A stretch of DNA of 64,000 nucleotides. It comes from a virus (lineage: Duplodnaviria > Heunggongvirae > Uroviricota > Caudoviricetes). Within the stretch, counting starts at the first letter, position 1. The number at the start of each line of letters is the position of its first letter. The position numbers were made by a program, and so were the translations under genes. Below, in pieces: positions 1-64,000 of this stretch. The notes beneath the pieces were generated by a model, which was not told the origin of the DNA, made no database searches, and saw nothing but the letters and a program-made list of their open reading frames with translations. The DNA lies in the IMG/VR virus record IMGVR_UViG_3300000571_000003, positions 21,812 to 85,811 of that record; one strand, given 5' to 3'.

Positions 1-1085
1 AATGTCGTTGCATCAAGCCTCTGATTCTTAATCTGATTAAGCATAATCTGAGGATTTTCCAATAACATTGGTATACCGTATCCCTCAAACTCATTTGGTA
101 ACTTCAAATAAGGTATTTCTATAAATGGAGCTTCCTTAAAATCATATGCAATTGGAACACTTCCGCCACTAAGAATAGGGACATAAGATCCACCAACCAT
201 TACAGCAAATTCATCATCAAATGGTCTCCACCATTCAAAAACTTCATACATTTGAAGTCTCTGGTCTCCATATATATTATATCTATCATCTCCTATTCCT
301 CTATTACTAACAATTGAAGTCTGACCTTTAATAATATATATATGATTTGACTTTACCAACTGCCTTACAGAAGCATAATCAGTTAAATCTCCTCCCCAAT
401 TTAAAAGAGCCATAGCTAAACGCTCTGGATCTGCTTGTGGATACTTTCTCTTTATTTCAGGAGCGGTTAAAACAAGACGTTTAAACCAATATTGCTTACT
501 TTTCCTATCTATATTATGCCAATCATACCAAAGACTGTAATTATCTACCCATTCACAAAATGGAGCATCATAGAAAGTCTTTTTCTTCCACTCATACTTA
601 TATTTCTTAGAAAGAAGATCTTTTGTAGATAAAAATCTATGTTCTCTTACATCTTTCTTCCAACTTGTCTGTAGATATCCAGTTCCATATATTAATGATG
701 AACGAACAGCCAATTCTGCCGTATTGTCCATTTCAGATATCTCCCATAGATAATCACACAGCATCTGTTGTTTTGGAGCCTTTAATTGATCATCTTCAGT
801 TCTGCCTTGAACGGTAAAATCAGGTCTTGCGTCAAGAATACGAGGCATTAATGTTTCAACAACAGCATTTATATATGGAACAAAAATATTTGCCTGCCAA
901 CTCTTGATCTCCTTTTGTCTATCTCCCGTATATGCAATATATAATTTATATGATCTATCTAGTCTCGGTTTTATTGTATTTAAAAAATAATTCCTAGCAT
1001 CTTCCATTTGTAAAAAGAATAATCTACGGAGTTCTAATTCATGTTCTCCATAATCACTAGGATTATAAGGTTGTTGTTGTGCCAT
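1..1085 (-). CDS. putative portal protein, truncated by window start (N-terminus MAQQQPYNPSDYGEHELELRRLFF at 1085)
   Basis: Minus-strand ORF, ATG at 1083-1085 (rc), open to nt 1 (~360 aa visible), absent from supplied track only because it is edge-truncated; lies immediately downstream of terminase large subunit in the canonical terminase-portal order; family assignment by position, not by recognised motif. Confidence 0.4.
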   Translation of the reverse strand, partial: MAQQQPYNPSDYGEHELELRRLFFLQMEDARNYFLNTIKPRLDRSYKLYIAYTGDRQKEIKSWQANIFVPYINAVVETLMPRILDARPDFTVQGRTEDDQLKAPKQQMLCDYLWEISEMDNTAELAVRSSLIYGTGYLQTSWKKDVREHRFLSTKDLLSKKYKYEWKKKTFYDAPFCEWVDNYSLWYDWHNIDRKSKQYWFKRLVLTAPEIKRKYPQADPERLAMALLNWGGDLTDYASVRQLVKSNHIYIIKGQTSIVSNRGIGDDRYNIYGDQRLQMYEVFEWWRPFDDEFAVMVGGSYVPILSGGSVPIAYDFKEAPFIEIPYLKLPNEFEGYGIPMLLENPQIMLNQIKNQRLDATT

Positions 1086-1143
1086 ATATTAATACTGAAT
1101 AGATATCCTAAGTTTATTATAACAAAATTTTTAATATCTGTAT

Positions 1144-3918
1144 CTAATAAGAAAAACCACTAGGGAGATGTGATGCATAATTGAGCTGAGTGAGTGGTTT
1201 ATCATAAAGAACTTTAAATCCTTGATATCCTATGCCGGTTGCCATAATTGTATCATCATGAAACCCTGGCTGTGGCTTCATATTATTAGATGCATCATAA
1301 ATGAACGTAGACATCTCATCTAAAATTTCCTTACTATGTATTATTAAAGTCTCATCTCTAACTGCTTGTGCAAAATCATCTATCAATAATGGCCTTGTAA
1401 GTTTTGTAGTCTTCCACCCAAGTTTTACACCCCATGCAGACGCAATCTTTTCAAAATGAGCTGGTCTGAAATACATTGATGGATATATTAATTGTTTTAA
1501 AACAGTTACTGTTGTAAGTCCATGATTATTAATTTCTGGAATCATGAGTGCATTATTATATCTTCTACCCCATGCATTTAATTTTGCTCCAAACTTATCT
1601 GGCTCTATATGTCCCTTAAAAAATGCTACCTCTTCGCCAGTCATCCTATCTAATATTACTGCAACAGAATAATCTCCACCATCTACTCCTTCTGCAACAT
1701 CTGCTCCAACAACATACAACTTACTCATTTCCGGTTCTCTATATATCCTTAGATCATCAGATATTCTAACTTTATATTCCGTTCCATCTGGTGCTTTTAC
1801 ATTATCACCAACAAGTAATACATTCTTTCTTTGTCTTCTAACAGCCATCTGATCAAATACCATTCTTCCTGATGCAAGAAATTCAAGACTATACTCTTGA
1901 GCAAACTTACTTGGATTATTCATTCTCCTTTCAATGGTCTTTATCTCCTCTTCTGTATAATCCCACCACCATCCATACTCTTTCTTTATATAATCATTAT
2001 CGTCAGCCATCCACATTCTATGATATACGTTTCCAATGCCTCTAGGGGTTTGATGACCAATAATTCCACTATAGGTTACAGTATGACCGTCATCAACCGT
2101 AAAATCATAAACATTCTCTTCTATTGGAACTATTGAAACAATATTATCATAATAATATTTTTTATCATATAATTCTTTTATATCTTCATATGTTTTTGAT
2201 TCTTTATTTCTACATATATCCAATATCATACCCAGTATCTTATATGTAATATCACCACTCTTAGAATAAAAACTTTTATTTAATCCTCTTGATATATCAG
2301 AATATTTCAATCCAAGCTCTTTCATGTACTTTTTTAATATCAATCCAACCCCCGGTATTTTTTCAAGACGACAAAAATTATATTTCCTTAATATTTTTCC
2401 ACAATCCTGTTTTCTTTTAATTCTAAATCCAATTTTTTCTAAAAATATAATACTATGACTTTCTTCAATCTCTAACTTATACCCACTAGACCAAACTTTT
2501 ACCTTTTTACTTGGTGGAGCGTTGTAAGTATACGTCCTACTTATTATTCCAAAATTCAAAAGAATAACTCTTAATACATCAATCATTTTTTTACTGGTGC
2601 TTATAAAAGAAACCGATCCGCGATCTTTTCTACAACTTCCATCAGCATCAAATAACCCCTGTAAAAATGAAACAACATTATCTCTACTCCACGATAGAAC
2701 AACCACTGGTATCTCTTTTTTAGGTGCCTTTGTTTTTTTCCATCCTATAAAAATATTTAAAAATTCAACAAAAGACTCATTTTTACATATATAGTGATAG
2801 TAATCATCACCATTTGATTGTTTAAACCTTAGACCAAAAGGTTGGTTTAACAAAAAACTAGAAACATCATCATCAATAGTAGTAACAACAACTCTTCCTT
2901 GTTTAAAATCAATATAGCCATCGCCCAATATCAACCCAAGCAAATATGCTAAATCTGAAGTTATCTCTTTCGGATTAAATAATTTTATAAAACCCTTATT
3001 AAAACCATATTGCGTTGGTTCCCAATCAATACTGTTATTATTTCCCCATATCTCTTGTCCATATTTTATCGCCAAAAAATCCCCAATACGTAAATTTTTT
3101 GATTCTATAAACTCCAATTTTTCTCCTCTTAATACATACAACTTATGCACAGATGACATCCCAAGTTCATAGCCATGCTTTGTTTTAATCCTATATCCAT
3201 TTTTTATTCCGCTATTATAATATGTTTTTGTTGGTTTTAAACCGTAGTGCCCATCAAGCAATATTTTTTTACCCTCTGAAAAACCTAAAGAATTATTTTC
3301 CCAATCATGAATATCTTCAACAAAAACAAGTCCATTTTCTGTTAATACAATAGTATCACCAGTGACACATGACTCAATTATAATCTGTCCGCCAATTGGA
3401 ACAGATGCCTCAAGTGTAGACATTTTTTCTTCTGCCTTTTCCCATGCAGAAAGTTCAGTTAAAAGAACATTGTGCAAAGTGTAGCCTCTACCTACATTTT
3501 CTGTTGAAGGAAGAACAATAATCTTAGAATCTATTGCTGGAAAACTTATTTCAGACTTAGAATTATATTGAATCTTTGGCCGTATGGATTCTGGAGTAGT
3601 TCTATGAAATGTCTTGACCTTATCTAAAAGTTCCATCGTAAGTTCAGAATTATATCCTATCAATGCCGTATTCACGCCTGGCGTTGTAATTGTTTTATGA
3701 TAGAGATATCCTGTTACAGCAGATGAAAATCCCATCTGCCGAGCCTTCAAGATTATGACACGATTATTATGTTTTAATGTATTGAAAAGATCTTTCTGAG
3801 CCTCTTTCAAGATAAATGGAGCCAAACCTCTATCTTTGGTTTTAATTTGGCAAAAATTTTCGAGATAAAATTTTGGATCTTTTATCTTTTGTATTAAATC
3901 TGTATCTTTTATATTCAT
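1144..3918 (-). CDS. terL: terminase large subunit (ATPase + RNaseH-like nuclease) carrying an in-frame intein
   Basis: N-extein ILKARQMGFSS Walker-A-like motif of terminase ATPases; C-extein EYSLEF..., acidic nuclease motifs LYVVGADVAEGVDGGDYSVAVILD and FHDDTIMATGI; residues 184-623 are an intein. Confidence 0.8.
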   Translation of the reverse strand: MNIKDTDLIQKIKDPKFYLENFCQIKTKDRGLAPFILKEAQKDLFNTLKHNNRVIILKARQMGFSSAVTGYLYHKTITTPGVNTALIGYNSELTMELLDKVKTFHRTTPESIRPKIQYNSKSEISFPAIDSKIIVLPSTENVGRGYTLHNVLLTELSAWEKAEEKMSTLEASVPIGGQIIIESCVTGDTIVLTENGLVFVEDIHDWENNSLGFSEGKKILLDGHYGLKPTKTYYNSGIKNGYRIKTKHGYELGMSSVHKLYVLRGEKLEFIESKNLRIGDFLAIKYGQEIWGNNNSIDWEPTQYGFNKGFIKLFNPKEITSDLAYLLGLILGDGYIDFKQGRVVVTTIDDDVSSFLLNQPFGLRFKQSNGDDYYHYICKNESFVEFLNIFIGWKKTKAPKKEIPVVVLSWSRDNVVSFLQGLFDADGSCRKDRGSVSFISTSKKMIDVLRVILLNFGIISRTYTYNAPPSKKVKVWSSGYKLEIEESHSIIFLEKIGFRIKRKQDCGKILRKYNFCRLEKIPGVGLILKKYMKELGLKYSDISRGLNKSFYSKSGDITYKILGMILDICRNKESKTYEDIKELYDKKYYYDNIVSIVPIEENVYDFTVDDGHTVTYSGIIGHQTPRGIGNVYHRMWMADDNDYIKKEYGWWWDYTEEEIKTIERRMNNPSKFAQEYSLEFLASGRMVFDQMAVRRQRKNVLLVGDNVKAPDGTEYKVRISDDLRIYREPEMSKLYVVGADVAEGVDGGDYSVAVILDRMTGEEVAFFKGHIEPDKFGAKLNAWGRRYNNALMIPEINNHGLTTVTVLKQLIYPSMYFRPAHFEKIASAWGVKLGWKTTKLTRPLLIDDFAQAVRDETLIIHSKEILDEMSTFIYDASNNMKPQPGFHDDTIMATGIGYQGFKVLYDKPLTQLNYASHLPSGFSY
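2050..3369 (-). mobile_element. intein (~440 aa) with LAGLIDADG homing endonuclease domain, inserted in terL
   Basis: Begins CVTGDTIVLTENG (Cys1, block A); two LAGLIDADG motifs LAYLLGLILGDGYI and FLQGLFDADGSC; ends VYDFTVDDGHTVTYSGIIGHQ followed by Thr (penultimate His, C-terminal Gln rather than Asn). Confidence 0.7.
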
Positions 3919-3920
3919 AT

Positions 3921-4457
3921 TTATTCATAAATACTTTTGCTAACATCCTCTTCTAATTCTAATTCCTTTTGCTTTCTAACACTATCAGGAATCTCTGGTG
4001 TCTTTACCTCATAGTCAACATCTATTTTTGCTGATTCCAATACGCCAATATCTCTATTTTTTTCTATAGTCTTCATTAGAACCTCCTCCCATCCAGATGT
4101 GTCACCGCCTTCATCCTCTCTATAAGAGTCTAATCCTAAAGATTTTAATAATATCTGATATCCCTTTAATCTTACATCATCTTTCTCCGCAGTATCACAA
4201 ACATTCTTAATACCGCTTGCTATGTAATCAAAGTTTATACCAAGTTTTGAAAGAGCTCTATGATATTCTTTTCTAATTGATAATTTATCAAAAGTCCTAT
4301 ATACATCAGCAACACTTCTTGCTCCTATCATATCTCTTAATTTCTTTGGGTCATTAGTGACTGCCATTGCTTTCAATAGCAAAACTTGTTGCATCGTATT
4401 CTGCGTTGTTGATTTATAGTAACCATTTACATATGTTACTGGTTTTAATTTCTTCAT
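3921..4457 (-). CDS. hypothetical protein, candidate terminase small subunit
   Basis: 178-aa ORF immediately upstream of terL with stop/start overlap; assignment by synteny only. Confidence 0.3.
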   Translation of the reverse strand: MKKLKPVTYVNGYYKSTTQNTMQQVLLLKAMAVTNDPKKLRDMIGARSVADVYRTFDKLSIRKEYHRALSKLGINFDYIASGIKNVCDTAEKDDVRLKGYQILLKSLGLDSYREDEGGDTSGWEEVLMKTIEKNRDIGVLESAKIDVDYEVKTPEIPDSVRKQKELELEEDVSKSIYE

Positions 4458-5116
4458 AGTATTTTATATCCACCCGATACGTTTTTCCTCATATTATTTC
4501 TTATATATGGAGAACATATCGCTACAGGATTAATTATTGTATACATTTTCTTATTTATTTTATCATTATGACAAAGTGCATGATTTATAACATAGTCCAT
4601 AAATACATCCCACTTCAACTTTTTATCTTCAGCCATTTGTAATAGATCCAATCTATCAGGCATCTGTGCAACTATCGTAAGAAAATCAATAGTAACGTGC
4701 TTATATGGATATTTATAATATTCAGGTTCTTCAAATGGATTATGTTTGTCAAAGTCCTTAAAAAAATCTTTAAAATATGAAACTATTTTTGAATAATAAG
4801 GATTTCTTGAAAAAACACGATAATCAATACCAATAAAATGCCTCATGTAAACACCGAATGCTCCATTTATGACAAAATAATTCGGTCCGGTCTTTCTCCT
4901 TTTATATCCTTTATATTCAAATCCAAAATGAAGCCAAGAAAATCTTACAATCATGTCAAAAATATTCTCCATTATCCTTCGTAACTCAGATTCGAAAAGA
5001 TTATTATATTCACTATTCGATATCCCATTTCCATTAGTTACATATTCTATTTTACATTTTCTTACAGCAGTTTCTCTTGTATAACAATCTTCGTATGTCT
5101 TTGGATATTCCTTCAT
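4454..5116 (-). CDS. hypothetical protein
   Basis: 220-aa ORF, 4-nt overlap with downstream gene (translational coupling). Confidence 0.5.
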   Translation of the reverse strand: MKEYPKTYEDCYTRETAVRKCKIEYVTNGNGISNSEYNNLFESELRRIMENIFDMIVRFSWLHFGFEYKGYKRRKTGPNYFVINGAFGVYMRHFIGIDYRVFSRNPYYSKIVSYFKDFFKDFDKHNPFEEPEYYKYPYKHVTIDFLTIVAQMPDRLDLLQMAEDKKLKWDVFMDYVINHALCHNDKINKKMYTIINPVAICSPYIRNNMRKNVSGGYKIL

Positions 5117-5146
5117 ATATATTTATTATATTCATAATGACTCTTA

Positions 5147-5602
5147 TTACATCTGTGGTTGCATAGGTTGTTGCATTTGATCAGTCTGTTGTTGTGGCAT
5201 CTGTTGACCTTCTTGAGCACCAGTCTGTTGATCTTGTGGTTCTCCTCCTAATAATATATTCATTGCATTTTCAAATATAGCAAGAAGATCTGGATTTCGT
5301 TCAGCGAGTTTATCCATAAAATCTTGTATCTGCTGAGGATCGTTTGGATCTATTCCCGCCTGTTGCAATAATTTTAATGCTTGTCTTAATGCAAGAACTC
5401 TCTCCTCTTCTTTCTTATTTGTTGCAACTATTCTATTCGAATTATACCTTCTGTATTCATTCTCCATCTTTGAAAACTTATCATCAAGATTTTGCTTCAT
5501 CATCGATTGATCTTGAGTTGATTGTCCTTGTACTCCTAAAGATTGTGGAGGTGTTGCACCCAATACAGATTGCAACGCTCCCTGTTGTATCATATCTGGC
5601 AT
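5147..5602 (-). CDS. hypothetical Gln-rich protein
   Basis: 151-aa ORF, Q/P-rich termini (MQQPMQPQM C-terminus). Confidence 0.45.
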   Translation of the reverse strand: MPDMIQQGALQSVLGATPPQSLGVQGQSTQDQSMMKQNLDDKFSKMENEYRRYNSNRIVATNKKEEERVLALRQALKLLQQAGIDPNDPQQIQDFMDKLAERNPDLLAIFENAMNILLGGEPQDQQTGAQEGQQMPQQQTDQMQQPMQPQM

Positions 5603-5603
5603 A

Positions 5604-8600
5604 TTATTTTTTCTTAGATAATGTATTCGCCATAAAATCTAAATCCATTTGCGATGTTGGTAAACCTGCGGTTGAAAATCCGGTTCTCATTGTTCTTGAT
5701 GCAGGATGTTCTTTTCTCTTCATTCCTTGAACATCCTCTCCACGAACTGCTCTTGCAAGACCTCTAAATCTATAACTTGGAACAGTCTCTATCGCTGCCT
5801 CTGATAATGGTGTTAAACCTGCTATTGCACCAGCTACCGCCAGAGGACCTGACGGTGTCAGAGCCTCACCTAATTGCCTTAAAGCATATCCGCTCTTCTC
5901 TAACGGTGTAGCCGTGGCTGGATATATCGGAGTACCGAATGAGCTTTGCGGTTGTTCTCCCTGAAGCAACATCGGTTGTATAATATTATCAAATATAACC
6001 TGTCCAACAGGATCCTTTAATAATGGTGAAGAATCTACCATTGATGTCATTCTATCAGGAAATTGATCTGAATACTTCCTACCGTTTTCTGTAAACATAT
6101 TAAAAGACAAATATGGAATCATATTTGTTACATTCAGATACAAAGGATTTTCTCTTGAGAATGGTAACTTAACCATTCCTGTCTGACTAAAATTTGTATA
6201 ATATCCCTGAAGCATTGCTTCCTTTTCTAATGGAGTTTTAGGACCAGATATCTCACTCATTAAAAAGTTTATTTTATTAAATACCGCAGGATTATATAAT
6301 GCAGACTCTATAGTTTTCGCACCCATACCATAGGAGAATGATGCGAACGGTGAGCCTAATATTGGCAATGATCTAAGTATCTTTACTGCAGCAGGCATAG
6401 CTGCGTAATTCATATATATAATACTAGAAAATTCTAATGCCTTTTCTGGTTTTAATCTATAGAGATATCTTCCGCCGCTCTTATATTTTTCTTCAATATC
6501 AGTATATTTCATTGGAATAGCTCTTGATATCTTAAGAAGTTCTCCCTCACTAAATCCATTTGTAATGGCATGTACGAATAGACCGAGTTTGTGAGATTGA
6601 TCTATACGCTCATATCCAGAAACTCCTTTATTTATTATTGCATCTATAGCCTTAGCGGCAAGATTTGTATTTTGATTACTCTCAGCCCAATTTTTTATTT
6701 TCAAATAATATTCACTATTACCATACATCTCTGCAGAAAAAGATGTTGGAAGTTCTTCACTTGAAATTTTACCTTCTTTTAAATCTTTTCTATATTTCTG
6801 TAACGGAGTACTCTTCATCTCACCCTTTAATTGTTTTAATTTTTTTATAAGATCTACAGCATTCAATGTAACACCTACTTCTTCGGCATTTTTCTTAGCC
6901 ATTTGTAATATTGCATCATCACTAAAACTTCTTTCATTAAGTCCTATTACTTTACCAAAAGTATTTTCATGTTCTTTTATAAAATTAAGAATATATGATG
7001 AAGAAGGGTTATCAGGTGGAAAATATTTTTTCATGAAATTAGCACCATTTCCTGTTAGGAAATCCCATGAATCTTTAATGGCGCTAAAATAAGAACGGCG
7101 TGTTATATCAACTCCAGCAAGAAACGCCATAGTAGGATTTCCTACTGCCGCATTAACAATCGCAGATGGACTCAAGGCATTAACCTTTGCACCCTTAAAG
7201 AAATTTATAAATCCAGAATATGCATCCAATGTATTCTTAACCCATGGTGTACCATTTTTTGTTTTTATCTCATTAAGCATTTTTACCTTTTCGTCATACC
7301 ACTTCAAACCAGTCTTTTCAGTATCAAAGTCTTTTGCAGCCATCCGAGCCTCATCAGTAAGTATTTTTACGAGATCCCTTTGTACATATGTTTCATTAGC
7401 CTCACCAAGCATCCTTTGTGAATTAGTTAAAGCATCTTCAGACCGTGTTATAGAAGATGGAGACTTTGCCGCCAATATACTCTCATCAACCATTTCAGAA
7501 AGTTTTCTAGCAGGAGCCTCTTGTACTCTCTGACCAAGTGGTGTATCTGGCATCATATCAGACATCGATCTTACTGGCTTATAATCTCCATAAATACCTG
7601 TTACCTCATCAAAAGCTTTTTTTACCTCTTCTTCATTCGTTGATATAACTTCACCGGTTACAGGATCTCTTACTATTTCTAATTTAGGAATCTTTTTTTC
7701 TCTTAAATTCTTTAATTTATCCTTTAATATTGCCTGTCTAAACCATACACCGGGATTCATATCAAATGCCTTTAAAAGAGACTCCCCATAAGGCAATTCC
7801 TCAACTTTTTCTCTAACTATATCCCCAAGCGAAAGATATGCCTGTTTTGCCTTATTCCAACCAGCTGGTTCTAATGATGCACGCTCATCTAATATGCCTT
7901 TAAGACTATTTTTCATTATATTTTGGTATTCATCAGTAGAAGAAATCGATTTTTCCTGCATTTGAGCTATTTTTTCCTTAAATTTACTTAATCCTAGTGC
8001 TTTTCTCTGCTCATCTGTAAGATTTCCTAACTTTAACCCTTCTTTTTCAATGGCTTTAACCGCATCATCTATGCCTTTTTGCCCAGAACCCGTTAATATA
8101 CGTGAAATAGTCGATGCTTTACCTAAAAAACCACTCTCTGCGCCCTTTAAAGCCCCTTTTGAACCTCCTTTTATCAATCCAGCCCCTATTCTAGGTATTA
8201 AAGCGCCAGTTCCTGCAGTTGCCCAGTTTACAGGGTCAAATGTAACATCCAACATAAAGCCTAAAGGAGCTGAAACATAGCCAGGAGCACCTACTTTACG
8301 TAAAACATCACCAAAATTCTCCTTAACAGTGAGGTTTCTAGACACATTCTGCCAACCTGGTACGGATCCTGTACCTGTAAGAGCCTGTACACCACCTACG
8401 ATCCCATGTAATGGAGCTGAAAGAGCCCCTAAACCCTTTTCTAATAGACCTTCATGCCGTTTACCTCCTCTTTCCTCTGGAGCCTTACCTTTTCCATACC
8501 ACTCAGCCTGTTTAACCTGGCTCTCAAGTACATCTTTTTGATTCTGTAGTTTCCTAATATTTATTTCAGATAACAAATCAGACCGTGTAGGGTTCTCAGT

Positions 8601-8720
8601 GTTTGTATATGCGGTAGGAGATTCACTTAAAGCAACTTCACTATATCCAAGACTTTTATTCAAATCAGAAATACGCTGAGACATTTGTTCAGGCGTTAAT
8701 TTTTCTTTAGATGCTGGCAT
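5604..8720 (-). CDS. large hypothetical protein (1038 aa), possibly virion/internal protein
   Basis: Long uninterrupted ORF with Gly/Ala-rich N-terminal third (GAGLIKGGSKGALKGAESGFLGKAST); upstream of terminase genes in same operon; no recognised catalytic motif. Confidence 0.55.
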   Translation of the reverse strand: MPASKEKLTPEQMSQRISDLNKSLGYSEVALSESPTAYTNTENPTRSDLLSEINIRKLQNQKDVLESQVKQAEWYGKGKAPEERGGKRHEGLLEKGLGALSAPLHGIVGGVQALTGTGSVPGWQNVSRNLTVKENFGDVLRKVGAPGYVSAPLGFMLDVTFDPVNWATAGTGALIPRIGAGLIKGGSKGALKGAESGFLGKASTISRILTGSGQKGIDDAVKAIEKEGLKLGNLTDEQRKALGLSKFKEKIAQMQEKSISSTDEYQNIMKNSLKGILDERASLEPAGWNKAKQAYLSLGDIVREKVEELPYGESLLKAFDMNPGVWFRQAILKDKLKNLREKKIPKLEIVRDPVTGEVISTNEEEVKKAFDEVTGIYGDYKPVRSMSDMMPDTPLGQRVQEAPARKLSEMVDESILAAKSPSSITRSEDALTNSQRMLGEANETYVQRDLVKILTDEARMAAKDFDTEKTGLKWYDEKVKMLNEIKTKNGTPWVKNTLDAYSGFINFFKGAKVNALSPSAIVNAAVGNPTMAFLAGVDITRRSYFSAIKDSWDFLTGNGANFMKKYFPPDNPSSSYILNFIKEHENTFGKVIGLNERSFSDDAILQMAKKNAEEVGVTLNAVDLIKKLKQLKGEMKSTPLQKYRKDLKEGKISSEELPTSFSAEMYGNSEYYLKIKNWAESNQNTNLAAKAIDAIINKGVSGYERIDQSHKLGLFVHAITNGFSEGELLKISRAIPMKYTDIEEKYKSGGRYLYRLKPEKALEFSSIIYMNYAAMPAAVKILRSLPILGSPFASFSYGMGAKTIESALYNPAVFNKINFLMSEISGPKTPLEKEAMLQGYYTNFSQTGMVKLPFSRENPLYLNVTNMIPYLSFNMFTENGRKYSDQFPDRMTSMVDSSPLLKDPVGQVIFDNIIQPMLLQGEQPQSSFGTPIYPATATPLEKSGYALRQLGEALTPSGPLAVAGAIAGLTPLSEAAIETVPSYRFRGLARAVRGEDVQGMKRKEHPASRTMRTGFSTAGLPTSQMDLDFMANTLSKKK

Positions 8721-8754
8721 AAAATTTTAAAAAAATATATTCTCATCCAATATA

Positions 8755-8783
8755 AGTATACCACAAAGGAAGAACAAGTATAA
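8755..8783 (-). promoter_or_regulatory. weak promoter-like element upstream of 5604..8720 gene
   Basis: On minus strand TGTGGTATACT extended -10 resembling the TGTGCTATACT of the strong promoter family, with a poor -35 (TTATAC) 17 nt upstream. Confidence 0.25.
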
Positions 8784-8784
8784 T

Positions 8785-8818
8785 AAAAGCGAAAAATCCA
8801 GCTCTTTTACAAGCTGGA
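8785..8818 (-). terminator. intrinsic terminator after gene 8874..9176
   Basis: Minus-strand hairpin TCCAGCT-loop-AGCTGGA followed by TTTTTCGCTTTT. Confidence 0.5.
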
Positions 8819-8873
8819 CCGCATATATAACCTAAACACTATAGCTAAATAGGTGTAGGCGACTTCTCGTTTA

Positions 8874-9176
8874 TTATACCTTACTATTCTTATTTAACAT
8901 ATTCTCTTTAAATTCAGCCCACCGCTCATCATCTTCATATCCTCTAGATACCAGATAAGAGTACATATCCTCTTGTTCAAAATTATTTAAAAGGTTCCAT
9001 GATTTATAACCAGAAAGAGCATTAAAATTATTTAATATAAACTCAAGATTCTTTTCCTTCCAACTCTCGCATAAAATAATAAATGGCAATAGAGATGTTA
9101 TTGTAACAGCATCAATATCAATTCTTTCTTCAATTTTTGTTAAAGCATCTTTTTCTTTCTTACTGTTTTTTTTCAT
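8874..9176 (-). CDS. hypothetical protein
   Basis: 100-aa ORF in minus operon. Confidence 0.4.
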   Translation of the reverse strand: MKKNSKKEKDALTKIEERIDIDAVTITSLLPFIILCESWKEKNLEFILNNFNALSGYKSWNLLNNFEQEDMYSYLVSRGYEDDERWAEFKENMLNKNSKV

Positions 9177-9188
9177 AAAGCATATATC

Positions 9189-9503
9189 TTACATATTAAA
9201 ATATTTCTTTAACTTATAATCAACCATAAACTTAATTGTTTTTTTAGAAGATATTTTTCTCAAAGAACCGGTTTTAACATCCCTCATAACCCTACCTTTA
9301 TGAACAGTTATAACAAAATCACCAAAATTAGGGAGCCTCACAACACCAGTTCTTTTAAGTTCCTGCACTATAACTTTAACCATTGAATAAAAAACATCCT
9401 TCACCAATTGTTCTTTAATATAGTTACATCTGAAAGATACAAGCTGAAAGAACTGATCAGCTTTTATATGATCCATCTTACTTGGTTTATGACTCCGTGC
9501 CAT
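9189..9503 (-). CDS. HU/IHF-family (histone-like) DNA-binding protein
   Basis: GVVRLPNFGDFVITVHKGRVMRDVKTGSLRKISSKKTIKFMV matches the HU beta-arm pattern (GFGxF...R.GRNP.TG..I.I......F). Confidence 0.55.
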   Translation of the reverse strand: MARSHKPSKMDHIKADQFFQLVSFRCNYIKEQLVKDVFYSMVKVIVQELKRTGVVRLPNFGDFVITVHKGRVMRDVKTGSLRKISSKKTIKFMVDYKLKKYFNM

Positions 9504-9533
9504 GATTGAAGTTCCTTAATTGAAGTTCCTTAT

Positions 9534-9743
9534 CTAAAGATGTGAATGTGTATTAGTAGTAACTCTCTGAGCACCATTACCAGTTACATTAGTACTATTA
9601 GTAATCCAATAAGGTTGTGCATACGTCCAGTTTGAATAACTATTACCCCATTCCTTATTGCAACTCTTACAATAAGTTTTATCACAAGAACGACAATAAG
9701 AAACATCATTGTGCTCACAATGATTATGATGTTTGTGATTCAT
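9534..9743 (-). CDS. small His/Cys-rich protein, putative metal-binding
   Basis: MNHKHHNHCEHNDVSYCRSCDKTYCKSCNKEW; first gene after promoter. Confidence 0.35.
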   Translation of the reverse strand: MNHKHHNHCEHNDVSYCRSCDKTYCKSCNKEWGNSYSNWTYAQPYWITNSTNVTGNGAQRVTTNTHSHL

Positions 9744-9880
9744 ATATGTATCACTAAAAAATAATTAAAACTACATGCCATGAAGTGGGCGAATTTTAAT
9801 TCATTGGTTTTGTCATACATAATCTTGGTAGAAAAGTAAAGAACTATTATTCGCCAACACTTCTTAGCATATTAAAATAC

Positions 9881-9909
9881 AGTATAGCACATTCTTAACC
9901 ACTTGTCAA
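9881..9909 (-). promoter_or_regulatory. sigma70-type promoter (family copy 1) driving minus operon 9743->1
   Basis: Minus strand reads TTGACA-17nt-TATACT within ggtaCTTGACAAGTggttaagaaTGTGCTATACTgta. Confidence 0.6.
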
Positions 9910-9942
9910 GTACCTTTTGAAAATGAATGTTTTACCGTAGAA

Positions 9943-10017
9943 ATAGAATATTTTTTATAGAATATTTTTTATAGTGTGCTATAAATGTTTCAAAAAAAAT
10001 AGAATATTTTTTATAGT
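9943..10017. repeat. three copies of AGAATATTTTTTATAG in divergent intergenic region
   Basis: Copies at 9943-9959, 9960-9974, 9999-10017 flanking TGTGCTATAAAT. Confidence 0.7.
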
Positions 10018-10124
10018 AGGATTAGAAAACTTCTTAAAAACTCTCTGGAAGCGGATGGGTTCCTTACCATATAATACCAGAAATTTTTACAAAGTGAAAC
10101 AACCACTCCCCCCAACCGTGTGTT

Positions 10125-10163
10125 GCGCCCCTTCGGGGCGCTTAATACTATTCTTTTGTTATT
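10125..10163 (+). promoter_or_regulatory. GC hairpin (GCGCCCC-TTC-GGGGCGC) followed by 21-bp motif TAATACTATTCTTTTGTTATT (copy 1)
   Basis: Seen directly; hairpin 10125-10141, motif 10143-10163; function unknown (terminator or regulatory element). Confidence 0.35.
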
Positions 10164-10246
10164 CTTTTATTCTTCTCTGCATCTCTGTGTGCTTCTTGGC
10201 CGACAGCCCACGGAAAATATGCGCGGGAGAAGAGATGTGTTCTTTG

Positions 10247-10267
10247 TAATACTATTCTTTTGTTATT
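10247..10267 (+). promoter_or_regulatory. 21-bp motif TAATACTATTCTTTTGTTATT (copy 2) upstream of gene 10291
   Basis: Exact repeat of 10143-10163; candidate alternative-class promoter. Confidence 0.3.
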
Positions 10268-10290
10268 ATTTATTCTTAACATACAAATGT

Positions 10291-10494
10291 ATGTCAATGA
10301 AAAAGCTAGGCGCAGGTTGGACTAAAAAGGGTAAGAGTGAAAAGGGTCAGGAGTATATCAATGTGAAAATCACGCAAGATATTCCAGCCGGTTCATTCAT
10401 CCAAATCTTTGCGAACAATCAAAAAATGTTTGCAACTCAACCTGACTACAATGTTGTGTGCTACATTCACACTGAAGAAGCTATTGCTAAGTAA
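10291..10494 (+). CDS. small hypothetical protein (MSMKKLGAGWTKKGKSEKGQEY...)
   Basis: Track ORF 10120..10494 trimmed to internal ATG after the repeat/hairpin region; followed by a clean terminator. Confidence 0.45.
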   Translation: MSMKKLGAGWTKKGKSEKGQEYINVKITQDIPAGSFIQIFANNQKMFATQPDYNVVCYIHTEEAIAK

Positions 10495-10503
10495 GAAGAA
10501 CAT

Positions 10504-10530
10504 AGCCCACTGGAAACAGTGGGCTTTTTC
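10504..10530 (+). terminator. intrinsic terminator
   Basis: AGCCCACTG-GAAA-CAGTGGGCT followed by TTTTTC. Confidence 0.65.
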
Positions 10531-10553
10531 ATTATTAATAATGTAGACATTAT

Positions 10554-10775
10554 ATGTCTCAAAAGAAACTAATTTGTAGACTCTGCGATAAACCTTCAAC
10601 AGTCTCAACACTAGGAGTTATTAATCATTGGCGATGCATTAAGAAAGCACACAGCATTGAAGATGCAGCACTTCGCAAGTTAGCTAACAAGAAAGAATTT
10701 GGCGGTCGACCAAATCTCATGTCCTTACGCAGGGCGCAAAATAAAGCGTATGACACACTATTCAATCTTAACTAG
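10554..10775 (+). CDS. hypothetical protein
   Basis: 73-aa ORF, Cys pair near N-terminus. Confidence 0.4.
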   Translation: MSQKKLICRLCDKPSTVSTLGVINHWRCIKKAHSIEDAALRKLANKKEFGGRPNLMSLRRAQNKAYDTLFNLN

Positions 10776-10783
10776 AAATTCAT

Positions 10784-10927
10784 ATGACAAAAGAAGACTT
10801 ACGCCTACTCCAAAAACTTCTTGATAGATTCTATGCACTCCATGGTCTATCAGAAAATGATGATGATACCTATTCAGACATAAGCACAATGATAAGTGAT
10901 GTATTTAAACAAATTCATAATGAATAA
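10784..10927 (+). CDS. small acidic protein (47 aa), paralog of next gene
   Basis: ATG in AATTCATATGACA context; MTKEDLRLLQKLLDRFYALHGLSENDDD resembles MTKEELQKLRKDIAKFFSIYGMSDDDD of 10932..11096; below track length cutoff. Confidence 0.4.
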   Translation: MTKEDLRLLQKLLDRFYALHGLSENDDDTYSDISTMISDVFKQIHNE

Positions 10928-10931
10928 ATAT

Positions 10932-11096
10932 ATGACAAAAGAAGAGCTACAAAAGCTACGAAAAGACATAGCTAAATTCTTTTCAATATACGGCATGTCA
11001 GATGATGATGATGCATTATTTAAAGAAATGATGAGAACAGTCAAACAAGTATTAGAAGAATGTGGTGACGAAGACTTACCAACAATCAATAACTAA
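10932..11096 (+). CDS. small acidic protein, paralog of 10784..10927
   Basis: Track ORF 10896..11096 trimmed to ATG in AAATATATGACA context. Confidence 0.45.
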   Translation: MTKEELQKLRKDIAKFFSIYGMSDDDDALFKEMMRTVKQVLEECGDEDLPTINN

Positions 11097-11102
11097 AATC
11101 AT

Positions 11103-11312
11103 ATGACAAAGACAGAGATAAAAAGACATGTTGGACATGAAATTACAATTGCAAAATATGAAGACGACATAATCCATAATTACTCACTTGAATGTGAAAC
11201 ATGTAACGAAGTCTTAGAAAGCCATGAAACTGAATATAGAGACAAGGAACCACACGATAAAACATGCGAGTGTTTGAAATGTATTGGAAATACTAAGTAC
11301 GGAACTAAATAA
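11103..11312 (+). CDS. small zinc-ribbon-like protein
   Basis: 69-aa ORF with CETCNEV...CECLKC pairs. Confidence 0.45.
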   Translation: MTKTEIKRHVGHEITIAKYEDDIIHNYSLECETCNEVLESHETEYRDKEPHDKTCECLKCIGNTKYGTK

Positions 11313-11320
11313 AAAAAGAT

Positions 11321-11521
11321 ATGACAACAACACAAGCACAAACACTCATTGGCAAAAGAGCGATGGTATTCTACAACACGCTCACCTTTGAGGTAATAAT
11401 AAAAGACACAAAACAAGCATATGGAAGAACGCTTTACTTAATAGAACCTGTTAGTGGTTGCGGAACTACATGGGTATATAGCATAGCTCTTGATGTGTTC
11501 AGCGAAGCATTTGATTCTTAA
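11321..11521 (+). CDS. hypothetical protein
   Basis: 66-aa ORF, ATG in AAGATATGACA context. Confidence 0.4.
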   Translation: MTTTQAQTLIGKRAMVFYNTLTFEVIIKDTKQAYGRTLYLIEPVSGCGTTWVYSIALDVFSEAFDS

Positions 11522-11528
11522 TACTATT

Positions 11529-11549
11529 TTTTTGTTATTTTTTATCGCC
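11529..11549 (+). promoter_or_regulatory. 21-bp motif TAATACTATTTTTTTGTTATT (copy 3) followed by CCTTGGTCGGCGGGC
   Basis: Near-exact repeat of 10143/10247 motif; downstream CTTGGYCGRC also present after copy 1 (CTTGGCCGACAGCC). Confidence 0.3.
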
Positions 11550-11594
11550 TTGGTCGGCGGGCAAGAAGTATTTTATTTATTTAATTGTACACAT

Positions 11595-11843
11595 ATGAAA
11601 GTCAACATGGAGGACATCATTGATGATGTAGACTTAAGTATTTTTGATTGTGAAAGAATATTAAATGAGTTTGATTCTGAAAGAGAATATGCAACATCAG
11701 ATTATGATGAAGACATGGAATATTATCATATGATGATGGATCCTATAAGTGAATATGAAGGACTTGATGAAAATGAAAGCCTACAGGATTGTTTTAATAA
11801 AAGTATGCACATAAGCAATGTACCTTATGAACTTTATATTTAA
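11595..11843 (+). CDS. small acidic protein
   Basis: Track ORF 11490..11843 trimmed to internal ATG after motif; D/E-rich. Confidence 0.4.
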   Translation: MKVNMEDIIDDVDLSIFDCERILNEFDSEREYATSDYDEDMEYYHMMMDPISEYEGLDENESLQDCFNKSMHISNVPYELYI

Positions 11844-11854
11844 AGAATAAATAT

Positions 11855-12304
11855 ATGCCTTTTTACTGCCCAAATAATGGCTGTCATGAAGAGATAGAAT
11901 CTCTATTATATTCTGTAGGCGTAACAGAGTTTGGAAATTATTATATAGAAAGAGAAGATTGGGATACCGATGATACAGAAACAAGTGGGGAATATCGTTA
12001 TGAATGTCCAGAATGTAATAACGAACTTGATTTAAGTGAAGTACTCACTGAAAATCCAAACGAAGAGGATGAAGATGAAGATACGGAACATCCGCAAAGA
12101 GCAATAGAGAAAGCAGAACAAAACACTGAGGTTATAAACTTCTGCAATGAAGAAGCATTCACGCAAAAAGGAAGACAGAACATAGACATTATTAAATGCG
12201 AACGGTGTAGTCATATGTTCAGTGTAGAGGATAGAGACCTCACCAATCTTATTTGCACAAATTGCTCACATGCGATAAAGACTAAATTACCAATTAAAGT
12301 CTAA
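11855..12304 (+). CDS. acidic protein with multiple CxxC zinc-ribbon pairs
   Basis: CPNNGC, CPECNN, CERCSHM, CTNCSH pairs and a DEDEDTEHP acidic tract. Confidence 0.5.
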   Translation: MPFYCPNNGCHEEIESLLYSVGVTEFGNYYIEREDWDTDDTETSGEYRYECPECNNELDLSEVLTENPNEEDEDEDTEHPQRAIEKAEQNTEVINFCNEEAFTQKGRQNIDIIKCERCSHMFSVEDRDLTNLICTNCSHAIKTKLPIKV

Positions 12305-12308
12305 CAAT

Positions 12309-14021
12309 ATGAGACCATTTCCTTTTACAATAGGAGCAGATCCTGAGCTAAACTTCATATCTCAAGGACGAAAGGTAGATGCATGTTATACCATGAGAAA
12401 TCTACTGAAGAATGATGAAAAATTTAGCACTAATAGAGGACTTGTTATTGATGGAGCAGGAGATATTGGATGGGATGGATGTACTTCAACTGGAGAGTTG
12501 CGTCCTAACCCATCTGTAAGTCCTAAGAAACTCACAGAAAATATCGGAACACTCTTTAAAGAATTCTACAATCGCATCAACCTCTTTGACATGAGTACAT
12601 TATCATTTCACTCATCAATTGGAGGTCATCTTCATTTTCTATTGCCGAGTACAAAACCTACAGATACAACCATACGAAAGTGGCATCGTATCATGGCATC
12701 ATTCTATCTTCCTATCATGATGGGAGAAAATAAGATTAATCTTGAACTGAGAGCAAAAGGAAATTATGGAAAAATCAGCGATTATCATGCGAACAATGAG
12801 TTCACTCAAGAAGATGGAAGCAAAATAAAAACATATGAGTTCCGTGTGCCATCAGCAGAATGGATCACTCATCCAAAAATTTGCGAATCAGTCATCGCAT
12901 ATATGGGAGTAGTGTGGAATGAGATTACAAATAATTCACGAAGCGTAAATAAACACAAAGAACTTATTTATAAAACAGAAAAACAAGGAGAAGCATTGCA
13001 ACAACTCTTGGTGTCAGAATACACCTCACTCACAAAGAACATCTTCAAAGATATTCAGAAAGCTATCAAAACATTTGAATATTATGAAGATTATAAAGAT
13101 CAGATAGAATATGTACTTGACATAGATCAAGTTATGAAAGATAAGAAGAAGGTAAATTATAATATAGTAGAAGGATGGAATCTTGCACCAACAAAGAAAA
13201 CTACGAAGAGAGATATATTAAGTACAAAGAAATTCACGGAAAAATCTCTTGAAAAAAATCTTGATGAGAAAAGCCGTCTTATTAACATAAGTTATAACTC
13301 AGATCCAAACTGTGAAATCTTTGCCAATACACTTGCACAACGTTCTGTTGCATTCAATTGGAAATTAAACAAAACATATTTCCTCTTTGGATTAAGAAAA
13401 GGAATCAATAAACTCATGTCATTCAATCTCAAAAGTATGCCAATCACGGGACAAGAGATTATAGAAACTTCAGAAGACTTTGAGGCTGTTTCACAACTAT
13501 ATAGAAAGATGATTGATAGATACAGTGCAAATAACAGAGGACGATCTCCTATACGATTTGATTTTAACACTGGAGAAATTATACAAGAGAAAGAGAATAC
13601 AATTCTCATTGGCATTCCATATGAGATGAGAATGAAACAAGAGACTAAAGATTTCATTGACCTCGTATATGATATTGAAACAGATTCTAAGAAACCAACT
13701 ATGTGGAGTCAGCATCCTACTGTAGATGATAATAATTTTCCAGAAGAACAGAAAGGAAAGTTTTGGAAAGTAATGAATGGCAAAACAGAAGAAGTTATCA
13801 TGGCAGAAAATACTGAAACAGCAGCAAAGAATGTAGCAGAACTTATAGAAGAAAGAATAGCATTGCAAAGAGAGGAGCAGGAAAATCCGCTTTATAAAAC
13901 ATGGCCAAACTCATACGATACCCATGAAAAATATATCGAAGGATACCGAGCTTATCTCAACAATGCCGCAATAGACCTTGGACTTATAACAAGACCCACA
14001 GAGGGAGAAGCAATATCTTAA
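12309..14021 (+). CDS. large protein with putative GS-like amidoligase N-terminal domain (inference)
   Basis: 570-aa ORF directly upstream of a class-II GATase; N-terminal motifs GELRPNP, GGHLHF and EFRVP are compatible with glutamine-synthetase-fold carboxylate-amine ligases (Amidoligase_2/GCS2-like) but cannot be confirmed by eye. Confidence 0.35.
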   Translation: MRPFPFTIGADPELNFISQGRKVDACYTMRNLLKNDEKFSTNRGLVIDGAGDIGWDGCTSTGELRPNPSVSPKKLTENIGTLFKEFYNRINLFDMSTLSFHSSIGGHLHFLLPSTKPTDTTIRKWHRIMASFYLPIMMGENKINLELRAKGNYGKISDYHANNEFTQEDGSKIKTYEFRVPSAEWITHPKICESVIAYMGVVWNEITNNSRSVNKHKELIYKTEKQGEALQQLLVSEYTSLTKNIFKDIQKAIKTFEYYEDYKDQIEYVLDIDQVMKDKKKVNYNIVEGWNLAPTKKTTKRDILSTKKFTEKSLEKNLDEKSRLINISYNSDPNCEIFANTLAQRSVAFNWKLNKTYFLFGLRKGINKLMSFNLKSMPITGQEIIETSEDFEAVSQLYRKMIDRYSANNRGRSPIRFDFNTGEIIQEKENTILIGIPYEMRMKQETKDFIDLVYDIETDSKKPTMWSQHPTVDDNNFPEEQKGKFWKVMNGKTEEVIMAENTETAAKNVAELIEERIALQREEQENPLYKTWPNSYDTHEKYIEGYRAYLNNAAIDLGLITRPTEGEAIS

Positions 14022-14041
14022 TAACATAACCATATACAAAT

Positions 14042-15160
14042 ATGTGTGGAATTATTTGTGCGATTTCTAAAGACAAGACACCCGTGAATGGTTTTGTTAT
14101 AGACCAGTTTGAGGATCAGCAGAGCAGAGGAATAAAAGGCTTTGGTATCATAGATATAGACATGGAGACAAAAGAATACAAAATAAGCAGAGCAACAGAG
14201 CCAGCTAAGTTTATGTTTGACCTTCATAAGAAAGAATCATCAGCAATGATAGTTCATCACAGATATCCAACCTCTAGTCCGAACTTCATGAGCCAGACTC
14301 ATCCTATCTCTGTAGACAACGGTTCTCTCAAACATAAATATCTTGTGATACATAACGGTTGCATCTCAAATGATAAAACTCTTAAGAAAGAACACGAAGA
14401 ACTTGGCTTCATATATACAACGGACATAGATATAGTAGACCAATGGAAGAGAGAGGAGCAGAAGTTCAACGATTCAGAATGTCTCTCAATTGAGGTAGCA
14501 CGGTTTATAGAGAAACAATCAGAAGAGGTAGGAATCCTTGGCTCAGCAGCTTTCATCGCAGTACAGATAGATAAAAAGACAGATAAAATACAGAACATCT
14601 TCTTTGGACGAAACACCAACCCTCTCCATATGAGCTTTACAAGAGGCAAGCTACGACTGTCATCAGAGGGAGAGGGAGATGATATTAAGCCTAATGTTCT
14701 TTATTCATGGGATATGAAGGCGACAAACCTCAAAAAGAGAGATATGAAGTTCAAGACTATAGCTCCTGCTACCTATCAAACATATCAGCATCAGACTGCC
14801 ATTGGCTTTCAAGACAAAGGAAATCTTACAACTCATACAAGGGAGAACGACTACGCATATCCATATAGAGATGAGTCATATTATAAAGATATGCCGTGGG
14901 AAGATAAGGTAGATGATGAGGAGATAGAACAGATAGTAGAGTTCAGACAGGAAGAAGCCCAAAAAGAACTTGAAGATTTCTTTGACTACATAGCAGATTC
15001 AGAGTTAGCAATTACTGCTGACATAGAAAACACACTAAAAGACATAAGATCTATACTTCTTATAGCTAAGAGTGAGGCTGTAAAAGCACATCAAGATAGA
15101 GAGATGAATGAGGAATTAGAAATAGAAAATTATAATAAATCATATTCTCAAAGTGTATGA
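14042..15160 (+). CDS. class-II (Ntn) glutamine amidotransferase-like protein with acidic C-terminal extension
   Basis: N-terminus MCGI (catalytic Cys2 of Gn_AT_II enzymes such as PurF/GlmS/AsnB), then SRG..GFGI, HHRYPTS, HNGCISN, TDIDIV blocks; C-terminal ~170 aa D/E-rich. Confidence 0.65.
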   Translation: MCGIICAISKDKTPVNGFVIDQFEDQQSRGIKGFGIIDIDMETKEYKISRATEPAKFMFDLHKKESSAMIVHHRYPTSSPNFMSQTHPISVDNGSLKHKYLVIHNGCISNDKTLKKEHEELGFIYTTDIDIVDQWKREEQKFNDSECLSIEVARFIEKQSEEVGILGSAAFIAVQIDKKTDKIQNIFFGRNTNPLHMSFTRGKLRLSSEGEGDDIKPNVLYSWDMKATNLKKRDMKFKTIAPATYQTYQHQTAIGFQDKGNLTTHTRENDYAYPYRDESYYKDMPWEDKVDDEEIEQIVEFRQEEAQKELEDFFDYIADSELAITADIENTLKDIRSILLIAKSEAVKAHQDREMNEELEIENYNKSYSQSV

Positions 15161-15360
15161 AAAAATATAGAGTCTGTGCGTTCCTCACAAGTATTGAATG
15201 GCAAATAGTAGAAGCAGAGAACGAAGAGGATGCCCGCGAAAGGTACTATGCGGAAGAAGGAAAAGTTGACGACATAGATGTAACAGAGAGAGATATAGAC
15301 AGCATCAGAGAACTAGACGAAAATGGTGATTTTGTAGAAGACAGTTTGTCAACCACATAG
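15157..15360 (+). CDS. small acidic protein
   Basis: 67-aa ORF overlapping upstream stop (ATGA coupling); net highly negative. Confidence 0.45.
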   Translation: MKKYRVCAFLTSIEWQIVEAENEEDARERYYAEEGKVDDIDVTERDIDSIRELDENGDFVEDSLSTT

Positions 15361-15511
15361 TTGACAGAAACACACCCTCGTAGATATAAGGAAAAGTATA
15401 AAAATCCCTGGGATATTCTTTTTATGCATTTACGAGGGTTTCAAGCGGTTAGTTGACAGTTTTAAGAGAAAAGAGCTACCAAATAAGCTTATAAATATAA
15501 CGTTTTTTCTT

Positions 15512-16003
15512 ATGCAAAACCTACAACAATATATGACTGGTTTAAGACTACCCCAATATCCACAGTACCCAACCTCCCAAGAGATCATGGAAAAGCCTAT
15601 AAAACACCGCCTAGAAGCTATAGAAGCAATCAGAGGATGGAAGATAACAGACTACCCAGGGTGGAAAGATAAAGCCACTGGAGAGAAACTTTTGGCTCTG
15701 TATAGGCTCATAACAAGCCTGTCTATCGTATATAATAAGCCTGTGTGCGTTACAAATGGACATGAATACCACTACTCACCGCTCTCATCCACCATCATAC
15801 TAGACTCCAGAAACCCTTCAATCATAAGCACTCTGCATGAATTTGCACACCATATCAAAGGACCAAGTGAATCAAAGGCATGTAAATGGTCTGTGTGGCT
15901 ATTTAAGAAGGTATTTCCGAAGGCATTTGCAAAGTTAGAGTTTATTCCTAACAGTCATATGCTATGCAAAAGAAAAGTAAAGATAACATCACAGACCTCC
16001 TAA
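15512..16003 (+). CDS. zincin-like metallopeptidase (HExxH; SprT/IrrE-like)
   Basis: HEFAHH motif preceded by a CVTNGHEYHY region typical of SprT-like/WLM zincins. Confidence 0.45.
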   Translation: MQNLQQYMTGLRLPQYPQYPTSQEIMEKPIKHRLEAIEAIRGWKITDYPGWKDKATGEKLLALYRLITSLSIVYNKPVCVTNGHEYHYSPLSSTIILDSRNPSIISTLHEFAHHIKGPSESKACKWSVWLFKKVFPKAFAKLEFIPNSHMLCKRKVKITSQTS

Positions 16004-16218
16004 ATAGAGAGGATGAGTTCATACTCCTTCAGATACCAGGAAGCAAATATATGCTTGTTTGTAAGGAAAATCCACCAAAGAAGTGGTCTATAGAGATGAT
16101 AAATCCAGAGACTAATGAACACAGAACCATATGCCATGAAGAAGATGGAGACATATTTAAGAGTTTACTGTTCAACATATGGTCAATGAATCCTACAATA
16201 AGATATAAAAGGAGATAA
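15964..16218 (+). CDS. hypothetical protein
   Basis: 84-aa ORF followed by terminator. Confidence 0.4.
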   Translation: MQKKSKDNITDLLNREDEFILLQIPGSKYMLVCKENPPKKWSIEMINPETNEHRTICHEEDGDIFKSLLFNIWSMNPTIRYKRR

Positions 16219-16221
16219 ATA

Positions 16222-16257
16222 AAAGCCTATAGTCTAAAAAACTATAGGCTTTTTTTA
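16222..16257 (+). terminator. intrinsic terminator ending plus-strand early block
   Basis: AAAGCCTATAG-loop-CTATAGGCTTT followed by TTTTTT. Confidence 0.65.
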
Positions 16258-16443
16258 TACCTATACACCGTCAACAGTCATTCGTATACAGTATTATCTG
16301 TCATTATATGATCTGTCATTTTAAGGAATACTTTACACTTTTTTCATTATAAATATAAGGATATATAGTAATATATAGTAGTATTTTGTTATAAACGGGT
16401 TTTGGACATTTCCAAAAATAGCTTCTTTTACACCCTACACTAA

Positions 16444-16549
16444 CACCGTGCACGGTGCCTCTACCCTCTACCCTCTACCCTCTACCCTCTACCCTCTACC
16501 CTCTACCCTCTACCCTCTACCCTCTATCCTCTATCCTCTATGAACTGCG
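16444..16549. repeat. 14-bp perfect palindrome CACCGTGCACGGTG followed by ~13 tandem copies of heptamer CTCTACC(/CTCTATC)
   Basis: Seen directly in the 660-bp non-coding convergent gap; track ORF 16455..16637 is merely the repeat translated (PLPSTLY x3). Confidence 0.85.
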
Positions 16550-16717
16550 CTCTATGAACCTCAAACTATCCACAATAAACAAACACTTGTTCTATAGCAC
16601 CATTCTACTATATAATAGAAAATGCCCAAAAATATAATGTTTTTTATTATTTGTCCCAAGCAAAAACTTTTTCTTGACACCCCATACACCCCATACATGG
16701 TAATATGATAAATTAAT

Positions 16718-16752
16718 AAAAAAACATCATGATATAAACAATGATGTTTTTT
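16718..16752. terminator. palindromic bidirectional terminator in convergent gap
   Basis: AAAAAAACATCAT-GATATAAACA-ATGATGTTTTTT, A-run and T-run on either side. Confidence 0.5.
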
Positions 16753-16879
16753 ATTATTTGATCCGATGAATGTATATTATTTCATAATACATAATATTTT
16801 CTCGGATGAACCAAGTAAGTCTACTCGGTTTAATATGGACTATGTCCATCTAAACTATACCACACTACATTACTTACAT

Positions 16880-17170
16880 CTAATCATCATCATCCTCATC
16901 ACTATACTCTTCCTCACTAGTATCCTCTGACATATCCCCTTCAAACTCCTTACTACCACCAGAAGAATATAAATCATCTACATCATCATTATTACTTTCA
17001 CCTTCAGGAACATTACTTAAATCATTACTAGTAAGCCCATTACCAATATCCTTACTGTCACTACCATCTATTTTCTCTTCACACTCCTCTAATACTTCCT
17101 CTACTTCCCCGCCTACCTCCTCCTCTTCCTCATCTTCCCCTACTTCTTCGTTTTTTTTATCCTCTGCCAT
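16880..17170 (-). CDS. highly acidic low-complexity protein (candidate DNA mimic)
   Basis: 96 aa, >45% D/E (EDEEEEEVGGEVEEVLEECEE ... SDEDDDD). Confidence 0.5.
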   Translation of the reverse strand: MAEDKKNEEVGEDEEEEEVGGEVEEVLEECEEKIDGSDSKDIGNGLTSNDLSNVPEGESNNDDVDDLYSSGGSKEFEGDMSEDTSEEEYSDEDDDD

Positions 17171-17253
17171 ATTTTTCTCATTATGACTTATACTTATACT
17201 TATATTAGAATTAGATTAATCATTCACTTTCATTCACTCACATTAGTGAATAA

Positions 17254-17778
17254 CTATGACGTGACACCTGTCACTTTAATCTCTCCATCAACCATATCAA
17301 TAATAGCATACAAACTACTTATACCAAGAAACTCAGGTACATCGCTTACTAGAACCTTATGAATATTCACCTCAACCTCTAACTCCAATAGCTTCTCATA
17401 CTCCTGCATACTCCTATCTCTCTCTTTCAATACCTCATCATACTCCTTCTTCAACTCCATAAATTCTTCTTCCGCCTTTTTCTCATCAACAAATACAAAT
17501 AACCCGTCACGCTGTACTGGATTACCACTCTCATCCTTCTCTGCGTTCTTTCTTCCTAACTCCAATGATTTCTTCTTAAAATTACCGTACTCAACGCTTT
17601 CTTCGCTCGCCTTCGATAACGCCTGTACCTCTGGCAACAATACTCTCAAATTCTTTGCTACCGCATACTTAAACTTAATACTCAATTGCTCTCCCTCCTT
17701 ATTAACATCTGGATTCTCCAATACATTCAATGTATTAAATAGTGCTAAAATATCTTTTCTTTTCATACATTCATACAT
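17254..17778 (-). CDS. hypothetical protein (coiled-coil, K/E-rich)
   Basis: 174-aa ORF. Confidence 0.5.
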   Translation of the reverse strand: MYECMKRKDILALFNTLNVLENPDVNKEGEQLSIKFKYAVAKNLRVLLPEVQALSKASEESVEYGNFKKKSLELGRKNAEKDESGNPVQRDGLFVFVDEKKAEEEFMELKKEYDEVLKERDRSMQEYEKLLELEVEVNIHKVLVSDVPEFLGISSLYAIIDMVDGEIKVTGVTS

Positions 17779-17790
17779 TACATTAAATAA

Positions 17791-18792
17791 TTATAAATCC
17801 CAAATATTATCATTTCCAAATGCCCCCCACTCTGATGTTTTCCTGTATATTGGCTTCTTCAAATCCAAAAACTCTATAATTCCTTTTGGTGTGAGGTCAT
17901 ATTTACCATCAGCTCTACCCAAAACATTATAAGTACTTAACGATTCATCTTCATACCTCAAAACTGCCACTGCCTGCAATGGCTCTTTCTTCCCTATCGC
18001 ATAAGCAAGATGCACCGTACATTCCTTTGCCTCATAAAACTTCAAATAATCCACCGCAAGCTTACGTGCCATATATGCTCCACTGCGATCTACTTTAGAG
18101 GCATCTTTTCCAGATTGACATCCGCCTCCCACCTGCACTCTAGGCCCATAGGCATCTACCACAATCTTTCTTCCTGTAAGCCCTGTGTCTGCGTCAAATC
18201 CCCCTATATCCCATTTTCCTGCAGGATTTACATACCTGTAGCAATCATCTGCTATTCTTTTCTTTAACAGCCATCCATCTACAATTCCCAATAATTCACT
18301 TGAAACTACTCCGCACCATGAAGCTACAACCGCAACTATTTCTCCTTTTTTATTCACTGTTACCTGTGTTTTTCCATCATTCTCATGTATCGCATAAATA
18401 TATCTACATAAATCTCTGGCGAACACATATTCCAACGGCATGAGCTCTGGAGTGTCATTACAGGCATAACCTACCATGATACCTTGATCTCCAGCACCCC
18501 CTGTGTCAACGCCAGAAGCTATCTCAGGGCTTTGACGTGATAAGTTGACTTGCACACCATATTTCTCTCCAACGACGCTGTGGACGAGCTGTGGCACGTC
18601 TACGTAAGCCTTAGTGGTGAGCTCACCTGTCACCGTGATGATGCCGTGTCCGCCCATTGTCTCAACAGCAACACGAGAATCTGGATCTTGTCTTAAGCAC
18701 TCATCAAGGATTGCATCAGATATTTGGTCACAAATTTTGTCCGGATGTGCGGGAGAACAAAATTCCGCTGTTCTTAGCATATATTTTTCCAT
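17791..18792 (-). CDS. metK: S-adenosylmethionine synthetase (MetK homolog, short form)
   Basis: Signature blocks AHPDKICDQISDAILD, GGAGDQGIMVGYA, DTGLTGRKIVVDAYG, GGGCQSGKDASKVDRSGAYMAR, YAIG, KPIYRKTSEWGAFG match bacterial MetK motifs (GHPDK, GAGDQG, GGGAFSGKD). Confidence 0.85.
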   Translation of the reverse strand: MEKYMLRTAEFCSPAHPDKICDQISDAILDECLRQDPDSRVAVETMGGHGIITVTGELTTKAYVDVPQLVHSVVGEKYGVQVNLSRQSPEIASGVDTGGAGDQGIMVGYACNDTPELMPLEYVFARDLCRYIYAIHENDGKTQVTVNKKGEIVAVVASWCGVVSSELLGIVDGWLLKKRIADDCYRYVNPAGKWDIGGFDADTGLTGRKIVVDAYGPRVQVGGGCQSGKDASKVDRSGAYMARKLAVDYLKFYEAKECTVHLAYAIGKKEPLQAVAVLRYEDESLSTYNVLGRADGKYDLTPKGIIEFLDLKKPIYRKTSEWGAFGNDNIWDL

Positions 18793-19340
18793 TTAGTTTT
18801 AATAATTTTTCCTATTTCCTTCATCTCTTCAAATGTAAATATATTACTTTTGAAGGTATTGCAGAGACCGCAAGCCAATACTATATTGTTAATTTCATAA
18901 AAGAAATCACCGTTCATCCTATCTATCGTTAGTCTCTTGCCGTGCTTTCCATCATTCATTAATGAGACTTTTTCCTCTGGTACTCCACAATACACACATA
19001 TTTTTTCTTGAGCTTTATACCATAAGACAAACTCATCTCTAGATATAATAACATTTTTAACTCCACGCTTTATTAGACCCCGGTAAACCCCCCTGGGTGA
19101 TGCCGAGTATTTTTGTCTTATCTGCTTTCTCCTTACAGAATTTTTTGCAGTCCATTCTCTATTATACTTCGCATACTTTTCCTTATTATTTTTTCTATTT
19201 TTTACAGAAGCAGAATAGCAACACTCCCTACAAACAGTAGCAATACCATCCGTATTCTTTCTTGGATTCTTATAGACCCTAGAGGTCTTATAAAATTCCG
19301 TATTTTCTTTTTCTTTTAAACATTTTGTGCAAGTTCTCAT
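18774..19340 (-). CDS. HNH homing-endonuclease-like protein
   Basis: LTIDRMNGDFFYEINNIVLACGLCNTFK HNH core plus N-terminal Cys cluster. Confidence 0.5.
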   Translation of the reverse strand: MRTCTKCLKEKENTEFYKTSRVYKNPRKNTDGIATVCRECCYSASVKNRKNNKEKYAKYNREWTAKNSVRRKQIRQKYSASPRGVYRGLIKRGVKNVIISRDEFVLWYKAQEKICVYCGVPEEKVSLMNDGKHGKRLTIDRMNGDFFYEINNIVLACGLCNTFKSNIFTFEEMKEIGKIIKTKWKNIC

Positions 19341-19372
19341 ATATTATATTATACAAGAACAGACAAATTGTG

Positions 19373-19612
19373 TCAAATCTTCTCCCTTGGTAAAAACTCA
19401 TTCAATATCGCTATGTTCTCCTCCGTATGCTTCAGATTCCGAACGAACTTCCCGCACTTCGCACAATACGCCTGAATATGAAACGTGTAGAGCGGGACGA
19501 AGCTGTTTTGTTCGTGCAACCTCCGCATATTCTCACTCGTGAAGAACTTCACCTTTATGGCAAAGTCATTCATGCCTTCAGCGTCTCGGTAGTGGCAGGT
19601 ATCACATGTCAT
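19373..19612 (-). CDS. small Cys-containing hypothetical protein
   Basis: 79-aa ORF, CDTCH ... CAKCGK. Confidence 0.35.
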   Translation of the reverse strand: MTCDTCHYRDAEGMNDFAIKVKFFTSENMRRLHEQNSFVPLYTFHIQAYCAKCGKFVRNLKHTEENIAILNEFLPREKI

Positions 19613-19783
19613 AGGCTTTTACTCCTCGATAATAAAAGTTTTGTTATAGCCGAAGTAAAAAACATTCTACAGCTTCCACACTGACTGCGCCCATGGCCTT
19701 GCGACATAATACTTTTATGTTGGCATCTTTCAAAAATACCTCCCCTTTTTAGATCCTCTATGGTTATTTTTTTAAACATATTT

Positions 19784-20104
19784 TTATAAGTCCTTATTAT
19801 TATTATTTAATATTTCCCATAGGTCGTCGTAATCTTTCAATGGAATCTCCTTCCCATTCTTTGACGTTATCGTTCCCTTCTTCCACTTCTCGCCCCAATC
19901 AAGTTCCCACAAATAATAACCAATCCAATCACTATCATCATTCACCGCATCTTTCAATAAATCAACTACCATTTCTGTATATTTATCTATATGAAATCCT
20001 CCAAAATCAGTTGAAAACTTCTTTAAAGCAATATCAACCTCTTTCTCCGCATCTAATAGTTCCCTTAAATCTTTTAATGTCTTTATAAACAATTCTTTTT
20101 TCAT
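19784..20104 (-). CDS. hypothetical protein
   Basis: 106-aa ORF, stop/start overlap with neighbour. Confidence 0.45.
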   Translation of the reverse strand: MKKELFIKTLKDLRELLDAEKEVDIALKKFSTDFGGFHIDKYTEMVVDLLKDAVNDDSDWIGYYLWELDWGEKWKKGTITSKNGKEIPLKDYDDLWEILNNNNKDL

Positions 20105-20316
20105 ATATTAAATAATTTTTCTATTTTATTTACAAGCCACTTATAATTCATTCCACAGTTTTTGCAAAGAGGAACACCATTCACTTCTTCTAAATCCTCC
20201 TGAATACCTAATAAATAATCCTTTAACATAGCCCATGTCCAAAGAGATTCTTTATGACATTCACACATGCACCCTATTAATATGCAATCCTGATCACATA
20301 TCCTGCAAATGCCCAT
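20101..20316 (-). CDS. small Cys-rich protein
   Basis: CRICDQDCILIGCMCECH, CKNCG. Confidence 0.4.
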   Translation of the reverse strand: MGICRICDQDCILIGCMCECHKESLWTWAMLKDYLLGIQEDLEEVNGVPLCKNCGMNYKWLVNKIEKLFNI

Positions 20317-20322
20317 AGTAAT

Positions 20323-20517
20323 TTATTCCTCAATTATTATAAAAACGTCTTCAGACCACACTTCTTCAAACTTACCGTCTCTCTCTATCAAATACTTCTT
20401 TCCCTTAACATAATCACAATAGCCGTCTGGGAATTTTCCTTCTGTTGCCCCTATTATTGAAACAAGTTCATATTTATCCTCTCCGTCTTTTTTTACTCTT
20501 AGATATCCTTTCTTCAT
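20323..20517 (-). CDS. hypothetical protein
   Basis: 64-aa ORF. Confidence 0.4.
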   Translation of the reverse strand: MKKGYLRVKKDGEDKYELVSIIGATEGKFPDGYCDYVKGKKYLIERDGKFEEVWSEDVFIIIEE

Positions 20518-20699
20518 AAATTAATCATTGTATGGATTATCTTTAACCGTCTTTTTTATTCTACTAACTCTTTTATTCCCAAGAAAATTCTCAAATCTTT
20601 TCTTTATCTTATCACAAACTAAACAACCTTCTTGAAAATTCTCTAACGCAAGCTCATATATATGATCTGCATCATAAATAGATAAAGATATTCTCATGG

Positions 20700-21008
20700 C
20701 TATTTACCTTTATTCTTTATTTTTCCCTTTTTCTTTATCTCCTTCTTTTTCTTCTTTAAATCAACAACAAGTTCTTCCTCCTTTTTCTTCTCATCTCCAA
20801 CCTTTACTTCTTCACGCTCACTACTAGCCAATACAACACCAAAATTAAGGCTATTAAAGTCATAATTAAACCCTATAACACCATATTTATCCTGACACTG
20901 AAGTAAAAACGCTCTGAAACTCTCATCAATCCTATAAAATGCCGTTCCATCAGTCTTTATATACTTCGCAGGTATTGTAATATCAATGGCTATTAATTCT
21001 TTTTCCAT
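20700..21008 (-). CDS. hypothetical protein with Lys-rich tail
   Basis: C-terminus KKKKKEIKKKGKIKNKGK. Confidence 0.45.
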   Translation of the reverse strand: MEKELIAIDITIPAKYIKTDGTAFYRIDESFRAFLLQCQDKYGVIGFNYDFNSLNFGVVLASSEREEVKVGDEKKKEEELVVDLKKKKKEIKKKGKIKNKGK

Positions 21009-21017
21009 ATATTTTAT

Positions 21018-21230
21018 TTATTCTATCTTATGTCCTTTTTTAGAAAATGTTATATTTAAATTATCTTCTTTAAATTTATCATACGTTTCACCAAAATACT
21101 CTGCAACTTCAGTAAGAAGAATTTTCATAGCCTCACGTTCATCATCGTCGTATATAACGCTCTTAGTATTACCTTCACTGTGTTTTTGAAGAATAAAACC
21201 ATTATCACAAGACTCTATTGTTAATTTCAT
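21018..21230 (-). CDS. hypothetical protein
   Basis: 70-aa ORF. Confidence 0.45.
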   Translation of the reverse strand: MKLTIESCDNGFILQKHSEGNTKSVIYDDDEREAMKILLTEVAEYFGETYDKFKEDNLNITFSKKGHKIE

Positions 21231-21234
21231 ATAT

Positions 21235-21645
21235 TTATTTATAAAAATTTTTTATCCAATCAATAAATGATTCTTTTGTTAATTCAACATCATTATATAC
21301 TCCTTTTGTATCACCTCTTGTATCACCTCCTACTCCACCTACTTCTGAAAGCTTTCTACTTAAATCACTATTCTTTTTATTTTCCTCTTTTATTTTTATC
21401 TCCTCTTCTTGTTTTCTCTTATTCTCAATTATTTTTTTATTTAATTTATCTTCAAGATCTGCTAATGATATACCGACTTTCATATAAAATAAAACCCTAT
21501 CGCAAATAAATTTTTCATGAGCATAATATCTGACAACAAAATTAGAATTACTCAAACCATTATTAACTAACCGTATATCAATACCGTTGTCTCTATGTAA
21601 TCTTCTTACAATCTTTTCATATTTTTCTAATTCATATATGTTCAT
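21235..21645 (-). CDS. hypothetical protein
   Basis: 136-aa ORF overlapping helicase stop. Confidence 0.5.
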   Translation of the reverse strand: MNIYELEKYEKIVRRLHRDNGIDIRLVNNGLSNSNFVVRYYAHEKFICDRVLFYMKVGISLADLEDKLNKKIIENKRKQEEEIKIKEENKKNSDLSRKLSEVGGVGGDTRGDTKGVYNDVELTKESFIDWIKNFYK

Positions 21646-24407
21646 AATTTCCTTTTTTTAGATTCTTCTTTCATAAGTTTAAGAAGATCTGACATTACAC
21701 TTGTTTGTTTCTTTTTAATAATCTTACCATCTATTAATTGATCAAAAATATCTTGCTTTTTTACTAATAGTTCCCTTATAACATTATCAATTGTGTTATT
21801 AACATAAAGCTGATAAATGGCTATAGATTCTGAGGTTGACCCAATTCTATGAATCCTATCTATGGCTTGAGCATGATCACTTGGAAGAAAACTGTAATCA
21901 AGAAATACAACATTTGTAGCCGCAGTTAATGTTATACCAATACCAGCACTTTTAATACCTCCAAAGAATATCTTCTTATTTGGATTTAATTGAAAGTCCT
22001 CAACAATACTCTGTCTTTCTTTTGCATCAACAGAACCAATAAGTAAAACAGATTCATTCTTAAATATATTATGCAACTGTTCTAATGGTTCATTATAGCA
22101 AGAAAACACAACAACCTTCTCACCGCTATCAACTATATCCCTTATAAGATCTTCTGACTCCTGTTTCTTTCCTCTCGTTGTTATCTGTCTTAAATATCCA
22201 AGCTTTACCAATCCTTCTGCTCTCATTGATTTTTCTACACCTTCTTCGTCTTTTCCTTGTACATCATAGAGATAATCAATGAAATCATTTTCAGCCATAT
22301 TATATTCCTGTCTCATTTGATCTGATAATTTCACGGGAATATTTATAAATCTCTTTTCCGGAAGTTCTTTGAGAACCTGTGCCTTTGTTCTTCTAAGAAA
22401 ATATCTCGATATCCTTCCCTGTAACTCCTCCATGTTTGATGCTCCCTTATCGTTCCATCCAAATCTATCATTAAAAGCGGCACAATATTTTGTCGCATAC
22501 ATATAATAATTATTCCATACATTCGCATCCATCATAGCAAGACCATTGAATAACTCATTTGGTCTAGATAGAAGTGGAGTTCCTGACAAAAGAATGTTTG
22601 ATTTAATATTCTTTGCTAAAAGTTTTGTGAGTTTTGATCTCCGTGCCCGGGAATTTTTAATACAATTCGAAACTAAAACTCCTTCTGCAAAATAATTATT
22701 ATTACTGTCTATTTCAAGGTTATAAACGAATTTATTTTCTGTACTATTAAATCTGGATTCTCCAGAATCTCCTCGTTCCAAAATCTCAATACTGACCACC
22801 CTAGATATTCTAATACCTCCGTTTTTCTTCTGTCTAAGTATTTCCATTTCTTTGTCTTGTGAGTTAAGCCATCCACCTCTATTGCTACTTTTTTCTCTAC
22901 ATAAGCTAAATCTACAGAATAATGATTTGGCAAGCATTCGAATACTTTCTTTGCATCTCCTGTTGGTATTGAATATTCCATCTTTAGACCAGTTAGTTCC
23001 ATTAACATTCTTTGTGGTTTTGTTATCGTACCATTTCCTCCACGTTTTAAAAATGAAGGATGTTCGCCCCACCATCTTTTTTGTCCAGCTCTTAATTTTT
23101 TTATAAACTCCGGATCTTTGTTCATTCTTTTCATTCTCTCCGAGGCTTTTGGTTTTTTTGTTCCAATATTCGCTTTCTGTGCTATTTTTATTATTTCTCG
23201 TTGTCTCTCCTTTATATGTGGAAGATTCGTTCTCCATTTTGCTGAACAAGATGTTCCACAAAAACGTCTTTTTTCCGATACTATACCTTGTGATTTTATA
23301 TAAAAATCCACAGAACAAATTAGACATCTTTTTTTTACTAAAGGTTTCCTGTTCCTTTGAAGAGCTGCTATTGTTTGAGGAAGCGTATTTACATATTTCC
23401 CATTGCAAGAAAGACAACAAAGTTTTGCGGTTGTCTTTCCCTTCTTTCTCGTAAGAAACATCTTCTTGCAAAATAGACAATTCCTCTCCACTAGATAAAT
23501 GTATTGCTTCTTTAAATCCGGAGGTGGTCCATATTTTATGATTCTCTGTACAAATGATTTCTCCATATTCATGAATTATTTTTACCATTTTAAATGGAGA
23601 TAAATTTTTAAAATAATTATTTATCTTCTTATATTCTAATTCATTATTAGATAAATTACAAGACAACACGGACAAAGACATTTTTCCCTCAACTATGTCT
23701 CCTATTTTTAATAATCCAATATTTGTCATTACCTCTGTTTCATATGGAAAGCAATGAAACTCGTCTATTATCAAGCATTCAAACTTAATCTTGCTTAGAC
23801 CATCAAAAAACTTATGCAATAAATCATAATTAATTATTACTACATCAATACTCTTGGGGATATCTTTTAATTTTGAATCCCCGTCTATGACAAAAGAAGA
23901 TAAGTGTGTCCACTTCTTAACTTCATTTTCCCAGTTATATTTTACAGACGCAGGACATATAACTAATGTTTTTTTTACCTCCTCATGGGCTACATAGGCC
24001 AATGCCTGTACCGATTTTCCAATTCCCATCTGATCAGCCAGTATAGCCCTACCCTTATTATTCACAAAAAACTGAACACCAACCTTCTGATACGGAAACA
24101 ATTCCCCGGCATCATGCTTTATATTCTTTACCTCAAAATCAGTATTCATCATCGCCTTTATCATTATTGCCGTATCAGCTATCCTTTTATTCTCCTCAAG
24201 TTCTTTTGGAATTTCAGTATACGGATACTTCTTCTTTATCTCAAAAGCTATTCTGTCATCATGAAATCTCCATTTATTCTCATTCCAAGCAAACTCCTTC
24301 CATCCATATTTCTCCTTTAATGAGCGACAAAACTCTAAAACATCTGTGTTAAATTTAAAAGTAAAGGCATACGAGTGATAAGTTGTCTTCTCTATCTCAA
24401 CTTTCAT
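21642..24407 (-). CDS. SNF2-family DNA helicase/translocase interrupted by an intein
   Basis: ILADQMGIGKSVQA (motif I), LIIDEFH (motif II) split from IKNSRARRSKL...ILLSGTPL (motif III) by 363 aa; C-terminal helicase motifs SAGIGITLTAATNVVFLD and QAIDRIHRIGS. Confidence 0.8.
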   Translation of the reverse strand: MKVEIEKTTYHSYAFTFKFNTDVLEFCRSLKEKYGWKEFAWNENKWRFHDDRIAFEIKKKYPYTEIPKELEENKRIADTAIMIKAMMNTDFEVKNIKHDAGELFPYQKVGVQFFVNNKGRAILADQMGIGKSVQALAYVAHEEVKKTLVICPASVKYNWENEVKKWTHLSSFVIDGDSKLKDIPKSIDVVIINYDLLHKFFDGLSKIKFECLIIDEFHCFPYETEVMTNIGLLKIGDIVEGKMSLSVLSCNLSNNELEYKKINNYFKNLSPFKMVKIIHEYGEIICTENHKIWTTSGFKEAIHLSSGEELSILQEDVSYEKEGKDNRKTLLSFLQWEICKYASSNNSSSSKEQETFSKKKMSNLFCGFLYKITRYSIGKKTFLWNILFSKMENESSTYKGETTRNNKNSTESEYWNKKTKSLGENEKNEQRSGVYKKIKSWTKKMVGRTSFIFKTWRKWYDNKTTKNVNGTNWSKDGIFNTNRRCKESIRMLAKSLFCRFSLCREKSSNRGGWLNSQDKEMEILRQKKNGGIRISRVVSIEILERGDSGESRFNSTENKFVYNLEIDSNNNYFAEGVLVSNCIKNSRARRSKLTKLLAKNIKSNILLSGTPLLSRPNELFNGLAMMDANVWNNYYMYATKYCAAFNDRFGWNDKGASNMEELQGRISRYFLRRTKAQVLKELPEKRFINIPVKLSDQMRQEYNMAENDFIDYLYDVQGKDEEGVEKSMRAEGLVKLGYLRQITTRGKKQESEDLIRDIVDSGEKVVVFSCYNEPLEQLHNIFKNESVLLIGSVDAKERQSIVEDFQLNPNKKIFFGGIKSAGIGITLTAATNVVFLDYSFLPSDHAQAIDRIHRIGSTSESIAIYQLYVNNTIDNVIRELLVKKQDIFDQLIDGKIIKKKQTSVMSDLLKLMKEESKKRKL
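22665..23753 (-). mobile_element. intein (363 aa) in SNF2 helicase DExH box, with low-complexity linker instead of in-frame endonuclease
   Basis: Begins CFPYETEVMTNIGLLKIGDIVEG (block A), block B ICTENHKIWT, ends KFVYNLEIDSNNNYFAEGVLVSN followed by Cys; central region in frame 0 is K/N/S-rich filler. Confidence 0.65.
22709..23572 (-). CDS. DUF559/Vsr-like endonuclease with zinc-ribbon N-terminus, encoded out of frame entirely inside the helicase intein
   Basis: 287-aa ORF in +1 frame relative to host gene; CLFCKK..CCLSCNG and CLICS..CGTSC pairs; C-terminus VDLAYVEKKVAIEVDGLTHKTKKWKYLDRRKTEVLEYLGWSVLRFWNEEI is the hallmark of DUF559 (EVDG.H ... GW.VLRFWN.E). Confidence 0.55.
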   Translation of the reverse strand: MNMEKSFVQRIIKYGPPPDLKKQYIYLVERNCLFCKKMFLTRKKGKTTAKLCCLSCNGKYVNTLPQTIAALQRNRKPLVKKRCLICSVDFYIKSQGIVSEKRRFCGTSCSAKWRTNLPHIKERQREIIKIAQKANIGTKKPKASERMKRMNKDPEFIKKLRAGQKRWWGEHPSFLKRGGNGTITKPQRMLMELTGLKMEYSIPTGDAKKVFECLPNHYSVDLAYVEKKVAIEVDGLTHKTKKWKYLDRRKTEVLEYLGWSVLRFWNEEILENPDLIVQKINSFITLK

Positions 24408-24410
24408 AAT

Positions 24411-24635
24411 TTATAATATTTCTAATATATCTTTTATCTTTTTTCCTTCTTTCTTAAATGCAATTATTTTCTTAATATCCTTCAATGCCTCTGACCTTTT
24501 AAAGACCTTCATCTTACCAACAAGGTATTCTGGATTTAATAATCCCTGATTACAATAATAATTGAGCATGCTTTTATTTATGCCCAATTCTATCGCAAGA
24601 TCACCTAATGACGCTACGTCTTCACCTTTTTTCAT
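24411..24635 (-). CDS. MerR-like HTH DNA-binding protein
   Basis: LGDLAIELGINKSMLNYYCNQGLL helix-turn-helix; first gene after promoter copy 2. Confidence 0.45.
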   Translation of the reverse strand: MKKGEDVASLGDLAIELGINKSMLNYYCNQGLLNPEYLVGKMKVFKRSEALKDIKKIIAFKKEGKKIKDILEIL

Positions 24636-24681
24636 ACTCCATTAATTAATGTTTAAAAAAAGTATATCGCTATCTTTAAAT

Positions 24682-24710
24682 AGTATAGCATATTTATCAT
24701 CACTTGTCAA
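24682..24710 (-). promoter_or_regulatory. sigma70-type promoter (family copy 2) driving minus operon 24635->16880
   Basis: Minus strand aCTTGACAAGTgatgataaatATGCTATACTatt: TTGACA-17-TATACT. Confidence 0.6.
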
Positions 24711-24794
24711 GTATAATTATTGCCATATCATTTATTATTTAAATATATATGGTATAATATAGAATATAATATATTTATTTATTCTAAATAACAT

Positions 24795-25076
24795 ATGGAA
24801 AAAAAATTATTCTCCACAAGAGACATATATTTAGCATCAACACTTATAACACTTAAATTTTACATGATTAACATAGACTATCAGATCGAAGGTGATAGAA
24901 ACAGACCAGTAGGATACTTCAGTTTTGAAGAAACAGCTATATTAAAGGATGCATGCCAGAAATACCTACAAGGCTTACTTTCAGTTGAACCAAAGGCTTT
25001 TGTGACAAATCTACATAGTTTAAAATCAACAATTACCAATGTTTATCATAATCCAAACAATATTACAGAGAAATAG
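24795..25076 (+). CDS. hypothetical protein
   Basis: 93-aa ORF divergent from MerR-like gene. Confidence 0.4.
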   Translation: MEKKLFSTRDIYLASTLITLKFYMINIDYQIEGDRNRPVGYFSFEETAILKDACQKYLQGLLSVEPKAFVTNLHSLKSTITNVYHNPNNITEK

Positions 25077-25079
25077 AGC

Positions 25080-25108
25080 TTGACAAGTATTCAAAAATAT
25101 GCTATACT
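25080..25108 (+). promoter_or_regulatory. sigma70-type promoter (family copy 3)
   Basis: cTTGACAagtattcaaaaatatgcTATACTga, 17-nt spacer. Confidence 0.65.
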
Positions 25109-25117
25109 GATTTCAAG

Positions 25118-25247
25118 ATGAACTTTTCAATAAAATATCGATAGAACCGTATACATAATATGGTTTATGGGTGTGTTGCGGCACCTTAAGATGACTCTCT
25201 TAAAGAGTATACGGCGCAACCCGTATACTCTTTCAGAGAGTTTTTTT
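25118..25247 (+). ncRNA. candidate ~130-nt small RNA or leader/attenuator bracketed by promoter and terminator
   Basis: No ORF >9 codons between promoter copy 3 and a 20-bp-stem terminator; contains GTTGCGGCACC that can alternatively pair with GGCGCAAC in the terminator loop region. Confidence 0.3.
25195..25247 (+). terminator. strong intrinsic terminator
   Basis: CTCTCTTAAAGAGTATACGG-CGCAAC-CCGTATACTCTTTCAGAGAG (20-bp stem, 1 mismatch) followed by TTTTTTT. Confidence 0.7.
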
Positions 25248-25272
25248 ATATAAATTATCTTATTAAATATAT

Positions 25273-26202
25273 ATGAAGGAATCATTCTACTTCTCACATG
25301 ATTACAACGCAAGAAATGACCAAAAAATATTAATGATAAGAAGTAAATTTGGACTAGCCGGATATGCCCTTTTTTGGATGTGTATAGAGAGCATGGCAGA
25401 GGACACAAATGGGTACATAAATAGAGATGCGATAGGTGGTCTTTCTGTGGCTTATGGCCTCCCCAATGGCCACCCTATAGGCCTCCCCAATGGCCACCCG
25501 TATGGCCTAAAACAGGAGGCCATTTTTACACTCGAAAATTTCATAGATTACTGTATAGAAATAAAAATTTTTTCAGAAATAACAGACGAAAAGGGCAATA
25601 AAAATATACTCTCAAAAAGATTATTAAAGCATAAAGAATTTCGTTCTATTTTAAGCACTTCTGGAAAAAAGGGAGCAATTGCTAGATGGGAAGAAAATAG
25701 CCACCCTATAAGCCACCCTAATGGGGAGGCCTATGGCAAAGAGAGTAAAGTAAAGAAGAGTATAGTAAAGAAAACTAAAGTAGGGAATCCGAGCGAGGGC
25801 TCGGTTTCAGATCAGAAAGAAGAAACTACCAATGACTCTCTACTCTCACTTCTTGATTCAGACCCCCCCTCTGGTAATCCTGAAGATTCATACACTACCC
25901 CAACTGGTGAATTTGATTACGGAAAATATATTGATGACATGATAAAAAATGATAAGAATTTTCATGTCAGAATAATCGCCTGTTATCTTCAAATGAAAGA
26001 TCTGAAATTCTTCTCAAAGGAAGATGTGAGTAAAGCGATAATAAGAAATTCAAGAATTGCCATGAAACTGACTAGTTATCCAATAGACGCAATTGATCTG
26101 ACAGCTGAATTCCTCTGCAACGATAAATACTGGAAAAATGAATGGACATTAGAGACCATCCAAAAATACATAAATGACCCAAGAGTTTATCAGAAGAAAT
26201 AA
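25273..26202 (+). CDS. putative replication initiation protein (Lin1244/DUF4373-like N-terminal domain)
   Basis: N-terminus FYFSHDYNARNDQKILMIRSKFGLAGYALFWMCIE matches the YF.HD.NA.ND.K...L....G..GYG.FW pattern of phage replisome organiser N-domains; internal PNGHP repeats. Confidence 0.45.
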   Translation: MKESFYFSHDYNARNDQKILMIRSKFGLAGYALFWMCIESMAEDTNGYINRDAIGGLSVAYGLPNGHPIGLPNGHPYGLKQEAIFTLENFIDYCIEIKIFSEITDEKGNKNILSKRLLKHKEFRSILSTSGKKGAIARWEENSHPISHPNGEAYGKESKVKKSIVKKTKVGNPSEGSVSDQKEETTNDSLLSLLDSDPPSGNPEDSYTTPTGEFDYGKYIDDMIKNDKNFHVRIIACYLQMKDLKFFSKEDVSKAIIRNSRIAMKLTSYPIDAIDLTAEFLCNDKYWKNEWTLETIQKYINDPRVYQKK

Positions 26203-26356
26203 AACATTAATAAAAATAGGGGTATGAAGAAGCTCTCTGATATGGCAAATCTCCTAATAGGTGCCCCGCACAGTAGTTTTACAGCGATTTTTGATACATA
26301 GGCCATATCACGCATCTGGAAGCCCTTAAAACGCAATTTTAGCCTCAAAAAACTTT

Positions 26357-27241
26357 ATGAATAAAAAAATAATAGGAATAACCTTTGATAGATTTAGGGG
26401 AAAGTGGGTAGCGCAAGTAGGAAATAAGTTTTTTCGTAAACGCTTCAATACGAGAAAAGAGGCTATTATAGCTCGTATAACAGCAGAAAGAGAATATAAT
26501 AAAATTTTAGTAGAAAAAGAAAAACTTAGATTACAAAACAGAATTATTAAAAAATGTTACATATGTAGTGTTTCTGGAGTTGACTGGAGATCAAAAGACT
26601 TTGTAAATAGAGTTATATTCTCTAAAAGACATAATGGATTTTTTTGTACCAAACACCTTCATCACATGGATAGACACGGTAAAATACTGGAAAGAACTAT
26701 TTATGACCGTAATGATTATGTGATAGACGGTGATATCTGTAGGATGAATCTTTATTCTAGAAATGGAAAAAAATCAGGAGTTACTACGTTTAATAAAATA
26801 CATATACCATTGATTTTAAAACATAAATGGTTTTTAAAACATGGAAGAAATACTAAATATGCAAATACAATGCTTCCGAAAGAAAGAAAACATATTGGAC
26901 TTCACTTATTAATCCTTTGTAAAAAGGAAGGATTTGAAATAGACCATATTGACGGAAATGGACTTAATAACACAGATGAAAATCTTAGATATGCAAGTCG
27001 TTCTGAAAATTCATGCCATCTAACATTCCTTAAAAAAAATAATACAAGCGGGGCAATAGGAATCTATCGTGATAAAAGATCTGGCAACTGGGTTGCTTTT
27101 ATTACTGTCAATAAAAAAAGATATTATTCCGGAAGGGTATTTAAAAATAAAGAAGATGCAATAAGTGCCAGAATAGAGCTAGAAGAAAAATATCATGGAG
27201 TGTTCGCAAATAATATAAACAAAAACCTTTATGTCTCATAA
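26357..27241 (+). CDS. HNH homing endonuclease with two AP2-type DNA-binding domains
   Basis: FRGKWVAQVGNKFFRKRFNTRKEAIIARITAEREY and GNWVAFITVNKKRYYSGRVFKNKEDAISARIELEEKY AP2 domains; EIDHIDGNGLNNTDENLRYASRSENSCH HNH core. Confidence 0.65.
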   Translation: MNKKIIGITFDRFRGKWVAQVGNKFFRKRFNTRKEAIIARITAEREYNKILVEKEKLRLQNRIIKKCYICSVSGVDWRSKDFVNRVIFSKRHNGFFCTKHLHHMDRHGKILERTIYDRNDYVIDGDICRMNLYSRNGKKSGVTTFNKIHIPLILKHKWFLKHGRNTKYANTMLPKERKHIGLHLLILCKKEGFEIDHIDGNGLNNTDENLRYASRSENSCHLTFLKKNNTSGAIGIYRDKRSGNWVAFITVNKKRYYSGRVFKNKEDAISARIELEEKYHGVFANNINKNLYVS

Positions 27242-28964
27242 CGATCTCTTAAAAAAAACCGCCCTTGAATATATATCCCGTGGTGTGTCCGTGCTAGTAG
27301 CCGGTAAAAATAAAATACCACTTATCGCATGGAAGGAGTTCACCCAACGCATACCTACGAAAGAAGAGGTAATTTCATGGTTTGACATGTTCCCCGAGGG
27401 CCAGTTAGGGATAATTACCGGTAGGATCTCAAACCTTACTGTAGTAGATATAGAGAAAGGTGGTGACCCATCTTTTCTGCCACAAAATACACCAATCGTA
27501 AAAACAGGTGGAGGAGGATGGCATTATTTTTTTCTTTACGAGCAGGGTGTAATGAACTCTGCCAGGATACGGCCACTGACAGATATTCGCAGTGAAAATG
27601 GATATATTATGGCTCCTCCTTCTTTTTCAGATAAAGGACAATATTCAGTCATCAAAAGTGTTCCACTTCTCCCATTTCCAAAAGAACTCTTTGGATTAAA
27701 GAATCGTTTAAATTTAAACGAAAATAACACAAATAGCAAAATAGAAGTAGAGGAATATCCCGGCTATGGAAAGGGTCAAAGAAATGACATGATGACCAGA
27801 TATATCGGCAGTGTATTAACACGTATACATCCGTCTGACTGGGATAAATTGGCATGGCCTATCGTACAAACTGCTAATACGAAAAATAATCCTCCTCTTC
27901 CTGAATATGAGCTAAAGAATACGTTTAATAGTATCTTACAGGCAGAAAAGAGAAATTCACCAGAGAGGTGGAAAAATAAGACAAACTCTGTTTCAGTGCG
28001 TCCAGAGTGGGATTCTGCAACTGGAGATGACATTGTTTTGATGTCAGAGGTTGCCGCTTCACAATCTATAAATATTGATGATGTTCACCCTCTTGGTTAC
28101 GATGTGTTTGATAAAGCGATCCTTGGTGGTAGCACTCCCGGAGATTTAATTGTAGTCTCTGGTCAAACATCTCATGGGAAAACTTCATTTTGTCAATCTC
28201 TCACATATAACTTCATAAAACGTGGCGAGAAAGTTCTTTGGTTCTCATATGAGGTTCTCATGTCATACCTTTGGAAAAAGTTCGAGACAATGGGTATGAA
28301 CGCAGAAGATTTTATTTTTGCTCCATTTAAAAATACAACAGGAAATGTTGGATGGGTTGAGAAAAAAATAAAAGAGGCAAAGCAGAAGTATGGAATAAAA
28401 ATGGTTGTTATAGATCATCTTGGATTTCTTATGCCAAAAATGAGTCAGAATGATATCTCTAGAAATTATGCAGCATACATTGGACAAATAGTTCGTGAGA
28501 TTAAAACATTGGCAATACAAGAGGAAATAATTATTGTGCTTCCTGTCCATATGAGGAAGACAGAGGATCCAAACATTAATGATCTTAGGGATTCTAGTTC
28601 TATCGGACAAGAATCAGATTTAGTTTTTGTAATGGACAGAATTAAAGCAGAAGGAAATGAAGCACTGACAGAATACTATACAATGTTTACAAAAATATCT
28701 TTGATGAAAAATAGAAAGACTGGAAAATCTGTTGTTGGAAAATTTAAGATGCTTGATGAAAGATTTTGGTACGATGAATCAGAGACGATGAAACCTGAAC
28801 AAAAATATGTAGCGGTAAGAGGATTTAAAAAAACCAGTTCCGTGAACATAGACGAACGCATAGAAGGAAAAAAGAAAAATGCTTTTGATAATATTGTTGA
28901 TGGTAAAAATGCAGATGGAACAAAATTAAAAAAATTAGCAACTCAAGAAGAGGTGCCATTTTAA
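27231..28964 (+). CDS. bifunctional primase-polymerase (Prim-Pol) fused to RecA-fold DnaB-like helicase
   Basis: N-terminal VVDIEKGGDP ... KTGGGGWHYFF archaeo-eukaryotic primase motifs; C-terminal Walker A GQTSHGKTS and Walker B VVIDHLGF. Confidence 0.7.
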   Translation: MSHNDLLKKTALEYISRGVSVLVAGKNKIPLIAWKEFTQRIPTKEEVISWFDMFPEGQLGIITGRISNLTVVDIEKGGDPSFLPQNTPIVKTGGGGWHYFFLYEQGVMNSARIRPLTDIRSENGYIMAPPSFSDKGQYSVIKSVPLLPFPKELFGLKNRLNLNENNTNSKIEVEEYPGYGKGQRNDMMTRYIGSVLTRIHPSDWDKLAWPIVQTANTKNNPPLPEYELKNTFNSILQAEKRNSPERWKNKTNSVSVRPEWDSATGDDIVLMSEVAASQSINIDDVHPLGYDVFDKAILGGSTPGDLIVVSGQTSHGKTSFCQSLTYNFIKRGEKVLWFSYEVLMSYLWKKFETMGMNAEDFIFAPFKNTTGNVGWVEKKIKEAKQKYGIKMVVIDHLGFLMPKMSQNDISRNYAAYIGQIVREIKTLAIQEEIIIVLPVHMRKTEDPNINDLRDSSSIGQESDLVFVMDRIKAEGNEALTEYYTMFTKISLMKNRKTGKSVVGKFKMLDERFWYDESETMKPEQKYVAVRGFKKTSSVNIDERIEGKKKNAFDNIVDGKNADGTKLKKLATQEEVPF

Positions 28965-28974
28965 TAAAAAATAT

Positions 28975-29199
28975 ATGACAATAGACGAAGTAAGAATGTT
29001 AATGGAGGAGTCAGGTATTGAAGAAGAAAAGATAAATGAATTCCTTGTGTCGTTAGAAAAGAATGAAAGTGAAAGTAAAGAAAAAGCATATGACAGAATA
29101 ACAGCAGAATGGGAGATGAAAAATCAAATGGATAACGAAATTGACTGGAGAAAAAAAGCTCAAATCGCAGCTAGAATAATAAGTCTAAATTTAGAATAA
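28975..29199 (+). CDS. hypothetical protein
   Basis: 74-aa ORF, E/K-rich. Confidence 0.4.
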   Translation: MTIDEVRMLMEESGIEEEKINEFLVSLEKNESESKEKAYDRITAEWEMKNQMDNEIDWRKKAQIAARIISLNLE

Positions 29200-29206
29200 A
29201 TAATAT

Positions 29207-29341
29207 ATGACAGAAACAATAATAGTGGCATCAATAGTACTTTGGTTCTTGGGAGAAGTTACATCTAATACATTTGGAGGACTTATAATTATTCTTCCAG
29301 TAATAGCATCAATAGCGATAATTATGAAAATCTGTAAATAA
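29207..29341 (+). CDS. 44-aa hydrophobic membrane peptide
   Basis: MTETIIVASIVLWFLGEVTSNTFGGLIIILPVIASIAIIMKICK; ATG in TAAATAATATATGACA context; below track cutoff. Confidence 0.35.
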   Translation: MTETIIVASIVLWFLGEVTSNTFGGLIIILPVIASIAIIMKICK

Positions 29342-29354
29342 AAAGTTATTAACA

Positions 29355-29383
29355 CTTGACAAGTAAAGAGAAATGTGCTATAC
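29355..29383 (+). promoter_or_regulatory. sigma70-type promoter (family copy 4)
   Basis: cacTTGACAagtaaagagaaatgtgcTATACTgta, 17-nt spacer. Confidence 0.65.
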
Positions 29384-29389
29384 TGTATG

Positions 29390-29590
29390 CAGAAGATAAG
29401 AGTGGTTGAGTAATAAGCGGAAGCTCATCAAATCGATTCCGGTCTTGCAAATAGTGGTCACGCATGGGTGCGCCACACGTAAACGCTACGTTGAGTCACT
29501 CCGTAGTATGAGCAAGTATAAACAGCGCCACCTTATCTTTAATAAAGCGCCTGTAGAGAACTGGCATCTCATTATGAAATAAATAATATC
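29390..29590 (+). ncRNA. candidate ~200-nt structured non-coding RNA
   Basis: No ORF in any frame; local GC well above genome average; long-range complementary segments (GCTCAT...ATGAGC, CTACG...CGTAG, GTGCGCCAC/GCGCCACC); directly downstream of a consensus promoter. Confidence 0.3.
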
Positions 29591-29599
29591 TATAAAAAT

Positions 29600-29815
29600 A
29601 TGGCTTTCAAAAAATATATATCAAGACATAGTAAAAAACCACTTACGATTAGTAATTTCATTGAAGTAATTTCATGGGAGTCAATTAAGATCGAGATGTA
29701 TGCAAAAGATTATAAAAAGTTTTGTAAATGGATGAATGGGCAGACAACCACTTATGGTGGCGTATACAAATGTGATCTTGAGAGATTCTTAAATGGCTTA
29801 GATTGTATTGATTAA
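29600..29815 (+). CDS. hypothetical protein
   Basis: 71-aa ORF. Confidence 0.4.
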   Translation: MAFKKYISRHSKKPLTISNFIEVISWESIKIEMYAKDYKKFCKWMNGQTTTYGGVYKCDLERFLNGLDCID

Positions 29816-29820
29816 AAAAT

Positions 29821-30006
29821 ATGAAATATAGAATAATAAGATTCTACAAAGAAGAAAAAAAACATAGAAGAAAATTAATTAAAGATGGACTTACACTTAA
29901 AGAAGCACAGAAACATTGTAAAGATCCAAAGACAAGAAAGGAAGGAATATATTTTGATGGATATGAAAAAGATTTATGTACTAACTGTGGGCAACAATTA
30001 AAATAA
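29821..30006 (+). CDS. hypothetical basic protein
   Basis: 61-aa ORF, CxxC near C-terminus. Confidence 0.4.
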   Translation: MKYRIIRFYKEEKKHRRKLIKDGLTLKEAQKHCKDPKTRKEGIYFDGYEKDLCTNCGQQLK

Positions 30007-30011
30007 TATAT

Positions 30012-30350
30012 ATGAAAATATTATCACAAGCAGAAGCAAAAAATTTAGAGTTGTTAAATTCTTTTACTCATAAACCATCACAACAGTTTTTGGAGTTTAG
30101 AAAAATTATAGAAGAAATGTATGATCTTCATATGAGGAAGAATTCAGATTATGGAAGCGGAAATATTGGAGACCTTGGCGAGAAAGGAATCTATGTCAGA
30201 ATGTGGGATAAAATATCAAGATTAAAGGAGTTAGTTTGGAATAGAAAAGAGCAAAAAGTTTTAGATGAAAGTATAGATGATACAATCATGGATTTGGGGG
30301 TTTATTCGATAATTATGCTGATATATAGAAGGGGAAAGTGGGGGATATGA
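30012..30350 (+). CDS. hypothetical protein (possible DUF1599-like all-alpha domain)
   Basis: HMRKNSDYGSGNIGDLGEKGIYVRMWDKISRLKEL resembles the KN.DYG...G..G...R..DK..RL motif of a phage-associated DUF; uncertain. Confidence 0.4.
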   Translation: MKILSQAEAKNLELLNSFTHKPSQQFLEFRKIIEEMYDLHMRKNSDYGSGNIGDLGEKGIYVRMWDKISRLKELVWNRKEQKVLDESIDDTIMDLGVYSIIMLIYRRGKWGI

Positions 30351-30703
30351 TCCCCTATATACCTCCAGACCCATGCACGCTTTCCTATGTATATTGTCCA
30401 TATGAAATAGTAGAAGATTATACAGAGATTGAGTCAGTTGTAACAGCATACGTTTTAAAAGGGATCATGGCATCTGGTGAACAAGTTTATGATGGATCTA
30501 TAGCTTGTCCAAGATACATTCCACTAGAAACGAAAATAGAGATCTTTGAAAAAAAATATATCTGCAAAGATAGAATGAATAAAAGATTTCCAGACAGATT
30601 TGATATATGGATGAAAAATAAAAAAGATGCAATTGAATTTGGAAAACAAAAAATAAAATTAAGAATTTTTCATAAAAAAAATAATCTATATGTTAAAGGT
30701 TGA
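30338..30703 (+). CDS. hypothetical protein
   Basis: 121-aa ORF overlapping neighbours. Confidence 0.4.
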   Translation: MGDMIPYIPPDPCTLSYVYCPYEIVEDYTEIESVVTAYVLKGIMASGEQVYDGSIACPRYIPLETKIEIFEKKYICKDRMNKRFPDRFDIWMKNKKDAIEFGKQKIKLRIFHKKNNLYVKG

Positions 30704-30965
30704 GGTAGAAAGAAATGCAATATCTGAATTTAATTTTATATCTGCAACAATGATATGCAACTGGTGTGATAAAGCGATTACAAGGAGTGGCCCATCTAAA
30801 AATGTTGTTAGTATATGTGGAGAAAAAGGATGGAGAATGAGGGTATCTTTAAATGGAAAAGAATGGATGGTTGCATGTAATAATAATGAATGTTTGAAAG
30901 GAATAAATTCATATAATAATATAATATATGAATATGATAAAAGAAATACACTAAACAGGCTTTAA
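30690..30965 (+). CDS. small Cys-containing protein
   Basis: 91-aa ORF, CNWCDK ... CGEKG. Confidence 0.4.
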   Translation: MLKVEVERNAISEFNFISATMICNWCDKAITRSGPSKNVVSICGEKGWRMRVSLNGKEWMVACNNNECLKGINSYNNIIYEYDKRNTLNRL

Positions 30966-31005
30966 AGATATTATTATTATGCAAAGAAAGACGCATTTAT
31001 AACAT

Positions 31006-31461
31006 ATGACTTATGAAGAGTTTAAAAAGCAACTAGAAATAGATAGGGAATCTACTTGGTATAAAATCTCATACCCTCTTTATCGTACATTCTATTGGCT
31101 ATGCGACTTCCGATATCACCTTCGCTGTATACGATGGTATTTCGTGAGGGGATGGAGAGGCTGGGCAGAATGTGATATGTGGAGCTTTGACAGCTATTTG
31201 ACCTCTTGGGTAGGTGATGCGTTGCGCCACCTCAATAAGCATCGGAATGGTTGTTATCCATCATACCTTGCATCAGAAGAAGAGTGGACAGAAATTATTG
31301 AAAAGATAGCAATCGGTTTCGATATTCCTGCGATTCAAGATGAACTTACACTTGAAGAAGGGGGATACGAAGAATATAAAAAGAAATGGGACGAACTTGA
31401 AGAACGAAGGATTGAAGGAATGACCCTTTTTGTTAAGCACTACCATGGTCTATGGGATTGA
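31006..31461 (+). CDS. hypothetical protein (Trp/Arg-rich)
   Basis: 151-aa ORF. Confidence 0.45.
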   Translation: MTYEEFKKQLEIDRESTWYKISYPLYRTFYWLCDFRYHLRCIRWYFVRGWRGWAECDMWSFDSYLTSWVGDALRHLNKHRNGCYPSYLASEEEWTEIIEKIAIGFDIPAIQDELTLEEGGYEEYKKKWDELEERRIEGMTLFVKHYHGLWD

Positions 31462-31588
31462 TGGGAAAATATAATAAATCATAAAGTATTAAGTATGAGA
31501 GTCATCTTTGAAATACTATTCGCTCTTATCTTGGTCGGGATATGGGCGATCATTATGAAAAAACTATTTATGAATAAGAAAAAATAAT

Positions 31589-32431
31589 ATGACAGAAACT
31601 TCATACGAGAGAGAAGAAAAAAGGAAATTAAAGCTTATTATCGGTGGCGTAATAGCGTTCCTGCTTATAGTGTTGTTTATCGCCATGAATCCGTTTGTTT
31701 TTGTGACAGCTGGACAGCGAGGTGTGGTGATGAATTGGGGTGCTGTGTCTGATACCGTGTTGGGTGAGGGTGTGCACTGGCGAACACCAATAGTGCAGAG
31801 CGTGAAGACGATCGACGTGCGAACACAGAAGGAGCAGGTAGACAGCTCTGCGGCATCAAAGGACATGCAGACGGTTAGTGCTAAAGTTGCGCTTAATTAT
31901 CACGTAATGCCGGAAAAGGTAAATCTCTTATGGCAAAAGATTGGAGCTGATTATAAAGACAGAATTATTGATCCCGCCGTACAGGAAGCGGTTAAGTCTA
32001 CAACAGCGAAGTACACGGCAGAGGAGCTCATTACGAAGCGCGAGAGTGTGAAAGAAGAGATTAAGACAGCTCTTATGACACGGCTTAGTAATGAATATAT
32101 TGCAGTAGATGAGTTCTCGATTGTAGACTTTAATTTCTCTGAGTCGTTTAATAAGGCGATTGAAGCAAAGCAGACTGCCGTGCAACAAGCATTACAGGCA
32201 GAGAACGACTTAAGGCGCATTAAGGTTGAGGCAGAGCAGACGGTCGCCACTGCAAGGGCAAGTGCTGAAGCAATAAAAATACAGGCAGAAGCAATAAATA
32301 GTACAGGTGGTGCTGATTATGTTGCCCTCCAATGGGTTGATGCTTGGAAATCAGGGGGAGCAAGGGTTCCTGAATTTATTACAAGTGAACAGTCCGGTGG
32401 GTTTATTATGAACTTACCAAATAAGAAGTAA
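31589..32431 (+). CDS. SPFH/Band-7 (prohibitin/HflC-like) membrane protein
   Basis: N-terminal TM helix (LIIGGVIAFLLIVLFIAM), then band-7 core (VQSVKTIDVRTQKEQVDSSAASKDMQTVSAKVALNYHV ... AEELITKRESV) and A/E/Q-rich coiled coil; coding GC visibly higher than surroundings. Confidence 0.7.
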   Translation: MTETSYEREEKRKLKLIIGGVIAFLLIVLFIAMNPFVFVTAGQRGVVMNWGAVSDTVLGEGVHWRTPIVQSVKTIDVRTQKEQVDSSAASKDMQTVSAKVALNYHVMPEKVNLLWQKIGADYKDRIIDPAVQEAVKSTTAKYTAEELITKRESVKEEIKTALMTRLSNEYIAVDEFSIVDFNFSESFNKAIEAKQTAVQQALQAENDLRRIKVEAEQTVATARASAEAIKIQAEAINSTGGADYVALQWVDAWKSGGARVPEFITSEQSGGFIMNLPNKK

Positions 32432-32437
32432 AGTCGA

Positions 32438-32465
32438 TTGACAATAGTTTCATATCGTCTATAAT
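32438..32465 (+). promoter_or_regulatory. promoter-like TTGACA-16-TATAAT placed 7 nt before the ATG of the HNH gene (possible leaderless mRNA)
   Basis: TTGACAatagtttcatatcgtcTATAATtagacatATG. Confidence 0.4.
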
Positions 32466-32472
32466 TAGACAT

Positions 32473-33054
32473 ATGATTACAAAAGAACAATTAAGTAAAA
32501 TTAGAAGTGACGCAGCAAAGCTTTCATATCTTAATGGAAGGATTCATCCAAATTTAGGGAAGCATCTTTCGGCTATAACAAAAAAAAGACAAAGTAGAGC
32601 TCGTTTAAAGTTCTATAAAAACGGTGGTATTCATCCTAACACTGGGAAAAAATTCTCTGAAAAAAGAAAAAAGGAAATGAGTGTATTAAATTCAGGAGAT
32701 AAGAACCCAAATTGGAATGGGGGGGTGGTAAAGACAAAAATAGGCTATTTGTTTGAATATTGCCCAAACAGTAAAAGGTCCAATGGGGGGACTATAAACC
32801 ATGTATTGCAACACCGCCTAGTAATGGCTAGACATATTGGAAGAGACTTGTTGTCTTCAGAGGTTGTTCATCACATAAATGGGATTAAGGATGACAATAG
32901 GATAGAAAATCTTGTCATTACGACCGCCTCTAAGCATGTTTCTGGACATAACTCGGAAAGAGTATGGAAAGAAAGTAGTAAGAATAAGCAGCGGATAAAA
33001 GCAGAAAAAATGAGGGATAAAAATAGTGGACGTTTTATCAATCTTACTAAATAA
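32473..33054 (+). CDS. HNH homing endonuclease
   Basis: VVHHINGIKDDNRIENLVITTASKHVSGH HNH core. Confidence 0.6.
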   Translation: MITKEQLSKIRSDAAKLSYLNGRIHPNLGKHLSAITKKRQSRARLKFYKNGGIHPNTGKKFSEKRKKEMSVLNSGDKNPNWNGGVVKTKIGYLFEYCPNSKRSNGGTINHVLQHRLVMARHIGRDLLSSEVVHHINGIKDDNRIENLVITTASKHVSGHNSERVWKESSKNKQRIKAEKMRDKNSGRFINLTK

Positions 33055-33111
33055 TATGTACGAAAAATCAAACTGCTGTGGCGCAATAGCATTGAACATA
33101 CTTATAAATCT

Positions 33112-33195
33112 ATGACCACCCCAATCTGCGCCTGCAACAACCCCCTCTCCCTCAAGAAGCTCTCAGAGCTGACGGAGATAATTAATAAGATGTGA
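33112..33195 (+). CDS. 27-codon leader ORF in GC-rich repeat copy A (MTTPICACNNPLSLKKLSELTEIINKM)
   Basis: ATG in consensus start context; ends ATGTGA 5 nt before next ATG; paralogous to 33653..33724 and 34153..34233. Confidence 0.3.
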   Translation: MTTPICACNNPLSLKKLSELTEIINKM

Positions 33196-33200
33196 ATTAT

Positions 33201-33341
33201 ATGGAAAAGTTTTTAGAAAAGTTTGATACTCTAGCAGAAACAATTTTTAATGAATTTGAGAAGAAGCCACTCTCAACATCGGTAAAAGCACTCATTATCT
33301 ACTGGATATTTCTTAAGATTAAGAATCTTTCACGACGATAA
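33201..33341 (+). CDS. small hypothetical protein (46 aa)
   Basis: MEKFLEKFDTLAETIFNEFEKK...; follows leader ORF A. Confidence 0.3.
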   Translation: MEKFLEKFDTLAETIFNEFEKKPLSTSVKALIIYWIFLKIKNLSRR

Positions 33342-33342
33342 T

Positions 33343-33651
33343 ATGCAAAATGAAATATACATAGCGTTCGGTCTAATCTTCCTTTGCATTATAGGATTAT
33401 TTTACAGCCACACTGACGGTTGGATGAAAAAAATCATTGCAGTATTCATAGCGTTCGTGCTGTTTTCTCTTGGAACAAATCTAACATCGTTAATAAAACC
33501 GATTGTCATTGAAAAAGAAAAAGCAGTTTACTTAACTGATATGAACGAAGGAAGTACAGTACGATGGAATGGTAAAGATTACTGTATTGTTGAAGTTGGT
33601 GATTATGACAGTATCGGAAAGATGACCTTATATCTAAATAAGTGTAAATAA
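33343..33651 (+). CDS. small membrane protein
   Basis: Two predicted TM helices (IYIAFGLIFLCIIGLFY; IIAVFIAFVLFSLG). Confidence 0.45.
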   Translation: MQNEIYIAFGLIFLCIIGLFYSHTDGWMKKIIAVFIAFVLFSLGTNLTSLIKPIVIEKEKAVYLTDMNEGSTVRWNGKDYCIVEVGDYDSIGKMTLYLNKCK

Positions 33652-33652
33652 T

Positions 33653-33724
33653 ATGAACCCCAACAACACCCCCCTCTCCCCAGAGAAGCTCTCAGAGCTG
33701 ACGGAGATTATAAATAAGATGTGA
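33653..33724 (+). CDS. 23-codon leader ORF in GC-rich repeat copy B (MNPNNTPLSPEKLSELTEIINKM)
   Basis: Stop TGA 2 nt before ATG of 33726 gene. Confidence 0.3.
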   Translation: MNPNNTPLSPEKLSELTEIINKM

Positions 33725-33725
33725 T

Positions 33726-34151
33726 ATGAACTACGCTAATTTAAATGAAGATAAAGAAAATAATACTATGAAAGCAGTATTGATTGTTTTTGGTTCTCTA
33801 TTTGCAGCGATTCTAGTGGCTCTTTTATTTTGGGGGATTCCACAGTATGGACTGTACGCACAAGGCTTGAAAGGAGAGGCGAACTTACGCCAGCAGGAAT
33901 GGGAACGAAAGATTCTTGTTCAGCAAGCTACAGCAGAAAGAGATTCGGCAAGTCTCAAGGCAGAAGCAGAAGTTGCGCGTGCAAAAGGTGTGGCTCAGGC
34001 GAATAAAATTATTGCAGAAGGACTTAAAGGAAATGAAGAGTACCTACGCTATCTCTGGATAAATAATCTTGAGCATGTTCAGGGAGCACAGGTTATTTAT
34101 GTCCCAACGGAAGCAGGACTGCCTATTCTTGAAGCGAATAGACTGAAATAA
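33726..34151 (+). CDS. SPFH/Band-7-like protein, short form
   Basis: TM helix (AVLIVFGSLFAAILVALLFWGI) then QQATAERDSASLKAEAEVARAKGVAQANKIIAEGLKGNEEYLRYLWINNLE resembling prohibitin/YqiK C-terminal region. Confidence 0.45.
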   Translation: MNYANLNEDKENNTMKAVLIVFGSLFAAILVALLFWGIPQYGLYAQGLKGEANLRQQEWERKILVQQATAERDSASLKAEAEVARAKGVAQANKIIAEGLKGNEEYLRYLWINNLEHVQGAQVIYVPTEAGLPILEANRLK

Positions 34152-34152
34152 T

Positions 34153-34233
34153 ATGACCACCCCCAACAACATCCCCCTCTCCCCCGAGAAGCTCGCTGAG
34201 ATAGAATCGTATTTCAAGCAAAAACGAATATGA
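34153..34233 (+). CDS. 26-codon leader ORF in GC-rich repeat copy C (MTTPNNIPLSPEKLAEIESYFKQKRI)
   Basis: Stop overlaps start of 34230 gene (ATATGA). Confidence 0.3.
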   Translation: MTTPNNIPLSPEKLAEIESYFKQKRI

Positions 34234-34577
34234 GAAAGTTATATTATGAAGAAGAAAATGGCGAATTTTACTGGGTGAAGGAAACACTAAAGACCTTCAC
34301 TATTGAATGGGTGGCGAAGTTTAATTGTGATAGCGAAAAAACACCGCTTGACCAAAATGTAAAATGGGGGAATATCCTAAAAGTTTCAAAAGAGAAAAAC
34401 AAAAAGCATTGTTTGAGTAGTTATGACGATGAGCATATTTGTATTTATCCATTTCAAAACGGGCAACCTTTCTATTTAGAGCCAGCTACTAAAACTCATA
34501 TTACAAGTGAAATATCAAATTGTGTAAAATGGGGAGTATCAAGTCAGTATTATCAAGATTTAATGCAATTTGTATGA
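34230..34577 (+). CDS. hypothetical protein
   Basis: 115-aa ORF. Confidence 0.45.
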   Translation: MRKLYYEEENGEFYWVKETLKTFTIEWVAKFNCDSEKTPLDQNVKWGNILKVSKEKNKKHCLSSYDDEHICIYPFQNGQPFYLEPATKTHITSEISNCVKWGVSSQYYQDLMQFV

Positions 34578-34777
34578 AAAGAGATACGAAGTGGAGGGAG
34601 GAGTTTGAAGCAAATATGCTTGACGGTGATAGTGTTTATGATTGTGGTGGAGCAACGCTTTCTGCTGAGGATGTATATGAGTATGTTTCTGAATACATCA
34701 CCTCCCTCCTCCAACAGAAGCACGAGGAGAGCTATAAGCTGGGATTCGATGATGGCGTTAAGAGTATGTATAAATAA
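34520..34777 (+). CDS. hypothetical protein
   Basis: 85-aa ORF. Confidence 0.4.
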   Translation: MCKMGSIKSVLSRFNAICMKRDTKWREEFEANMLDGDSVYDCGGATLSAEDVYEYVSEYITSLLQQKHEESYKLGFDDGVKSMYK

Positions 34778-34778
34778 T

Positions 34779-35063
34779 ATGAAAAGAGAAAAAACAAAAC
34801 GTGGTTTTGGATTGATACAGTTTACTGACTATAACGGTGTTGAGTGTTCTCTTCAAAAATCTTCTATAGCCACAGATGATCTTATATGGCTCGGATGCGA
34901 TGATGCTGATCCGCAGTACTTTGTACCCAATGGTAATCCATCATGGCGCAAGCTTGAAGTTCCAGCAGAGACAGTTTTTAATACCCGTATGCACCTCACC
35001 AGATCACAGGTGAAGAAACTAATGCCACATCTTCAAAAATTCATAGATGAAGGAGAAATATGA
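34779..35063 (+). CDS. hypothetical protein
   Basis: Track ORF 34605..35063 trimmed to ATG in TAAATAATATG context (MKREKTKRGFGLIQFTDYNG...). Confidence 0.45.
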   Translation: MKREKTKRGFGLIQFTDYNGVECSLQKSSIATDDLIWLGCDDADPQYFVPNGNPSWRKLEVPAETVFNTRMHLTRSQVKKLMPHLQKFIDEGEI

Positions 35064-35581
35064 CACAAAACCCTAACAGCTCGCTGGAGAGGCTGGTGGA
35101 GAAAGCAGACATTAATTTTGATGCGTGTTTGGACTATCACAAAATACCGTTCCTTCCAGTTGAGTTTCATGAGCTTATTCGAGAGGAACTACGAGTCGCC
35201 TACACCACAGGCTACAACGCAGGACTCGCAGACGAGCGGAAGGCACGAGAGCTTGATAAGAACGAATCATTGGCTGAGTTCAAATCCAGGGAGCAGGATG
35301 AGCTTGATAAATTAAAGAAGAAGATTTTTAATACAAATCTTTGTGAGGAAGAAACATTAAAAAAAATAAAAATAGAACCTTTTCAGAAATCGTCTTGTTG
35401 TGGTGTGAAAGTAATTAAACGAACAAAAGAAGATATGAATAATAGATGGAAAAAATGGCTAGATGGTATATGCATAAATTGTGAAGAAAATTGTGCAGTC
35501 ATCACCGAATCAGCTGATTCCATCCCCCAGACAATGCAGGACTCGCAGACGAGCGGAAGGCACGAGAGCTTGAGTGGGTAA
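35060..35581 (+). CDS. hypothetical protein containing an internal 36-bp direct repeat
   Basis: 173-aa ORF; CAGGACTCGCAGACGAGCGGAAGGCACGAGAGCTTGA occurs at ~35217 and ~35536, read in two different frames. Confidence 0.45.
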   Translation: MTQNPNSSLERLVEKADINFDACLDYHKIPFLPVEFHELIREELRVAYTTGYNAGLADERKARELDKNESLAEFKSREQDELDKLKKKIFNTNLCEEETLKKIKIEPFQKSSCCGVKVIKRTKEDMNNRWKKWLDGICINCEENCAVITESADSIPQTMQDSQTSGRHESLSG

Positions 35582-35898
35582 TGAAAGATGTATGAAACAA
35601 GAAATACTAAGAAGACAAGATATATTCAAATCTTTTTTAGAAAAGGAATTATACAACAACTCTGCTGTTGAGATGTATCAGGAAGACATAAAATCAATAG
35701 TAGAAAATGTAATGACTTTATATCGTGCTGATATTGAGAAAGTAATTGAACTATTAAAAGAACTATGAAACACACACCATTGATTATTGTAGTAGTTTTT
35801 TTGGTTGGTATTTCTTTACTTATATACCTAACACCTTTATGTGAACGTCCTTCCAATTATTTATCAGGGAATGATATGGCTAAGTGTATTTTAAAATG

Positions 35899-35918
35899 AC
35901 CCCCCAGAGATAACATTA
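35899..35918 (+). repeat. 20-bp direct repeat ACCCCCCAGAGATAACATTA (left copy)
   Basis: Identical to 36191-36210; flanks ORF 35939..36205. Confidence 0.8.
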
Positions 35919-35938
35919 ACAAGTAATAAATAAACGAT

Positions 35939-36205
35939 ATGAAAGAAGAAATACATAAAGATATTAAAATAGAACTTCTAAACCCCAAACAAGTTATGGA
36001 AGCATTTTTGGCAGGCGAACGGCTTATAAACTCCAAGTATTGCAATGGGTGGGATAATGATTTATCCAAAGAACCTGAACATTATTTATATTTAGATGAT
36101 GGTGGATATATTGCAGAAGAAGATGGAGCGACTGCAAAGGGAGATAGAATCCCAATCTCATTTAGAGGAAATGAAAGATGGTTTATAATTACCCCCCAGA
36201 GATAA
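35939..36205 (+). CDS. hypothetical protein bounded by 20-bp direct repeats (candidate inserted moron)
   Basis: 88-aa ORF whose stop codon lies inside the right repeat copy. Confidence 0.45.
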   Translation: MKEEIHKDIKIELLNPKQVMEAFLAGERLINSKYCNGWDNDLSKEPEHYLYLDDGGYIAEEDGATAKGDRIPISFRGNERWFIITPQR

Positions 36206-36210
36206 CATTA
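36191..36210 (+). repeat. 20-bp direct repeat ACCCCCCAGAGATAACATTA (right copy)
   Basis: Identical to 35899-35918. Confidence 0.8.
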
Positions 36211-36239
36211 CCCCCAACAGATTAAAATAACTTGGCTAT

Positions 36240-37080
36240 GATATACTATATATGTATGGCACGCTACGTGGGACTGTCTGTATTCCTCCAGGCTTCCAGA
36301 TGGTTTCTTTCTGCAATGAGAGACGTGCCACTCGTTCTTTCACATGGAGGGATAAATGGCTAAGCAAAGCCGTAAGCAAAGTGAGGCTGTTATGCTCTTT
36401 TTCACAGAGGCAGGCATCACGGAGGGCTTCTGGGTTGTATCATGGAATCACAAGTTTATCAGCTTCGGAAAGAAAGGAGGCACAAGTCTTCTCAGAGTGA
36501 GTGCTGACTGGGTATGGAGGTAGAAATGCACTACTGCACTATTTGTAATTCGATGCAAAATAACTGCATCAGTATAGGAGCCGTAGCTATATGTTTGTCT
36601 TGCTGTGAAAAAATAAGCAAGAAAGCAGATGACTATCTTCTCCTACACACAAAGACATGGCATCCACAGATTCACGAACACAGGAAACATATATCCCCGG
36701 ATGAAGCCTCTGACAAACAGCTATGAGCAACGAGACGAGAGATTCAATTCTGTTCACAGCATCCATTGTCATTCTCTGCATCGCTATAGGAGCGAGGATA
36801 CTTCTGAAAGGAGTACTATGAAAAAAATGAAATGCAGTAAATGTCCATTTAAGGGTAACGAGTTCCAGTTCGCTTGGCTCGACACTCGGAAGATGAACGA
36901 ACCAGTCTGCATACCATGCTTCTTGAAGCAGAAAGGAGTGCTATGAGAGTTGAGGTCTGTGCAAATTGCGGAGGTAAGGATATTACAGGAGGTAAGATCA
37001 TTAAAGATCAATCTTATTGTAGAATTTGTAGTCGTACAATTACGGCAACACTTTCAAAAGGTAACTCCTGAATAGAATAC
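36240..37080 (+). other. GC-enriched segment with several short overlapping Cys-rich ORFs in different frames; coding status unclear
   Basis: Track ORFs 36252..36500, 36514..36726, 36629..36946, 36874..37071 (+) and 36587..36781, 36784..37011 (-) overlap; base composition departs from AT-rich background. Confidence 0.3.
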
Positions 37081-37285
37081 GGGGGATTGCAACTGCCTTC
37101 CCCCTCTAAGTTCTAATATATGTGCTACATCAATGCTTTTAACTTCTCAGTTTTACTTATCATCATTCTTGTGTGGAGTATTATAATTTATTTGATAGTA
37201 AAAGGTTGACAATAGGTTTACGATGTGAGTACACCATATAATATGGTAATAGACATTATAAAATATATTAAGAGTTCAGAATAAT

Positions 37286-37528
37286 ATGAAGGCATGTACG
37301 CATATAAAATGTCCTGAAAGAATAGGAAAAAAATGTAATGAAAAAAATCCTAAGATTCCAAAAAAAGATTTAAGAGATGCTGCAATGTGTGCTAATTTCA
37401 TGCAGGGATTTAAGATTGAGATATGGGATTTATTTTTTAAGATACGTAATGATGGATTTAAGTTTATCGACGGTAATCTTCTTGATGATATAGCTATGCG
37501 TTTATATGATAAGTATATAAAGAAATAA
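37286..37528 (+). CDS. hypothetical protein
   Basis: 80-aa ORF. Confidence 0.45.
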   Translation: MKACTHIKCPERIGKKCNEKNPKIPKKDLRDAAMCANFMQGFKIEIWDLFFKIRNDGFKFIDGNLLDDIAMRLYDKYIKK

Positions 37529-37597
37529 TATATGCATGTGGTAAATGAATTACCAATAAGGATATTATAAATACCCTTCCTTTTCTTATAAATGCAC

Positions 37598-37626
37598 TTG
37601 ACAAAACGCTAAAAATGTGCTATACT
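37598..37626 (+). promoter_or_regulatory. sigma70-type promoter (family copy 5) upstream of recA
   Basis: cacTTGACAaaacgctaaaaatgtgcTATACTgta. Confidence 0.65.
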
Positions 37627-37749
37627 GTACAGTAGCGATATACCGTAAATAACCTTTATTAAACTTTTTTCATTGGAGAGTATGTCGCTATACAAAACCA
37701 GTGAAAAAAGTATAATAAGGGTTTTTTAAATAATAGATAATATAATAAT

Positions 37750-38781
37750 ATGAAGGAAAAGGAAAAATCAGAAGCAGAAGAAAAAGAACATGCAGTTGAA
37801 GATGCTATATTACAACTTCAAAAAAAATACGGTAAGGCTGCTGTATTACAGATGAATGAAGATGTACGATTTGAAGTTGAAGCAATCTCTACTGGATGTT
37901 TTTCTTTAGATGATGTTTTTGATTGTGGTGGAATGCCGAGAGGGAGGATAATTGAGCTCTTCGGGCCTGAGTCAGGGGGTAAAAGTACAATAGCAACATA
38001 TCTTATGGCAGAAGTTCAGAGACAGGGTGGTAGGGCAGCCCTTATAGATGCAGAACACGCTTTTGATCAAGAATACTCAAAGAGAATAGGTTTAGATGTA
38101 ACAAAGCTTATTGTATCTCAACCAGATACGCTTGAGGAAGCTATAGACGTGGTTAGCAAGCTTGTAGCAAGTCAAGGGGTAGATATTATAGTCGTTGATT
38201 CTGTTGCCGCAATGGTTCCTAAAGCAGAACTTGAGGGAGATGAAATGTTAAAAAGTACAATGGCTCTCCAGGCTCGTCTTATGGGTCAGGCATTAAGAAT
38301 ACTCACAGGATCTGTTTCAAAGAGTAATACTATTGTCATATTTATTAATCAATTAAGAGAAAAAATAGGTGTATTCTATGGTCAGAAAGAAGTAACACCG
38401 GGAGGTAAGGCATTAAAATTTTATGCTTCTGTAAGACTTGAAGTCAAGAAGGGGGATAAAATAGAAGGAAAAGATAAAGAACAGATAGGAAATGAATTAC
38501 GTATAACAGTGGTAAAGAATAAGGTTGGTTATCCATGGAAAAAAACTACATTGAATCTTTATTATGGATCAGGAATAGATCTTTATACAGATGTTATAGA
38601 CTATGGTGAGAAACTTAGGATAATAACAAAAACCGGTCATAGTTATTTATATGGAGATACAAAATTAGGAATTGGAAAAGACAATGCAAAGATATTTCTA
38701 AAAAATAATAATGATATATATGAAAAAATCAGAAACGAAATTAAAGGAAAAGAATCAAAAGAAAGAAAAAATAAGAAATAA
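37750..38781 (+). CDS. recA: RecA recombinase
   Basis: GRIIELFGPESGGKSTIATYLMAEVQRQGGRAALIDAEHAFDQEYSKRIGLDVTKLIVSQPDTLEEAI, IIVVDSVAAMVPKAELEGD, TIVIFINQLREKIGVFYG, GGKALKFYASVRLEV align block-for-block with bacterial RecA. Confidence 0.9.
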   Translation: MKEKEKSEAEEKEHAVEDAILQLQKKYGKAAVLQMNEDVRFEVEAISTGCFSLDDVFDCGGMPRGRIIELFGPESGGKSTIATYLMAEVQRQGGRAALIDAEHAFDQEYSKRIGLDVTKLIVSQPDTLEEAIDVVSKLVASQGVDIIVVDSVAAMVPKAELEGDEMLKSTMALQARLMGQALRILTGSVSKSNTIVIFINQLREKIGVFYGQKEVTPGGKALKFYASVRLEVKKGDKIEGKDKEQIGNELRITVVKNKVGYPWKKTTLNLYYGSGIDLYTDVIDYGEKLRIITKTGHSYLYGDTKLGIGKDNAKIFLKNNNDIYEKIRNEIKGKESKERKNKK

Positions 38782-39232
38782 ACCTAATAAAAAAATAACA
38801 GATATATATGATGCTGTAGTTAAGTCTACATGTGAAGATATAAAAAATAAAAAAGATGTAGAATGTCATGTTCTTTTGATTTCAAATAATAACAAGATAG
38901 TTGTTGCGCAATTAGGAGATTGTAATAACTTTAATGAAAGAAGCGATGTACTTTCATTATTGGCTAAAAACCTTATAAAAGAAAAGATATCGATTAATGC
39001 GGCAATATCAATATCAGAAGCATATATGACCTTAATTAATAAAGATGAAGTGAAAAAAGATAAAGATGAGGTTTTGTTCTTTACTGCAATTGATGAATTT
39101 GGTAATCAAATGGAGTCAGTATATAAGATTATTAGAGATAAAGATGATATAGATTTAGAAAATATTATGAATGATGATGGGCTAAAGCTGAAAAACAATC
39201 TTTTACAGTCATTTTGGGTATCTTATAAATAA
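38720..39232 (+). CDS. hypothetical protein
   Basis: Track ORF 38711..39232; overlaps recA 3' end in another frame so true start may be further downstream. Confidence 0.4.
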   Translation: MKKSETKLKEKNQKKEKIRNKPNKKITDIYDAVVKSTCEDIKNKKDVECHVLLISNNNKIVVAQLGDCNNFNERSDVLSLLAKNLIKEKISINAAISISEAYMTLINKDEVKKDKDEVLFFTAIDEFGNQMESVYKIIRDKDDIDLENIMNDDGLKLKNNLLQSFWVSYK

Positions 39233-39246
39233 ATAGTTATTAACAC

Positions 39247-39275
39247 TTGACAAGTATTAAAAAGTATGCTATACT
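39247..39275 (+). promoter_or_regulatory. sigma70-type promoter (family copy 6)
   Basis: cacTTGACAagtattaaaaagtatgcTATACTata. Confidence 0.65.
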
Positions 39276-39340
39276 ATATTCAAGATGATTAAAAAGGTCG
39301 ATTTAGAAAGTAAATTAAATATTATTAAATTAAAAAAAAT

Positions 39341-39982
39341 ATGAATATTTTTGAACAAGGACGAGAAATGAAAGCAGGATGGGCATCATTTAAGAACATT
39401 GGAGATGGCACACAAGGTACGTATGTAGGTAAAAAAGCAGCTATTGATAGCTATAATAACAAACAAACAGTCTATGAGCTTATGGATGAGTTTGGAAACA
39501 TCGTACTTGTTGGTATTAAGGACACTAATACTCCATTTCATGACCAGATGAAGCATGTGAGATTAGGGCAAATTATTGGTGTAAAATACGTAAAAGATAT
39601 TCCAGGAGACAGGGGGAATCCATTTAAACTACTTTCTGTATGGTCAGATCCTAAGATTGTAAATAAAGAGTGGTTAGAGTCATATTCTAACGTACAAACA
39701 GAGATGCCAGTACAACTACAACAGAATCAAGTCTTCTCAAGTCAACCATCTGCTGACGAAGGATCTGGCTCACATAAGAATAATATTTCACAGAATGTTG
39801 ATCCTTTATTTGGTGACGTTCCATTTATTACAGAAGAAGACAAAATTAAAAAGATCATTGAAATTGCAGGTACAAAATTTAATCTCACAGATGCTAATGA
39901 TATTAAAAACAAGGTGATGGAAGAGACAAAACTTGCATTTATCGTTTCAAATTTAGATGCAATTATAACTGCACTCATCTAA
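39341..39982 (+). CDS. hypothetical protein (first gene after promoter copy 6)
   Basis: 213-aa ORF; position in recombination module suggests a DNA-binding role but no motif recognised. Confidence 0.5.
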   Translation: MNIFEQGREMKAGWASFKNIGDGTQGTYVGKKAAIDSYNNKQTVYELMDEFGNIVLVGIKDTNTPFHDQMKHVRLGQIIGVKYVKDIPGDRGNPFKLLSVWSDPKIVNKEWLESYSNVQTEMPVQLQQNQVFSSQPSADEGSGSHKNNISQNVDPLFGDVPFITEEDKIKKIIEIAGTKFNLTDANDIKNKVMEETKLAFIVSNLDAIITALI

Positions 39983-39997
39983 ATAATATATAAACAT

Positions 39998-40261
39998 ATG
40001 AAGATTATATCACAAGAAGAACTTCTTAAATTTGAACTTAAGGTTAATCCACGTTCATTAAAGAAAACAAACTTATTGAGAGATGAATTAGATAAGATTG
40101 AAGTAGGACAAATATTATTTATTGGAAGTACTGAATGGGATATTAAGTCATCTCCATCATGTATGATTAATAGTTGGTATGTTAAAAATAAAACAGGAAA
40201 GGTATTCTCTCAGAGAACTCTTGTAGATGACAGTGGATGGATTATAACTAGATTAAAATAA
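39998..40261 (+). CDS. small protein, tandem paralog A
   Basis: MKIISQEELLKFELK...DELDKIEVGQILFI...SGWIITRLK. Confidence 0.5.
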   Translation: MKIISQEELLKFELKVNPRSLKKTNLLRDELDKIEVGQILFIGSTEWDIKSSPSCMINSWYVKNKTGKVFSQRTLVDDSGWIITRLK

Positions 40262-40272
40262 TATATAAATAT

Positions 40273-40539
40273 ATGAAGATTATATCACAAGAAGAACTGC
40301 AATGTTTAAGTCTAAAAACCATTGGAAATCTAAAACAAATCGGAAGAAATTTAGTGAAAGACGAGCTAGATAAAATGGATATTGGACAGACTCTTCTTAT
40401 TGAAAAAGAAGATTGGACACGAAAATCTCCACCTCCGTCATGTATTAATGGGTGGTATACAAATCATGGTAATAAAAAACTATTTTCTTCACGAACACTT
40501 AAGGATGAATCTGGATGGGTCATTAGGAGAATTAGATAA
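40273..40539 (+). CDS. small protein, tandem paralog B
   Basis: MKIISQEELQCLSLK...DELDKMDIGQTLLI...SGWVIRRIR; upstream 40 nt also duplicated. Confidence 0.5.
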   Translation: MKIISQEELQCLSLKTIGNLKQIGRNLVKDELDKMDIGQTLLIEKEDWTRKSPPPSCINGWYTNHGNKKLFSSRTLKDESGWVIRRIR

Positions 40540-40545
40540 AATAAT

Positions 40546-40770
40546 ATGAAAAATCTTTGTGGAAAAATGAGACCAAAAGATGATCCATATGAGATATGGG
40601 AAAATGAGTCTATTGGTTGGGTGTGGAAGGTTTTAAAGAAGTGGCAATCCAACGATTATGCTCAAAATGCAAGATGGTTCTGTCTTGTAGAAACACCAAT
40701 AGTTCCTCAAGGAGAACTTGGGGATTGCTACGTTTCAGATATAATAAAAAATTCTGAAAGGATAAAATAA
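40546..40770 (+). CDS. hypothetical protein
   Basis: 74-aa ORF. Confidence 0.4.
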   Translation: MKNLCGKMRPKDDPYEIWENESIGWVWKVLKKWQSNDYAQNARWFCLVETPIVPQGELGDCYVSDIIKNSERIK

Positions 40771-40771
40771 T

Positions 40772-41788
40772 ATGGGTAAAATATTATGCATCGGTGATCT
40801 GCACTTTAGAGAATCTCTCGGATATTCATCATATATAGAAGATGGACGTGAAGGAGAGAAGAAAGAAATACTAGACTTCATTGTAAGTGAGGTAAAAGAT
40901 TGTGAGAAGGTTGTCATGCTTGGTGACCAACTAAATGCACGGAACAATACATCAGAGGTTATAAGGGCTTTCGTAGAGTTTATTGAGAGGTTTAAAGATA
41001 AAGAACTCTATATCCTTGGTGGAAATCATGAAAAAAGAGGCAACGGTAAAAGCGCCATAGACTTTCTTGAAGAAATTAAACGACCAAATCTACATGTCAT
41101 TATCAGAGAGATTAAAAAAATTGGTAAGATGGTATTTTGCCCGTACTTTACGAAAACAGAACTGGATGCAAAAGATACAGACGAAGGACTTAGGAAGGTA
41201 TTGGAACAAATGCCTGAAGGAGAGATGTTATTCTGCCACCATGCGATATCAGATACTCTTGTCCAATCTGGCATCTCAACAAACATCTTTGATGAAATCG
41301 TCTTACCGAAAGAAGAACTCGAAAAAAGGTTCAGGTTAGTGGTAGGTGGTCATATCCATAAACCAGATGCTTATGATCGTACAATCGTAACGGGGAGCAT
41401 CTTTAATAATGAGGTTGGAGAAGATGGTAAATGTATCTGGAAAATAAACGAAGAAACGCTCGTATATGAATGCATTAAACTCCCTGGTAGAAAAATAATG
41501 AAAATAGAGAATCCTACAAAAGAATATCTTGAAACGATAGACGGAAAAGGAACTATAGTAAAGATTATTCTGACCGATAAAAAAATAGATATAGCAGATA
41601 TTAAGAAAACAGGTAAAAGGTTTGATGCATGTATTATAAGTGAACAATATAATACAGAAAGAAAGAAGAATAAAGAATATGAATTACTTGATTTCAGTAT
41701 AGAAAATCTACTGATTGCATATTCAAAAGAAAAAAAGGTCGATATAAAGAAACTTACGGAAGGTTTTAATCTTATAAAGAATATATGA
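40772..41788 (+). CDS. sbcD: SbcD/Mre11-family calcineurin-like phosphoesterase nuclease
   Basis: GDLHF, MLGDQLN, LGGNHE, GGHIHKP metallophosphatase motifs. Confidence 0.75.
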   Translation: MGKILCIGDLHFRESLGYSSYIEDGREGEKKEILDFIVSEVKDCEKVVMLGDQLNARNNTSEVIRAFVEFIERFKDKELYILGGNHEKRGNGKSAIDFLEEIKRPNLHVIIREIKKIGKMVFCPYFTKTELDAKDTDEGLRKVLEQMPEGEMLFCHHAISDTLVQSGISTNIFDEIVLPKEELEKRFRLVVGGHIHKPDAYDRTIVTGSIFNNEVGEDGKCIWKINEETLVYECIKLPGRKIMKIENPTKEYLETIDGKGTIVKIILTDKKIDIADIKKTGKRFDACIISEQYNTERKKNKEYELLDFSIENLLIAYSKEKKVDIKKLTEGFNLIKNI

Positions 41789-42111
41789 CAACAGATGTAT
41801 TTAGAAGATTGAAAGAAAAATCCAAAAGCCCTAAAGAGCTCAGAGATGAAGTAGCAAAAGATATAGATAGCATAATGAACAATGATGAGAGTTTTTTTGA
41901 TGCATTACTCCAATTTGGAGAGGCATTAAGATTTACTCTTCATAAGGGAAAAGAACAGACGGAAGACGAGATGAGAGAGGCACAGTTCGTATATATTAAT
42001 ATGGTATATACAATGCTCAAGGCATTTGATGCGTCTGGTTTTGTTAAGATTATTCCAAAGGTTGATAGGATTGTGGATAATGCCATAGAAGATTATAAAA
42101 GAAGTTTATGA
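41785..42111 (+). CDS. hypothetical protein
   Basis: 108-aa ORF. Confidence 0.45.
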   Translation: MTTDVFRRLKEKSKSPKELRDEVAKDIDSIMNNDESFFDALLQFGEALRFTLHKGKEQTEDEMREAQFVYINMVYTMLKAFDASGFVKIIPKVDRIVDNAIEDYKRSL

Positions 42112-42635
42112 AAACAGTTGGGCTCGATCTATCATTGGTTGCGACAGGGTGTGTAGTCCTTGAAGACGGCAAGATACACACAAAACTATTAATAAAAACA
42201 AAACCTGATGTAAATAAAACACACCTTAACGAGCTTAAGAGACTCATACAGATTCTAGAAAAGATTGAGGAAGTTATCAGTGAGGATGAAATAACTCTTG
42301 TTGCAATTGAAGGACTGGCGTTCATGGCGAGAAATACAACATCACTGGTTCAATTATCTGGACTTAATTACTTGGTGAGAAAACTTCTTTATGATTACAA
42401 TATACCGTTCGTGATTGTTGTACCGACAAGTTTGAAACGTTTTGCAACAGGTAAAGGAAATAGTCCAAAGGATAATGTAATGATGAGCGTATATAAAAAA
42501 TATGGAGTCACGTTAACAGATAATAATTTATGTGATGCCTATGTACTCAGTCGTATAGCAGAGGCAATGAAAAAAGAAATGAAACTTACAGTCCCACAGA
42601 AAGAGGTAATAGCTTTATTAAATAAGAATAAATAA
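42108..42635 (+). CDS. ruvC: RuvC-like Holliday junction resolvase
   Basis: MKTVGLDLSLVATG (Asp7), VAIEGLAF (Glu), NIPFVIVVPTSLKRF, LCDAYVLSRIA (terminal Asp). Confidence 0.6.
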   Translation: MKTVGLDLSLVATGCVVLEDGKIHTKLLIKTKPDVNKTHLNELKRLIQILEKIEEVISEDEITLVAIEGLAFMARNTTSLVQLSGLNYLVRKLLYDYNIPFVIVVPTSLKRFATGKGNSPKDNVMMSVYKKYGVTLTDNNLCDAYVLSRIAEAMKKEMKLTVPQKEVIALLNKNK

Positions 42636-42636
42636 T

Positions 42637-42834
42637 ATGAAATCACAAAAAATAGAACAAGTCACAAAAGAACAGATTCAAATTATACTAGGAGCACTAT
42701 TTCTTCTTCTTTCTGGAAACATGAAAGATATTAGTGGTGGAATTTTAAAGGATGTCAATAAACAGATCATGTTTAGAAACACACAAACTGAAATTATCAA
42801 TGATAATAAAAAATCAAAGAAATCTAAAAAATAA
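42637..42834 (+). CDS. hypothetical protein
   Basis: 65-aa ORF. Confidence 0.4.
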   Translation: MKSQKIEQVTKEQIQIILGALFLLLSGNMKDISGGILKDVNKQIMFRNTQTEIINDNKKSKKSKK

Positions 42835-42839
42835 ACAAT

Positions 42840-43115
42840 ATGGAAAATGATAATATAATAAAATCTATTATTCCATATATATGTCCACATTGTACTAAGG
42901 ATTTCTTTATTGAACTTCAGACCATTCCTACTATGGTAAGTGGGATATTGACGCAAAACGACATTAAGGAAGCGAAAGAACTTGTATTGAAAAAAATTGC
43001 TGATCTTAATATGAGCTTTGAAGAAACAGAAGAATCAATAAAATGGGTCAGAAATGAAGAAACCATTTTCGGTCCGGCTGATGTTGATGGGATTATAGAT
43101 AATATTAGAAAATAA
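42840..43115 (+). CDS. hypothetical protein
   Basis: 91-aa ORF, CPHC pair. Confidence 0.4.
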   Translation: MENDNIIKSIIPYICPHCTKDFFIELQTIPTMVSGILTQNDIKEAKELVLKKIADLNMSFEETEESIKWVRNEETIFGPADVDGIIDNIRK

Positions 43116-43116
43116 T

Positions 43117-43377
43117 ATGAAATCAAAAATTAATATTCTGGAACGGTTTAAAATTGAAGATGATCGTGTCTTTTGTAAGATGTGTGGTGCTGAAATTGAA
43201 AAAAATTATGGAAGAATAAAAATATGTACAACTGATACATCACATTGTTATAAGGCAAGTAAACGACCGTTCAGGAATAACTATAGTCTATTGTGTTGTC
43301 CATCATGCTTTAAGCATATGGTAGAAAGTATCAATAATGCGATTATGAATAATTATGATAACTCTAAAAAATCTTAA
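43117..43377 (+). CDS. small zinc-ribbon protein
   Basis: CKMCGAE ... CCPSC. Confidence 0.4.
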   Translation: MKSKINILERFKIEDDRVFCKMCGAEIEKNYGRIKICTTDTSHCYKASKRPFRNNYSLLCCPSCFKHMVESINNAIMNNYDNSKKS

Positions 43378-45457
43378 AATTGAAAATTTCCTTTCTCATG
43401 AAAGTAGTGAGTTGTCTTTTAGAGAAGATGAAAAGCTACTTATAGGGGGGCGGTCTGGAACGGGAAAATCGACGATATGTGAGGCAATACTTTTCGCTCT
43501 TTATGGTAAGGGGAGAGTGGATAACCGGAATATCATTAGAAAAGGAGCCAAAAACGCCTCTGTAGAGCTCACATTGAAGGAAGATGACCTTTGCTACAAA
43601 ATAGAGAGAAAGACCTCTGAAAAAGGCAAACAGACCCTGAATATGGTGCTCCTCAACGATGATTTAAGTGAAGAAGTTATCAAGGTAGAGGGTTTAAAGG
43701 AAAAACAAGACTGGATTGAGAAAACACTCATAAAATCGTCATATACTCTCTTCACGAACTCTATTCTGTATCTTCAAGATAATGTTGATACGTTTGTAAA
43801 ACAGACAGCCTCAAAACGCAAAGATCTTCTTCTTGAGATTGCCAATATTGAAGACTATGAAATGTATTACAATAGAGCAAAAGAAGAACTGAAATTGGCA
43901 ACAGAAGAACGTGTTAGGATTGAAACATTAACCAATGAGAAAAAAAGAATAATAGATTTTAATATAAATCCATTGAACACCATTGAGGATCTTGAGAAAA
44001 AAGAAACAGATATAAAAGATTCCATTAAGACATTGAACCTTCAATTAGAAAATGCAAGAGCTAACAGTGAGAAACAAAAAGAAACACAGAGAGATATTGT
44101 AATATTAGAATCAACATTATCTAATTTAAAGAGACAAGAAGAATCATATTTTTCTAATATCAAAATAAAAGAATCAAGCATAGAATTTCTTAAGAAGGTT
44201 GATGTAAATGCAATACAAGAAGGTCTGAAAAAACTCAAGGATTCAAAAGAAAAACTTCTTATAGTAGAAAAGAAGGAGAAGGAAGATATAGAGCATAATG
44301 ACAAAATACGTTATCTCATTGCACAGAAGCCATCAGAATATGATTATGAGGTAGATATAACATCATTGAATAAACAGCTTATTTCTATAATGACAAGTAA
44401 GGATAATTACTGTGAATATTTAAAAAGTAATTGTCCGAAACTTCAAGAACGATCGAAGGGTCAGATATCATATATTGAAGATCAGATAAAAGATAAGCAA
44501 GAGAAATTTACATTTCAGATTGCAGCAACAGAAGCGTATATTGCAAGACTGAATGCCCTTGGATTACAGAGAGTCATAGATAATGGAGCGCAGATTCTCA
44601 GAGAAGAAATAAAAATCCTTGAACATTGGGAAAGGGATAGTATACAGAACTCTTACGCTGAAGAAAAAGTAAAAGATTTTATAAAAGAGATAGAAGAAAT
44701 AAAAGAAAAAATAAAAGAAATAAAAAATAATCTAACAGATAGAAATATTGAGATATTAATTTTGAAAAAAGCTCTTGCAGAGAATAACGTTGACTGGGTT
44801 AAGGTTGAACAGACAACTAATAATCTACTGATAGGAAAACAGTCATCACTTATGACTGTCACACAGGAACTCACACTCGCAAGATATGCAAAGAAAATTG
44901 TTGAAGATACTGAAAAGGAACTTATACTATTAAAAGAAAAGCTTTCTGATATCTTAAACAAAATAGATCTTCTTGAAATAGTAAAAGAAGCATTCAGTTC
45001 TAAAGGTATAAAGACATTGGTAATAGATCATATCGTACCGCTTCTTGAGACAAAGATTAATGAGATCCTCAGTCAACTGTCTGATTTTCGTATACGTCTT
45101 GATACACAGAGGCAGAGTGCTGATGGAGAGAGTATGGTAGAAGGTTTATTTATTAATATTAATAACGACATTGGTGAGGAGCATGATTTCGACGCATTCT
45201 CTGGTGGGGAGCGTGTTAAGATAACGGTAGCTATATCAGAGGCACTGGCATCATTACAGAAGTGTAGTTTTAGAGTGTTAGACGAGGCGATCCAGGCGCT
45301 TGACGAAGAATCTACAGAATCATTTATTGATGTATTGAACCAACTAAAAGATAGGTTTAAACAAATAATTTGCATTAGTCATATTCAACAAGTTAAAGAC
45401 ACGTTCGACGATAGTATTGAGGTAATAAAAGAAAATGGTATAAGTAGAATTATATGA
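43355..45457 (+). CDS. sbcC: SbcC/Rad50-family SMC-like ATPase
   Basis: N-terminal Walker A GGRSGTGKST, long coiled-coil middle, C-terminal signature FSGGERVKITVAISEAL and Walker B FRVLDEA. Confidence 0.8.
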   Translation: MITLKNLKIENFLSHESSELSFREDEKLLIGGRSGTGKSTICEAILFALYGKGRVDNRNIIRKGAKNASVELTLKEDDLCYKIERKTSEKGKQTLNMVLLNDDLSEEVIKVEGLKEKQDWIEKTLIKSSYTLFTNSILYLQDNVDTFVKQTASKRKDLLLEIANIEDYEMYYNRAKEELKLATEERVRIETLTNEKKRIIDFNINPLNTIEDLEKKETDIKDSIKTLNLQLENARANSEKQKETQRDIVILESTLSNLKRQEESYFSNIKIKESSIEFLKKVDVNAIQEGLKKLKDSKEKLLIVEKKEKEDIEHNDKIRYLIAQKPSEYDYEVDITSLNKQLISIMTSKDNYCEYLKSNCPKLQERSKGQISYIEDQIKDKQEKFTFQIAATEAYIARLNALGLQRVIDNGAQILREEIKILEHWERDSIQNSYAEEKVKDFIKEIEEIKEKIKEIKNNLTDRNIEILILKKALAENNVDWVKVEQTTNNLLIGKQSSLMTVTQELTLARYAKKIVEDTEKELILLKEKLSDILNKIDLLEIVKEAFSSKGIKTLVIDHIVPLLETKINEILSQLSDFRIRLDTQRQSADGESMVEGLFININNDIGEEHDFDAFSGGERVKITVAISEALASLQKCSFRVLDEAIQALDEESTESFIDVLNQLKDRFKQIICISHIQQVKDTFDDSIEVIKENGISRII

Positions 45458-46071
45458 AAAAAATTTCTCTGAATTTAGGATGTGGCATAGGTTTTGTAAA
45501 GAATTTTATTAATGTAGACAATTTCATTGATGAGAAAAAGACAAGAAAAAAAACGGGTGAATACGTTGATTCAGAAATAGGAGAAAATGCAATCTTTGTT
45601 AAGGGTGATATGAGAGCATTACCATTTAAAGATAACTATGCTGATTATATAGAGTCTGTAGATGCCATAGAGCACATATCACACATTGATATAGGTAAAG
45701 TATTTAGTGAAATGTATCGTGTTCTGAAACCAGGTGGTGAGCTTGTTCTCTTTACTACAGACTTTGATGAGCTTGCACGTTTGTGGAGTGGATATATAGC
45801 TGATAAACCATTTGATTTTGAGAAATATCACGATCTAATGGAAGTTATTTATGGGAACCAACATCATGATGGGGAATATCATAAAATACCTTTTAATAAA
45901 GATTTTCTTTCAAAGTGTCTCATTGTAGTTGGATTTAAAGCTGAAGATATAAAGATGATTATATATCCTACCAACTGTGCAACGTGGCCACCCCTTAAGA
46001 CATGGCCAAAAAAGAAAGATCAGGTAATACGAACTCAAATGATTTATGTGTCAGTTAAGAAGCAAAAATAA
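45454..46071 (+). CDS. class I SAM-dependent methyltransferase (Methyltransf_11-like)
   Basis: LNLGCGIG (motif I), GDMRALPFKDNYADYIES (post-I/II), LKPGGELVL (motif III); lacks DPPY/NPPY of DNA amino-MTases. Confidence 0.65.
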   Translation: MKKISLNLGCGIGFVKNFINVDNFIDEKKTRKKTGEYVDSEIGENAIFVKGDMRALPFKDNYADYIESVDAIEHISHIDIGKVFSEMYRVLKPGGELVLFTTDFDELARLWSGYIADKPFDFEKYHDLMEVIYGNQHHDGEYHKIPFNKDFLSKCLIVVGFKAEDIKMIIYPTNCATWPPLKTWPKKKDQVIRTQMIYVSVKKQK

Positions 46072-46074
46072 TAT

Positions 46075-46632
46075 ATGACAAAAGGACTCTATAAAATAGA
46101 GATCAGAAAAACGTGTAAGGTGTGCACCGCCAAAATAGAAGGCAAGCGCATGCGTTCATATTGCTCAAAGAAATGCAGGGAGAAATTCTTTAATAAAAAG
46201 AATCAACCATACAGTACAGAATGGCAAAGAAGGGCACGGGCAAAGATAGCAATACTACCAGATGAAGAAAAGATCCAGTGTCAGATATGCCTTCTACGCT
46301 ACCATAAGATAGCTGGTCATGTACGTTACGTTCATAAGATGACCGCAAGACAATATAAACAGGAATTTGGTTATGATGTAAAGAGAGGAATTCTATCTGA
46401 CAAAGCCCGAAAGAATATTAGAGATAGAACACTGGAAAATGGTACGATGGAAAATCTAAAAGCGGGTAAAAGATATTGGTTCAAAGAGGGACAACAGGAA
46501 GAGACATATGAACGGTCAGAACAGACAGAAAGAAGATTAAAGGATGTTCATATCTTTAGAACACGAGATGTAAGAAAAATAAGAAATGCTTTAGAATCTA
46601 AATTTAAATCAGTAAGACAATATATTGTATGA
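46075..46632 (+). CDS. MucR/Ros-family zinc-finger transcriptional regulator
   Basis: IQCQICLLRYHKIAGHVRYVHKMTARQYKQEFGYD fits the Ros/MucR C2H2-like motif (C..C...H..H...tp.eYr..wg). Confidence 0.5.
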   Translation: MTKGLYKIEIRKTCKVCTAKIEGKRMRSYCSKKCREKFFNKKNQPYSTEWQRRARAKIAILPDEEKIQCQICLLRYHKIAGHVRYVHKMTARQYKQEFGYDVKRGILSDKARKNIRDRTLENGTMENLKAGKRYWFKEGQQEETYERSEQTERRLKDVHIFRTRDVRKIRNALESKFKSVRQYIV

Positions 46633-47003
46633 ATGACACAAAACATCAATACCTAGAGGACTATAATGACTTTCTCAAGACCTACCACCGTGGTCAGGTA
46701 TCGGCGGAGGAGGTTGGCGAGTTGATTGTAAAGATGGCAAGCTACTTTGCACAGTATAATATGGCAATGGTACTTGCTGATAGAGCATTGGCAATGGTCG
46801 CACGTGATATTGAAAGTAGAACTGACGAGAATGGTAAAGCTATTAGTTCATCTAAAGCAAAAATCTTTACTGATGCAACGGATGAATCAATGGAATATAA
46901 TATGGCAAAGGCACATATACAAAACATTGAACAATTTCTTAATGCGTGTAAGTCATTACAAAAGGGAGTTTTAAATGAATATTCTCATATGGGAAATACG
47001 TAA
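46629..47003 (+). CDS. hypothetical protein
   Basis: 124-aa ORF. Confidence 0.45.
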   Translation: MNDTKHQYLEDYNDFLKTYHRGQVSAEEVGELIVKMASYFAQYNMAMVLADRALAMVARDIESRTDENGKAISSSKAKIFTDATDESMEYNMAKAHIQNIEQFLNACKSLQKGVLNEYSHMGNT

Positions 47004-47021
47004 CCTATAAAAAAATAATAT

Positions 47022-47279
47022 ATGCTAAAGTCTATAACATATATGAATATAAAGTGTGTAAATTGCGAAACTGAATTTTTACATAATAAGAAACATCACA
47101 AATTCTGCAGTGAAGAGTGTGCAGAAGAACATAAACGTGTAGATAAACATACATTTCCTAAATACATATGTACAAAGTGTAGATTTGAAGTTCAATTATG
47201 CTTCTCTCCAGTAGAAGATAAAAGAAGGTTCATGGAGTATAAGTGTGAGAAATGTGGAAGTAAAAATATAGAGAATTAA
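47022..47279 (+). CDS. small zinc-ribbon protein
   Basis: CVNCETEF..HKFCSEEC..CTKCRFE..CEKCGSK. Confidence 0.45.
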   Translation: MLKSITYMNIKCVNCETEFLHNKKHHKFCSEECAEEHKRVDKHTFPKYICTKCRFEVQLCFSPVEDKRRFMEYKCEKCGSKNIEN

Positions 47280-47282
47280 AAG

Positions 47283-47307
47283 AAGCCCCTTAAGTGGGGC
47301 TCTTTTT
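47283..47307. terminator. intrinsic terminator between convergent blocks
   Basis: AGCCCC-TTAAGT-GGGGCT followed by CTTTTTATT. Confidence 0.55.
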
Positions 47308-47308
47308 A

Positions 47309-50300
47309 TTACTTTTTCTCACCCATCTTCCCAACTGCACCAGAGATGTTTTCCAATATTCTTTTTCTCTTTGCTGCATCTTGTTCATTTTGTGTAGGTT
47401 TTGATTCTTTATTCTGAACAGCAATATATTTTCCAGCCTTTTCTGATTCCATCTTTATACCTTCTTCTATCTTGTTAAAAGTTTTTCCATTTTTATCATA
47501 TTTAGCCAATGGTTTGTTTTGTTTATACTTTTCATTAGACCATTCTGTGTTTTTATTATGAATAGTCATAATTTTTATAGCAAGATTTCTAGCATCTCTA
47601 GCAGCCTCTATTGCTGTATATGATAATCCAATCTCACCGCCTAGTCTTCCAAAAGACATTTCATCAAATTTAGTCAAATCTGTAGCATTAAGCTGTGCCC
47701 CTTGTTCTTCTCCTTGAATGCGAAATCCTTGTTCAAGAGCATCCTTTATCTTTATATCTTCTTCATTAGGTTTATGTTTTCCCTCAGAACTCTTCTGTTC
47801 AGATGATCTCTCTTCAGATTTCTTAGATGCTTCAGCAGCTCTCTTTCCATATATATATTCTTTATCCTTATCTGTAAGTTGATCATATGGTTTTCCTATC
47901 TCACTAAATCTTTTAAGTACGTCTTTTGGTTGAGATATAAAATGTCCCTGTTTATTTAATACCTTATAAAGATTATAATCAGAATATAGATTTTTCCCTT
48001 TTACTGTAGACATTCCAAAATATGAATCTAGAGTTCCTTTCCATTTCCATCCAAATATATGTTTAAGATCTTCCATTAATGCCTTATTAAATCCATATTG
48101 TGGTGAGTTTTTTGGATATGTTTTAATTACATCTTCCATTCTTTCAACAGCTGGTTTAGATGCTACCATATAAAGTTCATCGGCTCTTTTTTTTGCGTCA
48201 ATTTTATTCTCATTCTTTTTCATTCCTTTAAGAAAATTCCTCATTTCGTAATAATCTTTGAGATTTTTAACCCTTTCTTTAGGAGAAAGATTCTCTTCTC
48301 TAATATTATGTTCTTCTTTACCGAGAATACGATAATTCATCAGTGCATCAACCTCTTCTTTTGAAAGACCTTTTATGTCTTCATCTGTTAGCTTTGGCTG
48401 TTCTTCTCCCTTTACTTTTTCTTTGAAAACGCCAAGAAGTCTTTCATTTTCTGAACGTATTTTATCAATTTCTTTATTTAGAACATCTTGATCTGTTGAT
48501 GCTTTTCCTCCACTCTTAAATCTTATTTCTTCTTTTATTGGAAATTTTGTTTCAACACCATCTAATACTTTAGCATTCAGATCATCTATTGCATTCTTCT
48601 TTATGGCTAAATATTCCTTATCCATTATATTTGGAAAAGACTTCCTATTAAAAGAAATATCAATATTATGAAGAGTACTTGATATTCTTCTTAGATACAA
48701 TCTTCTATCTTTACCTGGATTCTCTTCTATCTTACTTATCTCATCTTTTCCAATAGAGTACACCTGTTTATATATATCATCTTCACTTCTCTTCTTATTC
48801 TCAATAGCTTCCTTACCCTTTGTTTTTATAATCTTTTGTTTTTCTTTATCTTTAGGTGTAAGTTCATAACCATAAGAACGTTCTAATTTTGTAACATCAG
48901 CACCTTGTTTTTTAGTCTCTAACTGAGGCTCTTTAATATCAGGTTCAATAATACCTTTATCCTCTGTTAAAATTTCCTTAGGCTTAAATTCTTTTTTTCC
49001 AACTCCAACAACCGGAATACCTCTAAAAAGTGAGCTGACAGGATTACTCTGAAAGTCACCACTAGGTCCAAAAAATTTATCAAATTCAGCATTTATCATT
49101 ACTGTATATTGATTTGCTTTTCCATCTTGTACTCCTTTTGATAGAATATCTCCTATTTCTACTGTTGTAATTATTTTTCTATTATCAAATAAATTTTGAG
49201 CTTGAGCATCATCTATAATATCTCCATGCACTGCGTTTATTTTTTCTTTTATTGCTTGAGCACTATTTTCTTTTTTTAACACCTCTCCAAATATTTCATA
49301 TGTTCTTTCTACCGCCAATCTTTCAGGAGTTACAGGAAGACCGGATTCTCTTAATGCTACAACAGGATCAACATATGTTTTTTCAGCAACAGCATTCACC
49401 AATCTTGTTGCGTTTTCTTTATTAGGTATATTGTTTGCATCAGAAATAACCTGTCCCTCTGGAACAGTAGAATGTACACCCTGTTTTGCTTTGGAAACAC
49501 CTGTTGGTTCTTCATAATACTGTTTCCAGTCTTTGCCTCTTATAGAATCTTCTTCTTTTATTACTAATTCTACATACGGTCTTTTACTTTCTGTTTCTGC
49601 TCCAGACTTATAACTGTTTATACGCCCTGTTGATATTTTTATACCCAATTTACCTTTTAACTCTCCTAATGTATTTGCATTATGATTAAGATCATATTCA
49701 GGAAAATTATTTTTTCTCATCTGTTCATTAACACTATTTTCTACCCCTTCCATTCTACTTGGTTTCCCTATCCATCCAAGAGGAATATATTGTATGATAT
49801 CTTTTCCATCTTTTTTCATTTTTACCACACCATAAACTTGTTCATTATACCAAGGGTTTTCATCTGGAAGATGTTTTTTATTCGCTATTTCTTCTTTTGT
49901 TATACTATTATTTTTCATTCTTTGAAATCTTTCTACTTCAGGTACAGATACTATAATTACTTGATGAGATGCTATTCCATTGTTTATATCTTTACTATCC
50001 AAACCACTAATATATGAATCCATGTTTTCCTTTTCTTTAGGAGATCCACTAATCCATACTCTCATGTCAGTTTTTGGATTATATTCAATCTTTGCATCAA
50101 AAGAAGGAAAAAATGTTTCATTCTTAATATTATCAGGAACCCTATCGATTGTCTTTCCTATTATATCTGGATCTCTATAATTATATGTTTGATATCTATC
50201 CTTTGTTTTCTTAAATAACGTAACAATATCATCTTTATTCATTTTTTGTTTTACAATTTCACTTTCACCACCTTTAATAAGCTGGCGTTCAGACATATCT

Positions 50301-52357
50301 ATCATGTCACTATGAAGTTTCATCTCACTTGGGCTTAACATCTCATTCTTGCCTTCTTCGGCAATAAGCTGTTTCATCCTATCACTATCTTCTTTTAATT
50401 TTATAGGATCTCTCATTTCTAAAGGAAAAGCTTCTCCTTTTTTTGCATATGTTAAATACGGGTTATGTTCACCCGGTTTGTTTGATAATATTTTACTTCT
50501 CATTTCTGTAACAAGTATATCTGAAAGCTTATTTTGGTCATCAGCCAGTGACTTAATTGACTTTTGCATTTCTGTAAGACTTCTTTCAGATTGTCCTGTT
50601 CCTACAAATCCATGTTCTCCTGAAGGTAGATACCACTTTGTTTTTGCTTTTGCAATCTCTGTTGGAATTTTATGTAACATCATCATCGTCAAAGCATTTG
50701 CAATTGCTTCTGAAGCATCAGGTTCTCCTTCTGCAAGATATTGTTCTGCCATACTTGCAGACCATACTGCAGCACCAAGTCCAAAGGTCTGAGGTAAACT
50801 TTTTGAAAAGAAACCAAGACCACCTCCATAAGCAGTATCAAAAATAAACTGTTTTGTACGTTCAGCTAGACCTGGATCTGGATCACCAAACATTGTTGGC
50901 ATTGTTGTTCTTAATTGACCATATGCTGCCATGCCTACAGCATTTTTCACCATATTCTTTGCCAATGTCTCACCAATCTTATCTTTTCTTTCTATAAGTA
51001 TTTTTCCTGTACCTTTATATGGTTGAGACATTACCCTATAGCCTGGTCTTTCTATTACACTTCCACCACCTATTAATTTTTTTACTTCTGCTAATTTCTC
51101 TGCACCTTTAACAACACCTGTAGCACCTTTAAATAAACCGGTTGCCACTCCTATACCTTTTACAATCTTCGTTGCTGCAGAAAATGGAATCATAAAACCA
51201 AGACCAGAACCTAAACCATATCCTAATGTTCCAGCAAAAGTCTCTGGTGGTTTTTCCATCGTTGGAATAACACCCATTGATGCCTCTTGTACAAATCCTT
51301 TTTGCATATTAGCCCAAAATGGAGGCAACTTATCCGCCTGTTCTGCTATAGATTTTCCTATTACTTTTCTAGATTCAGGAATACCTTTTAGATAATCCAT
51401 GAAACTTTGTTCTTTCGGTTTGCTCCACTCATCAGCAAACTTTTTAGCAACATTCAAATCAAGTTCTCCAGACATTTCTCCAGTCTTTGGATCACTCTTT
51501 AAAAATGGATTAGGAACACTGTCTACATTATAATTCTTTGCTATATCTTGCCACCCTTGAGCCATTATTTTAGCTTGATCTTTACTTATAATTCCATTAG
51601 TTAATAAAGTAAACGGAACAGCTTGAATCTTTGTTTTTATTGTATGTTGATCATGTCTTATAGGTTGTAAATTTTCTAATGTATCAACTCCACCAGCCCA
51701 GAGCGGTGTTATATGATCTATCTGTATATTCTTATTTCCACCAGTCATCATTAACTTCATCTGTGCTATATTAGCCTGTTCATTCGGAGGAAGAGCGGCA
51801 AATTTATTTGGATCTGTTAAGGCACTTCTTTCTGATTTTATTAATTTCCCAGGTTGTGATGGATCTGATATATATTGTCCGCCACCTAGAAATTTAGGAA
51901 TTGTTGATATTCTTGCAGTTTCTGTTGGAATTACCCATCTACCCTGTTCATCTGCTTTCCATGTCTGATATTCTTGACCAGCGGTGTCTTGTTTAGGAAT
52001 AGGTGTAGACTTTCTATCTTTTGGTTGAACAAACGGTTCGTTCAGCGGGTAATCTACGTTCTGTTGTTCATGAACCTTAGAACCTAAACTAGAAGAACCA
52101 GAAGCTATTTCTTCTGGTGTCATTGCCTGTTGCGTCTGTCCACTCTGTCTCGCTATAAGTTTTTGTTGTAATTGAGCTATCAATTGACGTATATATTCTG
52201 AATTTGTACCTATCTGACTCGGTATTTCTCTTTTTGTACTTAGACCTTGAGGCAATTGTTTTTTATACAAATTAGAACCGCTTGAAAGAGCTTTTCCAAT
52301 AGATGCTGTAGATTCTTGTGGAGAATATTGTGTGTTCTCAGGATATAGTGTTGGCAT
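47309..52357 (-). CDS. giant (1682 aa) virion/internal protein with embedded HNH motif
   Basis: Single long ORF last in structural operon; Q-rich N-terminus, Gly-rich segments, K/E-rich C-terminal half; no RNAP DxDGD motif found. Confidence 0.6.
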   Translation of the reverse strand: MPTLYPENTQYSPQESTASIGKALSSGSNLYKKQLPQGLSTKREIPSQIGTNSEYIRQLIAQLQQKLIARQSGQTQQAMTPEEIASGSSSLGSKVHEQQNVDYPLNEPFVQPKDRKSTPIPKQDTAGQEYQTWKADEQGRWVIPTETARISTIPKFLGGGQYISDPSQPGKLIKSERSALTDPNKFAALPPNEQANIAQMKLMMTGGNKNIQIDHITPLWAGGVDTLENLQPIRHDQHTIKTKIQAVPFTLLTNGIISKDQAKIMAQGWQDIAKNYNVDSVPNPFLKSDPKTGEMSGELDLNVAKKFADEWSKPKEQSFMDYLKGIPESRKVIGKSIAEQADKLPPFWANMQKGFVQEASMGVIPTMEKPPETFAGTLGYGLGSGLGFMIPFSAATKIVKGIGVATGLFKGATGVVKGAEKLAEVKKLIGGGSVIERPGYRVMSQPYKGTGKILIERKDKIGETLAKNMVKNAVGMAAYGQLRTTMPTMFGDPDPGLAERTKQFIFDTAYGGGLGFFSKSLPQTFGLGAAVWSASMAEQYLAEGEPDASEAIANALTMMMLHKIPTEIAKAKTKWYLPSGEHGFVGTGQSERSLTEMQKSIKSLADDQNKLSDILVTEMRSKILSNKPGEHNPYLTYAKKGEAFPLEMRDPIKLKEDSDRMKQLIAEEGKNEMLSPSEMKLHSDMIDMSERQLIKGGESEIVKQKMNKDDIVTLFKKTKDRYQTYNYRDPDIIGKTIDRVPDNIKNETFFPSFDAKIEYNPKTDMRVWISGSPKEKENMDSYISGLDSKDINNGIASHQVIIVSVPEVERFQRMKNNSITKEEIANKKHLPDENPWYNEQVYGVVKMKKDGKDIIQYIPLGWIGKPSRMEGVENSVNEQMRKNNFPEYDLNHNANTLGELKGKLGIKISTGRINSYKSGAETESKRPYVELVIKEEDSIRGKDWKQYYEEPTGVSKAKQGVHSTVPEGQVISDANNIPNKENATRLVNAVAEKTYVDPVVALRESGLPVTPERLAVERTYEIFGEVLKKENSAQAIKEKINAVHGDIIDDAQAQNLFDNRKIITTVEIGDILSKGVQDGKANQYTVMINAEFDKFFGPSGDFQSNPVSSLFRGIPVVGVGKKEFKPKEILTEDKGIIEPDIKEPQLETKKQGADVTKLERSYGYELTPKDKEKQKIIKTKGKEAIENKKRSEDDIYKQVYSIGKDEISKIEENPGKDRRLYLRRISSTLHNIDISFNRKSFPNIMDKEYLAIKKNAIDDLNAKVLDGVETKFPIKEEIRFKSGGKASTDQDVLNKEIDKIRSENERLLGVFKEKVKGEEQPKLTDEDIKGLSKEEVDALMNYRILGKEEHNIREENLSPKERVKNLKDYYEMRNFLKGMKKNENKIDAKKRADELYMVASKPAVERMEDVIKTYPKNSPQYGFNKALMEDLKHIFGWKWKGTLDSYFGMSTVKGKNLYSDYNLYKVLNKQGHFISQPKDVLKRFSEIGKPYDQLTDKDKEYIYGKRAAEASKKSEERSSEQKSSEGKHKPNEEDIKIKDALEQGFRIQGEEQGAQLNATDLTKFDEMSFGRLGGEIGLSYTAIEAARDARNLAIKIMTIHNKNTEWSNEKYKQNKPLAKYDKNGKTFNKIEEGIKMESEKAGKYIAVQNKESKPTQNEQDAAKRKRILENISGAVGKMGEKK
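51644..51718 (-). other. HNH nuclease motif inside giant protein (residues 214-238)
   Basis: IDHITPLWAGGVDTLENLQPIRHDQH matches DH..P...GG.D...NL......H core of HNH nucleases (zinc Cys pair absent). Confidence 0.45.
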
Positions 52358-52358
52358 A

Positions 52359-54590
52359 TTATTTTATTAGAGAAGGATCATAACCGAGTCTTTTTAAGTT
52401 ATAATATTTTATAACATAAACAACATTATTTATAACATTTTCTATGTTACTGTTATCTATTGTTTTAATAATATGTCCATTACCGTCATCTCCTGTAAAG
52501 ACTCCTCTTGCGTTTTCTGGATCATCTCCAAAATCAATAACTTTCGCTGTTTGATAGTTATCATAAATATCACCTAATAGAGAACTGTCTATTGAGTCTT
52601 TATATTTCTTTATCCAAGATTCTTTATCCATTTGTCCTCTTCCAAATGATCCAGGTGTTATATCTTTTAATGCCTCTATAAACTTATCTTTATTTTCACT
52701 AAGATAATTCTTTATATAGGGATCTGCTACATCATACATTCCAGATGTAAGCTGTTGAGAAACACCTTTTGCGTTCTGAAGTTTCTTGCTTCCGCTAAGA
52801 TTAAACAATTGATTACTTCTTAGTTTAAGTTCTTTATATAATTGCGGAATATTAGATTTATGTTTATCCATTGTTACACTAAGACCACGGCCTATTTGAT
52901 CTATAATACCTGCTTGTTTTTTTCCGTTATCAATAAGAAGATCAACCTCATAAGGTATATTTACACTAGGATGAAGTATACTATCTTTATCCACAAATCT
53001 ATCACTATAATCTTTCTGTTCCGATATAAAATTACTATTATTATTATTTAAATCAATAATTGATTTAATAGTATTCAATTGTGATTTATTATAATTATCA
53101 AGTTTTATTTCCCAGTCTAATATTTTCTCTTTATCATTAGCATCATGTATCTGTTTCCATTTCTCATCAAGTTTCTTAGACCAATTATTATAATCTTCAG
53201 TTTTAATAGTGGATTTTCTTTGGAATGTTTCATTATAGTCATCTCTTGCCTTTGTATATTCATAATTTATACGATCTGATTCTCTATTATACGCTTCAAT
53301 ATTTGCGTTTAAAAATGCAGTGTAACTTTGATTTTGTCTACCTTTAAGAGTATTTAGATAATCAACATAATCATTAAGATGTTTGATATCGTCTGGATTA
53401 AATGTATCTATGAGTTTATGTTCTGTATCATTGATCATCTTATCTATGCCAGATATATATTCATCTCGTTCACGTATATATTTCTGTGTATCTGGAATAA
53501 TTGTTTTTCCTAATTTTGCTTGTTCTATACTTTTTTCTTCCCAATATTTTAATCCTTTTTCTTTTTTAAGTGTCTCTGAAAGAGCATCTAGTTGCCTGCT
53601 TAGACTTGCGCCTATAGGTAGATATTCATCTGATGTACCTGGAAACATTTTCCTTAATTCTTCTATTGGTAATGAGCGAATATTTGATTTGAATACTTCT
53701 TCACCGGGGGATTCCATTGCAATCTTTTCTATATCATTTATTGGAGTTGTAGTTTTTTGTTCTGTTTCTTCATGTGTTGTCGGAGATAATCCATTATAAT
53801 TTTGTTTCACTACATTTACAGCCGTTTTAGAATCAATACCGGCAGAGATAAGTCCATTATATAATTCATTTGCTCCTTCTTGTTGTATAGATATGCCTTT
53901 TATTTCTTCCGTCGTAATACCGTATTTTTGTGTAACCGGCTTTTGTACTACCTGTTGTTTTGATTGATTTATATTTGTTACATTTTTTGCAAACTGAGAA
54001 CTATCATATGATTTATTGAGAGGAGGAAATGGTTCACGGGGTCTATTTTCAATAGATTTATTTTGTTTACCTAAAAGTTCTGCCTGTATTTCAAAATCGC
54101 TTTTTTGTTGTATTGGTTTATTTAAATTTAATAATGGAGCACCAGTATAAGAGGTACTACCAGTAGTAGATAAACTACCATTTTGTATATTCTGTTGAGG
54201 ATTTTGTAAATTTTTTTGTCCTTGTTCATATAGATCCATTCCAGGAGTTCTAACAACCGAACCACTTTGATCAATATTAATCATTGGAGGAGCAGGAGGT
54301 AACACTGTTAATTTACTATATGGAGTATTTGTCTGTGGTGTATAAGGAAGATAATTAGTTTTTGTAGGAGCACTTTGACCCCATTTTGGTGTTACCGTTG
54401 TTGGACCACCTTGTCCATCTTCACGAAACTTTCTATCATATATTTTATCTATAGAATTAATGATAGATAAAGCCTGTTTTCTTTTCGTACTTCCAATAGG
54501 AGCATCAAAAGCAGCACCTATTATTTTAGAAAGTTTAGGATGGCTCATTATGGAATTAAATGCATCTATCTTATTTCTATGTTCTAACAT
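52359..54590 (-). CDS. large N/Q-rich structural protein (743 aa)
   Basis: Long ORF in structural operon, stop/start adjacency with neighbours. Confidence 0.55.
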   Translation of the reverse strand: MLEHRNKIDAFNSIMSHPKLSKIIGAAFDAPIGSTKRKQALSIINSIDKIYDRKFREDGQGGPTTVTPKWGQSAPTKTNYLPYTPQTNTPYSKLTVLPPAPPMINIDQSGSVVRTPGMDLYEQGQKNLQNPQQNIQNGSLSTTGSTSYTGAPLLNLNKPIQQKSDFEIQAELLGKQNKSIENRPREPFPPLNKSYDSSQFAKNVTNINQSKQQVVQKPVTQKYGITTEEIKGISIQQEGANELYNGLISAGIDSKTAVNVVKQNYNGLSPTTHEETEQKTTTPINDIEKIAMESPGEEVFKSNIRSLPIEELRKMFPGTSDEYLPIGASLSRQLDALSETLKKEKGLKYWEEKSIEQAKLGKTIIPDTQKYIRERDEYISGIDKMINDTEHKLIDTFNPDDIKHLNDYVDYLNTLKGRQNQSYTAFLNANIEAYNRESDRINYEYTKARDDYNETFQRKSTIKTEDYNNWSKKLDEKWKQIHDANDKEKILDWEIKLDNYNKSQLNTIKSIIDLNNNNSNFISEQKDYSDRFVDKDSILHPSVNIPYEVDLLIDNGKKQAGIIDQIGRGLSVTMDKHKSNIPQLYKELKLRSNQLFNLSGSKKLQNAKGVSQQLTSGMYDVADPYIKNYLSENKDKFIEALKDITPGSFGRGQMDKESWIKKYKDSIDSSLLGDIYDNYQTAKVIDFGDDPENARGVFTGDDGNGHIIKTIDNSNIENVINNVVYVIKYYNLKRLGYDPSLIK

Positions 54591-54593
54591 ATT

Positions 54594-55184
54594 TTATGAA
54601 TTTAAAAATTTCGCAAGATAACTATATGGATTTAAATATATTCCGGCAGCATCACGTATACGATAATCAAGATGACTTCCAGTCCCTCCTGTAGTAGAAT
54701 ATGTATTTCCAGTAGCACCCATTGAGGCTATATCATCACCTGCATTTATTCTATCTCCAACGCGTACATATGATTGTGATAAATGACTGTATCTATGTTT
54801 CGCTCCATATGGATCTTCTACGACAACATAATTACCATATGCTTTGTCTCCTTGTTTCTTTCCCGTTACAACCTCCTTTACTACTCCAGGAGCAAATGCT
54901 TTAATCGCTGTTCCTATTTTATTAGCTATATCTATTCCTGGATGCTCCGCTTCAGAACGGGTTGACCCCATAAAAGGTGTTGTAATTGTTCCCATATCAG
55001 ATATGAACTGTTCTATATTACCGTACGTTTTCGGTGAGCGTTTTTGAATATTAGAACCCTGTGGCTGTATTTGATTTCTTATTCTTAGTGGTATAGAAAG
55101 AGCGGATGCAATATTTTGAAAATTAGCATTCTCATCTTGATTGGCACCAAATTGTTGACCACGTAATTCTTCTGTTAAAGGCAT
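54594..55184 (-). CDS. M23-family (LytM-like) peptidoglycan metallo-endopeptidase
   Basis: HPGIDIA (HxxxD) and GSHLDYRI (HxH) motifs. Confidence 0.7.
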   Translation of the reverse strand: MPLTEELRGQQFGANQDENANFQNIASALSIPLRIRNQIQPQGSNIQKRSPKTYGNIEQFISDMGTITTPFMGSTRSEAEHPGIDIANKIGTAIKAFAPGVVKEVVTGKKQGDKAYGNYVVVEDPYGAKHRYSHLSQSYVRVGDRINAGDDIASMGATGNTYSTTGGTGSHLDYRIRDAAGIYLNPYSYLAKFLNS

Positions 55185-55190
55185 ATGATT

Positions 55191-57992
55191 TTAATAAGAT
55201 GATTTTACAAGATTTGGAAATGAAACTTTTGGATTATTCTTTTTCTTTCTTTTACCTTTTCCAGCACCTCCTTGTCCAAAAGATGGAAGTTTACTTATAT
55301 CAATATTCTGACCCTGCAATGATATTTTTACGGCATCATTTTGTAGATCAGATTTAGAAAGATCTTTTGCCCATTGTGGAATAATGCTTTTGTTTGGTGT
55401 TATATCTGGAGTTTTAATCTGCTCTGTAGGAAATTTTTCAAAGTTTCCTGTAGCATTAATACCCCATCCAGCAGGAGCACTATCTGATTTCCTTATGGTT
55501 GGTTGTGGTGTTGTATCAACAGGTTTTATAGGAGCCTGTTGTTGCGGCTGTGGCGTAATAGGAGCCTGTTGTTTTACAGGAGAAGGTGGTTGATAATATC
55601 CTGAAAATTGATTCTCAACTGTTCTTTGATTAAGATCAGCTTGATCTCGTGCAACCTTCTCTTTCTCTGCTAAAATATCTTTCTTTTTTTCTGCAGCAAC
55701 TCTTGCATCTGTAGACTCTTTATTTATCGCATCTAATCCCTCATATTTTTTAGCATATATAATACTTCTAAGATTTCCATTCTCATCTAATATCTTATTT
55801 CTGTAATTATTTATCTGTTCATCAGATAGATTAGGATATTTAGATTTTAATGTTGCAACACTCATACTATTAACCAAATCTTGACTTGGTTTTATTCCCC
55901 ACTTAACACTTCTATAGTCATTAGGATTTAAACCTTTAGACGCATCTTCTGCATCTAATTTTTTTATTTGATCAGGTGAGGCATAATTCTGATAGTATTT
56001 TGATTGTGCTTCTTCTTCTGTTGTCTTCTTTACATCTCTATTGCGCTGATCGTTCAACCTAACCGCTTTTAGATAATCATCTATCTGTTCACTTTCAATT
56101 CCACTACCAACCAGTCCTGATTCAGATGATTTATTTAGAATATCTTGCAATTGTCCCCAAGCCTGTTGTGCATTATCACTCAATCTTATTCCGATTTTAC
56201 GTTCAACATCTTTTACAAAATTATTATAATCACGATCAGCAACTATTTTCTCTGATTCTGTTTGAGCGTTTAATTGTGCTGTTTTAAAATAAGCAAGATC
56301 TGTGAGTGTTTTATCTGCATCTGCCTTTAATTGCTCATCAGTTCTTGGTTTAAAACCGGGGGTTGCCTTAAAAGCATCTGCAGGAAGATTATTAACTGGT
56401 GTATCCCAAAGATCCTTATTATCAGACATCACAGATTTTGGTAACGAAATTCTTATATCACTACCTGCAGCTTTACCTTCTGGTGTAGAAGAATATTGTG
56501 TTTTGTCTTTTGCATCATCTATGAACCGAGAATTATCATATTGTGTATCACCTTTTTCTTGAGCTTGTCTTTTTATTAAATCTTTATAAATATCAGTTAA
56601 TGTATATCCACCATGAATTGCCGCATTTACATAAAATGCCAATAAATCTTTATTCTTTGGATCCTGTGTAATTCTTGTTATAAATGCAGAATCAAGACCA
56701 GATTGTGGATCATTCTTTAATCTCTCTAATGCATTACTTATTTTTATACCATTTTTAATAACATCACCTTGCGGTGCTTCTTGCTGTCCGTAATGTTTAT
56801 TTATATTATTAACTCTAAATTCTGGATCAGTTGTTTTTGCATAATCTGAATAACCATATTTTGCATCTAATGTATGAAAATCACTTAATGCACCACCTGG
56901 CATTGTATGTTCAGATGATGGAAGTGTTGTTATTGCTTTTTTTGCTGCTTCAGGATCATTATACGATGTTAAAAAAGCATTCCATGAAAGAAATGGTCTG
57001 AGTTCTTTGTTTTTTAAATCAACAACAAATACAGTAGAATCATTATCAAATTTAACCAAAGAATAATCACCTAATGGATATAATTTAGATCCTCCACCTA
57101 ACGTTGATTCAAGAATTCCACTTGTAGATTTATTATTATTAGATATATCTTGAGGTGAAGAACCTTGAGGTGAAGAACGTTGTGTATCTGTAGCTCCAGT
57201 ACTAGTAGATCCTTGTACTGAATTATTTTGAGTTGCAATATTTTCATTCTTCTTTGTCTGTGCCTCTAATTTACTTTTTTGAGAATTTACAATTGATTCA
57301 GTATTTTTTTTTCTTCTTGCGTCCAAATTAGAAGATAATTTTGTAAACTCAGAATTAGGTTGAGAAGCCCACCATTTCAATTCACTCTCAGATGCCTGAT
57401 ATCCGTAATCTGAAAATGTTTTTGCTATTTGATCTTTATCAAGATTAGGCGTTTTATTAAAAGAATCAGACTGTGTCTTTGTAAAAGATGTTGGTTTACT
57501 GGGAGTAGTTGGAGTAGGTGAAGAAGTTTTTACAGTTGGAGTTGTCGTAGAAGATGTTTTATTTTTTAACTGATTGATATCAATACCCTGACTCTGTAGT
57601 GAAATTTGAACAGCTGGATTTTTCAAATCTTCTGCAGATAAGTTTTGAACCCATGTAGGAATATTTTGTTGTGGCATTCCAGCTGCAGTTACTTTACTAT
57701 AATCAGCTTGTGCCAATGCATTTCTACTCGCAAGTTCTTGGGGGGTTATGTCTCTTGCTCCAGTATACCCTGGCTGTTGTTGTTGCATCAGGTTTTGATA
57801 TGTTTGTTTTGGCATAAATACACCATCAGCAATAACATAAGGAGTGTCTGTCAATTCAGAAGGAACGTCAATAAAATTACCACTTAATCTTGTTCCACCA
57901 GGATAGTTACCAGTACCTCCTTTTTCTCTAAGAAAGCGGTTTAGGTCTCCTGCCCTTCTTTCTTGGTCTGATGATGTTAATGCGTATGGCAT
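55191..57992 (-). CDS. large structural protein (933 aa) with terminal ~35-aa repeated module
   Basis: IPTWVQNLSAEDLKNPAVQISLQSQGIDINQL near N-terminus and IPQWAKDLSKSDLQNDAVKISLQGQNIDISKL near C-terminus; S/T/P-rich linkers. Confidence 0.55.
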   Translation of the reverse strand: MPYALTSSDQERRAGDLNRFLREKGGTGNYPGGTRLSGNFIDVPSELTDTPYVIADGVFMPKQTYQNLMQQQQPGYTGARDITPQELASRNALAQADYSKVTAAGMPQQNIPTWVQNLSAEDLKNPAVQISLQSQGIDINQLKNKTSSTTTPTVKTSSPTPTTPSKPTSFTKTQSDSFNKTPNLDKDQIAKTFSDYGYQASESELKWWASQPNSEFTKLSSNLDARRKKNTESIVNSQKSKLEAQTKKNENIATQNNSVQGSTSTGATDTQRSSPQGSSPQDISNNNKSTSGILESTLGGGSKLYPLGDYSLVKFDNDSTVFVVDLKNKELRPFLSWNAFLTSYNDPEAAKKAITTLPSSEHTMPGGALSDFHTLDAKYGYSDYAKTTDPEFRVNNINKHYGQQEAPQGDVIKNGIKISNALERLKNDPQSGLDSAFITRITQDPKNKDLLAFYVNAAIHGGYTLTDIYKDLIKRQAQEKGDTQYDNSRFIDDAKDKTQYSSTPEGKAAGSDIRISLPKSVMSDNKDLWDTPVNNLPADAFKATPGFKPRTDEQLKADADKTLTDLAYFKTAQLNAQTESEKIVADRDYNNFVKDVERKIGIRLSDNAQQAWGQLQDILNKSSESGLVGSGIESEQIDDYLKAVRLNDQRNRDVKKTTEEEAQSKYYQNYASPDQIKKLDAEDASKGLNPNDYRSVKWGIKPSQDLVNSMSVATLKSKYPNLSDEQINNYRNKILDENGNLRSIIYAKKYEGLDAINKESTDARVAAEKKKDILAEKEKVARDQADLNQRTVENQFSGYYQPPSPVKQQAPITPQPQQQAPIKPVDTTPQPTIRKSDSAPAGWGINATGNFEKFPTEQIKTPDITPNKSIIPQWAKDLSKSDLQNDAVKISLQGQNIDISKLPSFGQGGAGKGKRKKKNNPKVSFPNLVKSSY

Positions 57993-58032
57993 ATTGTTAT
58001 TATTTATATCGCGTTAGATTGTGTAGACATTT

Positions 58033-59958
58033 TTAAACAGAATATATTCTAATCTCTCCCCGAGCACCATCAGCACCAACGGCACCTAAATTACCCCCCC
58101 CACCGCCTCCGCCGCCTGCACCTGGAACTCCACCAGCACCACCAGCACCACCAGTACCAGATGTTCCACCACTTCCGCCACCGCCGCCGCCTGTTCCAAT
58201 ATCTCCATTTGTTCCTGCCGTCCCAGCACCTCCATTCCCAGATCCTCCTACTCCTCCAGCACCACCAGCACCACCACCTCCTGCAGAGTATGATTGAATG
58301 TTTCCACCAGCACCGCCAGGACCAGGAGTTGTTGCTCCACTACCTCCACCAGGTGCTCCAAAAAGTGAACTTCCTCCGGCTGGACCAGGTGTCCCTTGTC
58401 CACCTCCAGATCCCCCACCCCATTCTGCTGATTTTCCATCTGAAGTAACAGCACTTCCTGCTCCTTGCCCACTTAATCCATTCGATCCAGCAGTTATTGC
58501 AGTTGAACCTCCAAGTGAACTTGCACCAACCTGACCTAATTGACCAGCACCTGCCCATCCTCCTCCTCCGCCGCCTGAATATGTTCCACCTTGTCCTCTT
58601 ATTCCACCATTACCACCATATGCAGATATATAAGAACCGAATGAAGATGTTGCACCTCCAGAGGCATCTCCACCGACAGCTCCTGCCGCTCCACCTGCTC
58701 CTATCGTTATTGCTACAGTCGCAGATAAATCTGAAGCCTTAAAAACTTTTTGTATAACAGCACCGCCTCCACCGCCAGTACCACCTCCGAAAGAACCTGC
58801 GTTCTGTCCTCCTCCACCACCACCTCCTCCTGCGATGACTACAACTACAACTAATGAAGCTCCGGCTGGTTTTGTCCATATTCCATTCGCTGTGAATATT
58901 TGAAGATTTCCAACATTTGAACCAGTTATTATCGCGCCAGACATAGTTACAACCCCAGATTGTGTAACTGTGAAAGTAGGACTTCCTGTAGGACCAGCAG
59001 CTATTGCTGTTGCGCTTCCTGGAGTCAAAGCTACGGTATTTCCTCCAGTTACAACAGTGATACTTCCTGCAGTTATAGTCCCTATATTAGCACTTATAGC
59101 CGAGAGTTGTGAGACATTCATTAATGCCGCTGTAATCGAGTTTGCTACTATTGCATTAGTAGCAAGTATCTTTAATCCTCCTATACCTCCAAATACCTCA
59201 AATTCAGCCTCTGTTGCTCCGTTTATAGCCGTAGCGACTAATACCTTACCAGAACCTACTGCTGTAGTCGCAGTCGTTGTTACTTGATATGCGATTATTG
59301 AAACGGCTATATCTAAATATATATACGTCCGTGCCGCCATATTCCCTGTATTGCCTGCTCCTATAGCGTATGAAGTGCCTCCTGCAGTTGTAAATGTACC
59401 TACTCCCCATGAAACAGTATCTAAATCAGTAGAAGAGAATGCAGATGTCTGTGTCCATCCTTGGGCGGCTATATTAATGTTAGATAGGGCTACAAGACCA
59501 GATAATGTAGAAGTAGCAACAGAACCGCCAGTGATAGTTATATTTGAAAATGTACCGACTCCTGCATTACTTATCTTAGCTATTGCCGCTGCAAACGTAC
59601 CAGCTCCAAGCCACATGTTACCATCAACATCTACATGGAATGACGTTGCGTCTGAACCGCCTATGTCTATGGATGATGCCTCAATACTTCCAGAGAAGAA
59701 ACCGTTCATCGCCTCAATGTTTCCTGTACGACCATCTATAATAAATCCCTGTTTTCTCGGTAAATAATTACGTGACTTTATCCATGTACTTATAATTATA
59801 TCATTAAGTGTCTTTCCCGTCTCTACCGTATTTTCACCCTGATTTTGATTATAGTCAGATGGATTTACCGTACCAGAAAGTGGCACAGGTGTTTCAGAAG
59901 TTCTATTTAGTGAACTACTGTATGGTCTATCAATTGTTGTATAATCTAAATCAGGCAT
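58033..59958 (-). CDS. Gly-rich tail-fibre-like protein (641 aa)
   Basis: N-terminal globular region then ~400 aa of GGxGG/GxG runs; GC-rich GGN codons produce spurious antisense ORFs. Confidence 0.55.
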   Translation of the reverse strand: MPDLDYTTIDRPYSSSLNRTSETPVPLSGTVNPSDYNQNQGENTVETGKTLNDIIISTWIKSRNYLPRKQGFIIDGRTGNIEAMNGFFSGSIEASSIDIGGSDATSFHVDVDGNMWLGAGTFAAAIAKISNAGVGTFSNITITGGSVATSTLSGLVALSNINIAAQGWTQTSAFSSTDLDTVSWGVGTFTTAGGTSYAIGAGNTGNMAARTYIYLDIAVSIIAYQVTTTATTAVGSGKVLVATAINGATEAEFEVFGGIGGLKILATNAIVANSITAALMNVSQLSAISANIGTITAGSITVVTGGNTVALTPGSATAIAAGPTGSPTFTVTQSGVVTMSGAIITGSNVGNLQIFTANGIWTKPAGASLVVVVVIAGGGGGGGGQNAGSFGGGTGGGGGAVIQKVFKASDLSATVAITIGAGGAAGAVGGDASGGATSSFGSYISAYGGNGGIRGQGGTYSGGGGGGWAGAGQLGQVGASSLGGSTAITAGSNGLSGQGAGSAVTSDGKSAEWGGGSGGGQGTPGPAGGSSLFGAPGGGSGATTPGPGGAGGNIQSYSAGGGGAGGAGGVGGSGNGGAGTAGTNGDIGTGGGGGGSGGTSGTGGAGGAGGVPGAGGGGGGGGNLGAVGADGARGEIRIYSV

Positions 59959-59961
59959 ATT

Positions 59962-61959
59962 TTACTCATAATCAGTTTGTATTGCATCCTCTTCATTCGA
60001 AATTAAGTAGTTTATTGCCATCTTACTTACCTTACATACTCTTTTCGAATTTTCTCGTAATGATAGTCTTATATTTCTACATCTAGGAGGATTTCCAACA
60101 GCACCATCAATTCCTACTACCTTTAATAATGTACATCCCTTTGCTGACTCACCATCTATCTCATACCATTGTCCCATATCTGTAGATATAAAAGTCTTAA
60201 GTCCACTTCCGCGTTCTGTTTCTATTACTATTTCTAATGGCTTTGATGATCTTTCAAATGTTGTTCCAAGCATTAAATTTGATGTATCAGCCCTCATCGG
60301 TATCTCTCTACTATTATCAGTATTACCAGATAAAAACTCTAATACAGACATATCAAGTGATCCTCCTGCCAACATGCATCTATCAACATTTGTTTCCTCT
60401 ACCCATGTAGTCATATCTACAGCACTTATTCCTGTATGTATGTACCAGTTATCCTGTAATATGTTATGTTCAACCATTACATTACTCAACGTTTTATCTG
60501 TAGATCCATCTGGATTATAAAGAGTTACAGTTCCTAATGTAAAAAATACACTCTTACCTTTCTTTCCAGCTACAGAGTTTTCAAGACCACTTTTAGTTGA
60601 TCCATCAAAATATTTCTGAACTTTGTCAGATATTTTTTGTGGCATTTCAGCACCCGTTGTTTTAAAAATTCCTGTGTAATGTATGAAATATAATGAACCA
60701 CTATTCTTAACATAACCCTTCCTAGATATACAACCATAATCAGTTTCTATATTCTGAAGTACAACATCATTCCATACAGATAAACCACTGTTACTTGCTA
60801 TTAGCATTACATTCCCTATATTTACCATCATTTTTATCTCTTCATTCCCTGGTCCACCTATTCTGAACATATCGTAATCTTTCGCATTTATACCGCTTGC
60901 AGATGGATTATTAACCCATCTAAATTGTTTTGCACCGGAAAATGTTCCATTAGCCCATAATTCATCTGAAGCTAATATCGTAGTAAAACCAACTTCATAT
61001 GTCGCTCCCCCAGTTAGGATTATAGTACTTTCTTGCACTGAAGAAACAGTTATAGTTGCGACTTTATTTGGTCCCCTATATACCTCTAGATTTCTATTGC
61101 TCGCATCAGTATAAATGTACTTATTATCTGTTATAGATATTGTCGTATCTGCAGGAGCTGCAAGATCTGCGCTCACCAAAGCAACTATACCTAACGGTGG
61201 TGATGATCTTAAAACGCTTGTTCTATAACGAATATTCGTATATGTAAAATCTGCAACGTATAGTTTTCCTTTATAATAATTTATTACATTTGCCTTAGGA
61301 CAATTAAATAAATGACCGGTTGAGTTAGATGATGTAACAACAGTAGTACCATTAGACGTTATATATCTACTGGCATTATTATAGTTTACCAAGAAGAAAC
61401 ATTCTTCTGCTATTGTATAATCAAATGCGTCTAAAATATAAGTATCTAACGCACCACTATTATATCCTTCTTTTATAAAAACCCTATCAAATATATTTAT
61501 ATCAAAATTATGATTATTAGGAATCACATCTTCTACTATTGGAACAAAATCTTCTACGTTTATTAAATAATTCATGAAAATATCTACACCAACTACAAGA
61601 TTTGTTCCTCCACTAGTTAACGCAGTCCAAACATTAGAAGAATTTAGGTAATATATTGATGTTGTACTTCCTACCTTTGATATCCTATATAACCCCCTTC
61701 CGGTTGATGATGGTATAGCAAAACTAAATACACCATAATTCTTTATAGGTGTTATACCACTTCCAAACGCAGTTTCTCCCTCTCTTTTCTCTATTGTACC
61801 TATCGTTCTAGATCGTACATTCTCAGCATGCATCAATTCAGTCTTTTTCGCTATATTAGAAGCAACAGCACCGTTCACGCCATCAAAATAATCTATATTA
61901 ATTCTAGATATTTTACTATTTTTTACCATATACAGGGATATTAAAGGCAGTATTAACAT
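59962..61959 (-). CDS. large structural/tail protein (665 aa)
   Basis: Long ORF, T/S/N/V-rich beta-like composition. Confidence 0.55.
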   Translation of the reverse strand: MLILPLISLYMVKNSKISRINIDYFDGVNGAVASNIAKKTELMHAENVRSRTIGTIEKREGETAFGSGITPIKNYGVFSFAIPSSTGRGLYRISKVGSTTSIYYLNSSNVWTALTSGGTNLVVGVDIFMNYLINVEDFVPIVEDVIPNNHNFDINIFDRVFIKEGYNSGALDTYILDAFDYTIAEECFFLVNYNNASRYITSNGTTVVTSSNSTGHLFNCPKANVINYYKGKLYVADFTYTNIRYRTSVLRSSPPLGIVALVSADLAAPADTTISITDNKYIYTDASNRNLEVYRGPNKVATITVSSVQESTIILTGGATYEVGFTTILASDELWANGTFSGAKQFRWVNNPSASGINAKDYDMFRIGGPGNEEIKMMVNIGNVMLIASNSGLSVWNDVVLQNIETDYGCISRKGYVKNSGSLYFIHYTGIFKTTGAEMPQKISDKVQKYFDGSTKSGLENSVAGKKGKSVFFTLGTVTLYNPDGSTDKTLSNVMVEHNILQDNWYIHTGISAVDMTTWVEETNVDRCMLAGGSLDMSVLEFLSGNTDNSREIPMRADTSNLMLGTTFERSSKPLEIVIETERGSGLKTFISTDMGQWYEIDGESAKGCTLLKVVGIDGAVGNPPRCRNIRLSLRENSKRVCKVSKMAINYLISNEEDAIQTDYE

Positions 61960-62590
61960 TCCATCTATATTTAAATATTCTATTGTGTAATGTTCCAGAT
62001 TTAAAATTTAAATATTTTTCCCATTCATTTATATTTAATCTCTTACCATTATATTCTATAATCTTAACACAATTTCTATTATTATTTTGTTCTTTAATGG
62101 TAACCCATCTACAATTTTCTTTATAATAATGATTTAATCCATTTATTCTATCTATTTGAGTATTTTTTTCTCCATATTCTATACAATGTTTAATATAAGA
62201 TTCATACATATCATTTTTAAAATTCTTAAAAGACTTCCATAAACACCTTATTCCAATATTTCCATATCTGACATAACTAATATTATTTTTATTATTACAT
62301 CTTTGTTTAATACCCCTCCAAATTTTACAAAATCTCGAATGACTAAGGCCGTGTGAATATCTTAATCCTTTTTTTAATTTTTCTTTTATTAGACATCCGC
62401 AAGATGTCGTATGATTTTTTTTACTAATATTCTCTGCATAAACTATAACTATATTCCCACAACTACATATACATTTTAATATCTTTCTTTTTCTTTTACT
62501 TGTTATACCGAAAATTTTAGATCCCAAGTCTTCAATTACTCTTAATCTACCTGACTTTTTATTTATATAATTTATTCTTTTTATATACAT
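61916..62590 (-). CDS. free-standing HNH homing endonuclease inserted among structural genes
   Basis: QIDRINGLNHYYKENCRWVTIKEQNNN (IDRIdn...Y...NCRW...eQ..N) plus Cys cluster CICSCG...CGC. Confidence 0.55.
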   Translation of the reverse strand: MYIKRINYINKKSGRLRVIEDLGSKIFGITSKRKRKILKCICSCGNIVIVYAENISKKNHTTSCGCLIKEKLKKGLRYSHGLSHSRFCKIWRGIKQRCNNKNNISYVRYGNIGIRCLWKSFKNFKNDMYESYIKHCIEYGEKNTQIDRINGLNHYYKENCRWVTIKEQNNNRNCVKIIEYNGKRLNINEWEKYLNFKSGTLHNRIFKYRWNVNTAFNIPVYGKK

Positions 62591-62593
62591 ATG

Positions 62594-63691
62594 TTATATA
62601 TTAGCCGAAGATATAATACTCCAACTATCTTTATTAGCATCTCTCTTAATAGCAAATATCTTCATATTGTTAGTACCCTCACCGAATATCTTATAATAAT
62701 TAGCCGCATTAGGATTATTAGTCTTAAGACATGCCCTGTACATTACAAAATCTTTAAGACAATAAAACCCTCCATTCGGTAGATCTATAACATCCTCATA
62801 TGAATCTAAAACAGGTGCTCTATTAACGTAATTATATGTATATGTAGTAGAGGCAGTTGGTGCCGGAACAAATCCTACATATTTACCTCTAATATAATAT
62901 TTCGTTACATTACCGTCATACTGTAATGTTTTATTAAGTGATATAAATGGTATTTCAAGATCTTGTTGATCTGTAATATTTATAAGATTCCCAAAGTCTG
63001 TAGCCAATAGATATTCACTTGTTCCAGATACCACTGAGATTGGCTGACTTATCTGAGCCCCATATTCTTGATTAACCATATTCAGGCTATTCCTGAGCAT
63101 CTCATATCCCTCATTTGACCATATATACAGGTCATCTGTAGTAACTATCTTTAATTCTTTGTTATTTAAGAGACTTAATACTCCATCAAACAATTGTTTT
63201 ATAGTATCCCTTGCAAATCCAGTATATGGTATTGGATTTGATGCGGCAGACATTAATGTTGATACAGAATTATATAATTTAAACCAACCATAACCAGTAC
63301 TATTTGTATCATCATCAAATGTAGTGAACCAACTGTTTGCTTGAATACTATTAAATCCAGTCAATGGAGCAGAGGCACTGAATGTTGTCGTTGTTGTACG
63401 ATAAAATATTATCTGATTATAAGGAATAATAGATATCTTTGTACTTTCATTATGAGCGAATGTTGTTGCTGCAGTAAATGTAATTGTCTGTGTTGTGTTA
63501 TTTGTAGATAAAACACGTCTTATTTCACTATTCTCAGATCCAAAATTACCTAAAAGTACAAATTTATCAGCAGAAAAATCAGATGCATTCGTCACCACAA
63601 CTGATGTTGAAGCAGATGAATAATTATCTACTAAAAACGCATATTTAGCATTAGTGAGTAGTTCTCTATTGTCTGCCTTTAATGTTGTCAT
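62594..63691 (-). CDS. structural protein (365 aa), possibly capsid or tail component
   Basis: Long ORF in structural operon; T/S/N-rich. Confidence 0.5.
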   Translation of the reverse strand: MTTLKADNRELLTNAKYAFLVDNYSSASTSVVVTNASDFSADKFVLLGNFGSENSEIRRVLSTNNTTQTITFTAATTFAHNESTKISIIPYNQIIFYRTTTTTFSASAPLTGFNSIQANSWFTTFDDDTNSTGYGWFKLYNSVSTLMSAASNPIPYTGFARDTIKQLFDGVLSLLNNKELKIVTTDDLYIWSNEGYEMLRNSLNMVNQEYGAQISQPISVVSGTSEYLLATDFGNLINITDQQDLEIPFISLNKTLQYDGNVTKYYIRGKYVGFVPAPTASTTYTYNYVNRAPVLDSYEDVIDLPNGGFYCLKDFVMYRACLKTNNPNAANYYKIFGEGTNNMKIFAIKRDANKDSWSIISSANI

Positions 63692-63705
63692 ATTGTTATT
63701 TTTTA

Positions 63706-64000
63706 TTATGAACCCATGATTTTTCCAGAAGAATTACCTCCAAAAGGTCCAGCGGATTGAGAGTATATTGCCAGATAAATATTGGTAATTGCTTCAGTTA
63801 TTGTAAATGTATCATTTATATTTATTACTCCGAATAATGTTATAGAAGAACTTTCGGTTATTGTATCTACGTCATTTACATTTATATTAAGGATATCTTC
63901 AGGATCTACACTATCTGATATGGTTATCTGATCATTTACGTTCAAATAGTTATCAATACTCATTATAACGTTCTCAGTTATACTAACACTTTCACTGAGA
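63706..64000 (-). CDS. structural protein fragment, N-terminus likely beyond window end
   Basis: Frame stays open upstream of the ATG at 63963 to nt 64000 with the same (V/I)S.T.(E/D) periodic composition. Confidence 0.35.
   Translation of the reverse strand, partial: LSESVSITENVIMSIDNYLNVNDQITISDSVDPEDILNINVNDVDTITESSSITLFGVININDTFTITEAITNIYLAIYSQSAGPFGGNSSGKIMGS

Follow-up and report, generated by a model that had tools for sequence, protein, structure and literature searches.

The short repeated open reading frames (ORFs) A, B and C of this phage are probably, at about 0.7 by our estimate, repeated 5'-terminal pieces of a small phage gene (its ATG plus ~17 codons) that lie as direct repeats around cassettes inserted into this gene or next to it, and not leader peptides. 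All three are on the + strand of the window (the whole stretch of 64,000 nucleotides analysed here, from IMG/VR record IMGVR_UViG_3300000571_000003, Caudoviricetes): copy A at 33112-33195 (27 aa), copy B at 33653-33724 (23 aa) and copy C at 34153-34233 (26 aa). The array runs in the order copy A, a two-gene cassette encoding proteins of 46 and 102 aa, copy B, a gene for a 141-aa protein, copy C, a gene for a 115-aa protein, and the rest of a gene that is split by the last insert. An earlier note on this DNA had described three paralogous ORFs of 23-27 codons in GC-rich repeats, and their coordinates and the intact state of each ORF were borne out.

Over 61 nt, copies A and B show 90% identity, a little above the ~85% given before and in keeping with paralogy, and they are alike over their full length, the 3' tail TEIINKM and the stop codon included. 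Copy C is 94% identical to B over 34 nt and 62% identical over the 61-nt register, which agrees with the divergence previously reported after its early part. A 21-nt core (CCCCTCTCCC...AGAAGCTC) has three occurrences at ≤3 mismatches and was matched in 0 of 100 shuffles. The 5' ~55-70 nt of each copy form a GC island (60-68% GC in 40-nt windows, against a background of ~33-38%), and the entire ORFs have a GC content of 48-50%. Copy A is the most degenerate: relative to B and C it carries an additional in-frame stretch (residues ICAC), has one codon fewer and differs by Pro to Leu and Glu to Lys replacements, and it is a mosaic with a C-like 5' end and a B-like 3' end. The length differences among the three copies were all in frame in a codon alignment. 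The copies were all skipped by gene callers, leaving unexplained gaps of 74-288 nt.

Several sequence features given in the earlier note did not extend to all copies or did not exceed expectation. Hand counts on the codon alignment gave ~4 non-synonymous changes to 1 synonymous change in the 12 codons shared among the copies, and 3 to 2 nucleotide changes between A and B. The exchange of ATAATT for ATTATA between A and B is real and synonymous (Ile-Ile), but it is not evidence for selection on the peptide, because most of the changes between copies alter the amino acid. The palindrome AGCTCTCAGAGCT occurs in A and B but is absent from C and from the contig L010 described below; palindromes of this type number 28 in the window against 28.7 in shuffles (not significant), and this chance-level frequency ruled out the palindrome as a binding site. 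The standard start context of the genome (AAATAATATG) is found at B and C but not at A, whose ATG overlaps (ATGA) the stop codon of a 19-codon bridging ORF (MYEKSNCCGAIALNILINL; 33056-33115, + strand). The term polyproline-like does not fit any of the three peptides, none of which has two consecutive prolines; Asn-Asn is the only case of repeated codons for one amino acid.

The origin of copy C was traced through an uninterrupted homologue. Scanning metagenomes for the patch gave at least one true match, the sole one among the 600 candidate stretches listed, in L010 (ORMF012534808.1), a contig of 2.6 kb that breaks off after the first 114 nt of the gene. Its sequence reads ATGAACCCCAACAACACCCCCCTCTCCCCCGAGAAGCTCACTGAGATAGATACGAAGTGGAGGGAGGAG... 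and translates as MNPNNTPLSPEKLTEIDTKWREEF..., with the 5' patch in frame with a homologue of the 67-aa ORF at 34574-34777 of the window (+ strand). The L010 gene matches copy B at 97% identity over its first 39 nt and copy C at 96% over 45 nt (95-97% nucleotide identity for the 5' patch, window against L010). Positions 34582-34606 of the window, at the start of the 67-aa ORF, correspond to L010 2492-2516 with 100% identity over 25 nt and there stand directly after the leader patch; across L010 2445-2516 the copy C patch is joined straight to the 34582-34606 patch, in frame. Such short GC-rich patches (25-75 nt, 89-100% identity) are the sole similarity between the window and L010, which are unalignable between them. 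Their uninterrupted, in-frame arrangement in L010 identifies copy C and the ORF at 34574-34777 as the two parts of a single gene, which the 115-aa gene (34230-34577, + strand) has split.

The inserted segment around the 115-aa gene extends from ~34203-34206 to ~34580-34583. Positions 34153-34205 of copy C represent the native 5' portion of the split gene, and the last 9 codons and stop codon of the copy come from the insert. Copy C ends in ATATGA over the ATG of the insert, and the 67-aa ORF begins in GTATGA over the stop of the insert, with the last codons of the 115-aa gene providing the ATG of the downstream half. The order of events, as judged from one comparison (L010) plus the architecture of the family, appears to favour fission by insertion over the alternative, a fusion by precise deletion. 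Relatives in which the repeat lacks the ATG or the frame, named beforehand as the sign of a purely nucleotide-level repeat, were not what emerged: the L010 homologue is coding, as the N-terminus of a longer ORF. The 115-aa protein has no Pfam or PHROG match, and its AlphaFold model (mean pLDDT 37.6) was unusable.

The 67-aa half contains a small domain of FEANMLDGD type, with a second conserved patch at 34704-34751, and belongs to a family of 116 cluster representatives in which homologues carry ~8-25 residues ahead of the domain. Some of these N-terminal stretches are Thr/Pro/Asn-rich (MNTPTTPNTLQKHFEANMLDG, MTTQPTEDSLREHFEANMLDG). In the split gene the N-terminus leads into the FEANMLDGD-type domain; several family members end in (S/A)Y..G(F/Y)..G, and other genes unite a similar N-terminus and the C-terminal motif in a single ORF. 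The source gene of A, B and C can be placed in a small-protein family with the Thr/Pro/Asn-rich N-terminus M(T)TPNN.PLSPEKL.E. A further gene of the window (35060-35581, + strand) has a related N-terminus (MTQNPNSSLERLVE) and the C-terminal motif AYTTGYNAG, which resembles SYKLGFDDG of the split gene. Within this further gene, 43-nt direct repeats (35214-35256 and 35531-35573) enclose a 317-nt insertion, the same theme as the A, B and C copies. Leader repeats were absent from two of the IMG/VR loci of this family (L024 and L025, of L024-L026), where ordinary small genes were found.

Two types of 5' end, ATGAACCCC (B, L010) and ATGACCACCCC (A, C), and two types of 3' end, CTCTCAGAGCTG (A, B) and CTC(G/A)CTGAGATAGA (C, L010), make up the patch. 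All four combinations of these types exist among A, B, C and L010, and the four known versions of the patch emerge as recombinants of one another.

The genes between the repeats were found in other phages. The 46+102 cassette (33199-33651, + strand; 46 aa at 33201-33341 and a 102-aa membrane-like protein at 33343-33651) lies exactly between A and B and matches seven contigs (L016-L022) of another phage without gaps at 86.3% nucleotide identity, with homology from 2 nt before the ATG to the stop codon. In that phage the cassette is placed between copies of an unrelated 26-nt repeat, CTTTATTTATTATTAGCTATAAAG, of which L016 has a third copy. The region of the 115-aa gene (34227-34580) recurs in L012-L015 at 86-87.5% nucleotide identity, each time in a different neighbourhood (four in all) from which the patch is absent, and its homology breaks off no more than a few bases from the start and stop codons. 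With borders that coincide, exactly or to within a few bases, with start and stop codons, both the 115-aa gene and the 46+102 pair can be identified as portable units. A near-isogenic phage lacking a cassette was not found among the contigs recovered, and the other contigs of this phage were all 100% identical. Contig L009 is probably a chimeric assembly.

The 141-aa gene between B and C (33726-34151, + strand) is presumed to be an inserted gene as well. It had been called an SPFH protein; it is SPFH-related (phrog_11227, 2.7e-47; a weaker match to phrog_200) but has no Pfam Band_7 match, and the gene for a full Band_7 protein is a separate one at 31589-32431. The 141-aa gene has >5000 homologues, and L002-L004 and the 120 proteins listed (the window's own aside) are ≤70% identical to it; these relatives were set aside as a guide to cassette borders on account of that distance.

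Sequence searches with the array itself returned little. Positions 31000-37000 of the window had no megablast match among deposited phages, and a sensitive blastn search with 33050-34300 against the same phages gave a single match (67%), inside the 141-aa gene, to Ralstonia phage RSP15. No match was obtained in IMG/VR for the A, B and C peptides (peptide-alignment scan), for the P5 patch or for the 115-aa gene, nor for the patch in the genome collection. The core repeat, searched in IMG/VR as an exact or degenerate DNA pattern, had one match (L001), which lies inside an unrelated gene and was rejected as chance.

Upstream of the array, a perfect promoter (TTGACA-16-TATAAT; 32438-32465; 12/12 positions in the promoter scan) precedes a gene for a free-standing HNH homing endonuclease (32473-33054, + strand; Pfam HNH_3, 3.4e-11, and several PHROG HNH families), which lies immediately 5' of the repeats, 57 nt from copy A; the 19-codon bridging ORF follows it with a TAA-T-ATG start. 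From 32473 to 35899, 17 consecutive ORFs on the + strand succeed one another with gaps of -4 to +6 nt, and junctions of the types TAA-T-ATG, TGA-T-ATG and ATGA join most adjacent ORFs of the + strand block. Shine-Dalgarno-like sequences were absent upstream of the starts. As had been described, the stops of the short ORFs overlap or abut the next ATG, at measured distances of +5 nt (A), +1 nt (B) and -4 nt (C, an ATGA overlap), and translational coupling to the downstream genes is plausible. Such coupling would not be special to A, B and C, because identical junctions join most adjacent ORFs of this AT-rich phage; the three ORFs are probably translated solely as links in a coupled ORF chain. 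A programmed frameshift joining leader to downstream gene was considered and rejected, the downstream frame offsets being +1 (B), +2 (A) and +2 (C) by coordinate arithmetic.

At the level of RNA, promoter-like sites were absent from 33112-33195, 33653-33724 and 34153-34233, and neither a promoter nor a terminator was present on the + strand in or after the repeats. Rfam gave no family at the repeats (one sub-threshold miRNA match fell elsewhere). No fold was common to the copies: the predicted folds differ from one to another, and the L010 copy (z = +0.96) folds no better than shuffles. For L010, pairing of the C-rich leader tract with the G-rich sequence in the patch that follows was likewise discarded, with a fold no better than shuffles.

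The anatomy of the junctions suggests that the insertions were made by recombination at short repeated sequences. In one route, resolution at the near-universal junction microhomology (...AAATAA-T-ATG...) would duplicate the whole stop-to-start unit of the recipient; in another, a circle bearing one repeat would integrate by a single crossover. Breaks and strand exchange might be supplied by the phage's own RecA-like recombinase (37750-38781) or by homing endonucleases, many of which are encoded across this genome. The fragments would be kept open to the next ATG because the downstream genes are probably reached by termination-reinitiation in a genome without Shine-Dalgarno sites, and an insertion would be tolerated only when the coupled ORF chain stays intact. 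The repeats would then have a double effect, in that ribosomes are handed on to the inserted genes and the cassettes are easily deleted or exchanged by homologous recombination.

Two observations run counter to the reading of A, B and C as gene-start fragments. The full-length similarity of A and B fits the duplication of a pre-existing complete mini-ORF, possibly with a function of its own, and ATG, frame and stop are intact in all copies, which some selection must maintain. A general "junction-duplication" form of capture, in phages that lack Shine-Dalgarno sites and use TAA-T-ATG or ATGA junctions, would accommodate the mini-ORFs as functional adaptors, not scars: a cassette with its own start and stop would be inserted, and the recipient's whole stop-to-start unit would be copied on both sides, in one phage as a spacer of 26 nt and in the present one as a mini-ORF of 72-84 nt. 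We consider this account doubtful; if it were true, the recipient gene and the coupled chain would be preserved automatically, and the result would be an integron-like array without an integrase.

It is unlikely that A, B and perhaps C are independent genes for functional peptides of 23-27 aa whose N-terminus is shared with longer proteins by chance. The intact ORFs, the canonical start context of B and C and the end-to-end conservation of A and B would suit such genes, but IMG/VR, the genome collection and the 600 metagenome stretches listed yielded no homologue that stands alone, and a protein search that included the copy C peptide gave 2 candidates, neither of which matches it. The tail of copy C is clearly insert sequence, copy A is degenerate, and synonymous change is not in excess.

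We find it quite improbable that the GC-rich patch is a dedicated nucleotide-level site, either an integron-like attachment site or a target for HNH cleavage, at which cassettes are captured enzymatically. Promoterless cassettes do stand in an array separated by direct repeats, the neighbouring HNH gene has its own promoter, homing endonucleases crowd the genome, and the patch is 95-97% identical between otherwise unalignable phages. Against this, no integrase or transposase family was present among precomputed Pfam matches of called genes at 28.7-39.6 kb of the window, and the sole palindrome has the chance frequency given above. The 46+102 cassette sits between unrelated repeats in its other phage, the four other contexts of the 115-aa gene all lack the patch, and the insertion points in the patch are not the same for A/B and for C.

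Regulation by a leader peptide, whereby translation of a Pro/Asn-rich mini-ORF would stall or be modulated and so set downstream expression by attenuation or regulated coupling, is very improbable: every short ORF does immediately precede a gene and terminates at or close by that gene's ATG, and paralogy, a frame retained despite the differences in length and plausible coupling all stand from the earlier note's proposal of a dedicated device, but the junction type is general across the genome, A, B and C contain neither PP nor any other known arrest motif, no terminator or shared fold was seen, changes are mostly non-synonymous, and the patch is not conserved as a separate ORF, being the N-terminus of a longer protein in L010 and missing as a leader upstream of the 141-aa gene relative in L002.

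Returning to gene-start fragments around inserted genes, the array by analogy resembles two known arrangements, the PeSL repeats described in T4-type phages and the split genes called "genes in pieces". Leader-peptide attenuators such as trpL and ermCL likewise place a short ORF (23-27 codons here) immediately upstream of a gene, but A, B and C have no alternative hairpins, terminator, regulatory codon run, arrest motif or conservation as separate ORFs. Integron gene-cassette arrays consist of an integrase, attC sites and promoterless cassettes. The one-directional array of promoterless cassettes separated by repeats is similar here; however, no integrase family lies nearby (precomputed Pfam, 28.7-39.6 kb), the repeats have no attC-like structure, and they are specific to the recipient genome, the cassette moving without them. 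Termination-reinitiation coupling at overlapping or abutting stop and start codons occurs at trpB-trpA and in many phage operons. The ATGA, TGA-T-ATG and TAA-T-ATG junctions of this phage, which lack a Shine-Dalgarno sequence, are of that kind, although the pattern is genome-wide, not particular to A, B and C, and reinitiation is a prediction from sequence.

PeSL (promoter-early stem-loop) cassettes of T4-type phages are non-coding and consist of a sigma-70 promoter and a terminator hairpin (Arbiol et al. 2010, PMC2839356; PMC4122927). As in those cassettes, short repeats are located between small genes of mostly unknown function in a variable region and direct repeats flank the cassettes, with A and B exactly around the 46+102 cassette and B and C around the 141-aa gene. 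Inter-repeat recombination has been proposed there for insertions, deletions and replacements, and a circle that bears a single repeat together with a gene could plausibly serve as the vehicle. In contrast to PeSLs, the repeats of this phage have no promoter or terminator and are the translated 5' end of a gene. In the genes-in-pieces case of phage Aeh1, nrdA is split by the selfish gene mobE (PMC3045599; reviewed in PMC2988022). Here too, an insert has divided a gene whose homologue in a relative is continuous; it supplies the stop of the first half and the start of the second, and both halves are ORFs; the 115-aa insert, with its 86-87.5% identical counterparts in four other neighbourhoods, behaves as independently mobile. 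Differences are that this insert matches no homing-endonuclease or other family in Pfam and PHROG, that the first half has just 17 native codons, and that the 5' fragment is duplicated twice more.

These repeats do not open a new regulatory mechanism. For annotation, leader-like short upstream ORFs can be gene-start fragments left after cassette insertion. For phage evolution, the array offers a base-level example of accessory genes moving between unrelated uncultivated phages, bounded at or near start and stop codons, and of inserted genes framed by a repeated coding fragment of the recipient instead of a promoter-terminator cassette. If the coupling is as proposed, a simple rule would follow for which insertions survive in termination-reinitiation genomes. 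An independent parallel to A, B and C appears in L016, one of the other carriers of the 46+102 cassette, where a gene-start patch of its own (MPVNHDTAGES...) is repeated and one of the copies forms a 27-codon ORF that closely precedes a methyltransferase gene.

The three mini-ORFs (copy A, 33112-33195; copy B, 33653-33724; copy C, 34153-34233) are best explained as duplicated gene-start fragments framing mobile gene cassettes, a reading to which we assign a probability of roughly 0.7. The array runs in the order copy A, a pair of genes for 46 and 102 aa, copy B, a 141-aa gene, copy C, a 115-aa gene and a 67-aa ORF. The repeats lie where the earlier note placed them, with a 21-nt core present three times at ≤3 mismatches as against 0 in 100 shuffles. 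Copies A and B are 90% identical over 61 nt, and copies C and B are 94% identical over 34 nt, only the first part of the repeat being present in C; the 5′ ~55-70 nt of each copy forms a local GC island (60-68% GC in 40-nt windows). Each repeat was also correctly described as an open frame (27, 23 and 26 codons for A, B and C) whose stop abuts or overlaps the next ATG (+5, +1 and -4 nt, respectively), and public gene calls passed over all three, so that the operon, elsewhere tightly packed, shows gaps of 288, 74 and 78 nt. The usual start context AAATAATATG, ascribed to every copy, does not hold for copy A, the ATG of which overlaps the stop of a 19-codon ORF at 33056-33115. The 13-nt palindrome proposed as a shared feature is no commoner in the window (28) than in shuffles (28.7), so at chance level, and C lacks it; the supposedly polyproline-like peptides contain no two adjacent prolines in A, B or C. 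Substitutions among the copies are mostly non-synonymous, copy A differs from the other copies by an extra in-frame stretch, one codon fewer and two radical replacements, and there is no indication that the peptide sequence is important.

Metagenome contigs were scanned with a three-peptide alignment. One relative among the matches listed, contig ORMF012534808.1 (L010, 2558 nt), carries at 2445, straight after a TAA-T junction, the sequence ATGAACCCCAACAACACCCCCCTCTCCCCCGAGAAGCTCACTGAGATAGATACGAAGTGGAGGGAGGAGTTT... (translation MNPNNTPLSPEKLTEIDTKWREEF...) in an ORF that is open to the contig end. This patch matches B at 97% identity over its first 39 nt and C at 96% over 45 nt; the 25 nt that come next match window 34582-34606, a few bases into the 67-aa ORF (34574-34777; MKRDTKWREEFEANM...), at 100%. 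The L010 patch thus runs straight into 67-aa-ORF sequence as a single continuous reading frame, and the same frame is broken in the window, from about 34205 to 34582, by the 115-aa gene (34230-34577). Copy C takes its final nine codons and stop (ESYFKQKRI, stop) from the insert. In ATATGA the stop of C and the ATG of the insert overlap, as do, in GTATGA, the stop of the insert and the ATG of the 67-aa ORF. The 67-aa ORF has no match in Pfam or PHROG; used as query in an exhaustive HMMER search, it gave 116 cluster representatives with a common ~45-residue domain (FEANMLDGDDVYDCGGAMLSAEDVYEY); the family is an unannotated small domain with highly variable N- and C-terminal extensions. Homologues have about 8-25 residues N-terminal to the domain, in some cases Thr/Pro/Asn-rich (e.g., MNTPTTPNTLQKHFEANMLDG and MTTQPTEDSLREHFEANMLDG), and an N-terminus of similar type and a C-terminal (S/A)Y..G(F/Y)..G motif stand together in single ORFs at window 35060 (MTQNPNSSLERLVE...) and at L010 986 and L010 676 (MTTRKKLDEILE...). 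Given these homologue N-termini and single-ORF combinations, the leader sequence is what such proteins naturally carry at their N-terminus, which favors fission by insertion in the window over fusion by deletion in L010, with one orthologue to judge by among the matches listed, incomplete at the contig end.

Close variants of two of the intervening units were obtained by cluster look-ups. The 46+102-aa pair (33199-33651) is 86.3% identical, ungapped, to L016-L022, seven contigs from another phage, the homology extending from 2 nt before the ATG to the stop codon, with copies A and B immediately outside the block. For the 115-aa gene (34227-34580), L012-L015 show 86-87.5% identity; these four contigs represent four unrelated neighborhoods, and similarity is limited to the gene ± a few bases. 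Both units are portable cassettes. In L016-L022 the 46+102 cassette is bracketed by a different direct repeat (24-nt exact, CTTTATTTATTATTAGCTATAAAG) that takes up most of the stop-to-start spacer and has a third copy in L016 at another junction. Since the same cassette is framed by a different repeat there, the flanking repeat is a property of the recipient genome, not of the cassette. The phenomenon is not unique to the window, as L016, from a phage unrelated to the window's, carries its own repeated gene-start patch at 6660-7560 (MPVNHDTAGES, MPENNNTAGES, MQTTHDT): in one case the patch forms a 27-codon ORF, 5 nt ahead of a methyltransferase gene, and in another it sits at the beginning of the next coding segment; the methyltransferase is fused in frame with the next family member across a AAATAATATG junction. 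Genes adjoining the cassette in L016 contain long in-frame tandem repeats of 21 nt (8537-8722) and 15 nt (8796-9273). Separately, GC-rich unrelated sequence in the public metagenome contig L009 (GCA_900218215.1; 1-1625) is joined to window 33932-34588 inside the 141-aa gene, probably an assembly chimera.

Several features point to recombination at short stretches of sequence. L010 and the window have just five kinds of short GC-rich patch in common (25-75 nt, 89-100% identity), and the DNA between these patches is unalignable. Two 5′ and two 3′ variants of the leader patch occur in 4/4 combinations among A, B, C and L010. Gene 35060-35581 has a 317-nt insertion with 43-nt direct repeats (35214-35256 and 35531-35573, 98% identical), the second read in a different frame from the first, and L010 986-1156 is an uninterrupted 56-codon version. 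Tandem paralogues at 39998-40261 and 40273-40539 encode proteins that are 48% identical; at the DNA level, identity reaches 98% over the ~20 nt ahead of the genes together with the first 27 coding nt (window 39960-40545), which suggests homogenization or constraint localized to gene 5′ ends. We infer that start/stop-bounded cassettes entered the target gene at its 5′ end, or close to it, via recombination at short repeats. Two crossovers at near-universal junction microhomologies would duplicate the stop-to-start unit of the recipient; alternatively, a circle with one repeat would integrate by a single crossover, as proposed for mini-circles of PeSL (promoter-early stem-loop repeat cassettes of T4-type phages; PMC2839356). 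The resulting mini-ORF fragments are probably translated, as start, open frame and stop at the next ATG are all retained, likely the condition for expressing the gene behind them in this genome. No near-isogenic relatives of the phage were found.

The earlier note had read the mini-ORFs as a translational coupling or attenuation device. Along the + strand block at 25.3-47 kb, we stepped from each stop to the nearest ORF-opening ATG. Most junctions were TAA-T-ATG (+1), ATGA (-4) or a few bases, seventeen consecutive ORFs between 32473 (the HNH gene) and 35899 were chained by gaps of -4 to +6 nt, and gene starts were preceded by A/T-rich AATAATATG-type contexts and no Shine-Dalgarno sequences. 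The stop/start abutment of the mini-ORFs thus follows the general junction pattern of the genome, and generic coupling is plausible. The attenuator part of the reading is not supported: we found no + strand terminator or promoter within or following the repeats, no Rfam match for them, no RNA fold common to the copies (for the L010 copy, folding is no better than in shuffles) and no arrest motif in the copies. Programmed frameshifting is unlikely, given that the downstream frame offsets differ (+1, +2 and +2, by arithmetic on coordinates).

In role, PeSL repeats come closest (PMC2839356, PMC4122927), but their defining promoter and terminator are missing here, so the repeats in the window are not PeSLs. 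Division of the gene by the 115-aa insert corresponds to known "genes in pieces" (PMC3045599, PMC2988022), although the insert is without recognizable endonuclease identity. The array is a new variant among known kinds of phage mosaicism.

The window belongs to an AT-rich contig (about 33% GC) of an uncultivated tailed phage and is identical to ENA ERZ27253378 k141_1531468 (87 kb), with Pfam matches to a P22/SU10-type portal and an SU10-type capsid on the upstream part of the contig; no deposited phage was similar to it at the nucleotide level. Also in keeping with recombination, the phage encodes a RecA-like protein (37750-38781) and numerous homing endonucleases: the HNH gene (start 32473, + strand), which has a perfect promoter and lies 57 nt before copy A, a LAGLIDADG-containing intein in the gene for a 924-aa protein (1144-3918, minus strand) and four more LAGLIDADG genes amid structural genes just upstream of the window (L023 17422-21641), a genome crowded with selfish elements. 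Four near-identical sigma-70-type promoters (TTGACA-N17-TATACT) lie at 25059-25115, 29335-29391, 37595-37629 and 39226-39282; within the scanned interval three of the four have TG before the -10 hexamer, two share the upstream stretch TAAATAAA.AGTTATTAACAC, and they could be the repeated early-promoter cassettes of the phage. Other repeats in the window include a tandem array of about twenty 7-nt units (CCTCTAC; 16430-16575) and a GC-rich repeat of 12-nt period (GGCCTCCCCAATGGCCACCCTATA...; 25441-25506 and 25696-25737) immediately upstream of a 309-aa gene at 25273 and within its start. On the minus strand, 9-nt-periodic repeats at 58058-58845 (51-78% GC) would encode Gly-rich, collagen-like repeats.
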